Of a stretch of DNA of 64,000 bases, positions 1 through 64,000 are shown in pieces. The notes beneath the pieces were generated by a model, which saw nothing but the letters and a program-made list of their open reading frames with translations, did not search any database and had not been told where the DNA came from. Source of the stretch: Lytechinus pictus. Taxonomy: Eukaryota. The DNA lies in contig NC_087247.1 of assembly GCF_037042905.1 (NCBI RefSeq), forward strand, positions 77,810,001-77,874,000. Direction: 5' to 3'. The position numbers and the translations under genes are program-made. Position 1 is the stretch's first letter. Each line of letters begins with the position of its first letter.

Positions 1-2397
1 TATCAGACATAAAGTAGGAGAAAAAAATATTGGGAAGTAATTTTTTTTTGTAGGTGTTAACATTTTCATTTTGAAATTTCAGTCCGTGATGAAAAAAAAG
101 ATGAAAAGTTTTTTTATTCTTTATCGGAATAGAAATAAAAAATAAAAAGGTGTAGAGGTATCTCTCTAAACACTGTACATCATTTTAGTTGAACATAGCT
201 GAAATCCATACATTTTATCCATATCATAAACTCAATCGAAAATGATCACGGACGGACATTAATTTCATCACGGACGGACAAAGTTAATTCACTCAAATTC
301 AATTCACTCTAGTTTTATTGTTTTCAACGTTACTCCAATTTGTTTTGAATGGTCTTGCACTCTGAACATCAATCTATCATCAAACATAAATTAGTAGGAA
401 AAAATATGGGAAGTAAGCTTTTTTTGGTAGATGTTAACATTTCCATTTTAAGATTTCCGTCCGTGATGAAATTAATGTCCGTCCGTGATAATTTTTATTA
501 GGATAATATCTATGGATTCAGCTTTTTATTCTTTTATTAGAATAGAAACAGAAATAAAAGTGTGTAGAAGTATCTCACTAGACACTGTACATCATTTTAT
601 TTGAACATAGCTAAAATCCATACATTTTATGCATACTTCATAAATCAATCAAAAATGATCACGGACGGACGAGTGAGTATATAAGCAAATACTGTGGAAT
701 AATCCATGTATGCAAATGAGAAACTTTGCTGAGCAGATTATGAATTTAATTTTAGCTTCCATTTGCAGCGAAAAGTGGCTCTGAGAATTATTCAGAACTC
801 AAATGGAATAAACCTACAACTCTTCACAATGTTTTGTGATATCTTTGTTTGGCTGTTATTGGGGCTATATTGTTGTCAGGAAAAATTGTTAAACATTGGA
901 ATGCAGATATAGTTGAAAAGCTACATGTACATGTCTATGCCAAAAAAGCAGGAAATAAAATATGGCAAGAACAAGTCCAAAGCTGTAGATTTCATCAATT
1001 CAAGCTTGCAGAAAGTGATGGAAAAGAAGAAAGTAAAATGCAATGCATAATCTGATAAGCAGAAAAATCAATTTTTCCATGCACAAACCTATGGATTCAC
1101 AATGCTTCTAACAGAACATGACATCACGGTCTTGAGGCTTGTGAAAAATACATGAATACCTTTTTTCAAAGTCCATTTTGGAGCTACGTAATTGCTTATC
1201 TGGTAAACTGTGAAAATGCATAAAGCTTGCACTGCAGTGTTTAGAAGTTTAATAAGCTTTGGATTGGTACATGTATATCAATTTCAATTTTGGATTCGGT
1301 CAGGGCCTAAATACATGAGGGCTGTTGATGTTATGGGGTGTCTCCACTTTGATATGTGCAAAAGATGAATTTGAAGAGAACCTCTGACAAGTGTTGTGTC
1401 ATACTTGATCCAACAAACAAGCATAAGGATCAGCAACCTGTCGATCTTTTCGATTTAGTTTTTGGACCTAAAAAAACATCTTTGCTCTTGGAAGAGTAAT
1501 GCTTAAAAATCACCATGATCATAAAAATACTTGTATCAACATGATCATTGATCAACTAGATGTTGATTTGGAACCTACTAGTATTCTACAATTAATATTC
1601 TTTACATTCGATTTTTTACAAGAACTGTGTTAAGAGCAATCATATGACTCTAGAATCTAGATTATATTCTGCGTCTAGCATAGAAATCAAGTTGCTACAT
1701 CTTAAATCAAGTTGTAGCAACTTGATTGAAGTTGTAGCAACTTGATTGTGCAACTAATACTGTTTAATAATATCAAAATATGTACAAATCATCAATACAA
1801 TAGCATTTGTTCCCCCAAAAAAGTATTAAGAACTTCTTACAGGGTACTTCCAATGTATTTTGATTGTGTCCGCCCGTGATGTCCGTCCGAGATGTCCGTC
1901 CGTGATGGAAAATATTTGCAATTCTCTCAGAAGTTTGATATTGGTTAAGAATTCAATATGCTGAACATAGAAGCTAACATACCTGAGTGTTAGTTGCATT
2001 AACAATTATTGGTCAATGTTAAGCTGTGTAGATAGAAACAATAAAAATGTACAAAAATTCTAAAAACCACATTTCTATCATGTCCGTCCGTGATATGGCA
2101 CATTTAGTGGATACCTATGTTTGTAGGTAACCATGGCAACAATTTTTTTTCATCATTCAGCATACTTTGTCCTACCCTTCACTATAAAATACAAAGGAAC
2201 CTTGTTCATCTTATTCCTAATTTGTTACAAGCCTTCAAAACTTTCAAAATCTATCAAATGTCCGTCCGTGATGAACCGATCACGCTCTACTTTGAAACTT
2301 TTGGGATGGTATTTTTACACTATAAGCCTAATGTTAAGCCCATTTTCAAGAACCAAAATGAGAATTTTTTAAATCAGAACAAAGTGAAATGATCACT
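1..2397. mobile_element. Right part of a putative non-autonomous DNA transposon (Kolobok-like end) with repeated TCCGTCCGTGAT motifs
   Basis: Diverged direct repeat 1-258 vs ~376-670. Motif (TG)TCCGTCCGTGAT or its reverse complement near 82, 247, 267, 457, 477, 659, 1868-1906, 2081, 2260. Ends ...GATCACT|TTAA (2398-2401). Left end is outside the window; superfamily is inference. Confidence 0.4.
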
Positions 2398-3629
2398 TTA
2401 AGATGTGATTGGCCTTCCATCCGATAGACAATAGGTACTTGGTACGGCTCTGACTTTACCACCTGATGATAATGATGGATTCATCCCTTCAAAATGTGGT
2501 AGACCATATCATCGTACTGTGTTCTTGATTTTTTTTATATCTTTAAATATGAATTCTAATCAAATAAGTAACAGTTTTCATTACTTAATGATGGTTGTTT
2601 TGATGTAGGTGTGAAAATCTTTGAGTTGAGGAAATCCCATTTCTGCTTTCTGAGAATTTGAAACTCACAAACTTTATGCTTGGTATTCGCAAAGTTAAAC
2701 CGAGGTTGACTAAGACCAAATTTTTGTGGAGTGCAAAATGCCAAATCATTCACTGAGTAGAAATTATGTTTATTCTGTATTGAAAAAAAAAATTGAGTAA
2801 AAATTCTGTAATGAAATGTGAAGGAAAAGATGAGAATATGATGAATTTCAGTGAATTATTTGGTCCATATCTTTTTTTGTGAAAGTTGAACTTAGGTACA
2901 TGCAAACTAGCATTTCATAGATGTATGAACAGAATTGTTGATTATATAGGTTTGTTTTTATAAAAGCAGAACAAAAATTGAGAAAATTATTGATATTTAT
3001 TAAGGGTTGATGCAAATCCATCAAAGAATAATGGAGTTACAAATTTTAAAAGTTAAATTTTTCATACATCTTGAACAAGGAGTTCATCCATACGCGTGTG
3101 ATATGTATTCCTTAAAATGCAATTTTCTCATTTTTAGTTTGAAAGGGATTAATATGTGCCATGGATATATCATCAATCACATCATTTTATACCCCTTCTA
3201 TCTATATGAAAAAAAAAATATTTTATTCATTTCCATTGGACAAATGGAATTAATTTGTATAATCACTCATTTTCATATTCACATAAAATACACGTCATTA
3301 TAATATAAATAAAATGCATGGATCCATACACATACTGATACAAATGAAATACATCTAAGAAATTACAGAATGTCACAACAATGCTTTTTGATAATAAAAA
3401 AGAAAGGGTAAAGCATACCAATTTTTCAGTTGAAACAAGGGAAACTAAAATAAGGTCATGTGGCTTTGTAAAATAAGTTTTCTTATTTGCAATTTTGTCC
3501 TTGAATGGCAACCTAAACTACTGAACTAAATCATGGAAAGTCAATCATTTTTAAAGGTTTTTTTTTTCTGGAGGGGGGGGGGGATAGTAGCTGCACTATA
3601 TGAATGGTCCATATTATTATCATCATTAG

Positions 3630-3830
3630 ATTGTCCGCCTCATGAATGGTAGGTCATGGGTTCGATCTTCGGCCGAGTCATACTTAAGACTTATAAAAAA
3701 TGGGACCTTCTGCCTTCTTGCTAGGCGCTCAGCATTTAGATTGGAGAAGGGTGATAGTTATACTGGGCCCGCTGGTAGAGCAGTTACCTAACTGAAGTGG
3801 CTACCCTGGGTAATTATTTTATAATGATAA
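3630..3830 (+). mobile_element. tRNA-derived SINE (Meta-domain-like core), degenerate head
   Basis: B-box GGTTCGATC at ~3659, then GCCGAGTCATACTTAAGACTTATAAAAAATGGGACCTTCTGCC...GGCGCTCAGCATT resembling the core of invertebrate MetaSINE-type SINE2s; AT-rich/TAA tail. Confidence 0.6.
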
Positions 3831-3875
3831 TGCAGTAAAACTATTACAATCACAAAATTGAACAATGGCACAAGT

Positions 3876-4126
3876 TTAACATTTCATTTCAAACCCACTC
3901 TTAATGAGGTCAGCTGGGAACCCACTAGGTCTCTTAGGGGTATTGCTATCTTCCTGTATATTTCTGTCGTCATTGGACTGGTGAAACTCTTTTTGTATGG
4001 AAGTGCTACTGTGGTTCTTTGTAGACTGGTTGATTCCATTGGTCCGAGTTGAGTTCAGGTTACCATTTGTTAGCATTGAATCACATTGGAGAAGCTCCTT
4101 TAGAAGGATGTGTATGAAGTTTCCAG
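3876..4126 (-). CDS. EFCC1: EFCC1/CCDC48-like protein, last coding exon (8)
   Basis: Acceptor acAG at 4128-4127, phase 1; (A)GNFIHILLKELLQCDSMLTNG...GFEMKC*; in frame with ORF 3876-4076; phase matches exon 5869-5956. Confidence 0.75.
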
Positions 4127-4529
4127 CTGTATGTCATTTTGATAGAGAGAAATTGAGACAAACTAGTATTGATTAATAAAATACACGCTACGTATGTATG
4201 AATCAAACCATAATACACTTAATTTTAAAATATCTTCCATCGCCATCCCTTTTATGTGGCTTGGTAATTTCTAGATTTTTTTGAGAATCATCTCATCTCT
4301 CTTTTCCTTTTCCCTCGTCCTTCAGATGGAGATTGAAATTTATTTCTTCTCCTTTCCTCTCACCCATCCACTCCTTTCCTTCTCCTCCTTTTACTTTTTA
4401 AAGTTTTACCTCCCCCCTTCCTGTTTCTTCTTCTTCCTCTCCTCCTTCTTCTTTTGCGTCTTATTGTACTCCTCATTCTTCTCGTCCTCCTTCCTCTCCT
4501 ACTTCATGTTCTCCATGGCAGTTTTTAAT

Positions 4530-4780
4530 TAGTAAGTAAGTTTAAGTTTATTCAAACCAATCAAGTGATATAATACAAATATTTAGTACAAAGGTTGGCA
4601 AAGAGAATATAACATGAAAGGTTTGGACCCCATAGAAGAAGAGCTTGTGAAAGGGGCCCCTCGATGAAATGAATATAAGAACACAAAAAACAAAGGAAGA
4701 TATAAAACATTATGGGACTTTATTGAAGATAAAACCAAACAAAAATAATGTACTAAGCCAGACATGTCTTGCTTACTATA
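4530..4780 (-). mobile_element. 3' UTR remnant of an L2/CR1-type LINE
   Basis: Minus-strand AATAAA followed by a simple-repeat tail (reverse complement of agtaagtaagtttaagtttattc); internal stem-loop ggacccc...ggggccc typical of these 3' ends. Confidence 0.35.
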
Positions 4781-4787
4781 TTTCCAC

Positions 4788-5785
4788 CCCGGGGGAGGGC
4801 ACTCAAATTATTTATGATGGGGGTGTGCCTCACGAAACTATGAAATGGGGGTCTAAAGTACGCGGTCTTGGGAACTAAATATGTATACCGCGCGGTGTGA
4901 AGAAACATGGTCTGCGGACATGACGGAACTGGATCGTGGCACTGTACATGCTCTAGGTATACGGGAGTTGCGAAGCCGTAGGGGAAGGCGGGTAAGTTGA
5001 ACCACAACCCCCAGGCCAACAATTAGTAAGTCAGACAATTTGGTGGTGCCATGTATTGATGACCCATTACATAACCCCTATCCCCACCACATTGTTTTCA
5101 ACTTTGAAACAATAAGTACTTTTTAAGGGGGGAAAGACAAATTTCAGCCAAACAAGTAAAAAGGATGTGAAATAGATAAGTGTTTTTTACACGCACACGT
5201 CTTTAAATATAATAAAGACATGAGAACAACATTGTTGGTCCATATTCTTGTCATAGTTTTTTACATGATGGATGCATAAGAAATGTGTGGATGTGAAATT
5301 ATCGCATTAAGTTAGGACTGGGTATGTTAATCCAGCCAACGTGGGGCAAATTGAGCCATGGTAATTTTTATGGTAATGTATATATATATATATTTAAAAA
5401 AAAAATTAAAAAGCCATCGATATAAGGCAGAAGGGAGCAAATTTACATGACTGTTCTTTTCCTTTTAGAGGATGTTGGTATTTATAGAGAATTAGCAAGT
5501 GAAAACACTTTAAATAAAACAAAATTGACATGCTGGTTCTTCCCCCATACATTTTGTACATAGTTTTGGTGGCTCGACTTACCCCACAGATGGGGCAAGT
5601 TGAGCCATTGACATCTCTTTTTTCAAAGGTGACAGTGACTTTCAGTGTGGGGGTAGAAAGTTACACAGTAAAACGCTGTTTAAGATTTTATACAACGCTG
5701 TTGAACGCTATATGAACCTTACAGTAGTTGTTTAACCTGCACGTCCCCGTACCACCAATATATGTGAGTTCCCCCCCCCCCCGGG
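4788..5785. mobile_element. MITE / non-autonomous DNA transposon with CCCGGGG termini
   Basis: Termini CCCGGGGGAGGGCACTCA ... TGAGTTCCCCCCCCCCCCGGG; 7-bp TSD TTTCCAC at 4781-4787 and 5786-5792. Confidence 0.7.
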
Positions 5786-5868
5786 TTTCCACCATGTCTC
5801 TCATTGCTCTTTCACTCACTCATAAGTAGCTAGGCCTTATTATGTAAAAAAAAAAAAAAGAGTCCTAC

Positions 5869-5956
5869 CAAGATTGTGCCCTGCTTCCTTCTCTGAGTGT
5901 AGACTGTTCTCGCTTATGTCGAATATTATTTTCCCGAGTGACCGCTTTGAAAGATT
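5869..5956 (-). CDS. EFCC1: EFCC1-like exon 7
   Basis: taAG|AAT...CTT G|GTAGG; NLSKRSLGKIIFDISENSLHSEKEAGHNL resembles the EFCC1 motif NISKRALGKILL as recalled; phase 0 in, phase 1 out. Too short for the ORF track. Confidence 0.85.
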
Positions 5957-6111
5957 CTTATGAAAATTAGAATAAAAAAAAAGGAAATTCAGTGCATGTA
6001 TATTTGTATACGCCCGTCTTATATAGACGGGACGTATTATGGTATCACGCTCGGTCGTGGGCGGAAATATGTCTCCAAAGGTAGGGGAACCAGGGGCTGG
6101 ACAATTTGACC

Positions 6112-6175
6112 AATAATAATAATAACAACAACAACAAAAATAATAACAAGAATAATAATAATAATAATAATAATA
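6112..6175 (+). repeat. (AAT/AAC)n microsatellite, target site of the R4/Dong array
   Basis: Read directly; (AAT)n tracts also separate every element copy and close the array at 18366-18403. Confidence 0.95.
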
Positions 6176-9100
6176 GAGGGCGCAAATCCTTACTGAACGG
6201 ACGTGTTAAAAAGTTGCTCCCGTATTTTGCCATCATTTTACTGTTTATCTTACGATTTGTGGAAGGAAATTTACATCAGCAGATGCAATACAACACCAGG
6301 AACCCGATGGAGTACCGTGATTAGCATTTGGAGAATAATTAGGACATATATCAGTGAGTTTCATGATGTTTTTTATCGAAATTTCATAGAAAGTTGTTAT
6401 TCGAGAAGCGCGCACGATAACAAGTAGATGATACTACGCTGGCTTGATGGCAACCATTGTTACACGCTACTTTGAGTGACGTAGAACGATGAAAGGAGAT
6501 GATTACGATGGTGGAGAACTGAGATACTTTGGGAGATAAACGGCCTAGCTGAACAAACTTTTTTACACTTTAATTGTAGTTCCAGGGTAACGCCAACTCT
6601 TTTCCCCGAGCCAGGGATACGGCACAATCACTCATGCAAATGATGAATACAGATTTGAATACAAACGTTAACGGCGAAAACGAGAGAACTAGCCTGCATA
6701 GTTCGCTCGCGCCCGGTATGGATTCTGTGGAGGCTCAGGCAGGATCCAGTCGTCAATCTACTACTGGACCAAAAACTTCAACAAGAAGAGAATGGAGCAG
6801 AAGAGACAATATGAATGTCATGGAATGTTATCATGAGAGCAGACCTGACCAGGAAAGAGGCTACATCAAGAGAATGTACAAGATCTGGCAAGAGAAGGGT
6901 CTTTTCCCAACATCAGAGCAAAGACTTGCAGATCAGGTACGTGTGATCAAAAGGAATGAGTTACTGACTGAAGTTGAGAGGGAAGGGATCAGACGAAATG
7001 TGTATGAACCTGTGAGAGATGAGCAGGAGGAAGTACTCAGACCGGGAAGAGAAGAGCAGACAGAAGCAACAGCTCAATTTCAAACAGAATTGGATCCAAC
7101 CACTAACAGATTGGATGAAGAGCAGGAAGAGATAAAGATTATATTATTGGAGATAAAAGAGGGGTTAACAAAAGGAGAGCGCCCCACCCCTCCTAATCTG
7201 AAGAGAATACCAAGAGAGAAACTGCTGATAGAAACTCAGAAAGTCAACGATGTTATGAAGTTTATCAGCTCAGACAGTATTGAGGATACCAATGATCTCA
7301 TATATGCTGGAGCAGTTCTGGTAACAGAGAGGTTAGGTGTAAGAAAACAGGAGAACACAAGGAAGCACTGCCTACCACCATGGAAAAGGAGACTTGATAA
7401 TCAGATAAAGGGATGGAGGACAGACCTATCAAGACTGACAGAGATAAACCTTGGCAAAGCAGATATCAATGATTTTAAGTACCTTGGGGAGAAGTACAGT
7501 ATTAGAAGGAAATGAAGGAAGATCGTCGTGGAGGAACTAAAACAAAGAATAACAAGCACTACAGCAAAAGTAAAGAGGTACACCGATCGAGTGTCACAGT
7601 ATAGACATAATTCCTTGTTTGAGAACAACCAGAAGAGGTTCTACCAAGAAATAAATGGAAAGATGAAAGACGAAGTTCCACCACCAGATCCAGCTGAAGC
7701 AATTGCCTTCTGGAGCAACATTTGGAGCCAACCACACAATCACAACCACGAAGCTATGTGGTTGAAAACAACGAAAGAGGAATGTGCAACTATAGTTGCA
7801 CAGGATGATCTGACGATCAACAAAAGCAAGCTAGAAAAGATCATTCGGAAAATGGCGCCATGGAAAGCTGCCGGTCCAGACGGTGTGCAAGCTTTCTGGG
7901 TTAAAAGGTTCACAAATCTTCATGAAAGGCTGAGCATGCAAATGAACGAGATTGTCGTGAATGGTAACCCCCCTGATTGGATGACAAAAGGAAGAACGGT
8001 TCTCATCCCAAAGGATCCTACCAAAGGCAACATTCCGTCAAGCTACCGTCCAATTACCTGCTTGCCGATTCTCTGGAAGTTACTGACTGGCATAATATCA
8101 GAAGAAATACATCAACACCTGGACGATCAAGACATACTACCATGGGAACAGAAGGGATGTAGAAAAGGAAGTAGAGGAACAAAAGAACAACTATGCATCG
8201 ACAAAGGAATTATGAAAGACAGCAAGAAAAGAAAAACGAACCTCGCAATGGCATGGATTGACTACAAGAAAGCATACGACATGGTTCCGCACTCTTGGAT
8301 CATCGAGTCTATGGAAATGTTAGGGGTAGCAGACAATATCAGAAGGTTCCTCATTACAAGTATGACGAGATGGAGAACTAAGTTGGAAAGTAATGGTGAA
8401 GTGCTTGGAGAGGTTGGTATCAAGAGTGGAATCTTTCATGGAGATAGTCTATCTCCATTGCTGTTTGTGATGGCAATGACACTATTAACTAAGGTACTCA
8501 GAAGATCCAGGCTAGGATATGAGTTCAAGAGCAAGGCAAAAATCAACCATCTATTATACATGGACGATTTGAAGCTGTTTGGTAAGACACAAAGTGACTT
8601 GGAGTCTCTCATCAACACTTTGCGGATCTTCAGCGAAGACATCGGTATGCAGTTTGGGTTGGATAAATGTGCAATGATTACTCTCATGAAAGGTAAGCCA
8701 GCCAATGACAACAACTTCCAGATGCCGAACGGAGAAGAGATCAGATCAATCGAAGGCGGTGGTAGCTATAAATATCTCGGAATATTAAAGGCAGATCAGT
8801 TGAAACATCAAAAAATGAAGAAGAAGATTGAGGCAGAGTATATCAGGAGAATTCGGAAGGTGCTCAAATCCAAACTAAATGCTGGAAACATGGTGAAGGC
8901 TGTTAACACTTGGGCAGTAGCCCTAGTGAGATATGCTGCTGGCATAGTTGAATGGAACAAGCTTGAACTCGAAACCCTGGACAGGAAGACAAGGAAGTTG
9001 CTAACTATGCATGGGATGTTTCACCCAAAGTCTGATGTAGATAGACTTTATGTGTCAAGAGAGAAGGGAGGACGTGGTCTGGCTGGAATAGAGGAGACTG

Positions 9101-10126
9101 TAAGATATGAGGAACAAAGCCTATACTGCTATATTGAAGGCCAGATGGATAGCATCATGACGGCAGTCAAAGAGTCGATGAGGAAAGGAAAGGATGTGAC
9201 AGCGAAACAGCTGAAGGCTGATCAAAGGAAAATGAGACTGGAAGGATGGAAAGAGAAGGTGATGCACGGGCAGCATTTAAGACAGACAGAGGAGTTTGCT
9301 GGCCCAGAGAGTTGGCAGTGGCTGAAACGAGGAAGTTTAAATAAGGAGACGGAAAGTATGCTAGTTGCTGCTCAGGACCAAGCAATTAGAACAAATTACC
9401 GAATAGCCAAAGTTGAAAAGGAGCATACATCTCCCTCATGTAGAATGTGTCATGACAAAGACGAAACGGTGTCTCATCTGGTGAGTGAATGCAGCAAAAT
9501 GACACAGACAGAGTACAAAGGAAGGCACGACAGAGTAGCAGCTGCAGTTCATTGGGGTCTAGCCAAGAAGTACCATTTACCCCATGCGGAAAAATGGTAC
9601 GAACATCGGGCAGAGCCTGTAGTAGAGAACGACGATGTAAAACTTTTGTGGGATTTTAATATCCAGACAGACAAGGTCATTGAAGCTAGACGACCAGACA
9701 TCGTTCTCTTAAAGAAGAAGGAAAAGGAATGTCTCATCATAGATATTGCGATTCCGGGAGACTGCAGAGCTTGGCGTAAAGAGGAGGAAAAGATACAGAA
9801 GTATAACGATCTGGCATGGGAGCTGAGAAGGATATGGAAGGTGAAGACGAAGGTGGTACCAATAGTCATCGGAGCCTTAGGAACAGTGACAACAAGACAC
9901 AGAAGCTTTCTGGCTGTTCTAGGAGTCGAGGTGTCCTTTGAAACGATACAGAAGGCAAGCTTGCTTGGAACAGCTCATATCTTACGGAAGGTCTTGAATT
10001 AGAAAGAGAAGTGAACAATGAGAAGAGGACCCATTTGATATAATATAGAACAATAACCCTAGATTTCTGGAAGAAGTCCGGTTGCTGTTTAATATACCAA
10101 CATAACATCAAGTTGTGGACAATGGA
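6176..10126 (+). mobile_element. R4-clade (Dong/Rex6-like) RLE non-LTR retrotransposon, near full length (copy 1)
   Basis: ~460-bp 5' UTR after the (AAT)n, one long reading frame, ~125-bp 3' UTR and (TAA)n tail. RT, CCHC and PD-(D/E)xK endonuclease motifs. The 5' boundary is inferred. Confidence 0.9.
6634..10002 (+). pseudogene. R4/Dong RT-CCHC-RLE polyprotein ORF (~1122 codons) interrupted by one in-frame TGA at 7513-7515
   Basis: ORFs 6634-7515 and 7528-10002 share a frame (RRK*RKIVVEELKQ). Motifs KAAGPDG, YRPITCL, WIDYKKAYD, GIFHGDSLSP, YMDD (8557-8568), YKYLG, CRMC..ETVSHLVSEC, RHD, RPDIV, IIDIAIP, KIQKY. Confidence 0.9.
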
Positions 10127-10158
<32 letters not shown>

Positions 10159-10177
10159 TAATAATAATAATAATAAT

Positions 10178-10264
10178 AGAATATAGAACAATAACCCTAG
10201 ATTTCTGGAAGAAGTCCGGTTACTGTTTAATATACCAACAGAACATCAAGTTGTGGACAATGGA
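10178..10264 (+). mobile_element. 3'UTR-only mini-copy of the R4 element (repeated at 12696-12782 and 15218-15304)
   Basis: Matches the terminal ~88 bp of the 3' UTR (AGAATATAGAAC...TTGTGGACAATGGA), flanked by (AAT)n on both sides; has its own variant GGTTACTG. Confidence 0.9.
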
Positions 10265-10282
10265 AATAATAATAATAAAAAT

Positions 10283-12644
10283 AAAACAACGAAAGAGGAA
10301 TGTGCCACTATAGTTGCATAGGATGATCTGATGATCAACAAAAGCAAGCTAGAAAAGATCATTCGGAAAATGGCGCCATGGAAAGCTGCCGGTCCAGACG
10401 GTGTGCAAGCTTTCTGGGTTAAAAGGTTCACAAATCTTTATGAAAGGCTGAGCATGCAAATGAACGAGATTGTCGTGAATGGTAACCCCCATGATTGGAT
10501 GACAAAAGGAAGAACGGTTCTCATCCCAAAGGATCCTACCAAAGGCAACATTCCGTCAAGCTACCGTCCAATTACCTGCTTGCCGATTCTCTGGAAGTTA
10601 CTGACTGGCATAATATCAGAAGAAATACATCAACACCTGGACGATCAAGACATACTACCATGGGAACAGAAGGGATGTAGAAAAGGAAGTAGAGGAACAA
10701 AAGAACAACTATGCATCGACAAAGGAATTATGAAAGACAGCAAGAAAAGAAAAACGAACCTCGCAATGGCATGGATTGACTACAAGAAAGCATACGACAT
10801 GGTTCCGCACTCTTGGATCATCGAGTCTATGGAAATGTTAGGGGTAGCAGACAATATCAGAAGGTTCCTCATTACAAGTATGACGAGATGGAGAACTAAG
10901 TTGGAAAGTAATGGTGAAGTGCTTGGAGAGGTTGGTATCAAGAGTGGAATCTTTCATGGAGATAGTCTATCTCCATTGCTGTTTGTGATGGCAATGACAC
11001 TATTAACTAAGGTACTCAGAAGATCCAGGCTAGGATATGAGTTCAAGAGCAAGGCAAAAATCAACCATCTATTATACATGGACGATTTGAAGCTGTTTGG
11101 TAAGACACAAAGTGACTTGGAGTCTCTCATCAACACTTTGCGGATCTTCAGCGAAGACATCGGTATGCAGTTTGGGTTGGATAAATGTGCAATGATTACT
11201 CTCATGAAAGGTAAGCCAGCCAATGACAACAACTTCCAGATGCCGAACGGAGAAGAGATCAGATCAATCGAAGGCGGTGGTAGCTATAAATATCTCGGAA
11301 TATTAGAGGCAGATCAGTTGAAACATCAAAAAATGAAGAAGAAGATTGAGGCAGAGTATATCAGGAGAATTCGGAAGGTGCTCAAATCCAAACTAAATGC
11401 TGGAAACATGGTGAAGGCTGTTAACACTTGGGCAGTAGCCCTAGTGAGATATGCTGCTGGCATAGTTGAATGGAACAAGCTTGAACTCGAAACCCTGGAC
11501 AGGAAGACAAGGAAGTTGCTAACTATGCATGGGATGTTTCACCCAAAGTCTGATGTAGATAGACTTTATGTGTCAAGAGAGAAGGGAGGACGTGGTCTGG
11601 CTGGAATAGAGGAGACTGTAAGATATGAGGAACAAAGCCTATACTGCTATATTGAAGGCCAGATGGATAGCATCATGACGGCAGTCAAAGAGTCGATGAG
11701 GAAAGGAAAGGATGTGACAGCGAAACAGCTGAAGGCTGATCAAAGGAAAATGAGACTGGAAGGATGGAAAGAGAAGGTGATGCACGGGCAGCATTTAAGA
11801 CAGACAGAGGAGTTTGCTGGCCCAGAGAGTTGGCAGTGGCTGAAACGAGGAAGTTTAAATAAGGAGACGGAAAGTATGCTAGTTGCTGCTCAGGACCAAG
11901 CAATTAGAACAAATTACCGAATAGCCAAAGTTGAAAAGGAGCATACATCTCCCTCATGTAGAATGTGTCATGACAAAGACGAAACGGTGTCTCATCTGGT
12001 GAGTGAATGCAGCAAAATGACACAGACAGAGTACAAAGGAAGGCACGACAGAGTAGCAGCTGCAGTTCATTGGGGTCTAGCCAAGAAGTACCATTTACCC
12101 CATGCGGAAAAATGGTACGAACATCGGGCAGAGCCTGTAGTAGAGAACGACGATGTAAAACTTTTGTGGGATTTTAATATCCAGACAGACAAGGTCATTG
12201 AAGCTAGACGACCAGACATCGTTCTCTTAAAGAAGAAGGAAAAGGAATGTCTCATCATAGATATTGCGATTCCGGGAGACTGCAGAGCTTGGCGTAAAGA
12301 GGAGGAAAAGATACAGAAGTATAACGATCTGGCATGGGAGCTGAGAAGGATATGGAAGGTGAAGACGAAGGTGGTACCAATAGTCATCGGAGCCTTAGGA
12401 ACAGTGACAACAAGACACAGAAGCTTTCTGGCTGTTCTAGGAGTCGAGGTGTCCTTTGAAACGATACAGAAGGCAAGCTTGCTTGGAACAGCTCATATCT
12501 TACGGAAGGTCTTGAATTAGAAAGAGAAGTGAACAATGAGAAGAGGACCCATTTGATATAATATAGAACAATAACCCTAGATTTCTGGAAGAAGTCCGGT
12601 TGCTGTTTAATATACCAACATAACATCAAGTTGTGGACAATGGA
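10283..12644 (+). mobile_element. R4/Dong copy 2, 5'-truncated
   Basis: Aligns to 7765-10126 of copy 1 at an offset of 2518 bp, nearly identical. Confidence 0.95.
10331..12520 (+). CDS. Uninterrupted 729-aa RT-CCHC-RLE ORF of copy 2
   Basis: ORF track; its ATG is ACG in copy 1. All RT and endonuclease motifs present. Expression unknown. Confidence 0.7.
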   Translation: MINKSKLEKIIRKMAPWKAAGPDGVQAFWVKRFTNLYERLSMQMNEIVVNGNPHDWMTKGRTVLIPKDPTKGNIPSSYRPITCLPILWKLLTGIISEEIHQHLDDQDILPWEQKGCRKGSRGTKEQLCIDKGIMKDSKKRKTNLAMAWIDYKKAYDMVPHSWIIESMEMLGVADNIRRFLITSMTRWRTKLESNGEVLGEVGIKSGIFHGDSLSPLLFVMAMTLLTKVLRRSRLGYEFKSKAKINHLLYMDDLKLFGKTQSDLESLINTLRIFSEDIGMQFGLDKCAMITLMKGKPANDNNFQMPNGEEIRSIEGGGSYKYLGILEADQLKHQKMKKKIEAEYIRRIRKVLKSKLNAGNMVKAVNTWAVALVRYAAGIVEWNKLELETLDRKTRKLLTMHGMFHPKSDVDRLYVSREKGGRGLAGIEETVRYEEQSLYCYIEGQMDSIMTAVKESMRKGKDVTAKQLKADQRKMRLEGWKEKVMHGQHLRQTEEFAGPESWQWLKRGSLNKETESMLVAAQDQAIRTNYRIAKVEKEHTSPSCRMCHDKDETVSHLVSECSKMTQTEYKGRHDRVAAAVHWGLAKKYHLPHAEKWYEHRAEPVVENDDVKLLWDFNIQTDKVIEARRPDIVLLKKKEKECLIIDIAIPGDCRAWRKEEEKIQKYNDLAWELRRIWKVKTKVVPIVIGALGTVTTRHRSFLAVLGVEVSFETIQKASLLGTAHILRKVLN

Positions 12645-12676
<32 letters not shown>

Positions 12677-12800
12677 TAATAATAATAATAATAATAGAAT
12701 ATAGAACAATAACCCTAGATTTCTGGAAGAAGTCCGGTTACTGTTTAATATACCAACAGAACATCAAGTTGTGGACAATGGAAATAATAATAATAAAAAT

Positions 12801-15166
12801 AAAACAACGAAAGAGGAATGTGCCACTATAGTTGCATAGGATGATCTGATGATCAACAAAAGCAAGCTAGAAAAGATCATTCGGAAAATGGCGCCATGGA
12901 AAGCTGCCGGTCCAGACGGTGTGCAAGCTTTCTGGGTTAAAAGGTTCACAAATCTTTATGAAAGGCTGAGCATGCAAATGAACGAGATTGTCGTGAATGG
13001 TAACCCCCATGATTGGATGACAAAAGGAAGAACGGTTCTCATCCCAAAGGATCCTACCAAAGGCAACATTCCGTCAAGCTACCGTCCAATTACCTGCTTG
13101 CCGATTCTCTGGAAGTTACTGACTGGCATAATATCAGAAGAAATACATCAACACCTGGACGATCAAGACATACTACCATGGGAACAGAAGGGATGTAGAA
13201 AAGGAAGTAGAGGAACAAAAGAACAACTATGCATCGACAAAGGAATTATGAAAGACAGCAAGAAAAGAAAAACGAACCTCGCAATGGCATGGATTGACTA
13301 CAAGAAAGCATACGACATGGTTCCGCACTCTTGGATCATCGAGTCTATGGAAATGTTAGGGGTAGCAGACAATATCAGAAGGTTCCTCATTACAAGTATG
13401 ACGAGATGGAGAACTAAGTTGGAAAGTAATGGTGAAGTGCTTGGAGAGGTTGGTATCAAGAGTGGAATCTTTCATGGAGATAGTCTATCTCCATTGCTGT
13501 TTGTGATGGCAATGACACTATTAACTAAGGTACTCAGAAGATCCAGGCTAGGATATGAGTTCAAGAGCAAGGCAAAAATCAACCATCTATTATACATGGA
13601 CGATTTGAAGCTGTTTGGTAAGACACAAAGTGACTTGGAGTCTCTCATCAACACTTTGCGGATCTTCAGCGAAGACATCGGTATGCAGTTTGGGTTGGAT
13701 AAATGTGCAATGATTACTCTCATGAAAGGTAAGCCAGCCAATGACAACAACTTCCAGATGCCGAACGGAGAAGAGATCAGATCAATCGAAGGCGGTGGTA
13801 GCTATAAATATCTCGGAATATTAGAGGCAGATCAGTTGAAACATCAAAAAATGAAGAAGAAGATTGAGGCAGAGTATATCAGGAGAATTCGGAAGGTGCT
13901 CAAATCCAAACTAAATGCTGGAAACATGGTGAAGGCTGTTAACACTTGGGCAGTAGCCCTAGTGAGATATGCTGCTGGCATAGTTGAATGGAACAAGCTT
14001 GAACTCGAAACCCTGGACAGGAAGACAAGGAAGTTGCTAACTATGCATGGGATGTTTCACCCAAAGTCTGATGTAGATAGACTTTATGTGTCAAGAGAGA
14101 AGGGAGGACGTGGTCTGGCTGGAATAGAGGAGACTGTAAGATATGAGGAACAAAGCCTATACTGCTATATTGAAGGCCAGATGGATAGCATCATGACGGC
14201 AGTCAAAGAGTCGATGAGGAAAGGAAAGGATGTGACAGCGAAACAGCTGAAGGCTGATCAAAGGAAAATGAGACTGGAAGGATGGAAAGAGAAGGTGATG
14301 CACGGGCAGCATTTAAGACAGACAGAGGAGTTTGCTGGCCCAGAGAGTTGGCAGTGGCTGAAACGAGGAAGTTTAAATAAGGAGACGGAAAGTATGCTAG
14401 TTGCTGCTCAGGACCAAGCAATTAGAACAAATTACCGAAGAGCCAAAGTTGAAAAGGAGCATACATCTCCCTCATGTAGAATGTGTCATGACAAAGACGA
14501 AACGGTGTCTCATCTGGTGAGTGAATGCAGCAAAATGACACAGACAGAGTACAAAGTAAGGCACGACAGAGTAGCAGCTCCAGTTCATTGCATTGGGGTC
14601 TAGCCAAGAAGTACCATTTACCCCATGCGGAAAAATGGTACGAACATCGAGCAGAGCCTGTAGTAGAGAACGACGATGTAAAACTTTTATGGATTTTAAT
14701 ATCCAGACAGACAAGGTCATTGAAGCTAGACGACCAGACATCGTTCTCTTAAAGAAGAAGGAAAAGGAATGTCTCATCATAGATATTGCGATTCCGGGAG
14801 ACTGCAGAGCTTGGCGTAAAGAGGAGGAAAAGATACAGAAGTATAACGATCTGGCATGGGAGCTGAGAAGGATATGGAAGGTGAAGACGAAGGTGGTACT
14901 AATAGTCATCGGAGCCTTAGGAACAGTGACAACAAGACACAGAAGCTTTCTGGCTGTTCTAGGAGTCGAGGTGTCCTTTGAAACGATACAGAAGGCAAGC
15001 TTGCTTGGAACAGCTCATATCTTACGGAAGGTCTTGAATTAGAAAGAGAAGTGAACAATGAGAAGAGGACCCATTTGATATAATATAGAACAATAACCCT
15101 AGATTTCTGGAAGAAGTCCGGTTGCTGTTTAATATACCAACATAACATCAAGTTGTGGACAATGGA
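12801..15166 (+). mobile_element. R4/Dong copy 3, 5'-truncated, frameshifted
   Basis: Same 5' breakpoint as copy 2. A 5-bp duplication (CATTG, ~14590) and a 1-bp deletion (~14690) split the ORF into 12849-14603 and 14593-15042. Confidence 0.95.
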
Positions 15167-15198
<32 letters not shown>

Positions 15199-15322
15199 TA
15201 ATAATAATAATAATAATAGAATATAGAACAATAACCCTAGATTTCTGGAAGAAGTCCGGTTACTGTTTAATATACCAACAGAACATCAAGTTGTGGACAA
15301 TGGAAATAATAATAATAAAAAT

Positions 15323-17684
15323 AAAACAACGAAAGAGGAATGTGCCACTATAGTTGCATAGGATGATCTGATGATCAACAAAAGCAAGCTAGAAAAGATC
15401 ATTCGGAAAATGGCGCCATGGAAAGCTGCCGGTCCAGACGGTGTGCAAGCTTTCTGGGTTAAAAGGTTCACAAATCTTTATGAAAGGCTGAGCATGCAAA
15501 TGAACGAGATTGTCGTGAATGGTAACCCCCCTGATTGGATGACAAAAGGAATAACGGTTCTCATCCCAAAGGATCCTACCAAAGGCAACATTCCGTCAAG
15601 CTACCGTCCAATTACCTGCTTGCCGATTCTCTGGAAGTTACTGACTGGCATGATATCAGAAGAAATATATCAACACCTGGACGATCAAGACATACTACCA
15701 TGGGAACAGAAGGGATGTAGAAAAGGAAGTAGAGGAACAAAAGAACAACTATGCATCGACAAAGGAATTATGAAAGACAGCAAGAAAAGAAAAACGAACC
15801 TCGCAATGGCATGGATTGACTACAAGAAAGCATACGACATGGTTCCGCACTCTTGGATCATCGAGTCTATGGAAATGTTAGGGGTAGCAGACAATATCAG
15901 AAGGTTCCTCATTACAAGTATGACGAGATGGAGAACTAAGTTGGAAAGTAATGGTGAAGTGCTTGGAGAGGTTGGTATCAAGAGAGGAATCTTTCAGGGA
16001 GATAGTCTATCTCCATTGCTGTTTGTGATGGCAATGACACTATTAACTAAGGTACTCAGAAGATCCAGGCTAGGATATGAGTTCAAGAGCAAGGCAAAAA
16101 TCAACCATCTATTATACATGGACGATTTGAAGCTGTTTGGTAAGACACAAAGTGACTTGGAGTCTCTCATCAACATCTTGCGGATCTTCAGCGAAGACAT
16201 CGGTATGCAGTTTGGGTTTGATAAATGTGCAATGATTACTCTCATGAAAGGTAAGCCAGCCAATGACAACAACTTCCAGATGCCGAACGGAGAAGAGATC
16301 AGATTAATCGAAGGTGGTGGTAGCTATAAATATCTCGGAATATTAGAGGCAGATCAGTTGAAACATCAACAAATGAAGAAGAAGATTGAGGCAGAGTATA
16401 TCAGGAGAATTCGGAAGGTGCTCAAATCCAAACTAAATGCTGGAAACATGGTGAAGGCTGTTAACACTTGGCAGTATCCCTAGTGAAATATGCTGCTGGC
16501 ATAGTTGAATGGAACAAGCTTGAACTCGAAACCCTGGACAGGAAGACAAGGAAGTTGCTAACTATGCATGGGATGTTTCACCCAAAGTCTGATGTAGATA
16601 GACTTTATGTGTCAAGAGAGAAGGGAGGACGTGGTCTGGCTGGAATAGAGGAGACTGTAAGATATGAGGAACAAAGCCTATACTGCTATATTGAAGGCCA
16701 GATGGATAGCATCATGACGGCAGTCAAAGAGTCGATGAGGAAAGGAAAGGATGTGACAGCGAAACAGCTGAAGGCTGATCAAAGGAAAGTGAGACTGGAA
16801 GGATGGAAAGAGAAGGTGATGCACGGGCAGCATTTAAGACAGACAGATGAGTTTGCTGGCCCAGAGAGTTAGCAGTGGCTGAAACGAGGAAGTTTAAAGA
16901 AGGAGACGGAAAGTATGCTAGTTGCTGCTCAGGACCAAGCAATTTAGAACAAATTACCGAAGAGCCAAAGTTGAAAAGGAGCATACATCTCCCTCATGTA
17001 GAATGTGTCATGACAAAGACGAAACGGTGTCTCATCTGGTGAGTGAATGCAGCAAAATGACACAGACAGAGTACAAAGGAAGGCACGACAGAGTAGCAGC
17101 TGCAGATCATTGGGGTCTGGCCAAGAAGTACAATTTACCCCATGCGGAAAAATGGTACGAACATCGAGCAGAGCCTGTAGTAGAGAACGACGATGTAAAA
17201 CTTTTGTGGGATTTTAATATCCAGACAGACAAGGTCATTGAAGCTAGACGACCAGACATCGTTCTCTTAAAGAAGAAGGAAAAGGAATGTCTCATCATAG
17301 ATATTGCGATTCCGGGAGACTGCAGAGCTTGGCGTAAAGAGGAGGAAAAGATACAGAAGTATAACGATCTGGCATGGGAGCTGAGAAGGATATGGAAGGT
17401 GAAGACGAAGGTGGTACCAATAGTCATCGGAGCCTTAGGAACAGTGACAACAAGACACAGAAGCTTTCTGGCTGTTCTAGGAGTCGAGGTGTCCTTTGAA
17501 ACGATACAGAAGGCAAGCTTGCTTGGAACAGCTCATATCTTACGGAAGGTCTTGAATTAGAAAGAGAAGTGAACAATGAGAAGAGGACCCATTTGATAGA
17601 ATATAGAACAATAACCCTAGATTTCTGGAAGAAGTCCGGTTGCTGTAAAATATACCAACAGAACATCAAGTTGTGGACAATGGA
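15323..17684 (+). mobile_element. R4/Dong copy 4, 5'-truncated, most divergent, pseudogenised
   Basis: Same 5' breakpoint; -1 frameshift ~16471, TAG at 16870-16872, +1 frameshift ~16945; retains canonical GIFQGDSLSP. Confidence 0.95.
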
Positions 17685-17711
17685 AATAATAATAATAATA
17701 ATAATAATAAT

Positions 17712-18365
17712 AGGATGTGTGGAAAAGAGACCGAAACAATCATGCATTTGGTATCAGCATGTTCGACTCTTGCTGGAACTGAGTACATCACAAGACATGA
17801 CAATATTGCCAAACTTATCCATTGGCAACTACTGAAGGATCGCGGTAAAATGACTTGTGATCACGCTTTGGAACATCAGCCACAAACGATCACCACGATC
17901 AATAACAGCACCATATATTGGAACTGTGGCATACTAACGGATAGAACCATCAACTGCAACAAGCCGGACATCATCGTCAGAGACAACAACGTAGTAAATA
18001 TCATTGAGGTCTCTGTTCCCCATGATATCAAAATTGCTGTAAAGGAAAGAGACAAACGGCTCAAGTATTAAGACCTAAGGATTGAGATCGAGAGGATGTG
18101 GAACGTGAAAGCAGATGTCACACCAGTCATCATTGGTCACTCAGGAATGGTGAAGAAGGGAATGGAAGCCTGCATAACCAAGATCTCTCCTCACCTTCGG
18201 ATGTACGACATTCAGAAGGCAGCTATCTTGGGTACAACCAGATTGATAAGAAAGACTCTCGGACATTAGTAGTGTAAAGTTCCTAGTTGCACTTGAAATT
18301 ACTTGGTGCTTTTTGTTAGAGCAAAGTTATTCAAGAAAAAATACGGACTTGATCCTGTTTAGAGG
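17712..18365 (+). mobile_element. 5'-truncated fragment of a second RLE (R4-like) retrotransposon family
   Basis: RMCGKETETIMHLVSAC..RHD..NKPDIIV..IIEVSVP..KY*DLRIEIERMW...IQKAAILGTTRLIRKTLGH* (stop 18267-18269); unrelated 3' UTR; (AAT)n tail 18366-18403. Confidence 0.9.
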
Positions 18366-18517
18366 AATAATAATGATAATAATAATAATGATAATAATAA
18401 TAAAATAAAGGTATTCATCCAAAATTTAAGGTCGTTTAGTCCAAAATACATGTATTATTTTTATTGTGAATAAAGACAAGAAATAGTAGGGGGGACATTT
18501 GATATTGTGTCCCCCCC

Positions 18518-19091
18518 CCCGGGGGGGGGGGGGCACTTTCACTGACGAGTGGATACCATGCGCGACCATGGGGTCTCGAAAAGCACCCTAAACACGTATT
18601 TTCAATATTCTGAAAATGCATCCCTTAACAAGTATAGGCGTCTGAAACCCTACCCTTAACAAGTATTGGAAACAAAACGATACTCTTGGCAAGTATTCCC
18701 TTAAATGAGCCCCTAAACAAGTACAGCGATATTTTATTGTTATGTCAGGGTCCGTCGGTCGTCGGTTTTACCTTTACAGTTTGCACACCATTTGGTATAC
18801 GGTCCCAGCTTCTACACCTCGCGCAAATCGGACTCTAAACACGTAGTGTATGGGCAAAATGGGCATCCTTTATAAAACATTTTAATTTTGTTTTATCATC
18901 CCCGCAAATTTGACCCTAAAAACGTAGCTTTCCTAGCAAAATAGATACCCTTGTTTTATTATTTTTGTGTTTTTGACACCCTTATCACGTTACGTACGTA
19001 ACGTGCCTTATCTTGAAAAAGACATCCTTTTTACGTGTTTTTTTGGTCACGCATGGTATCCACTCGTCAATATAAGTGGCCCCCCCCCCCC
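18518..19091. mobile_element. MITE nested in the right arm of the hAT-type MITE
   Basis: Inverted ends G(n)CACTTTCACTGACGAGTGGATACCATGCGCGACC / GGTCACGCATGGTATCCACTCGTCAATATAAGTGGC(n); inserted in a poly-C run of the host arm. Confidence 0.7.
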
Positions 19092-20048
19092 TACTATTTT
19101 TGGTAGGGGAACGCGTCCCCCCTGTTCCCCCTGGGATTTCCGCCCATGCGCTCGGTGTCTATTCGTCCGTCTTTCTGTCCGTTAACTTTTCCTTGTAAAC
19201 GCGATAACTCCAGTTTGACTTAACCTAGGCTCATATAATTTGGTGTGTAAATCATACGAGCGTGGATCCCAGGAAGCCTATTGATTTTGAGGTCAAAAGG
19301 TCAAGGTCACGTAGACTTGTTTTCACTTTCCCATCTGCAGTCCATGTAAACGCGATAGCTTCAGTTTAACCATAGAGCTATTATGGTTTAACTTAACCTA
19401 GGCTCGTATAATTTGGTGTGTACGATACAAGCATAAATCCCAGGAAGCCTGTCGATTTTGAGGTCAAAATGTCAAAGTTCAAGGTCACACTGACATGTTC
19501 TCATCTTACCATTCTGAAGTCCTTGTAAACGCGATAACTTCAGTTTAACTTAACCTAGGCTTATTTTGTATGATACTAGCATGGATCCTCAAAATTCTAG
19601 TGATTTTAAGGTCAGAAGGTCAAAGGTGAAGTCGCCACCTTCCACTTTTCTTGCTTGACCAATAACTCCATTTTCCGTGTTGCCTTAGCGACACTATTGT
19701 TTAAATATCAAGTTGACATTGATCTCGTCAATAAAAAATGATATTCAAGTATGGTCCGAGTATTGGACATTTCAAAGTATAGCAAGGTGTCATAAACGAT
19801 TGAAAATCAACAACTTAGTAAGTACAGATCATAATTAACATCCAATAATGTGACATTGCAATAATTTTGTTTACATTTTCTCATATACTGATATTTTCTC
19901 TTTTTGAGTCGTTGTTAGTGGGGTTGCTGGTAGTAATTATTCAAATGAGAAGGTTTTTTTTAATTGGGTATAATTTTGCGTTTATTTTCTTGATGTCTAT
20001 GAACCCATGATACAAATCGTTGATACCATAATGATAATCACCACTCAC

Positions 20049-20207
20049 CATATCTCGGAGACGCATTATCAAAACGATGACATCTCTTAATTCTTCTTCA
20101 ACAGTCGATAAGCGGGACTTGTCAGTTTCCAAAGAGTTTATATCATCAAGATACCGACCTTGATCAAGCTTACGATATCGACGTTCGATGTCAAGATCAA
20201 TTGCAAT
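20049..20207 (-). CDS. EFCC1: EFCC1-like exon 6
   Basis: ttacAG|ATT...ATG|GTGAG, 159 nt, phase 0/0; IAIDLDIERR...LETDKSRLSTVEEELRDVIVLIMRLRDM resembles the EFCC1 C-terminal coiled coil. Confidence 0.85.
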
Positions 20208-20432
20208 CTGTAATGGATAGATAATTCCATATTAAGATAAATTGCAATCTGTAATCGAAAGATAATTCCATATTAAGATCAACTGCAATCTGTAACGGAA
20301 AGATAATTCCATATTAATATCAATTTCAATTTGTAATGGAAAGATAATTCAATATTAAGATCAATTGCAATCTGTAACGGAAAGATAATTCCATATGAAG
20401 ATCAATTTCAATCTGTAATCGAGAATAATTCA
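20194..20432. repeat. 41-bp minisatellite (~5.8 copies) overlapping the exon 6 acceptor
   Basis: Unit AAGATCAATTGCAATCTGTAATGGAAAGATAATTCCATATT; period 41 confirmed by CT dinucleotides at 20208, 20249, 20290, 20372, 20413. Confidence 0.95.
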
Positions 20433-21034
20433 TAATACCTATTATCATGGCCTTTCACATAAATTTTTCGGGGGGGGGGGGGAGGGAGGATAAGATGCTT
20501 GCAGATTTTCGAAGAGACTTGAGATTGTCATTGGGGCACTTTTTAAGTTTTCTAAAGTAAAATTGAAGGATTTCGCGCAGACCTTGGGTGAATTTCACGA
20601 AAATTTTCAGTAAAATTATAAGTTACCAAAATTTCGGGGAGGGGGTAATTGCCGCCCTACATACTAACTGCCAGTCTTAAAAAGGTGGTTACCTCTTACA
20701 GAAAAAGAGTGTCGTTAGTCATAAATTAATTTAAAAAAGGGTTAACTCATTAGTTTAGCGACGCGCTTCTTGGAATATAAGGATATAGCGTCCCTTCAAT
20801 GTTTTGTTGATAACTATGCTGATTTTGAACCATAGGTGGCTGCTTTATTATTAATGACCTCAAGAAGAATTATGAATAGTCACAGTCATGTTACTGGATT
20901 GTGACCCCCTTTCCGTTGTATGATACGGTACCCAGGTTTCGGAGCATGGCTAGATGCCCTTAAAGGAATATGCGTGTACGGGAGGGGGGCAGTATGACTA
21001 GCGGTCTTACCCCAATAGCTCTCCCCTAAAGCTC

Positions 21035-23223
21035 CACTTATGGAACAAACACAGTGTTGCCACAGTGTATTCACATAATTGACTATGTGTAAATTCTGTG
21101 TAAACCATGTGGTCACAGTGTTGTCACAGTGTGGAACTTCAGATCACATAGTTTACCTCATAACTACCCACATAGTTGGAATTCCAACCACAGAGTGGCA
21201 CACATATACCACAGTGTGGTATGTATTGAACTATGTGTAAAACATGTGTTCATAGTGTTGCCACAGTGTGTTCACATAGTTAACCGTTGTAATTGTGTGT
21301 AAACCATGTGGTCACAGTGTTGTCACAGAGTGGGACTTCAAATCACATAGTTAACCACATAATTATTTATATAATTATTTATATATATATATATATAATC
21401 TAAATCTTACCATTTGTGTATCTATGCCTTTGTATTGTCTTCTAATTGTTTTTTTTTTTTTTTTTTTACTTTTGATATTGTCAATAATTATTATTCTTTT
21501 TAAAGTAAGTTGGGTCGGCCTTTTTATAAGGATATTCTTTTCCTTTTTGGCTGCTTCCCTCTCAATGCTTTTTTATGTCTTTGATGTTATGTAAACTTTG
21601 TTCCTATGTATTTTACCACACTTGTGTTCATTTTTATGCAGAGAGCAAAATAAACTTGAATTGAATTGAATTGAATATATAGTTGGCATTCCAAACACAG
21701 AGTAGCACATATATACCACAGTACCGTGTGCATAAAGCAATGTGTAAATCCTATGTTCATAGTGTTGTCACAGTCTGAAAATTCATTTTATGTCGTTTTC
21801 AACATAATTTCCACTTAGTTAGTATACTGAACACAGTATGGTATATTTTTAACTATGTGTAAAGTCTCTTTGTTCATAGTATTGTCACACTATGAACACA
21901 GATGTTCAGATCATTCGTTTACCACATATCATATCCACAGACTTGGCATACTGACTACACAGTGATTCGTATGGCCACAGTGTAATGCTGGATTATGTAT
22001 AAACCTTGCATGTGTTCATAGTATTATCACACTGTGGGGGTTTCAGATCATTCATTACTTTACCACATCATTACGACATATTTACGACGTCATTTATTTA
22101 CGATGAGTAAATTTGCATTGACCTTAAGAAGTGATTATTTATTGATTAATCAACGACGAGTAGATGTTCAGTTCTATCGGAGTGACCAGATTATATAACA
22201 TTTATTTACTGAACAATCACATTCCAGAATGTTCCTCAAACGTTTTCTTTATGTATTTGTGCATGGCCCTGAGAAGCGGGGGTGCTTCCTTGGGGGATGC
22301 TGCATGTATCTTTCTCCATGGGCATCATTCCAAGGTATTCTGTAAGATGTGTAAACATGGAAAATGTAACAAAAATGACCTTTATTTTCTAGTGAAACTC
22401 TTTTTCCAATTATTTTTTGCTGTTCAAATTTACATCAGCACCCCCGGACAATAAATCGATCACAGGGCCCTGTAATTTTGGTGACTATTATTATTGTTGT
22501 TTTGGTTACATAATTATCATTATTATCATGATGTATTTTTCTAATTTGTATATGCACTATTATCAGGTCTACCATTTTTTTTTCAATTTATTTATTTGAA
22601 CAAAACTCCTTTATATCCGAGGCAATCACAAAACATGGTGCATTCATACTGATAAAAAGAAACAATACCAGAGATAAACACAGCGTTAAAAACATTAATC
22701 CCTTTACACCACAAATCTACTGTGTTTGCTAAACATGATAAATTAATACTCATTATCATCAACTTTAACATGTATTTGGCAAATCAACATCCAGGTGACT
22801 CCAAGGAGGAATCTGCAAATTCTTAGACTAGCTTGATATGCACAGAGCTAATGCGATATGCTGATGCGTGCATGCCACATAATATGTGCATTAAAACCAA
22901 AACGGTTGAGACTAAATTGGTTTAATTTCCGCAGACTCAGTACTCAATATGGTTTATTCAGTCAGACTACGAATCATGAAACACAATATAGCGCAATTTC
23001 CAATGCATCATATTATTAAAGCAATGCAATGTTGTGAGATTACTCTGTTCTGCTGACGGAGGTTCGAATCTCGCCTCAAACCACCTACTCAAGATTTTTA
23101 TTTAATTATAAATGTGTGTCACAGTGTGGTATATACACAGTGTTACCACACGTCCCAAAATCATATATTAACCACATGTGTTTGACACTGTGTTACTGTG
23201 TTGCACTGTTTTTTCCATAAGGG
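21035..23223. mobile_element. Non-autonomous DNA transposon (CMC/EnSpm-like) with CACAGTG-rich subterminal repeats
   Basis: Imperfect TIR CACTTATGGAACAAACACAGTG / CACTGTTTTTTCCATAAGGG; ~60/120-bp degenerate subrepeats at 21050-22070 and 23115-23200. Confidence 0.6.
21400..21676 (+). mobile_element. L2/CR1-type LINE 3' end
   Basis: T-rich 3' UTR, AATAAA and (TTGAA)n tail at 21650-21676, interrupting the subrepeats of the host element. Confidence 0.5.
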
Positions 23224-23350
23224 ATCTTTCAAACGTTATGTGTTGAGAATATAGACAAAATTGAATTTTAAATGGTAAGATCTGATTTTCTCCTCCAATT
23301 ATGAGAAATTTTCAATATAAACAGAATAATAAGTGAACTGGAATATTTGA

Positions 23351-25078
23351 TTTTATTAATCATCTCGATGGAATGATTTTTAACTCGATGGACATTAACG
23401 ATTAGTCATCTCTGAACCTATTTTCTGCTTGGTTTTTGTCTATAACCCGAGGGGTTTTTCGAAAGCAAACAAGTGGGTATTGTCATCTATAAAGGCTAAC
23501 AATTATCTTCCAGATGAAAACCCGACATTCTGACTCATGGTTACCTTGCGCTTAGAGGATCACAGATTGCATACAATCGAAACACTAAACAATGCTGTTT
23601 ACTTTTATCAGACGAACCTTTCACCGAAAAAATGTATCTGACACCTTACTCCGCTCTACCACTTTGTGGAAAAAATGAGGGTTGCCACTGCATTGCCTTC
23701 ATATTGCCTTATTCAACATAAATCTGCGATATGTCACTAGGGAGAATGGTCATGGCAGTTGCTTTTGAAGGGCATTTAAATTATCCATTTGAGCACTTTG
23801 GGTTTATATACTGATTGATTTTAGAGTCTTTTTACAACAGCTTGAAAACAACTATTTTGTATGGGCCGCGGAACCAGGGGGGGGGGGGACTACAGCCCTC
23901 CCCCTACTTTTTTCCAAAACCGTGTAAAAAAACGCAAAAATGACCATGCGATTGTGATTTTTTGCATGACCCCCCTCCCACTTTTGGCTCAGCCCTCCAC
24001 TTTGAAAACCAATCCGCGGCCCCTGCTATAGCAGTATCAGATGAATAATTATTCACAAAAAATACCATGATAGTAAAATACATGGCGTACTGTTCGTAAT
24101 ACTGACCTTGTGACACGTGTACAAGACTGGTGCAAGACAACCAGTGATACTATTGTCTTGGTTACTCTAATGTCCAGGTTTCATCAACTAGATCCATAAA
24201 CAGGGGCGTAGACATTTTATTAATCATCTCGATGGAATGATTTTTAACTCGATGGACATTAACGATTAGTCATCTCTGAACCTATTTTCTGCTTGGTTTT
24301 TGTCTATAACCCGAGGGGTTTTTCGAAAGCAAACAAGTGGGTATTGTCATCTATAAAGGCTAACAATTATCTTCCAGATGAAAACCCGACATTCTGACTC
24401 ATGGTTACCTTGCGCTTAGAGGATCACAGATTGCATACAATCGAAACACTAAACAATGCTGTTTACTTTTATCAGACGAACCTTTCACCGAAAAAATGTA
24501 TCTGACACCTTACTCCGCTCTACCACTTTGTGGAAAAAAATGAGGGTTGCCACTGCATTGCCTTCATATTGCCTTATTCAACATAAATCTGCGATATGTC
24601 ACTAGGGAGAATGGTCATGGCAGTTGCTTTTGAAGGGCATTTAAATTATCCATTTGAGCACTTTGGGTTTATATACTGATTGATTTTAGAGTCTTTTTAC
24701 AACAGCTTGAAAACAACTATTTTGTATGGGCCGCGGAACCAGGGGGGGGGGGACTACAGCCCTCCCCCTACTTTTTTCCAAAACCGTGTAAAAAAACGCA
24801 AAAATGACCATGCGATTGTGATTTTTTGCATGACCCCCCTCCCACTTTTGGCTCAGCCCTCCACTTTGAAAACCAATCCGCGGCCCCTGCTATAGCAGTA
24901 TCAGATGAATAATTATTCACAAAAAATACCATGATAGTAAAATACATGGCGTACTGTTCGTAATACTGACCTTGTGACACGTGTACAAGACTGGTGCAAG
25001 ACAACCAGTGATACTATTGTCTTGGTTACTCTAATGTCCAGGTTTCATCAACTAGATCCATAAACAGGGGCGTAGACA
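23351..25078. repeat. Recent 864-bp tandem duplication (23351-24214 / 24215-25078)
   Basis: Identical apart from homopolymer lengths; identical ORFs at 23904 and 24768 (offset 864). Confidence 0.95.
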
Positions 25079-26343
25079 ACGGGGGGGGGGGGGGATGAGG
25101 GGGATGCATCCCCCCCACCTCACAAGGTGGGGGGGATGGCATGTACAATCATCCCCCCCAGGTTTTGGGGAATGATATTTGGTTACTTAATAAGTCATAA
25201 TGATGATAATAATAGTAATAATAATAATGATAACAATTATAATATTAATAATAATAATAATTATGATAATGATAATAATAATCCTCATCATTATTGTAAT
25301 TGTGTTTATTGTTATTAGCCGCATTCACACGGTGAAAGCCAATTCAGACGGTAAAAAAAAAGAAAATCTTACAAGTATTTACTGGGCAGGAACGAAAAGA
25401 GGCGCAAGATATTTGGTTTCTAAGACACAAATTTGCAAGACTACAAAAGTAAAACTGACTAAGAGACCGATATGTTTGTTTGTTGAGCCATGAATGCTCC
25501 TTAAGTAAGTTTACCAACTTACCGCATGTCTCTATTATCTGATTAGCAACTGTTAATCAAGCTGTTTTTGGTATGGGAATGAAGCAACAACTTTTTTCTT
25601 TTCATCGAGACTACTTTTCAGGCACGAACCGAGTACGAGCAATACCTTCTCATATATGATATGTATTATATTTATTTATTAATTTATTAGTTTATATCAG
25701 ATTATATTACAGGTATATGATATTTATACATATATATATACATTATATGCATTTATTTATTTATTTATTTATATATTTATATACACGTTATTTTCTCAAG
25801 TCGGTTTTTATTGAAATACATGTGTGGTCTGGCCAACTCGTGTTATAGGCATTAAACATTGTGTGCAAAATGCATCAGCGCAATCTAAAACAGAATAGAA
25901 AATGAATGTGATACAACAGTATACATAATAATTCGTGACAGAGAGTACCATACTACTATCTTTATAACAAGTATTATTCAAACAAACATATATAATTATG
26001 TATAATCATGAATTGTTCAACTTCATGCTCCCACTATATGACTATTGTTACACTAATACTGATATCAGGACTGACTGGTATACATTAGTTTGTTGTTAAG
26101 CTTGCAGCAGCTACATCTTTTCTGTATTGTAAACTATTTATTTATTTTTGTTTTATTTAAGATGCACTTTGTTTTGTATTCATTTAAAGTATGTTGATTG
26201 ATACATGAAGACATAAGTTTGAAATGTTTAAAGAAGTTTGTTTCATGTAAAGCGCAGTGTGAATTTACCCTGTCTTGAAATGCGAGATAAAAGGAACCTA
26301 TTAGTATTAGCATTATTATTTGTATTAGTATTATTTTTTATTC

Positions 26344-26395
<52 letters not shown>

Positions 26396-27233
26396 CATTA
26401 TTACTATTATAAGACTGAGATCAAATAGAAGTAAATAATGCCCTAATTTGAAACGATGCAATGCCGTTATGGTTCCGATTTCTTCACAAACTTACAGAGC
26501 AGTATTGTTACTTCATGGATCATAGTGATACTGTTTATGTTTTTTGTATCTGTATGTTAATGAGCCGCCAGCCAATATCCATCTATGGATACTATGCCTG
26601 TTTCTTTGAGGTAAAAAAAAAAGCATAGTATGTACGTATTCATTATGCTTTATAATGAACAGACATATTGTTATTTGTTTGTTGTTTATGTGTTCTATTC
26701 ACAAATGGCCACAGAGGCTGTTTTCATTCATAACCACATACCCATATCAAGACAACAAAGACTATACCTGCGTGTACACAATTGACATTGGTTTTTTTTT
26801 TCTGAAGAGGTGTAACAGCAAAATTCACAGAGATAAATAAATAGGTAGTGTGGTTCAATATGCAATACTATGTGTCAGTCCATTCTGTATTCGTATGCCA
26901 CGGTGTGTAGATCTTGTCGATGTATGTCTGTCCATTCAAGGCGTAGTATGTGTGTGGTGCGAGCACCCGTGTGTGTGTGTGTGTGGGGGGTTGAGTATGT
27001 GTGTGTGTGCGTGCGCGCTTGTGTGTGTTATTTTACCTCATTAAGTATGCATCAGATTGTACGATTTCAAGTTCAAAATTGCAAAAGCTCCCTACCGTGG
27101 CAGGGGGGACACCCCCCTCCCACACCCTCCCCCCGCTCGGTCGCTTCGCTCCCTCACTCGGGCGCTTCGCGCCCTCACTAGCGTTGGCAGCCCAGTCATC
27201 CCCCCCAGGTGTACGAACCTGTCTACGCCACTG
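25065..27233. mobile_element. hAT-type non-autonomous element
   Basis: TIR CAGGGGCGTAGACA / TGTCTACGCCACTG; 8-bp TSD TCCATAAA at 25057-25064 and 27234-27241; interrupts a GACCTT-rich Tsp/HINE-like repeat. Confidence 0.8.
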
Positions 27234-27922
27234 TCCATAAACTTTCTACCCCGAAAATTATCAAAGTTCATTGACCCTTAATGACCTTTGACCTTAATGA
27301 TGTGATCTGAAACTCAGGCAAGATGTTAAGTGATACTTGGTTACTAAGTCCGCCGGGCGACTTCATAAACTGGATCCATAATTTATAATTTCAAAATCAT
27401 GACATTTCACAGATAAAGATTTCGATGTAGATTCCCCAAACATGGTCTAAGTTCATTGACCTTTAAAACTGTAAGGCCCGTATTCTAAAGTCGGGTTTAA
27501 CTTAAACTCAGGTTAAAAGTTGTGGTCTGAGTATGGATAGCCAATTGTTACATAAATTAATAACAGTAGAGATATCATATTTCGATCATTTGGCTCTCAA
27601 ATCATTCATAATTATCTAGGAAGTATAAATAGATGATCCTCTTTACCATCGATGAATCAAGAAAGAGCACAGTAAACATAAGAAACATACAACTTGATAA
27701 AAATTTTGACACTTTTGGCTTCCCATAATTTTAGCGCAGAGTTAGACCATGGTCTAAACCTGACGTCAGATTCGATCCTTTATACCTCTATGGTTGACCT
27801 TTTTTTTTTAAATGAGAACCATTTCCTCCGAACCCCTCTGAGGAAAAGCTCGTGCGGGATTTTATAATTATTATGATAGGTGAAGAAGTCAGTCAGATTT
27901 AATGAAATTGTTAAGTCTTAAC

Positions 27923-28083
27923 CTTTTGGGATTTATCTAGTGCTGCATCTCTTTCAAATTCCACCTGTCGAAGTGCTTCTTTGAGTTCTTCCATTTCAAT
28001 CTCTAGATTTACAATGTTAACACGGGTAACCGGTGAGTAGTCATCACAAGATTGAGGAAAACACCAATCGCCGGATGGTATAC
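27923..28083 (-). CDS. EFCC1: EFCC1-like exon 5
   Basis: tttcAG|GT ATA...AAG|GTTAAG; coiled coil VNLEIEMEELKEALRQVEFERDAALDK; phase 1 in, phase 0 out, consistent with neighbours. Confidence 0.75.
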
Positions 28084-29317
28084 CTGAAAATAATAATAAC
28101 AAAGGGCGGCAGATTGTTACAATTTTCTTGGAGAAAAAAATGCTTGTCCATATAATTGGGGAGGGAATGCCTTCAAAGCATCCAAAAGCTGCATTGGTGA
28201 AGTTGTCATAATTTGAAGCATGATAAATTGATCTGTCGAATTAATTTCCAATTAAAAACTGATTAGATACAAAATATAATGAAGCCGATTTCATGCATTT
28301 TTACCACATACCAGATGAGTATATCTTTTAGAAACGTTCCAGTTCGTATACATCGAAAATGAGTATCATTAAGCCAAATCCAAATATTTTTAGATGATTT
28401 GCAAAGAGATATGTTTTGGAATTATTAAATGTTTGAATAAACGTTAACCCACAGCTTTAGAGCATATATTTATGGTTTGTTTCTTCTTTTGATTTGCCTC
28501 TTATTTGGTTTCAACTGCTCTATCAGTTAAATGTGCTTTGAAAGAATTTTCGTAGATAAGGGTGAAAAGGTGCGCTAAATAAGCAGCAAACAAAACTTGG
28601 CCAAAAATAACTTATATAGCCTAGATTTCATCAATATAGGCAGGAAATACTCTAAATGGTGTTTTTGTGCTCATTGTTATCAAAATAACAATTTTGTCAG
28701 TTGGAAAACAATAAAATGATCAATCCTAAAAATACGTTCAATCGCTTGTCATCTCAACTCCGACCACATTGAATGACGACATACATGTATGGTGATAATT
28801 CAGAACGTTGAGAAGCACAATCGAAGCCCATTATCGCGAATCACGAATTTGAGTGTTTATAAAGCAAAATACGTAGCCGGTTAATAGTGAAGATACATGA
28901 AATTTGCATTGTTGCATTTTGATTCTTCACAGCTTTTCAATGACCAATGACCATACATTATCACCGTTTATTGGCAAGTTAAGCATGTTAAGTGCACTGT
29001 TCAGCAGTTATGTGCACCGGTTTTATGTCCGTCATACTAATCACTTTTAGGCATCTACTTTTATCCTGCAATCTGACACAATTCACACCCACCAATTAAA
29101 AACCACCAAACAATTTTTGACAGATTCTGACATGATGTTCTTAAAACAAATATAACTTTTCACCTTTTTCCCCCTTATATATTTTTTTTTCTTGGTCGTA
29201 AAACACTTCGGGAATAAAGCCCTAACCCCACCGTCATTATGTACGCCAGTGGCCTTTTTTTGGGGGTCTTTATTGGTTGTGGCAAGTAGAAAGTTTTATA
29301 TAATCTATTCATCTTAC

Positions 29318-29490
29318 TTGTTATAATGCTGTCATCATCTGATTCAGATAAAGATTCACTACTTAAGCTAGGTTGCCTTTCACTACAAGGAGTCATTCCA
29401 CCTTCATCATTCACGACTTCATTCATTCGTCCATCGTTCATGACGTCATTCAGAGAAGCATCCATATGAGGAGTGATAGTTGCATCAATC
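29318..29490 (-). CDS. EFCC1: EFCC1-like exon 4 (Ser/acidic linker)
   Basis: tttcAG|G ATT...ACA A|GTAAG; phase 2 in, phase 1 out, matching flanking exons. Confidence 0.75.
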
Positions 29491-29786
29491 CTGAAACAAT
29501 GATTCATACATATTGATCGGACCAAGTTATTTACAATTCGTGAAGTTTAAAACAATACATGGATTTGAGTAATTAGCCTATTGAAGATATAACAACCATT
29601 AAAATAAAGTTAAATCAATATATAAGAGGTGAAAAAAAGGAAATTTCTGATATTTTAAATATTCGCTTAATTTCACAACGTGGACAATAATGATGATGAT
29701 GATGATAATGATAATGATAATAATGGTGAATTCGTCCAGAGCGCATAAGTCCGTCTATGTACAATCATAGAAATTCATAAGGAGAC

Positions 29787-31015
29787 TTCTTCTATATCAT
29801 GTTCGGAGGTATCGGAAGAACCAGTCATTTCAATTTCAATTTATTTTTATTTTCATTTTCAACAGAAGAACAAAGTAATGTGGTCAAAATAGTTACAATG
29901 AACTTATACAGACAAAATAAATTCAGGCATGTACAGTATATGATATTTATCTATAAGTAGAAGTATAACAAAACAGAGTATGTTATATAAGCAAAATATC
30001 ATAACCATTATATAATAAAATTCTGAGAAAATGGAGGGATCCTCTAAAAAGCAGTGCTTGTATTGTGTGGACCCCTTTAACATGTCTAAATAATTATTTT
30101 AGAATTGCCTACGAAGACAGAAAAAACAGAGAACAGCAGAACAAACAAAACAAAGAACAAGAAAACATGGAAAGACACACAAGGGGGATGAAAACAAAAA
30201 GGGAAAAGAGATAAAGAAAGATAATTGAGCAGGACTTCAACGCGCGGATAATAAAAAAATAAAAAATAAGTTAAAGAGGCATGAAATGGTGAAATAGATG
30301 ATAAAGTTATTTAAAATTCAGTAAATGATGACCTGTATGATTTCAGGTCTAATCTATCCTTTTGGTCTAATTTTTTTCATTACCAATTTCCTTTAATTGG
30401 AACCATGTATTTTATTTTTAAGTTGCATTTAATTGTTGATAAAAGAATTAGACAATTTAGTTTTAAATTTTTGAACAAGATTTTACCATCAAGAGACAAT
30501 TTATTTGAGTGGCATGTAGTAGAAAACAACACATGTAATATTTGTGGAGAAGTTGATACCACTTTTCATTTTATATTGTATTGTAAATATGTTAGATTAT
30601 TTTGGAAAATTATAGAAAGGTTGGTAATTTATATTTTCAAGATTACTATTTCTACAGAAGAAAATACATTAATTATAGGTTATGATCTGCAAAATTCGAG
30701 CAATGTTATGTGTAATCTATCTTGTGTTATTTCTCAATTTGTTATTTATCGAAATTATATAAAAAGCATATTCAAAGGAAAACAAATATGATGCGAATTC
30801 TTTATGGATTGAATTCAAGCTTACTATGATTATTTATTTAGAAAGTTTATGTAAACAAAAAAGCAAGTTCGGAATTCTGAAAAAATGTGATATTCGAAAA
30901 ATTATTGCATTATTGAATTTAATTGATTTTTTTAAAAAATTGTTTGTATATATATATATATGTACATGTTATTGTGAATAAATACCTCGATTAAGAGGAT
31001 AAAAGAAAAAAAAAA
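29787..31015 (+). mobile_element. 5'-truncated L1/Tx1-type LINE (zf-RVT C-terminus) with poly-A and TSD
   Basis: RQFSFKFLNKIL...CNICGEVDTTFHFILYC..VRLFW (30405-30791); A-tail 31001-31015; TSD TCATAAGGAGAC at 29775-29786 and 31016-31027. Contains an opposite-strand L2/CR1-like 3' end (~29826-30260). Confidence 0.7.
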
Positions 31016-31397
31016 TCATAAGGAGACAAATACATAATGTGTTACATTTTTATATAAAGTAGTCTATAAAACTTAATGATACGAAGCAAAGAACAGTAAA
31101 ATAATTACAAAGTAAAAGAAAACATGTCTTAAAAACAGTTTGAATGAAGAGACAGACGAAGCTTGGCGGAATGGAAGGTGAAGACTTAAGCCAATGAGCA
31201 GAGGCGAAATGAGCCAAAAATTTGATAGTGTCAGATTATGGCGTATCGGGCAAAATTTATAAAAAGTTTCAAGCGAGCAAGCGACCGAGCAAAAATTTCA
31301 ACATCTTTAATACAAATATCCCATTTTGTGATTGATTTTGACATAGTATTCAGAAAAAAGTGTCATTATAATCCACCTCTCTCTTTCATTTTTTGTC

Positions 31398-32477
31398 TGT
31401 AACGGCCCTATATTGGGGTTAGGAAAGAAAAGAGAGAGGTAGACTTGTGAACGGATACTCAGTACAACAAACCCTGACACTTTGATTAAATTTTATAATA
31501 TCATTGAATTAATAAGTTCTTGTTCCAATATCAATTTACAACAGTGGAAAGGAGTTAATTTATTAATTACAAAAGCTTGGAAAACCTAATCGAACACTTG
31601 TGAGTTCAAAATACATTTGAGAGTTTGAATCATATATCAATTGAAGAGGAAATATATTCACGGACTAAATGAAACACCCACACCCAATCACACACACGCA
31701 TTCACACGAAACCTGATTATCAGTTCGCGGTAGGGTGGGGCCCCTTGGTTTTGAAACACGGTTCCAACTCTTGCCGGTGATGGCGCTGTCGATATTTCTG
31801 CGACAAATCGGTGAACGGTGTTGCGACGTCCCAAAACGACGACCTGGAGCTGTCCTTGATGATCAGTAATGGCTGCATAATCGTACCCGATAGGGTAGCC
31901 GACTCCAGTCCCGACGATGGAACTCACCGCAGTGAGTTTTTCAGTTACACCAAAAAGGACGACTTCTCTATACGTCTCATAAGTTAAATAATTACTGAAG
32001 ACTTCAAAAAATAAGATTCATTTGGTGCTGACTAAATAACTCGAAGATACAACTCAGGAAACATGAAAATGGCGACTGGCAGGAATTAAACTAAGACGAC
32101 TACATGTCTTCACTCAACGATAGCAAAAAACGTAGTGCCTGCTACTAGCTTGTACGCCAACCAATACACCTTACCCGACGTATCAACTTGGGCGTGGCAC
32201 ATACGTGTACGTATATACATTCGTACAGATTCAATTACGAGCCACGTACGCTCGGTGAACTAATTTGCATAATTACCATAGCGACGAGCGCTAAGAAAGA
32301 AAATCGGCGGCAATTCGCCACGAAGCAATTTTGCTATACATTTGAATTGGCCCGATCATTGACCAGTATTTTGTTTAAACGTAAATATTAAGAAATCTTT
32401 TCCTCGGTTAAATTTTGGGAGATAAAAGAAAAATATATTTAAAAAACGATGACAATTTAGGAACTTGACTAGTGACA
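31398..32477 (-). mobile_element. Solo LTR (~1080 bp, Gypsy-like)
   Basis: TGTAAC...GTGACA termini; 5-bp TSD TTGTC at 31393-31397 and 32478-32482; inserted in a MITE ending TGTACGCCACTG. Orientation inferred from AATAAA position. Confidence 0.75.
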
Positions 32478-32863
32478 TTGTCCTTTTCCATTTTTTTTTT
32501 TTTTTTTTTTTTTGGGGGGGGGGGTGGGAGCGCTCCCAAGCCCCTCAACCCATCTGTACGCCACTGTCAATGAGAGAGTTGATGATGTCCCGTAATCTTT
32601 TTTTTAATTTTAATTTGGAACTTTTCATTTTTTGCAAACTGCGATCTGGATTAAAATATGTAAGATAATTTTGATTTCCAGGAATGAAACCTCTTGTACA
32701 TCATAACAGGAAAATCAAATAGTTCATAATTCATATGATACAAGAGAATATTTTGTAAGTGTATAATTTTATCAGTTTCTTCAACTGTTTGCCTTTTAAT
32801 TCTGTGCATCATTAAGTTTGTGAAATTAATCAAAACTTCAACATGCAATAATTTTCTTATCTA

Positions 32864-33813
32864 TGTTACATATAAGAAGAATTGGAAGAGCAATTACATT
32901 CATTTATTTAGTTATTTCCTCTTTAAGGATATTTATAGTCTAGAACTATAAAGAACATTCGAGAATGTCTTTGTAAAAGCTTTTGTTATGCAGCCCTCGC
33001 CTATTTAAAGGCCAAGGAGTTTTATTTTTTGAATAGGGAAAAGCAGACAATAGATTCCTCAGGCAGTGGCACAGAACAATAGAATTAGCTAAGTTGTTTA
33101 TTTCACTGAGGTCATTCAAAAATGTTTTAGAAATGTAAAATGCTCCAGAAAGAAGGAGAATGTTCATTCTAAAGGCAATACTAGAAATGTCTAGAATAGT
33201 TGAAATGTGTCTATATAAAGGTGGCAGTTTCTTCAATCACATCATATTAGATCACTTGATCATATCAGATCACTTCATCAAATCAGATCAGAACTCAGAG
33301 TTTCACGCCAGACTTTATGTCAGAGCAGAGTTTATTTCCACCCGGAATATGTATCTTCTGTGGAATTATTTGCACGCCATCAATAAACTGTTTGCAGTTA
33401 TTTTGAGAGAGGAATTCTCAGTTCTCATCGAGATTATCAACATCATCAACCTGTTTAATGAACGCTTTTTTCAACCCATGGATTGCTGAATTTGACCGTT
33501 AATCATCATCAACATCGTCTTCACGGACATTTTAACTCGTTACAGTGACTCTCATAATTCATCGTGCTTCAACATCAGTTTCATCATCGCCATCATTGTG
33601 AACTTATCTTCGCCAACCAACTGGGAGTTTATTTGGATTTACTATTATAACCCTGGATTTTACATCGGACACTTCAAGAGATTGATGTAAGATATTTTGT
33701 TTTAATTTTGTTTAATAAGTACATGATTTATTTCCTGTAATAAAAAAAAAGGAAATCAAGTTTAAACTTTAAAATCTCAATTTCTGATTGTTATTTGTTG
33801 CAGTATCGTAACA
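32864..33813 (+). mobile_element. Solo LTR (~950 bp, Gypsy-like)
   Basis: TGTTAC...GTAACA termini; 4-bp TSD TCTA at 32860-32863 and 33814-33817; TATAAA at ~33214, AATAAA at ~33382 and ~33739. Confidence 0.75.
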
Positions 33814-34469
33814 TCTAACATCCGATTTGATGAACTTTTCATTGTTAATTCCAAAAGACACTTTTTGCAATAAATTTGTTACGTCAACATGTATACGGTT
33901 CGCATCTTGACGTTTTACGGCTATTCGGTTTTTACCTATTCATACTGTATCATTAGGCTTAACTTTTTATTCTTTTTTTTTAATTGATTTTTGGGGGACA
34001 TTTTTTAAAGGAATATCATGAATATGAGGGCGTCATCTGGATATCAAAACGTATTGCATCTCGCGGAGAAGGCGCTTGAGAAATCATTGAGAAAATGAAA
34101 TAAATTAGAAATATTGTATAACCTCATGATGATCCCTTAGCGAAGAATGTTGACTTAAGGATATTCATTTGAGGGCTTTGAAAACAAGGTGCCTTTCTAA
34201 AATCACTACCCTCTCTGAAGCAAATAATTTGATTATGGATTGAGGTTAGAGCACTGTGTATAATTTGAAACGCCAAATTCATAGACGGGTCCAGGGGGAG
34301 CCCGAGGGGCACGCCCCACCCCCCCCCCCCCCTATTGGCGGAGCAAAAAAAAGGGGGAGATAAAAAGAAAAAGAAGGCAAAAGACAGGAGAAAAAAAGAA
34401 GGGAAAACACAAAATGAGGAAAAAGAGTGAAGAAAATAAGATGAAGGGAAGGCTTGAAAAATAATGATA

Positions 34470-35540
34470 AAACACGTGAATCGCCTCTGGCAGTCTCACC
34501 TGCATCACGCGATTCAATATCGCAGCAGTGCTGACTTTGAAAACTGCTATAAAATAATTATTCACAAAAAACACCATTCAGATAATGATACCATACTATG
34601 TTCATTGACAATAAATGACATTTGACCTTGATCATGCGACCTAAGACTTGTCAGTGATACTTGATTACCCCTATATCCACATTTTATAAACTATATCTAT
34701 AAACTTGGAAAGTTATGACAGCAATTAATAATTATCTCCAACGTGGCAAAAATTTATTGACCTTAAATGACCTTTGACTTTGGTCATGTGACCTGAAACT
34801 GGCATGAGATGTTCAGTGATACTTGATTACTCTTTTGTCTAAGTTTCATGAACTAGACCAATGCACTTACGAAGGTATGGGTAATTCAACAAATACACCC
34901 AACATGGCCAAAATTCATTGACCTTAAAGACATTTGACCTTGATTATGTGACCTGGAACTCGCACAGAATGTCTTTCAAAGAGTTGCAATTGATCCGATT
35001 AATCGCAACTATGGACGGCCAGCAACATCAACATGTATTATGCATGTTTGTTAAAAATATTTTTTCACTATGACGTATACTCCTGCAGTCGTTGTTTTCT
35101 TGAAAATTCACTGTGCTTCTCTTTGTTTACAAAGGACATTGTGCCAATTTTCTATAGAAAAAATTATGACAGTGATGGATTTCCATAGAGTTACGATTGA
35201 TTTGATCAATCGTAACCCTTTGTAAGACGGGGTCCTGATTATTTTTATGTCCAAGTTTTATAAATCAGATCCATAAACTGTCAAAGTTATGATGGTAATT
35301 CAACAGACTTGGCCAAAGTTGATCGACCCTAAATGACTTTTGACCTTGGTCATGTGACCTAAAACTCAAGCAGGATGTTCAGTAATGTTTGATTACCCTT
35401 ATGTACAAGTTTCAAGAACGAGGTTCATATACTGTCATTTAAAAGAAACGTAACCTTCGGTTAAGATTTGGTGTTGACGCCGCCGCCGTCGGAAAAGCGG
35501 CGCCTGTAGTCTCACTCTGCTATGCAGGTGAGACAAAAAA
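34470..35540 (-). mobile_element. Tsp/HINE-like element with ~150-bp GACCTT tandem cores
   Basis: Ends CGCCTCTGGCAGTCTCACCTGCA ... GCAGGTGAGACAAAAA; homologous copy at 52480-54488; small MITE nested at ~34970-35237. Confidence 0.65.
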
Positions 35541-37009
35541 AAAATGTCATGTCACTGTATAAAATGTTCGCTCGCACTTCGCGCTCGCGTTGCCTTTTAG
35601 GTGATTTAAATATCTTGCTCAATATGGAGCTTAAAATATTAAATTTAAAAGTCAATATACAAAGCATATTTAAATTAGGAAATCGAACTTTCATTATTTT
35701 GTTTGATTTACACATTGATTTTTAAAAAGTGCTCTGTAAAAATTATGTTTTATCATATTCTGAATATTAGCATTTTCTACTCGCGCAGGTACCTATTATT
35801 TTCCTATATTCCTTAAAGTTCTCAAAATATTCCTATTCTGATTGGTGAGTTATGTATATCTCAATATCAATTTTATAACAAACTACTTAAATCCCGATTT
35901 CATGACAGTTTATCAAATATTACGGCTCGCGATTTCCGCTCGCATTGCTTGTTGAAAATAATTATATGCAACTCATGCATCTTATTCATAATTACAAAAG
36001 TGCTATAAATGTCCAGTTTTCAGGCCATAATATTAACAGGTTTTGCGCTCTCATTAGGCTTATTGGATTAATAAATGAGATATTAATTTAATAATCAAAT
36101 TTTTTCAGACTGGAAAATCGACAAGTTTCATCTAGGAAGAGCTAAGGAAGAGAAATAGGAAATTGGACATCATCATTCATATGATGACATAATGTTCTTT
36201 GAATGCCCCTGTCCTATGTCAAAACTCAAAGTAATAATAATGAAACATATCAGCTCTTTTTTTTAAACATTGATCCCATACCCACCTCACAATTTTCCTA
36301 CAAAGTGCTTGAAAAACAGAGCTTAAATTGACCCTTTTTCAGATCGGAATATCAAATATTTTAAGCTCGCGATTTATTAATTTTCATGATTAAAAAAAGG
36401 GTATTTAGAATGCCAATATTCTAGGTCGAAATATGAAACACGCTTGCGCATGTTAATTCAAATACGCAGCTTGTTCTTATTCAATAGTTACTTTAAAAAT
36501 CATCCAGTTTCGCAGTTGCGCTCGCGTTATAAATGTAAAAAGATTTCCAATTACTCATAATTTTCTTGATTTACAAAACATGAAGAGAGTTTCCCATTTT
36601 TGGTGTAAATCTCGATATTTTCGGCTCGCGCTTCGCATCAATTGTTTAATTATATACTTATCCTTTTCACGATTACAAAAAGTGCTTTCCATTCTTCAGG
36701 TAAAAATGTAAACATTTTCAGCTTGCCCTTTGCGCTCGCATTATTTGATTGTTGAAATAATTATGTAACGCCTTCGTGGCTAACTGCAAGCAGCTGTTAA
36801 GATCCTTTTTTGATCAGATCAAAACGTAAATTAAAAATTTCTGCTCGCGCTTCGCGCTCGCAGTGATGATTTACATCTAATTTAGGATCACAAACATTGC
36901 CTAGAATGTTACAATTTTAGGACGAAATACATGAAATAAAAAATAAGGCTTATGAGATTATTATATGTTTATGTTGATTTAAAAGAATAAAGCTTAGTAG
37001 TGACTTTAA

Positions 37010-37590
37010 AGGGATGGTCCTGTCTGAAAGTATTTATAGCTTAATAAATAGAATAGAATTCAATGAGCGAAATGCCGAAAATTTCATTAAAATCGGATAA
37101 CAAATAACAAAGTTATTGAATTTTAAAGTTTAGCAATATTTTGTGAACATAGTCGTCATGAATATTCATTAGGTGGGCTGATGATGTCACATCTGCACTT
37201 GTTCTTTTGTATTTTATTATATGAAATTAGGTTTATTCAAAAATTTTCCTCCAAGAACTCGAAAAATTGGATTAACACTGACTTTGGGCATTAGATATTT
37301 ATTGCTGCAACTTATTTCATTATAAGGGAGACATATTACTCACACAAGTACGAAATAATGAAAAAAAAATGATTTTATGTAATAACAGAAGAAAACGGAA
37401 AGTGGGGATGTGACATCATAAGCCAACATAATTAACATTCATGACGACTGTTTTCACAAAATATTGCTAAACTTTAAACTTCAATAACTTTATTATTTGT
37501 TATCTGATTTTGATGAAATTTTCGGCATCTTGCTAAGTTAATTCTACTCTATGTATTAAGATATAAATATTTTCAGCCCGGACCATCTCT
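37010..37590. mobile_element. Palindromic MITE with TTAA TSD (Kolobok/piggyBac-like)
   Basis: TTAA|AGGGATGGTCC...GGACCATCTCT|TTAA; ~190-bp inverted arms. Confidence 0.8.
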
Positions 37591-38315
37591 TTAAGGGTTA
37601 CCCCTACAAAGAAACAAACAAAAATCAACTTCGAGCGGCCGATCGGGGAAAACGTGGCTGAAAAAAATCCCTGCCCCCCTATTGGCGAAGCCTGAAATTA
37701 CCCAGGCTCGAATCTATCAGTCTTACCCAAATCCAAAGATATAATATGCATTTGAGAAGGTACTTGGAATAAAATATAAATAATGGAATGTCAACGAACT
37801 CTACATTGGAACGGGTTAGGTTATTATCAGACGAATACGTTAAATCAAATCAAAAGATTATCCAAAAGATTAAAAAGATAATTTCACAGGATCAAAGTTA
37901 AGTGAATTGAGAAGGATTTAGTGGCGCCTTTATATTAGAGCGAAGAGGCTATGATTAAATAACAGCAAATTAACCTCCCCCATCTCTCCCTCTCCCTCTC
38001 TCTCTCCCCCTCCCTCTCTCTCTCTCCCTCATTCTTTCTCTACCTTTCTCTCTTACTCCTTTCTTATCCACTCCTCTCTCTCTCTCTCTTTTTATTTTAT
38101 TTTATTTTTTACAAATATTCGTGAAATATTATTCAGCAAATCAGCCACCTCCCTCGATTCAAATAGTTTAGTAAAATTAGTTTATGACAATAACTTTAGT
38201 GATAATGAATATGTTATTTATAAGGGAAAAAAACAATACTTGCATATTATGCTCAATTAAAACCATGCAATATTACTCGGCATACAAAATGAAATTGTGT
38301 TATTCATTTACTCAC

Positions 38316-38715
38316 CCTTTGTCACATTTTTCTGGAGCTTTGTTTTTCAGCTTTTCTTGCCAGAGTTCAGCTTCCATTTGTTGGGTAAAGAGAATAGCTT
38401 CCTCAAGTTGTTTGTCCCTGCTTTCTCGCAACCAAATCATTTCTTTTACAAGTTTTTTAACTCTTGTCGACTCCTTCTCATTGTAGTCAATACTCCTCGT
38501 TTGTTTATTGCCATCATTGACCATCTCATCACTCTGATTGATTTTTGTAATCTCTACAGTCATAGCGAGGCATTTAGCGTCGCATGTCTGCAGTGCTCTT
38601 CGCATATCTTCTACAACTTCTCGTAGACAGTTGTTTTCTGCTCTTAGAGTAGCCACCTCTTCGTTTCGTGTCAAAATTGGCCTACCGTCTTTTAGTTTGG
38701 AGTAGTGCTCTTCAT
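38316..38715 (-). CDS. EFCC1: EFCC1-like exon 3 (coiled coil)
   Basis: catAG|AT GAA...AAA GG|GTGAG; LRAENNCLREVVEDMRRALQTCDAKCLAM and LRESRDKQLEEAILFTQQMEAEL match recalled CCDC48/EFCC1 motifs. Confidence 0.9.
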
Positions 38716-39690
38716 CTATGAACAAAAATAGTGATTACAAATTGTGATTAAGAACTTATTAGGGTTTCGAATAAATGACAACAAAAGTTTGTTAAGCAAT
38801 TTGGTAAAAATATATTGCAGTAAAAAATAAACCGGAAAGGAATTTATAGGAAATAAGCTGTTTACTACATGAACTTAACAGTAGTTGTTTAACAGTCTAA
38901 ACAACCGTGCTTAATGTAATGATCATAGAATGTTAGAAATCTTGTTTGTTCAAACACTGTCTTGTTTAAGCTGTTAAATAACTACTGCATAAAGTACATT
39001 ATAGTTAAAATCATTGTATAAAATAAATAAGGGAGTATGAAACCCTGGATCAAGAGAGTTTGCATGGAAAAAGAAATAAAAGAAACAAATAAAGGAAAGT
39101 TTGAAAACAATTATCAATGAGAAAGTGATGAGAATTTGAATATTGAGATTATTAATGCTACAGAGATCCTTCATTGGGAATGCGACCATGCGCGATGACG
39201 TAACAGAGGTACAACTCTTCCCTCAGTCTGTACACTAATAATATAACCTAAAGCATTATTTTTTTTCCTAATTCTAATAAAAGTATAAACTCGTTGTCTA
39301 TCACATTTTATGAAACTTCTTTTACATGTCCCCCATAAAGGAAAACACCTGATTATTCGCAGACTTGATAAAAGTGAAGTAATAATGAGTTTATATACAG
39401 CACTCATATTGCTTGCAGTGCAAATGGGACGATGTCCACATTATTGTGATCTCAACATTCAAATTCTTCTAACTTTCTTCTAATTATTTTTAAAAACTTG
39501 TATTGATTTGTTTCATTGATTTTTCTTCTTTTTTACAAGCTAATTTAGGCAGAAAAGTGTTTGAGGTGAATTGCATTAAAAGAGAGAAACAATACGGGTT
39601 ACTTTTTAGAATTAGGGACATGTATACATGCGTTAATTACGCGTAAAACGTAAAATCAGCTATTAAACATTAAAGAAACGTTCAGCTTAC

Positions 39691-40258
39691 CTTTACACAT
39701 GGGTATTTTACCATGCTTGTAGAGTACAGAGTGGAATACTTCTAAAGGAGATCGACAATGAAAGCATTCGGTACACATCTGACGTAACAACAATCCTTTC
39801 CTGTCAGGAATATTGATACCAGCTTCAACCATCTCATCATCAGTTTTCCATCTATTCTCATTTCTTTCATTTTGGTCATCAACCTTGCAACTTTCTTCAC
39901 TTATTTTAGCAAAGATATTGATGAGCCGTGAATGGAAATCTTGAAATCCAATCTCGTCATCATGAATTCCTCTCTCCTTATTCACACTATCTTCATCAGC
40001 TCCTAGAAGCTGACAGAGTATATAAAAGTCATTCCATGAAATAGTTTCTTTTTCTCCACCATCTCTATTTGTATTGGTGATGTGATCCCTGTTGCCAAGG
40101 TGAAAAAATATTTCTTGGATATATTGATCAATGCCAGTAGAGAGGACAATGATTTCATTACTGATGTTTGGTTCTTGAGTCTGATGGCTGTAAGCATGAG
40201 ATAAAGCAATCGTCAACCACTGAGATCGCTGAGTTGAAACAATCATACTTCGGGGCTT
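39691..40258 (-). CDS. EFCC1: EFCC1-like exon 2 (N-terminal EF-hand-like region)
   Basis: tttcAG|AAG...AAA G|GTAAG; RSQWLTIALSHAY...NEIIVLSTGIDQYIQEIFFHL..ISWNDFYILCQLLG..FQDFHSRL matches recalled EFCC1 [34 protein letters not shown]. Confidence 0.9.
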
Positions 40259-40880
40259 CTGAAAAAACAAATAATAACAAAAGAAGAAACCATGGCTATG
40301 AATATATTGAGGTGTTAAAAATCATATGATGAAATTAATGTGAATTTCATTGATATGAACAAAAAAAATTATAAATCTTATCTCTTGTTAGATTATCTCT
40401 CTTGAATATTTGGAAATCAAAATCAGAAGTAAAAGACGAGACAACATTTTATAATTAAGAGAGAGAGAAAGCGAAGCTATATGTAAATGTCGACAAGATC
40501 TTCAGATAGACCTATGGAATTTCATTGCAAGTTTGTTATACAATATTTTCGTAAGTAGTTCATCATTCATTCTCCAGCATCAATCAAATGAAATAATAAT
40601 AATAAAAAAATCCTTAATTTTAAAAAAATCTCATATCGACCCTTCCGAAAATTTACAACCTAATTTATTTGATCCAAATATCTACGGAAATGGTAGTATT
40701 TAATGAGAATATATAGCGTATATTAAAAATATTCAAATAGAGATTACAGCATTACAAAGGTGATGAAAGTGCCAAGATATCAATATTTAATAACGCCAGT
40801 AAAATTCTATCTAAATAGTATTTGAAGGTTGAACTCATTAGGAAGTCTGTTAAAAAGAAATTTGTTGATAACCACATTAC

Positions 40881-41000
40881 CTCAATTGCAGATTGAATTC
40901 CGTTCCTTAAAAAACGTCTGCTTTCATCTTCTGCATGCATTTTACCTTCCTGTTGGGCAAGCATCCACGTTGCACGAGCGATGTTGAACGAATGATGCAT
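40881..41000 (-). CDS. EFCC1: Candidate first coding exon of the EFCC1-like gene
   Basis: ATG at 41000, 40 codons, donor GAG|GTAATG in phase 0 matching exon 2. No homology support; the start could instead be the ATG at 40246. Confidence 0.45.
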
Positions 41001-41179
41001 TCAATCACTGGTTGGTCCCTTGGTATATCATCATCCACTCATCGCCCCCACCCCATAACACTCCCTCTTATGCCACCCCTCTCCCCTCACTCTTTCCTTG
41101 TCAATGGCTCTTCTGCTTGATTGCCTTACTCATTACCCCACTTTCTCTTGCAAGGTTCCAAACTCTCTCTTTCTAAAGA

Positions 41180-41874
41180 TTTATTGCCATTTCGTTCACT
41201 CGTCACATGATCTAATTTCATTTCGTTTCAGTTAATCTACTATCTACATAGTCTAATTACCATTTTGTCCAATCCCATTTCGCCTAATAGCCAGTTGGTC
41301 TTATGGCCATTTCGTCTTTTAGGCCTATCATTAATTTTGGTTCAATTGTATTTTTGCCAATAGGCCAATAGCCACTTGTCTACTATCATTACGTCTATTA
41401 CCTACTGGTCTAATAGCCAATCTCCTTTTTATCTATTTTTGTTATATGAAAATGCTGGTTATAATTTATCTTAAAAAGATATTGTCTTTCATCTGTTTAC
41501 CGTATTTTGCTATCGTTATACATACACATCTATTTTTTTTTTATTAGAATGACAATTCAAAATAAAAGGACCATTGTTTTTACCATTCAATACTTCCCAT
41601 ATCTTAACCCCCCCCCTTCCCTCTCTGTGCCGTTGAACTTGAATGAACTAATAAATGAACAATTTGGCAATAGATGAAATGGCTTTAGGCAAAATGATTG
41701 TAAACGAATCGGTTATTAAACCAACTGGTGATTAGGCTAAATGGATAATGGACAAAATGATAACTGGACCAAAAGGATGGTAGACGAAATGTTGGACAAA
41801 ATGGCATGAGACAAAATGAAGGTAGACCATGTGGTGAGTGGACGGGACTGGAGTAGACGAATTGGCAATTTACC
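41180..41874. mobile_element. MITE with TTGGTCTA/TAGAC-type subrepeats in inverted arms
   Basis: Right end GTAGACGAATTGGCAATTTACC; degenerate left end ATTGCCATTTCGT. Confidence 0.5.
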
Positions 41875-44800
41875 TTCATACATACGTACATGTACTGTAT
41901 TTACAACCCAATAACTTTTTGTTACTTTCACTTTTGGCCAAATGGGCTCCCACTCATCCACAACTAAAGTTAAACTCTATCCTCTCGCAAAATCACCATC
42001 CGCCATCTTTCTTGTACTCGTCATGCGATTTTCGTAATATTTATCATTACGGCTTTATGTGTTTAGTTTCACCAGGGGATCAGAAACAAAAAAACATAAA
42101 GCTATATTCTCCATTGTTAGTATTTAAGTCTTGCAGGAATATTACAATTCAAAATTATGTGAGACGATATTATTGCTTTTATATTTCCTTGATTATGTAT
42201 GTATGAAATTTATTTGAATGAATAATAAAGAACATAAAGAATTTTTCATGGAACGATCTCCCGCCTTCAACTCGGAGGTGTTGCGTCCATAATGGATTCA
42301 TTAAGCTTTATTCGTCCATCACAAATATCGGCAAGATTGGATGGGACGAATTTGGCATTTCCCATATAGGCGCGTATACATTATGAATTTTACGCCCGAT
42401 TATTCCATCGGTTAAATCAGGATATACGGTGATTAGAGTGTGTGAGGTTGAGAGAGGTTAAATATTCCGGTTTATGTGCATGGAAGGGAGAGAGCGAAAT
42501 CGGGTTGAAACATAGTAGGGGAAAGAGAAGGTCTATTTAAAAGTTTTCTTTGTGCTAATGATGACACTTGATATCACTCGTTATCGGGTTTAATGCACTG
42601 GAATCGCTATATTTCGGGTATTTTTGTAATTTTCTTCATGTGAACATAAATAACTCAATGTCACGATATTTCACAAAATGGTGGGGGCACGGGACTGCAT
42701 CGAGCAAATGTCTTCCCAATCTCAAAATATTGTATATTAATAAAAAAAAGTACAATGGCTATTTTCCAGAAGATGCATCTATGGGGGGGGGGGCCAAATA
42801 CCGAAGAACGGAACAAGATTCTTTTTATAAGGAAATAACAAAACACCACCAATTCTCCCCTTTTTATTTTCAATTACAACACGTCGAAAGTGAAAAGAAA
42901 TGTCAACACTCTCTTGATAACACAAAAGTTTAATTAAACAAAGGACCATTACCACGAGAGTCTACTTCATCTTAAAACGGACTGTTCACCAATTTAATAA
43001 AATCTACAGTTCATCGCACACCTTTCTTAATTCCAGTCTGTGCTTCACAATGACCTGAAGCAGTAAATTTGAAACATAAACAAATGCGCGTGTTTTATCA
43101 AGGATTCCATCATTTTGTGTGTGTGCTTTTTTTTAACAAAATAATCCACAGGAATTCCTCGCAAAATATAGCTTTCATTTTTTGTCATGATCAATATTTG
43201 ATTTATTGCTCACCACTGATTAATGGGAGTTCTTAGGAAAATAGGTAACCGTACTTTGATGGACAATTGGGGTAGCTATGACTGGCTATATAATAATGAG
43301 AGTGTTTGTAGTAGATTCATGCTGTGAATAAATGTGTGTGTATGGGTTGGTGTGAGCGGGTGTGTGTGTGTGTGTGTGAAGGAGGGTGGTTGAGTCATAG
43401 CTCTATGGTTGAGTTGTGTAGACTCTGTGAGAGTGTCGGGGCGTATATGTCTCGGTGGGTGTGTGTGGGTGAGGGTAGGGTGTATGCATGGCTGTGCGTT
43501 TTTTAGTGCGTGAGTGTGTACGGGTAGATAATGTACCCATTATATTCATTTTCAATGGCGATTCAACATTTTTTTTAGAAAGAGATCTTTTGATTTTTTA
43601 AGAATAGACAATAATCTCTCAAAAAATTAAATTATCATGTTGTGATCGGAAACTTTTAACTTGTAATACATTACATCAGACTTACAATAGAAATAGTTTT
43701 GATCGATTGACCACACTTGGAATATAATGCTTTATTACGTCAACTTGGCTGTTGATGATAAATAAAATGAACTAAGGCATAATCGAGGATATTCAATGAG
43801 ATGTTAAGATTAATATGCGTAATGCGGTATCTTAAAAAAATAAAATGAAGACAACAACAACAAACATTTGTATAAGAAACAACATTTACATAATTTTGGA
43901 AGAAAATCATAAAATCAATGGTAGACCTAATAATGATGATGATAATAATACAATTATAAACAATGATAATAAAGGATAATACAACCTAGTAAAAATACAT
44001 TTTAACGAAAGGGTAGACAGAAGAAATTTGTAAAAAGTTTCATCAAAATCAATTACGAAATTAAAAGTTATGAAATTTGACTATCCCAGCTTATTTTTGG
44101 GCAACCTCAAATTTGCATTGTTGTTCCAAAGTGATAACTTTGCAGCAATATTCCCCCAATTTTTTCCAAATGCCTAACGTGTTTACATGGACTGAAGATG
44201 TATCATGGTAAAAGTGATTTACATAACACATAAATATAAAAGTTTGGGAACAATACATTTTATGTACTAAACCTGCCATTTTGAAGCAACATTGCCTATC
44301 TGTACATGCCTTGATTTCGTCCAGACTCTATTTCGGTTATGCCCTACCGTTTAAAGGTATATTGTGTCATTGGTTTATTTCAAAACTTTCTTTTTAAATT
44401 AACTCTATGTTTTCCACAATATTTATAAACAAGTTCTGAGTCCATACAATGTATTGTATTGGTTAGAAAGAACTGTTTTTATTCCAATCGCAACTTGTAC
44501 GTTTACAGAAATTGCAGAACAAAGCAGCTCGTATTTGCTCACAAAGCTTGCACCGTTTGCTTATAAGTGAACGTGAAGTTCTGTTTTTAAATCATTGTGT
44601 CCATGGGTCTGCCCCTCTATCATGTATATACACCATGAAAAACTCAGGATATCCTTTGTTTCCTAAGTGAAATAAAATGGGGGGGGGGGGGCGGGGGGCG
44701 AAATTATTTTTCTGGACCAACATGTGAATATTCATGACTTGCGTCTTCGGATTGAGAGTACGCATGCGCGTGGACTTTGCCTCGACCAGTGCAGATCGTA

Positions 44801-44902
44801 AGCATTCACGTTGCTCAGAATGAATTAGCATCGTCAAATTACCGGTACCCTTACATAGTTACATATACATGTATAGGTCTTATAGGCCTAGATCTATATA
44901 TA

Positions 44903-45721
44903 CAGTGCGTCCCACAAAAAACGAAACCGAGATTTATCGATGATTTATCATAACTTAATCGCAAATACAATAGACAAATGACCTACCATTTTAAAGCTTA
45001 GAATCTCCTCTTTCATCTGAAATTACTTAGATTATTTCTCATTCACGCATGAGTGAGCAAAAACAATTTGAAAAGGATATATTAAAAAGTCACTTGGCGG
45101 GCCGTATCTGGGTTTTAAAAAGAAAACCACATTTTTAAAAAGTTCAATATCTGCTCTTTAATTTGATACCTCAATTACAGAAAATGGTCAAGAAATAACA
45201 AAGTTCTGGTTATTTGAAATAAGGCTTGAATTTCAATAATTTCATAAAATGAAGAGGTTTTACAGGATAGCGTTCAAACTCACTCGACACTCCGTTTTGT
45301 TGACGCTCAGCCATGCATTAAGTCTTTTGTTACCGTGCGATAGCTTCAGTGGGAAACCGGTGAAAACACGTTTATTTAATGAAATTATGGAAATACAAGC
45401 ATTGTTTCGAGGGATCGTAACTTTTTTACTACTTGACCATTTTCTGTGATTTAGGTATCAAAGAAAAGAGAAGATATTGAACTTTTTAGTCATGTGATTT
45501 TCTTTTTGAAATTCAGATACCCCCCGCCAAATGAGTTTTTGGCATCCTTTCTTCGAATTGTTTTTGTTCAATCATGCGTGAATGAGGAATAATCTAAGTA
45601 ATACCAGATGAAAGAGGAGATTCTAAACTTTACATTGGTAGGTCATTTGTCTATTTTATTTATGATTAAGTTATGATAAATCATCGCTAAATCTCGGTTT
45701 CGTTTTTTCTGGGACGCACTG
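44903..45721. mobile_element. Tc1/mariner-type palindromic MITE
   Basis: TA|CAGTGCGTCCCA...TGGGACGCACTG|TA; ~300-bp inverted arms. Confidence 0.85.
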
Positions 45722-45815
45722 TATATATATATATCCAATTCTTAAACACTTAATAAACTAGCTGCATTAACTTTACCTCAAATCTGGACCTGTCTAATGA
45801 ATGCCTAGTACTAAT

Positions 45816-48361
45816 CAGTGTTGTAGTGCCTTGATGCTCGGCCTTGGCCTTTAGGCGCCTAAATGCCTAGCTACTTTTTCAAAGCCTTGGCCTTGAGAGG
45901 GCCTTGGCCTTGAGGATTTTGAGCCTTGAAATTTTAAGGCTTTTTCAAGGCATTTTGTATTTTGTACTTTCATTTGTTTTAAATAAGTAATTATAAATGT
46001 TTCAATTGTTTTTTTTTTTATATATTTAATAACACTAATGGTCAATACTACCAATCACCAGTAACAGTAGCAGCAGCAGTAGTAAGTGTACTAGCAGTGT
46101 CATCAATTGTAATTGTCACCATTATCAAGAAATTCAAACAAAGAATACATCAGTTATGAAAAATAGCATTATGTATTGGTAATGTGTTGTAATCATATGA
46201 TGATAATGACAGTAAATAATAATGGTCATGATCAAGATGACAAGAATAATTTTTACATCTGACTGCAATTTTGACAACAATTTTCATACTTTAAACATAT
46301 CTAACTCTAAAGAACGATAACAAGGTTGATTTCTATTCCATTAGGATTTTCCTTGTATTATTTTCTTTAGCCAACAAGAATGTTTTAAGTCTTAATGATA
46401 TTCTGAAAAGATTTGGTAAACTTGAACACAGTCTCCAATTTTGTCATATCCAAATGGGTTATGTCAATGGCATGATGAGCCAGAAACTTTGAGGGGCCAA
46501 GCATGGCATATATAGAGCAAAATTTCTGTCCAAAAAAAGAAGAAAGCGATTGAAGCGAGCGAGTGAACAAAACATGTCCCCCTCTTTCTATAAGAAAAGC
46601 TAATTTTGCAATAGATTGTTTAAAAAAATAATATCACATTTACTCCATCTTTTCCTTTCCCTTTCCCCCTTGTCTAAGTTTATTCTTGGTGGTGGGACTT
46701 CTTCTTCTCTCTATCTCTCTTCTAAATTTTATATTTGTTTTGGGTCAGATTGACAAAACAAAGGGGAAAAATGTTTACTTCTTTTTAATCATATATCGTT
46801 CAACATTGAATCTCATTTCTCTACAGTTTCAAGGAAATAAACAACATATTTGTTTTTGTGTCAATATGGTTTCAAGAAATAATAATAAAAAAAAAAATTA
46901 ATAATTAATAATTATTAATATTATCAATAAGTATTAATAATTAATGATTAATTAACTGTTTAATAAAAGTGGTTGTAAGCAGAAAAAATATGAAAACTGA
47001 CAAGAGTCCTAAAAATGACTCATTTTCAGTTTAAGCATTTGAAAATTTTAGCTTGCGCTTTGTGCTCTCTTGCCCCCCCCCCCAAAAAAAAAAAAATCCC
47101 TGTAGGATTTTTTTTCCAAATGAAATATGCCCTTTTTAAAAAAGAAATACCTTCTTTAATAATAAAACATAATACATTTTAGGTTCGAAAATCACAGATT
47201 TTGAATCGTGCTTGAATCAAGTATTGTTTAGTACAGTACTGCTAATGGTTACAAAAATGTATAGAATGTTGCTTTATGGTTGAAATATCACAAATATTTG
47301 GCTCGCTTCCTGCACTCGCATCAATTATTGTACTCGTTCTCTTCCCGTTCACAAAAAAATGCTTAGAATGTCCAGTTTTCAGGTTGGAATATCACAAATT
47401 TTTGAGCTCGAGCTTTGCGCTCGCATTGTTTTTTATTGGTGAGTTATGTATCTTATTCAAAATGCAGTAATTAACTGCTTCCTTTACTGGTCAGTATATA
47501 AAAAGAATTAGCGAGCGCAAAGTTATTTTTTAGTTAGATACACATCTTTTTCATGATATCAAAACCAGCTCAGAATAAAATAATTTCCATGTCTTATTAC
47601 ACGACATGTCACGAAGTTTGAGCTGGTGATTCGCGCTGGCAACATCGCGCAAGGAAATTTCAACAATGATTAGCCCCATAATTGACCATAAATCAAGTTT
47701 TACAACTTCAGAATTGCTTTGCTTTCTCGCTGAGAAGTAAAACCTAAAGCAAAATATCTATCTTATAATTAAAAATCACTTTAGAAAGCCTTGCTCAACT
47801 TAATTTCTTCACGCAGTTCATAATCTCATTTTGAAAATACATGTATCTGTTTGCACAAAAAAACTCATTTTGAAAAATGGGTGCCTTTTTTACGTTGACC
47901 CCCTCCCCCATAATAATTTTCTGCTGCCCCTGTCCCAGGGAGTGGAGACTGAAACATACGGTACGTTGAGAATGCCAGGATCAGATGACCGTGGTAATAA
48001 TAATTATTGCAATGTAAATCGCCTATAGAAAAATTATGGATTATGTGTACACAGGTAACTATATCATTATTTTAATATGTCTCTATCATGAAATTATTTT
48101 TGTTTTAAATGTACAAAGGTTTTTTTTTCTCGCTCAGTCCCCTCGCTCACATACATTTTACCAGGTGTGATGTCTGCCGCCTAAGTATTGTTAGTTTATT
48201 GTTCTGTATATCGAAAGTTTGAAATGCCTTGGCCTTGAGGTTTTCAGGCCTTGGCCTTGGGTTTCCATGCCTTGGCCTTGGCCTTTGGTATTGAAGCCTT
48301 GGCCTTGGGTATTAAAGCCTTGGCCTTGGCCTTGGAGGTTTGAGCCTTGACTACAGCACTG
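45816..48361. mobile_element. hAT-like non-autonomous element with (GGCCTT)n subterminal repeats
   Basis: TIR CAGTGTTGTAGT / ACTACAGCACTG; GGCCTT arrays at 45840-45930 and 48225-48350; TSD not evident. Confidence 0.6.
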
Positions 48362-49827
48362 AATAGCCGACTAATGCCATGGTTAACTTCGAACTGGTTG
48401 ATTCCGAACTTCACGTTTAATTAGGTTTAGACAAATATTAGCTTATTTGCCATGGTTTTATATGTCTAGTCCGTATACAAAACCAGTCCTAGATCTAAAA
48501 AAAATATCTTTGTTCTAGTCTAGTCTCTATATCTAGACTCCGATCTACGCTGTATCAGCATGGAACCACTATAATTTGACGATGCTAATTCATTCTGAGC
48601 AACGCGCATGCGTACTCTCAATCCGAAGACGCAAGTCATGAATATTCATATGTCGGTCCAGAACTCGGTGGGAAAAATAATTTCGCGGGCGGGGGCTTCT
48701 GTTCATGCTAGGCCCTCACTCTGAAATTATCTCCGTAGACAGATCCGTGATGCCAACTTCGTTGAATTTAAAGTAAAATTGAAGACATATAACCCTGCGT
48801 ATGTATAATTTCATGCTATAAATTGTTTTTCTTTTTCACCTGTGTGCCTTGAACATTTATATCAAAATGGATATAATGACTTAAAATCACAATTATCATC
48901 ATTATCATCATCATCATTATCGTCATCATCATTTGAGGGTCACCATAGAAAACCCACTGAGCCTTTTTAACTTTCCAAGCCTTTTCAATTCGTAACCGAT
49001 TTAACTTTTTTTAATTGATACCTTTATCCTTTCTTTTGATTTAATTGATATTCCCTAAGTTTTGTTTTCTTTTACTGTAACTAACATGACTACAAAAGAG
49101 ACTTATACATTTAAATAGTTTCATAAATGTGGAGCTTATTGAGCACGATTTTTAAAGAATCTATTTTTTTTATGCTGTGGAAAATCATTATTAACAATTC
49201 CTTTTCTACGCATTACCATATATCGTGCAAGTAAATGGAAATTCCTATGATCATGCCCCGAGCTCAAATAAAAAAAGAATCATTTATATTCTTTAGATGA
49301 ATGCAAATGATATCGTCAGTTTAATCATGCACTTTATCATGTTTTTCCTGTATACAAATAACTGAGTGAGTCTCATTCAGCTAAACTGCGTGAGCTTTAT
49401 TTCTAATCGAATTCGAAGTACTCGGAATTCGATGATAATAATCCTCTTCAAAAATATATCATTCTATCGGAACAACCTTCCCCGCCGTATCTTTAAATAA
49501 TTGGTTCAAAATTCCTTTCGATTAATTTCTTATAATAATAATATATCAATGTAGACAAATCGGTCAGAACATATTATAAAACTTCAGTGATAAAAGATAT
49601 GCTAATTTTAATGATATTAGACAAGAAAAATACCCCTTCTCCCTAGTTAGACTTAAACAGCTTCTCCACTCCTGTGGAGTAATCTCATATCTGTTCGATT
49701 TCTGAGAAAGTCCACACTACTTTGTAAGTAACAATAATGCAGAATCTATCTCTCACATTAATTTCGTATGAACATCTGATATCAAAGTTATATTATAAAT
49801 TGGCAAGATTTGATTGTGAAAAGACTA

Positions 49828-50618
49828 CTATGAAGTGTTTCTCTCGATCCATGACAAAAGTCGTAAGATCTTGGTATAATAGCCGTACTTGCCATCCCTT
49901 GCACATCCTTCTCCCCAGCTGACTATACCTAGCTGATACCATCTGTTTTCATGTTGCATAGCAAATGGTCCACCACTATCTCCTTGACATGCATCTTTCT
50001 TATCTTCAGCAGCGGAATACCCAGCACAGAACATAAACTTGGTCACCTCAAACTCGGTGGCATCTTTACACCTCTTGATCCTAACGACTGGTAGTTCAAC
50101 CTCAGTAAGGTACCTGGGGTATGGTCCACCTTCAGCTATTTGACCCCAACCAGTCACCCTACCCATCCTATCAGTCTGCAAGAGTGACTTAGCCAGCCAG
50201 ACAGGTGGAAGACATATCGGACGAATGTAGTTGGTAAATTCCTCAAAGGGTTGCTTCAGACGGATAAGAGCGATGTCCTTGTTAAAGTTATCTTGATCGA
50301 AGTCTTCATGTTGAATGATCTGGTCTACTTCAGCAATAACCTGATGGTCTTCCGTTGTCATGGTATCGTGGTCGCCGAAGTAGAGAAGAATATCCCGGAA
50401 GTCAAGCCTGTATAAGACGATGCAATGTGCTGCAGTCAAGACCCATCGCTGGTTTAAAAGTGTGGCTCCACAAACGAAACTTCGTTCCGCTTTGTGCCAA
50501 ATGCGACCCATGTAAGGAGCAGAGCCAGGGAGTGACTGGTGCCCGCCTACCACTCTTCCTTCCCTCGGGGCTACAGTGGTTGAAATAATGGCTTCAGGGG
50601 CTGTGATCGTCCCGCAGA
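49828..50618 (-). CDS. Mosaic S1A serine protease, last exon: linker plus complete intronless catalytic domain (thrombin/factor X-like)
   Basis: tatAG|TC TGC GGG (VCG); activation site REGR|VVGG; TAAHC, DIALIRL, DACQGDSGGPF, GIVSWGEGCARDGKYGYYT; S1 Asp implies trypsin-like specificity. Confidence 0.95.
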
Positions 50619-50871
50619 CTATACGATATAAACGTAATAGACAAGGAAAATTATATATCGTATTACTTTAACAAAATTATCATTGTTTTATTAGTCAACA
50701 TATTTAATATCACAATAGTGTATGCACTAGTATGCGATATCAATAATACCGTCTATGGTCACTTTCAATAAACTCGCAATGCAAAAATTGTCAACATAAT
50801 CGCAGGCCTTCTCATTTGTCACTACAAAAATACTCTATTATCATCTGTTATACTCACATACCAAACTTTAT

Positions 50872-51377
50872 ACCCCCGTCACACTTATTCGGAATCAGCA
50901 GGAATCGAGCAGAACCAGCCGGAATGACGAACTTTCAAAATTCGTGCCACATTCGGGAGGGAATTTGAAATTTTCACTACTTTTGCAAAAATGTCTTAGA
51001 ACATCCTTTGATCCCGCCTCGATTGATTCTTGCACATTCCGGGTGTATTGACTGTCGAATGCAGCTCGAATACAGTCGGAACACAGGAAGAATATTAAGA
51101 ATGCTGTTAGAATGCAGCAAGAATATTTAGAATGCAGTCAGAGAGCAGTCAGAATGCACTTCGAATGTCGTTCGATATTTCTCCACTTCGAATGCACTTC
51201 GAAAGTTTTGAACATGAGCAAAACATTCGGGCCGGTCACAAGAATGGACCCGAATGTCTGGAATGCACTTAGAATGCAGTCGTAATTTTTAGAATGCGCT
51301 TCGAATATCCAGGAATGTACCAAGAATTTTCATTCCGACGGCATTCCGGCTCATTCCGCCTCTAGTGTGACGGGGGT
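50872..51377. mobile_element. MITE (PIF/Harbinger-like) with GAATG-rich interior
   Basis: TIR ACCCCCGTCACACT / AGTGTGACGGGGGT. Confidence 0.7.
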
Positions 51378-51557
51378 TTTACCAGATTTCTTTGTCACAC
51401 TTCAACATGTCTTCTTATCTCTGTTCAGTATTGGATATCACTTGGTATTAGCGTCGCTAAATACTATGCATTTCGTTTTCAGTATCAGTTTTTCTAATAA
51501 TCACACGAAACATTATCACAACTAATAATATTCAATCACTGAATTTAAATAGTTTAC

Positions 51558-51714
51558 CTTGTGTAATATTGATGTTAGGCAGGTGCATATCTGCTACAGT
51601 AAGCCATGCATGGGCTTCTCCTCTCATATTGCCTCGTTGATCCGATACCATACATGTGTATTTTCCTGAATCTTGACTAACAATATTCCTTATCAAAAGA
51701 CTCCCTCCTGAAAT
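51558..51714 (-). CDS. Protease exon: second half of Ig domain 2
   Basis: ttcAG|ATT...CAA G|GTAAA; GSLLIRNIVSQDSGKYTCMV...AWLTV (I-set DxGxYxC). Confidence 0.9.
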
Positions 51715-51740
51715 CTGAAAAGATGTAATACATATATATA

Positions 51741-51780
<40 letters not shown>

Positions 51781-52257
51781 TATATGTGATGAGTTCTAAC
51801 GACAGAGTTATCGAGTTAAGTGATAAATTCGATCAATATCACACCTGCGTAAAACAACAACTCTTTGCCATATACTCCTGCCCATTTTAAGAATGAAATG
51901 AATACATACTTCGATACAGCATGAGTGCTCAATATTTCTCAAATTATGTATATTAACTATTATTGAAAAATATTAAAGCATTTCTAATGCTTGTTCATGC
52001 CCCCAAATATAATAATAATAAAAAAAGAAAACATTGTTTATTGAATTCGCCAACGGGGAGTGGATACTAAATCCCAAACCTCGAGGATTTAAATCAAATC
52101 CAGAGTGGCTTGTGTACAGTGACCTGTAAGAATTAAAAATACAACCTTATGGATTTGAAATTGGAAGAATTAAATTTTGAATAAAAATCCTTTGGATTTG
52201 AAAATAATTTTTTTTGTTTTGTAAATCAGAGTGTAGTATAGATATGACACCACTAAC

Positions 52258-52415
52258 CAAAATGATTTGTTCTGTTTGAGAGACTCTTGTTCCATCCTTC
52301 CACCATTCAATTGAATCAAGAGCTGACTTTGCTTGGCATTCAAACAAATAATGATCGCCAACTTCCAACGATGCGTTGATAGGAACAGCTTCAAAATGGC
52401 GGTATGGATCGAATG
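52258..52415 (-). CDS. Protease exon: first half of Ig domain 2
   Basis: tccAG|CA TTC...TTG|GTTAGT; FEAVPINASLEVGDHYLFECQA...IEWWKDG. Confidence 0.9.
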
Positions 52416-52510
52416 CTGGATAAAAATTGAAATTGGATTGTTATTTATCACATAGTATGTTTTTTAAAGCATATATCTAAAACAATTGGAGCGCCTCTGG
52501 CAGTCTCACC

Positions 52511-52704
52511 TAGTCTACAATTGTAGACCCACATCTGCAGTGTGTGTATCACAGCTGATTCAAGGAGTCTGCATAGCAGACTAGGTCTACTAGAGCCTGC
52601 AGATCTGAAATGGCTCGCTTCGCTCGCCCTTTCAGGCTGGTTTGCTTCGCAAACCAGCTGCAGATCCCACTTCACGAGCCATTCAGAGTCTGCATAGCAG
52701 ACTA
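52511..52704. mobile_element. 194-bp TAG...CTA mini-element (hAT-type)
   Basis: Termini TAGTCT / AGACTA; 8-bp TSD GTCTCACC at 52503-52510 and 52705-52712; absent from the homologous position at ~34500. Confidence 0.8.
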
Positions 52705-53542
52705 GTCTCACCTGCATCGCGCGATTCAATATAACAGCAGAGCTGACTTTGAAAACAGTTATAAAATAATTATCCACAAAAACACCATTCATATAATGAT
52801 ACAATACTACGTTCATTGACAATAAATGACATTTAACCCTGATCATGCGACCTAAGACTTGTCAGTGATACTTGATTACCCCTATATCCATATTTTATAA
52901 ACTATATATATAAACTTTCAAAGTTATGACAACAATCTAATAATTACCTCCAAATGGCCAAAGTTCAATGACCTTAAATGACCTTTGACTTTGGTCATGT
53001 GACCTGAAACTTATATGAGATGTTTAGTGATACTTGATGACTCTTTTGTTCAAGTTTCATGAATCAGATCCATAAACCCTTAAAGTTATGATGATAATTC
53101 AACAATTACCCCCAACTTGGCCAAAGTTCGTTGACCATAAATGACCTTTGACCTTAATCATGTGACCTGAAACTTTGACTTGATTTGATTTATTGTTTTC
53201 TTCTGCATCCATGGAACATTCGTCTAATACATTTTCCATAACATAATAAACATAATATGTTAGCATTTTTGGCATGAATCATAAATAAAGTGTACACAAA
53301 AAATAATTCCAGACAAAAAATTATAAACAACCAAAAAAATTATTATATGATATTCACAATTTGCAGGAGAAGAATTGTCATCATAAGCAGATTGCTTGAA
53401 GAAAAATGACAATCCCAAACTAAAACTAATTAAATTAATTAATACGTTTATAAAGCAGAATGGGCATGTATTTTTAAATACGAAACATCAATTCATGCAA
53501 TATTTTTAGTATGAAGATGAAGATGATAAAGGTGACGGTGAT

Positions 53543-53575
<33 letters not shown>

Positions 53576-53650
53576 TCGCACAGGATGTTCAGTGATACTT
53601 GATTACTCTTATGTCCAACTGTCATGAATCAGATCCATAATATTCCGATC

Positions 53651-53866
53651 TGGTGGTGGTGGTGATTTTTTTTTTTACCTGATTGCTAAGAAAGCATTAA
53701 TGCTTGTAAGCAAGCAACCAGAGGACCGACGGCTTAAGGTCCTCTCCGAAGGACCTGGTACTGAGGATTAATGCCTTACCAAAGGGCACTAGCGCACCAA
53801 GTGGGAATCGAACCCGGGTCACCGGAATACGAATCCCCCGCTCTACCGACTGAGCTATCGCGCCTC
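53651..53866 (-). mobile_element. Full-length tRNA-derived SINE
   Basis: Minus strand GGCGCGATAGCTCAGTCGGTAGAGC (A box)...GGTTCGATTCCC (B box), CGT anticodon-like loop, body with CCTTCGGAGAGGACCTTAAGCCGTCGGTCC, tail of A-run plus (CCA)n. Confidence 0.85.
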
Positions 53867-54652
53867 TAAACCTTCAAAGTTATGAAGGTAATGAAACTCA
53901 AGCAGGATGTTCAGTAATGTTTGATTACCCTTATGTACAAGTTTCAAGAAGGAGGTTCATATACTGTCAATTAAAACATTTTAACATTCGGTTAAGATTT
54001 GGTGTTGACGCCGCCGCCGTCGGAAAATGTAAAAAAAAAATCGCTCGCACTTCGCGCTCGCGTCGCCTTTTAGGTGATTTGAATATCTTGCTCAATATGG
54101 AGCTTAAAATATAAAATTTAAAAGTCAATATACAAAGCATATTTCAATTCGGAAATCGAACTTTCATTATTTTATTTGATTTACACATTGATTTTTAAAA
54201 GCTTTGTAAAAAAATTATGTTTTATCATAGTCTGAATATTAGCCTTTTCTGCTCGCAATGTACCTATCATTTTCCTGTATTCCTTAAAGTTCTCAAAATA
54301 TTCCTATTCAGGTCAGATCAGACTGTTAAAACGTATCAGCTAGCGCTGCACGCTCAAATTTTGATTTGTGAGTTATGTATATCTCAATATTAACCATATG
54401 GCCAAGTTTCATGAACTAGGTCCATATACTTTCTAAGTTATGCTGTCATTTTTTTAAAAACTCTCTGCTTCGCAGGTGAGACAAAAAAATGATGATAGTA
54501 ATAATAACAATAATGATAATAATAATAAATAAATAATAGTAACAAATAGAAATGTGATTGTTTTTCATTACATTGTATATTTTTAAGCAATAGTAATGAC
54601 GATGATGGTGATTAATAATAATAATAATAATAATTATAATAATAATAATGAC

Positions 54653-54683
<31 letters not shown>

Positions 54684-54849
54684 GAAAATGATAGCAATGA
54701 AAATAATTATATCCGCCACTGATTCTTTTTAATACTGTTTTGAAATATTTGGAACTCAATGCAATTCCGAAGTGCAGCAGTGATATCATTCAATATTATA
54801 ACAATTATCAATCTGAAAATCTATTCATATATTATATTTAGCAACTCAC

Positions 54850-54984
54850 CAAACTGAACATCGACTCTAAGGCATTCTCGACCTGAGAAAGAAGCCACAC
54901 ATGAATATTGACCCTGATGATGTGTGTCAAAACCAGGAATAAGAAGATCATTTGAAGGTAGTATATATATCCCATTAACAGAAC
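54850..54984 (-). CDS. Protease exon: second half of Ig domain 1
   Basis: actAG|GT TCT...TTT G|GTGAG; IYILPSNDLLIPGFDTHHQGQYSCVASF; phase 1/1. Not in the ORF track. Confidence 0.85.
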
Positions 54985-55234
54985 CTAGTATGCACAAAAA
55001 ACAAAGCGAAGATAAACATTTTTATCAACCAAGTAATTATATCATTATCGCCAATCGGATCACAAGTAACTTATAACAAAATAATGAAACTCACAATTGG
55101 TAAAAGTACTATCGAAACGATTTCTTCTTCATGTTATACATGGTTGCAAAAAAAACCTATAGTATGTCATCTCAATGAAATAAAATTATGACTTTTTATT
55201 CATCTTAAATCATTTTTTTTTTAAAAGAATTTCT

Positions 55235-56040
55235 AACTGCCTTGCCTTCATCATGTACTATGTATTGAAATCCTTGCCAACAAAATTCGCAGGGACTTCT
55301 ATTCATGGAATAAGTTTTGGTGAGTCTGCAGTCAAACAAGTGCTATCTATGCGGATGATATGACTCTTGTTATCAGGTTAGATAACGCATCAATTAATAG
55401 AATACATGGACATAGAATAGAAAGGCTGTTTGAATGTTATGCAAATATTTCGGGTTTGAAAATAAATAGAGAAAAAAACTTTTATATTACTATTGGGACC
55501 CCTCTCCAAAGAAAAAGTTTCAATTCCTTTAGGGAAACTAGTAGAATTCATTAAAATATTGGGTATTACCTTCTCATTAGATGTGGAGGTTCAGGAAAGG
55601 ATAAAATGTTATCCTAAGCCAAATAAAAAGACTTAACATAAAACAACGAGATTTAACTCTAATGGACATAATACAATTAATTAAAATGTTTGTACTCTCA
55701 AAATTAAAATGATAGACTTGCGTTTGAATTTCTATGAAATGGTAAAGACAAAAATTAAACGGAATGTGATGTTTTTGAACTATGACAATGGAGGACTTAA
55801 AATGATAGATTTTCGTTTATTTGTTTATACAAAGAGAATCATGTGGATTAAAGTACTTATACTCGGAGATTCTAAGATGAGATGGAAACATTTCTTTAAA
55901 TACCAAACGCGAGAGATGGGAGGTCTACTGTTATTTGTCAGTAATGTTTCTCTGGTTTCAAACGAATTGTTCTTGCCAAGATTTTATTCAAATATGATGG
56001 AAATTATGAAAGATTTTTTATTAAAAAAGAAACATATAAG
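55235..56040 (+). pseudogene. Decayed L1/Tx1-type reverse transcriptase fragment
   Basis: CIEILANKIR, YADDMTL, ISGLKINREK, GGLKMIDF across frameshifts; continues after an insertion at ~59150-59640 (FQFKMLYELIYT, CAFCDKNDET). Confidence 0.7.
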
Positions 56041-56061
56041 CTATTTTTTTTGGTGTAAAAT

Positions 56062-58912
56062 CAGGTTTTTTTTAACAGAGTGGGCAAAATACAAACAGCT
56101 GACAAAAAAGGAGGGTTTGCTTTCCTGTGCCCTCACTTCTGTATATGTAGCTGATAGAGAAAAGCCTAAATAAAAGTTGCTTTTCTACCCTACCAAAGCA
56201 TCATTTTGCCATATTGAGGGCTCTAAAATGCAAGATATTTTAATATTCAAGCTACGGATAAGGGTGGGATACCTTCCACAGGCTCTTGCGGGACTATGCT
56301 TCAACATGTTTACATTCGGGCACCTTAAAGGTGCCCGAATGTAATTGCTTGCGACATGCAGAGCAATGCCCCCTCTATCTTTTCCAAGATGTTTTATTAA
56401 CATAAAAGTTGCTTTAATATGTAGAAAATGTATTTTGCCCTCATACCCATTTATGTGAAATATACACTTTTTTTATCGCTACACTCATTACATGCATTCA
56501 TGCGTGCTTGTCACACCAACATAGGCGAAGTAAGACCGATTAAGTCTATTGTACTCTTTTTAAGGACGATCCACAGTTAAAAATGAAGTCCATGTCATTT
56601 TTACCAAATTTTGCAGAGAGTTACTTTGGTATCTATGCATTATGAAAATGCAAAAAAAAATATAGGTTCATGTGCTTATTTTTTTTCTACGGGACTTCCA
56701 AAGTCGCCGTATTTGAATGATATGAAGTGTTGCGCAATCATTGTGCCTCTCTTAGATCTCACGAATTCACCAAATGAGTTTAAATCATCTTTACTCTCTC
56801 GATATTGCATCAAACTTCATCAAACTTTCAGAATGTGTAACTTAGTAGATACCAAAGTAGGAGAAAGTCTTTTAATTGGTAAAACTATATCTATTTGGAG
56901 TCAGCAGCGCCATCATTTGGCAAGAATGGTGCAAAAACTCGGAAAAAACAAATTTTCAAAGACTTGAATCTATAGTATACTCAACAATTTAAAAAGTATA
57001 GTTTAAGCTGCACATTATTCAAAACCCATGTCATTTTCATCAAATTTGGCTAAACTGTAGAGGAATGTATATGGAAGATGTAGGGAAGTTGAAAATATAG
57101 GGTCCATGTGCTCGTTTTTTTAACTATAAGTGTCCAAAGTGTTGCCAGTTGGCTTGAAATCGCCTAAAATGCGCCGAAAACATGCAAATGTCTAATAACA
57201 GCGTCTAAAATGCGAATGGTTACGTACTTTTGCTCCCAAACATTCAAAATCCATGTCATTTTCATCATACTCTCTAGATTTGTAGAGGAATATATTCTAA
57301 AGCCGTTGAAATATATATGGAGTCCATGTGCTCGTTTTTTTTAGTTATCAGTGTCCAAAGTGTTGCGAGTTGGCTTGAAAATCGCATAAATGCGCCGAAA
57401 ACATGCAAAAGTCTCATAATACCGTTTAAAATGCGAATGGTTCCGTAGTCTTGCTCCCAACCATTGAAAATCCATGTCATTTTTTATCATACTTTGCATA
57501 TAGATACTTTTGCACCTACATATTCCAAATATGCAAAAATTAACATGGGCCCATGTGCCTGATTTTTTGCTATTGAGCTTCAAAGTTCACCAAAATGGAT
57601 ATTCTTAAGAATTGCGCACTCAAAAGAATTTGGCATTTTTAGACCTCACGAGATCACAGCAATAATAGTTTAAAGCTCTGGTACTCAGTCAAAATCCATG
57701 AAAATTTCATCAAATTTCACAATGTAATTTACCCTTATGATGGATAATCTCTTTATATTGCTATTAATTGTTTGCTTTTTTAAGTCTAACAACACTCTCA
57801 GTTATAAGAAATTGCGCGAAAGATAACAAAAACTCAACCTCAAAAATGTGAAATTTCAATAACAATCTTGAGAAGTACAAGAAACGCTGCACTTTATTTA
57901 AAACCCATGTCATTTTCACCAAACTTTGCAAAGTTGTAGAGAAAGGTATATCTAAGAGGTGCAAACATTAAAAAACATGGGTTCATGTGCTTGTTTTCAA
58001 ACTATCAGCACTTTTTTTTGAGCAAATGTGCTTTTTAAAGCATCCCCGAAACGCTCTAAAAGCTTATGTGAGGACAAATTCCAAACCACTCTACCATTTA
58101 TTAAAACTCGGGGTCCTATTCGTCATACTTTGCAACACTACAGAGTAAAGTATTTTGAAATTGTAGAGGTATTAAAAAAATAGTCCACGGAATAATTCCA
58201 ATTTATTAGCTTCATAAGATAACACATCGGATCTGCAGTTACTGCAGATAAGGAGAAAAATCAGCTCATATACAGCTGATTAATAACCTGTTCATCCATT
58301 GTGACATCAGCGCGCAGAGAGTAAAATATGCGCAGATCATGATGCGCACAAACATAACTGTGGAACGTCCTTAAAGGTATGCAAGCGAGCGCTTTGTAGT
58401 CGGTATCACTAGTGTGACAAGTGACGGAGGTTGTTTTTTGTGTCATTTTATCGCAATATCGGGGAATACATTTAAAGGTATTTTCCCTTTATCTGAGCAA
58501 AATAGACATTAATACTGTCATAAAGCATATCAATGTCTTCGTCAATATATCCTCTTTCGTGTTGAATGCTGATATTTTGCATTAGTTGTTCATTGTAATG
58601 ACAAAACAGAAAGATATCAACGCACATGCAAATTTTTGCCCCAAAACATGTAAATTTTGGCATAAATATTAACCGGACTGTCCAGAAAACGATTGCAATC
58701 GATTTCTCCTATCTAAATCCTTGTGAAATGCGTATTTATTTAATATGTTACCATTGTCTGTCCAAAAATATGAAAATAATTGATTTTCATGAAAAAATAC
58801 AAGAAGGGCGACAAAATGGGGTCTTCTGGGCCTTCCGTACAGGATATGACCCGGCAGCAACACATTTTCTTGACCACTGATATCATGCCAACATGATTGG
58901 ACCATCAAACCT
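56062..58912. mobile_element. Large non-autonomous DNA transposon with ~220-bp internal subrepeats, interrupting the Tx1 remnant
   Basis: Repeated block CCATGTCATTTT...GG(T/G)CCATGTGCT at ~56590, 57025, 57250, 57470, 57905; boundaries approximate. Confidence 0.4.
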
Positions 58913-59149
58913 TACGTGTACCCGATCAGCTGAATAAACTCTCCCAGCTCCCGGTCTTAAATCGTTACATGGGGCCGAAATAAATAAACTACACCAGTTA
59001 TATGATAATATTCCATTAACATGTAAAGGTCTTCGTGTGAAGACACTGATTTGATACTTGAATTTATATAAACGAGTTAGTACATTGATTGTTATTACTA
59101 CAAAAAAAAATACACACGGCCATGTTAAATGTAAAATTTGAAGAATCAT

Positions 59150-59640
59150 CTGCTTTTAGAAACTTACAGAGAATTTGTAATTTCTCTGAAAACAATATCC
59201 GTACAATATTCCTAGTAGGAAGTCCACGTTAAACAGTAGGTTGAGGGGATTTCAATTTAAAATGTTGTATGAGCTTATATACACTGTATGCATTTGAATT
59301 TACTAGCAATGCTTGTGCCTTCTGTGATAAAAATGACGAAACATAAGAGAAACAATAAGAGATCTATCAATGGAAGAACTGTGGTGTTCTTTGAAACTTA
59401 ATTGATAATAAAGATAAAAAATTGGGAGGGATTTCTCATTGGTTTAAAGATATCTAATATGGGGAACGAACAGGTGGTTAATCATATATAACACTGCTAA
59501 TAAAATACACGATCTTTGTTTATGGTAGGAATAAAAATAAACCCCCTCACCTCAAGAAATAAAAAAAAAAAATTTTAGAAAATGAATATGAGGAGAAAAA
59601 AACTAGCTGAAGAGAGGGGAATTTTCACCAATAGAGGTGG
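59150..59640 (+). pseudogene. Tx1/L1 C-terminal (zf-RVT) remnant
   Basis: GFQFKMLYELIYT and CAFCDKNDET motifs with stops and frameshifts. Confidence 0.55.
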
Positions 59641-60122
59641 CGAGGCAGGCACGGACATCACGGATTGATATGATAGTACAGGGGGCTGTGTACTTGTGTG
59701 TGTGTGGGGGGGGGCTGTGCGGGTGTTGGGGTGGTGTGCGGTGTGTGTCCGATAGTGTTTTGTTTGTGCTTGTGCTTAGATGACGGAGAGGGGGGGGGGG
59801 TGTTTTGAAGACAGATTAAACTTCTCTCAGATCTTCAGTTAAATCATGTTGAATTATGTATTTCTTTTTTTATGAAAAATGAAAATGTACTTTAATATAT
59901 GTGGGTTTTTTTTTGGAGATAAATGAAAATAATAAAGCGTCACAAGTCGTTTTAGGTCGTTCGTTGCTAGCGAACAACTTTATGGGAGACTAATAAGGGG
60001 ATCATGCTAATCTCTGTAACAACCCTAAATGTAACATTTAATTGGTTTCTTAAAACAAATAGAAAGTGACATGTAAAACAACTAATTGAATCAAGAAAAA
60101 TATAAAAAGAATGCATTAAAAC

Positions 60123-60290
60123 CTGTCATGAGTCGCACGCCATCTTTGTACCACGTGATGTCTGCCAGTGGGTAATTGGTAGTACATGATTGTTGTACCA
60201 GATCGTTGTGTACAGGAGATATGTCTTCAGGTGTCCCATGGAATACCAGGTCACTGTTACATTCACCTTCCGGTGATTCCTCAACTATCT
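60123..60290 (-). CDS. Protease exon: first half of Ig domain 1
   Basis: catAG|AG ATA...ACA G|GT; FHGTPEDISPVHNDLVQQSCTTNYPLADITWYKDG; phase 1/1. Not in the ORF track. Confidence 0.85.
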
Positions 60291-61597
60291 CTATGAGTTA
60301 AAACAAAGTGAGAATTTAAAGTAAATAGAACTTTTAAATCAACTGTTGATAAAAATCATTCAAAAGAGCGGCTTGGTTTTCACATTTCTAACATTGATAG
60401 TCAAAAGATGAGGGTCCAGGATTGACTAGATAGTGGAGCCTACGAGGGCCAGCCTTTTTCTTCAAAACTTTCCTGATTAACAAGAAAGTTATTCAAATCG
60501 ATACCTTCACCTCGGATCCGCATGCAGCTGACCTAGCTTGGTGCATTGAGCGAATCAACGAATGTCTATTTTCTCTATTTTTGTCTATCCCTCCCCTCCT
60601 TTAAGAAATATCAAACATTCAATGATTTATTTTCTCTCTTTCTTTACTCATTTATTATTGTAGTAGTGGATCCAGAGTGAACTCACGCCACCCTCCCCTA
60701 TTTTTTTGCACGGGGCCGACAAACGGTTAAGTAAATTGAAGGCTATTTCACTATTGTCCCCGACAGAGCACAATCAAATCCTTATCTATCCTCCCTTTTT
60801 CTGGTTCTAAACCTTCGCCGGCGCTGCCAAAGTCTTAACCGGCGCCAAATGAAGAAATATTAAGTGCCTAAAACACCGGCACATTAATAATCAGCCTCAT
60901 TAGGTTCTAAACCCTACCCGGTTGAGGAAAATCGGCGCTGCTTGAATCTTACCCTTGCCGGCGAAAACTAATCGTCACCTAATGACTACAATGGCTTCGG
61001 TGACAGCTAATCGGCGTTTAGTGATTTCTAAAACGGCGCCGGTGAAAACTTCTTCGACACCACTTAATTTTTAACACCATGATCACCGGCGTCTGTTAAA
61101 CTAATAGGCACCCCTTGTTTTTGACACTGGTATGTGTAGATCTGTGTGTAGGTAGGTGACTGATCTAGTACACATCACATGGGCACACGTTTCACTTTTG
61201 TTGGGAAAGCACTGGGTAAGATAAATCATTGCCAGAGACTTTGTGGCTGGACAACTCATGTGTGTAGTCTTCATTTCTCAGTCACATTCTTGCTTGAAAT
61301 GGCACATGATTGATATTACATCAGATAAAGGGCCTTGTCTGTAGGTTTGGTGACGGTTGACTGTAACACCGGTGCGCCGGGGAAAACGTATCTTCAGGGC
61401 TATTCTCATTTGAAAGTCCACCATGACTGATGAATAATGTTTTCAAGATATTTTTTACCGATTTTGTTGAAGGCGCCGCCAATAGAAAATGCACATGTGA
61501 ATAAACTATGCAATTAAAAGATAAAACAATGCGTGAATAATGAATATATGATAACAATTCAGCGTAAATGAATGAATGAATTAAATAATGAATGAGC

Positions 61598-61766
61598 ACC
61601 CTCCATACCTTCACTGTGACAAAACCAGGATCAACCTACTATTTATTTCTTCTGAAGACGACAAGAACACACTTGTCGAAACGTCGAGATTGGGTGGTCC
61701 TTTTCAGGACCAACACTTGCCCAAGAAATATATTTCTTCGCCATGGAATCCTTAAGAAGTTACATT
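61598..61766 (+). mobile_element. Penelope-like element pseudo-LTR fragment (partial second copy ~61839-61903)
   Basis: Contains a hammerhead motif typical of PLE pseudo-LTRs; CACTGTGACAAAACCAGGAT..ACCTACTATTTATTTCT is duplicated. Confidence 0.65.
61648..61689 (+). ncRNA. Minimal type I hammerhead ribozyme (Penelope-type)
   Basis: CTGAAGA (61652-58), C, stem II GACAAG/aacaca/CTTGTC, GAAAC, GTC cleavage triplet (61683-85), stem I TCTT/GAGA; palindromic ACGT in place of stem III. Confidence 0.75.
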
Positions 61767-62213
61767 TATTTCTTCATTATTTAATTCATTCATTCATTTC
61801 CACTGAATGATAGCAATTCAGTGTAAATGAATGAATGATTGGATCCGCATCCTCCATGCCTCCACTGTGACAAAACCAGGATAGACCTACTATTTATTTC
61901 TCCATTATCTACTTTATTCATTCATTCATTTCCACTGAATTGCTATTATACTGTATATTCATTATTCACGTATCGCTTTATCTTTTGATTGGATAGTTTA
62001 TTCACAGGCGCATTTTCTCCAGTAAAAACATAAAGTGATTGTCACCTACTTATTTGTTTTCAATTTGTTTTCAAGCAAGATACAGCTAATAATAAGAGTC
62101 TTCAGTGGATATCACTTCTTATTTCATACCCCCCCCCCCCTTCGATGGATGCCAGTGTTAAGTGAATTGAAACGTGAAAAAAATGAACAGATCTAGAATC
62201 AGGAGTGAGTTAC

Positions 62214-62399
62214 CTTGACAGACAATAGGTGTCCCTAGCCATTCTCCACCATGTGAACAAACTCTTCTTGGTTTACCGCTCGTTCTCATGTAACCAGGTT
62301 CACACTCTACAATACAGAGCTTACCCTGATCGTATGGTGGATAACAAGGACCTGAGAATATCGCGTGGTCTGGTACATCTAATTCCGAGCAATGTTCCT
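62214..62399 (-). CDS. Protease exon: CCP/sushi domain
   Basis: aacAG|AG...CAA G|GTAAC; CSELDVPDHA...CIVECEPGY...RVCSHGGEWLGTPIVC; phase 1/1. Confidence 0.9.
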
Positions 62400-63216
62400 C
62401 TGTTATCACAATCACAAACGTATCACATTTATCCATAATTACATAACTCTATTTTTTTTCATTTAAAAGGTTTGGTGAAATTCCAGCTCATTCCTATCTC
62501 ATGTTAACATGGTTAATGTATATGACTTAAAACTGTTAAGGTGTGGTTGGAATTTAAAGAAAAAAGAATAAACAGAATTTTGCTTTCGAGATCCTGGCAA
62601 AATGAAAATTTTGCTTACTTTCCTTTTTATTATAAAAATACTTCTCAATAGTGCAATGAGATTAAATTTTAGAATATATTTTTCTTCAAAGCTTTCATAT
62701 ATACAATCACTAAATTTGTAAGGTAACAGATCAATGGGTCTAAAAATAATAAACATATAGAGGGGGTCTAATATCCTTTAATGTAAAATTCAATTTCTCA
62801 CAAATCAAATCATAAGACAGAGTGAAAAGTCGCTAATCTAAAATGATCGATGGCACTCCAGATTAACTCATATTATTGAAACTCAAACAATTTTAGATAA
62901 GCCTTAAATGTAACTTTGGCCATTTACGAGCAAATAGAGTAGCTTACAAATAATTTCACCGCTCTCCTGTGATTAGATACAAAACTATAAAATGTATATC
63001 TACACCAAATTGGAAAAGCATATACAGGCCCACATGCAAATGAACACCTTAGAATGTTGGCTTCAAGTGGTTTGATACAACTTTTTAAAAGTTACATCAC
63101 GTTTGATTTGGTTAAATAGTTATGAATAAAGACGAAGTGTGATTCTTCATCTCTCATACAGTTTTACATAATTATAAGTTTTAGTTTATTCTTTGTTTGT
63201 TTGTTTGTTTGTTCAC

Positions 63217-63393
63217 CTCGACAAATGTCACTTTTTTCTATGTCCCAGCTGCCGCTGCTCTGGCAAATGATGAAGTCTACAGCAGGAACAAGATCCGAGT
63301 AACATATTACTGAACAATTACTTCCGGGGGATCTGTCACACGACTCTTCTACACCTCCGTACATGAAGTCCAATGGGCATTCAATGTTCAGTT
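63217..63393 (-). CDS. Protease exon: short CCP/sushi-like domain (gene continues beyond the window)
   Basis: cttAG|AA CTG...CGA G|GTGAA; IECP...CDRSPGSNCSVIC...IICQSSGSW...IC; phase 1/1. Confidence 0.85.
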
Positions 63394-63866
63394 CTAAGAG
63401 AAACAGTATTTTAATATGATTATGGGAAGTTTCTTACATTAGCAGATTTTTCTGGGATGTGTATTAACTGTATCAAAATTCGCGGGAATTGAAGCATATG
63501 ATAAAGTCATATGCCCCCCCCCCCCAGTATAAAAAAAAGGTGTGATGAAGATATTGAGACTTTCATCACTTTATGGAGGGTGTACTTTGCGAATTATTAT
63601 AGAAGAAACAATACAATCTCACCATTGAAGATTCTAGAAAAAAAACATTCGCCCTAAAAGCAAAGAATATACTCGAAATCGTTAAATCATATTTGTATAA
63701 TGATAATTATTTCCAAATATGACAGCAACAGTAAATGAGCACCCCCCCCCAAAAAAAAAAAAAATAAAAAATAAAACAATAAATTGAAAGAATATGAAGA
63801 AAGAAGAATGAAGGTGCTGGTCGGACAAGGCGTATGGGGCAATACACCCCCCCCCCACACACACAC

Positions 63867-63916
<50 letters not shown>

Positions 63917-64000
63917 ACACACAAATTAAATTGAAATGTATCAAGTTCAGGGAAAGTGCTCGATGTTTCAACTGAAGCAGAGCGTTGTAGAAATTTTACT

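What the first reader, a model, noticed from the sequence alone, without database searches (positions are those of the whole stretch)
6112..18403. 12-kb head-to-tail array of (TAA)n-targeting R4/Dong retrotransposons in one intronic microsatellite
Seen: eight same-orientation units (1 near-full, 3 truncated, 3 mini, 1 second-family), each bounded by (AAT)n, antisense within an EFCC1-like intron. Known: Dong-type R4-clade elements use a restriction-like endonuclease to target TAA repeats and end in (TAA)n. Inference: each insertion recreates the target, so one microsatellite became a self-perpetuating landing pad that was later amplified by recombination. Near-identity of the copies implies a young, possibly still active family.
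Basis: partly seen in the sequence, partly recalled or inferred. Interest (0 to 1): 0.75.

Follow-up and report, generated by a model that had tools for sequence, protein, structure and literature searches.

The report
Dong-type retrotransposon array in TAA microsatellite
A 12-kb stretch of sea-urchin (Lytechinus pictus) DNA is one TAA microsatellite that was hit about four times by TAA-seeking Dong-type jumping genes and then enlarged by two rounds of unequal crossing-over; it is a tidy example of an already known kind of element, not a new mechanism.

Summary
The eight same-strand units are real and each is bounded by (AAT)n, between single-copy flanks. Unit A (6176-10126) is a full-length 3,951-bp LINE. 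It has one 1,122-codon frame: Myb-like N-terminus, reverse transcriptase, CCHC knuckle and restriction-like endonuclease. A private TGA breaks the frame.

Only about four units are separate insertions: A, an 86-nt 3' stub, copy D (cut at position 1590) and a 653-bp piece of a second family. Units B and C, with their stubs, are duplicates. They share D's truncation point, an identical stub and A's interrupted tail, and they switch from D-like to A-like sequence. That is the product expected from unequal crossing-over.

Genome-wide, 24 of 28 3' ends and 28 of 37 5' junctions abut sense-strand (AAT)n, against 0.9% of background positions. Conserved RT blocks are about 60% identical to Bombyx Dong, 50% to Ascaris R4 and about 29% to HERO or R2.

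The intron location was not confirmed, because no EFCC1-like exon was found beyond the array. The unit number could not be checked with long reads. RNA reads on the element were almost absent.

The scan had already noted this stretch (s1-317741) and these families elsewhere in this genome (s1-306786, s1-294603). Verdict: ordinary, a new member of a known kind.

The parts
6112..6175 (.). Left remnant of the target microsatellite, an impure (AAT)n
   Evidence: TRF 21 copies, 90% matches. Sequence read. The flank 5739-6111 is single-copy in the genome.
6176..10126 (+). Unit A: full-length family-1 Dong-type LINE (3,951 bp), with 5' UTR 6176-6633, one frame 6634-10002 and 3' UTR 10003-10126
   Evidence: Self-BLAST. 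Translation shows one frame with a single stop. Other copies begin at the same base after (AAT)n.
7513..7515 (+). Private TGA nonsense codon that inactivates unit A
   Evidence: 15 other copies in the genome read GGA at this codon.
6769..7023 (+). N-terminal Myb/SANT-like module, the putative DNA-binding domain; there is no zinc finger upstream of the RT
   Evidence: The module is conserved in relatives. The AF2 model has pLDDT 87.5 and four helices. Most named top VIA hits are Myb/SANT/HTH-type DNA-binding domains (Sap1, NgTRF, Zeste, ISWI SANT, GT-1, Tbf1, TRF1, R2Bm, DMAP1, c-Myb) at Z 4.3-6.3, alongside unrelated chains such as ribosomal proteins. Pfam and PDB sequence searches found nothing.
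8008..8781 (+). Reverse transcriptase domain
   Evidence: Pfam RVT_1, E 4.7e-25. The best solved relatives are R2 proteins, E 5e-30. Conserved blocks match Dong and R4.
9439..9492 (+). CCHC zinc knuckle (C-R-x-C ... H ... C)
   Evidence: Translation. The residues are invariant in 47 relatives. The arginine between the first two Cys is reported as conserved in many RLE LINE clades, with R2, Dong, NeSL and Utopia named as examples (PMC5678591).
9694..9792 (+). Restriction-like endonuclease core (PD ... D ... E..K)
   Evidence: Translation. P723, D724, D745, E752 and K755 are invariant in the alignment.
10127..10178 (+). Tail of A: (AAT)9 GAT (AAT)7
   Evidence: The same interrupted tail follows B and C.
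10179..10282 (+). Stub 1: the last 86 nt of a family-1 element plus an 18-nt degenerate AAT spacer
   Evidence: It differs from A's 3' end at 2 sites, so it came from another source copy.
10283..12696 (+). Unit B (starts at element position 1590) with an A-type tail; a recombinant
   Evidence: Variant table: D-like at columns 24-157, A-like from column 230 on.
12697..12800 (+). Stub 2, identical to stub 1
12801..15218 (+). Unit C with an A-type tail; a copy of B with 6 private changes, including a 5-bp insertion at 14586-14590
15219..15322 (+). Stub 3, identical to stubs 1 and 2
15323..17712 (+). Unit D: an independently inserted copy truncated at position 1590, with a pure (AAT)9 tail
   Evidence: About 1.4% divergent from A, with roughly 27 private substitutions.
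17713..18365 (+). Family-2 fragment: the last 653 bp of a 7,763-bp Dong-type element (CCHC and endonuclease end), with one in-frame stop
   Evidence: Translation. At least 41 copies at 99% identity in the genome. Full-length copy characterised. Its RT-RLE region is 37% identical to family 1.
18366..18408 (.). Right remnant of the target microsatellite
   Evidence: The flank 18409-18525 is single-copy.
20049..40234 (-). Context: EFCC1/CCDC48-like gene, with exon matches at 39989-40234, 38492-38668 and (weak) 20049-20144
   Evidence: Pfam PF15799. No match was found on the far side of the array.

Best explanation
This is a single (TAA)n microsatellite in Lytechinus pictus that two young families of Dong-type (R4-clade) LINEs used repeatedly as an insertion site. 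Inferred from the family, not shown here: the element's protein recognises TAA repeats, its restriction-like endonuclease nicks them, and the reverse transcriptase primes on the nick and copies the RNA from its (UAA)n 3' end. Every insertion therefore leaves TAA repeats on both sides and the site stays targetable. Shown by sequence: about four insertions happened here. They are a full-length copy A, an 86-nt stub, a copy D truncated at position 1590, and a 653-bp family-2 fragment. An unequal crossover between D and the homologous 3' part of A then created B, which is D-like at its 5' end, A-like afterwards, and carries A's tail and another stub. A second misaligned exchange created C. The result is three 2,518/2,522-bp higher-order repeats. 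All copies in this array are dead or truncated.
For: Anatomy and period. Domains: RVT_1, CCHC and PD..D..E..K in one 1,122-codon frame. Target specificity: 24 of 28 3' ends and 28 of 37 5' junctions of genomic copies abut sense-strand (AAT)n, against 0.86% of background positions. Among 52 evaluable relatives at 35-61% identity, 25 carry sense (AAT)n 60-190 nt after the ORF, and several carry it at both ends. Clade: a hand count over four ungapped RT blocks (109 positions) against a published alignment gives Dong 65, Ascaris R4 54, HERO-2_DR 30 and R2Bm 33 identical positions. The Dong-type linker motif is also shared. Myb-like N-terminal fold without a zinc finger, as reported for R4/Dong in PMC7998251. 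Recombination: B and C share D's exact truncation point, identical stubs, the identical interrupted tail of A, and a D-to-A switch between 10439 and 10512. Other loci show both processes separately: three different truncations in one tract on C11, and three identical plus one different on C16. Literature: Dong, DongAg and DongBg target TAA (PMC3812793).
Against: No long reads were served, so the number of 2,518-bp units is not independently verified. No phylogenetic tree was built; clade assignment rests on a hand comparison of conserved blocks and on architecture. The HDV-like 5' ribozyme shown experimentally for Bombyx Dong and for R4 (PMC3774820) was not detected by Rfam or by my own descriptor. 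DNA binding and cleavage at TAA are inferred, not shown. C carries D-type bases at two sites inside its A-like part (columns 1641 and 1851), which needs an extra gene-conversion step or shared polymorphism.
Confidence: 0.85

Rival explanations
1. Assembly artefact: the three 2,518-bp repeats, or some of them, are an expansion made by the assembler. For example, two haplotypes of a highly heterozygous urchin could have been laid in tandem. The real locus would then be A-stub-D, or A-stub-B-stub-D.
For: B and C are 99.6% alike and the period is exact. No run with long raw reads was available, and Logan contigs collapse repeats.
Against: C has six private changes, including a 5-bp insertion and a 1-bp deletion, and B is a clean D/A chimera. 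Neither is expected from a simple duplication error, although haplotype stacking could mimic them. Arrays with the same architecture occur at other loci.
Confidence: 0.1
2. All eight units are independent retrotranspositions, with no recombination.
For: Independent multiple insertions into one TAA tract do occur, as in the C11 tract with truncations at family-2 positions 6739, 7310 and 6981.
Against: Three copies share the same truncation base, identical 104-bp stub-plus-spacer sequences, the same GAT interruption in a 52-bp tail, and the chimeric D/A variant pattern. Independent events would not reproduce all of these.
Confidence: 0.02
3. The elements belong to another restriction-like-endonuclease clade that acquired TAA specificity convergently. 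The obvious candidate is HERO, which is known from sea urchins and has some microsatellite-specific families.
For: HERO occurs in sea urchin (PMC9004415) and some HERO families target microsatellites (PMC4640811). No tree was built, and no HDV-like ribozyme was found.
Against: The conserved RT blocks and the linker match Dong and R4 (60% and 50%) far better than HERO or R2 (about 28-30%). The Myb-like N-terminus, the TAA target and the tail match the published description of R4/Dong.
Confidence: 0.04
4. The stub and copy D are one insertion event. The reverse transcriptase reached the broken 5' end of its RNA at position 1590 and jumped to the 3' end of a second transcript, copying a short tail and 86 nt before the cDNA was joined to the target.
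For: The spacer between stub and D is only 18 nt of degenerate AAT. Another locus, L025, also has a 113-nt stub next to a longer copy. End-to-end template jumping is known for the related R2 enzyme (my own knowledge, not tested here).
Against: The stub differs from D's own 3' end at several sites, so two RNAs would be needed. In L025 the stub lies on the other side of the longer copy. Two ordinary insertions explain the same facts.
Confidence: 0.15

Closest known systems
Dong (Bombyx mori), with DongAg (Anopheles gambiae), DongBg (Biomphalaria glabrata) and the Dong-like elements of ostracods, cnidarians and molluscs
   Same: Single ORF with RT, CCHC knuckle and C-terminal restriction-like endonuclease. 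(TAA)n is both target and 3' tail. N-terminal Myb-like domain without zinc fingers. About 60% identity in the conserved RT blocks, and the same linker motif.
   Different: The host is an echinoderm; the papers I could search describe no sea-urchin Dong family. No HDV-like 5' ribozyme was detectable. The companion family 2 carries five N-terminal modules instead of one.
R4 (Ascaris lumbricoides and other nematodes)
   Same: Same clade signature blocks (about 50% identity in them) and the same domain order.
   Different: R4 inserts at a specific site in 28S rDNA, not in TAA repeats.
R2 (28S rDNA-specific; structures solved for R2Bm and bird R2)
   Same: Best solved relatives (E 5e-30 over the RT). 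Restriction-like endonuclease, target-primed reverse transcription and a Myb-type DNA-binding module. Tandem target arrays let copies accumulate and recombine.
   Different: R2 has N-terminal zinc fingers and a 28S target. Identity in the RT blocks is only about 30%.
HERO clade (sea urchin, lancelet, fish, leech)
   Same: A restriction-like-endonuclease LINE present in sea urchins; a few families are microsatellite-specific.
   Different: The RT blocks and the linker are clearly different, at 28% identity. Most HERO families are not target-specific.
Kibi, Koshi, Mino and Waldo (AP-endonuclease LINEs that target TC, TTC, AC or ACAY repeats)
   Same: The same lifestyle: insertion into a microsatellite that the element's own tail regenerates (PMC3812793).
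   Different: They use a different endonuclease type and belong to different clades.

Membership tests
R4/Dong clade LINE | Single ORF with central RT, CCHC knuckle and C-terminal PD-(D/E)XK restriction-like endonuclease, and no AP endonuclease | tested here: met
   The family frame is 1,122 codons. The stop in unit A is private.
R4/Dong clade LINE | RT sequence groups with named R4/Dong references rather than with R2, HERO or CRE | tested here: met
   Hand count on four ungapped blocks (109 positions) of the alignment in PMC5678591, Additional file 7: Dong 65, R4 54, HERO-2_DR 30, R2Bm 33. The linker motif is shared with Dong, DongAa and DongAG. No tree was built, because the reference letters could not be passed to a program. 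NeSL/Utopia rows of the alignment were not read.
R4/Dong clade LINE | N-terminal diverged Myb/SANT-like domain and no N-terminal zinc finger (PMC7998251) | tested here: met
   There is no Cys/His motif before the RT. The conserved 80-aa module folds with pLDDT 87.5. Most named top structural hits are Myb/SANT-type domains, including DMAP1 and R2Bm, but only at Z 4.3-6.3 and alongside unrelated chains. Sequence profiles gave nothing, so the support is moderate.
Dong lineage | Insertion into (TAA)n, with the repeat on both sides in one orientation | tested here: met
   24 of 28 3' ends and 28 of 37 5' junctions, against 0.86% background. Relatives in other organisms show the same.
Dong lineage | 3' end is a (TAA)n tail rather than poly(A) | tested here: met
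R4/Dong clade LINE | HDV-like self-cleaving ribozyme at the 5' junction (shown for Bombyx Dong and Ascaris R4, PMC3774820) | tested here: inconclusive
   No Rfam match, even at E up to 10, and no hit with my own strict double-pseudoknot descriptor. Such ribozymes are poorly conserved in sequence, so absence is not shown.
HERO clade LINE | RT and linker sequence of HERO type | tested here: not met
   30 of 109 identical positions in the RT blocks, and a different linker.
R2 clade LINE | Insertion in 28S rDNA and N-terminal CCHH zinc finger(s) | tested here: not met
   The flanks are TAA repeats. There is no zinc finger. Only the RT region aligns to R2 structures.

The most novel reading that the evidence does not exclude
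In this genome the pairing of TAA tracts with Dong copies works as a recurrent generator of kilobase-period tandem repeats. Insertions supply long homologous blocks in one orientation, closely spaced, and unequal exchange then multiplies them. The periods seen are 2,518 bp here, 1,983 bp on C16, and 3,323 bp for an internal family-2 segment on C12. Such arrays would be copy-number polymorphic and could be an early stage of LINE-derived satellite DNA.
Probability: 0.3. Interest if true: 0.4.

Novelty: new member of a known kind. Interest (0 to 1): 0.25.

Why it matters
It gives a clean, dated case of how a target-specific LINE and its microsatellite feed each other. It also separates the two processes that build such arrays, re-insertion and unequal crossing-over, using diagnostic variants. 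For annotation, it shows that the many 'uncharacterized protein' gene models of L. pictus that match this ORF are Dong-type transposon fragments. It does not change what is known about the mechanism.

Tried and rejected
- Eight independent insertions: rejected by the shared truncation point, stub, tail and chimeric variant pattern.
- The in-frame stop in A as a programmed read-through or a two-ORF design: rejected, because 15 other copies read GGA there.
- HDV-like ribozyme: not found by Rfam at the gathering or E-value thresholds, or by my own descriptor.
- Myb domain by sequence: Pfam and PDB profile searches were blank. The whole 293-aa N-terminal model gave no Foldseek match, and Foldseek on the module alone was not significant. 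Only VIA-align on the module gave a list in which Myb/SANT-type domains predominate.
- Naming the clade from database names: the word search gave 1,712 relatives, but only L. pictus 'uncharacterized' names. The ESM Atlas gave only 'hypothetical protein' clusters.
I used one metagenome scan instead.
- Expression and array validation by reads: two RNA runs, about 6% read, gave depth of at most 0.8 over the body and about 2.5 over the 3' UTR, from variant copies. DNA runs exist only as collapsed contigs. This says nothing on unit number and is no proof that the family is silent.
- Three older papers (PMC309301, PMC307436, PMC4400214) were not held.
- The big representative search and complex prediction were not used, because the question did not need them.
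Full report
**What is there.** The window is Lytechinus pictus, G000:C3:77810001-77874000, and contains no N. Tandem Repeats Finder places (AAT)n tracts at 6112-6175, 10127-10178, 12645-12696, 15167-15218, 17685-17712 and 18366-18408. Self-comparison gives the following units, all on the + strand:
- A, 6176-10126 (3,951 bp).
- A stub of the last 86 nt of the element (10179-10264), followed by 18 nt of degenerate AAT.
- B, 10283-12644, which starts at element position 1590.
- The same stub-plus-copy unit twice more: stub 12697-12782 with C 12801-15166, and stub 15219-15304 with D 15323-17684.
- A 653-bp fragment of a second family, 17713-18365.

The start-to-start period is 2,518 or 2,522 bp. 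The immediate flanks 5739-6111 and 18409-18525 match only themselves in the 812-Mb genome. The whole array therefore sits in one microsatellite between unique DNA.

**The element.** From 6634 to 10002 there is one reading frame of 1,122 codons with a single stop. Pfam finds RVT_1 (E 4.7e-25) and a weak zf-RVT match. Downstream of the RT lie a C-R-x-C...H...C knuckle and a PD...D...E..K motif. These residues are invariant across 47 relatives. There is no AP endonuclease. The stop is a TGA at 7513-7515 and is private to unit A, since 15 other copies read GGA there. Other copies begin at the same base as A, directly after (AAT)n. A is therefore full length but dead.

**Target specificity.** The genome holds at least 48 matches at 93-99% identity, most of them 5'-truncated and ending at the same 3' base. 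Of 28 3' ends, 24 are followed directly by three or more sense AAT units. Of 37 5' breakpoints, 28 have such units within 20 nt; that count includes internal breakpoints, so it is an underestimate. Only 0.86% of background positions qualify.

Family 2's 3' end often lies directly upstream of family-1 copies in the same tract. A metagenome scan returned 80 relatives at 32-61% protein identity (35-61% among the 52 evaluable). Of the 52 with enough 3' sequence, 25 carry sense (AAT)n 60-190 nt after the ORF, and several carry it at both contig ends. A minority end in poly(A), (ATT)n or (TA)n.

**Clade.** The best solved relatives are R2 proteins, over the RT region only (E 5e-30). HERO elements occur in sea urchins and can be microsatellite-specific, so HERO had to be excluded. 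Database names did not help.

A published alignment (PMC5678591, Additional file 7) holds Bombyx Dong, DongAa, DongAG, Ascaris R4, several R2, CRE and HERO sequences. I could not pass those letters to a program, so I counted by hand over four ungapped conserved blocks totalling 109 positions. Family 1 shares 65 positions with Dong, 54 with R4, 30 with HERO-2_DR and 33 with R2Bm. The linker before the knuckle also carries the Dong-type motif. This is a comparison of conserved blocks, not a tree.

**N-terminal module.** PMC7998251 reports that R4/Dong proteins have a diverged Myb/SANT-like N-terminal domain and no zinc finger, and that Dong targets (TAA)n in most insects, molluscs and cnidarians. 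Here an 80-residue module (6769-7023) is conserved in relatives. Sequence profiles do not name it. Its AlphaFold model is confident (pLDDT 87.5, four helices).

An exhaustive structural comparison puts mainly Myb/SANT-type DNA-binding domains at the top. These include Sap1, NgTRF, Zeste, ISWI SANT, GT-1, Tbf1, TRF1, the R2Bm protein, DMAP1 and c-Myb. The Z-scores are only 4.3-6.3, and some unrelated chains, such as ribosomal proteins, rank among them. I take this as moderate support.

**How the array grew.** The alignment of the four homologous blocks shows:
- B and C equal D at columns 24, 37, 50 and 157.
- From column 230 onwards B and C equal A, at about 25 sites where D differs.
- B and C share one derived base at column 209.
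- All three stubs are identical.
- B and C start at exactly D's truncation point.
- Both are followed by A's tail, with its GAT interruption, whereas D has a pure (AAT)9 tail.

This is the product expected if D on one chromatid paired with the 3' part of A on the other and they crossed over between 10439 and 10512 (B coordinates). A second misaligned exchange then added C. C has six private changes, plus two D-type bases that suggest a small conversion.

There were therefore about four insertions (A, stub, D and the family-2 fragment) and two duplications.

**Both processes recur elsewhere.**
- A tract on C11 holds three family-2 copies with different truncation points. That is repeated insertion.
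- A tract on C16 holds three copies truncated at 5810 and one at 5900. That is insertion followed by duplication.
- On C12 an internal 3.3-kb family-2 segment is repeated three times head to tail, with no TAA between the copies.

**Activity.** Copies are young, and 2 of the 30 best-matching loci keep the whole 1,122-codon frame. Two rRNA-depleted RNA runs, with about 6% of each read, gave depth of at most 0.8 on the element body. Depth was about 2.5 on the 3' UTR, from reads carrying variants of other copies. That is neither evidence for activity nor proof of silence. Contigs of a DNA run show word depth rising from the 5' end to the 3' end, as expected for a 5'-truncating LINE family.

**Host gene.** Pfam CCD48, the family of EFCC1/CCDC48, matches minus-strand ORFs at 39989-40234 and 38492-38668. 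It matches weakly at 20049-20144 (profile positions 479-510 of 578). That last ORF runs 35 more codons to a stop. No match lies below 18.4 kb. The array is antisense to the gene, but whether it is intronic is not shown.

**Not found or not possible.**
- No HDV-like ribozyme.
- No long reads.

**Verdict.** The thing itself is an ordinary new member of the Dong lineage behaving as known theory predicts.

Noticed in passing
L047:7383-9001 joined to L043:1-6645 (G000:C14:5129382-5137144): A full-length family-2 element is 7,763 bp, flanked by (AAT)n, with one ORF of about 2,425 aa. Its N-terminal 1,150 residues hold five tandem copies of the Myb-like module that family 1 has once; copies 2-5 are nearly identical. 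Relatives mostly have one copy, and one metagenome element (L073) has two. This matches the earlier scan finding s1-306786.
   Followed up: partly
L049, L050, L053, L055, L061, L062: first ~80 nt after the head (AAT)n: Related elements from other organisms share a conserved 5'-terminal motif directly at the TAA junction. It has a variable hairpin and two helices that would cross, so a pseudoknot is possible. There is no Rfam match. The two L. pictus families lack it, but share a different conserved 40-nt stretch with each other. It might be this lineage's processing ribozyme.
   Followed up: partly
L135 (G000:C12:29729600-29739599): Three head-to-tail copies of an internal family-2 segment (element positions 2179-5505, period 3,323 bp), with no TAA repeat between them. 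This is a tandem duplication inside an element, not repeated insertion.
   Followed up: partly
L136 (G000:C11:28532500-28537500) and L046 (G000:C16:24796000-24805999): Two further multi-copy TAA tracts. One holds three family-2 copies of 1,025, 454 and 783 bp. The other holds three copies of 1,954 bp plus one of 1,864 bp.
   Followed up: yes
L027 (G000:C9:22518531-22522937): One family-1 copy sits at the edge of a TAA tract and is flanked by a 13-bp direct repeat of non-TAA sequence, with only a very short tail. It looks like a target-site duplication and hints at the spacing of the two strand cuts.
   Followed up: no
window 49831-50667 (-): An uninterrupted 279-aa ORF with a complete trypsin domain (Pfam Trypsin, E 2e-57), upstream of the EFCC1-like gene on the same strand.
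   Followed up: no
window 20193-20431: A 41-bp tandem repeat (5.9 copies, 87% matches) that abuts the ORF carrying the weak last EFCC1-like match.
   Followed up: no
window 25188-25282, 26314-26410, 54484-54711: Other TAA/ATT microsatellites in the same window with no Dong copy in them, so they are unoccupied potential targets. A separate retroelement fragment with a zf-RVT match lies at 30315-30788 (+).
   Followed up: no
window 5600-5738 and 18526 onward: Both unique flanks are soon followed by other high-copy repeats: a 75-nt inverted-repeat element on the left, and a family at about 93% identity with 40 or more copies on the right. The 30-nt hairpin at 6026-6055 is also highly repeated in read data.
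   Followed up: partly
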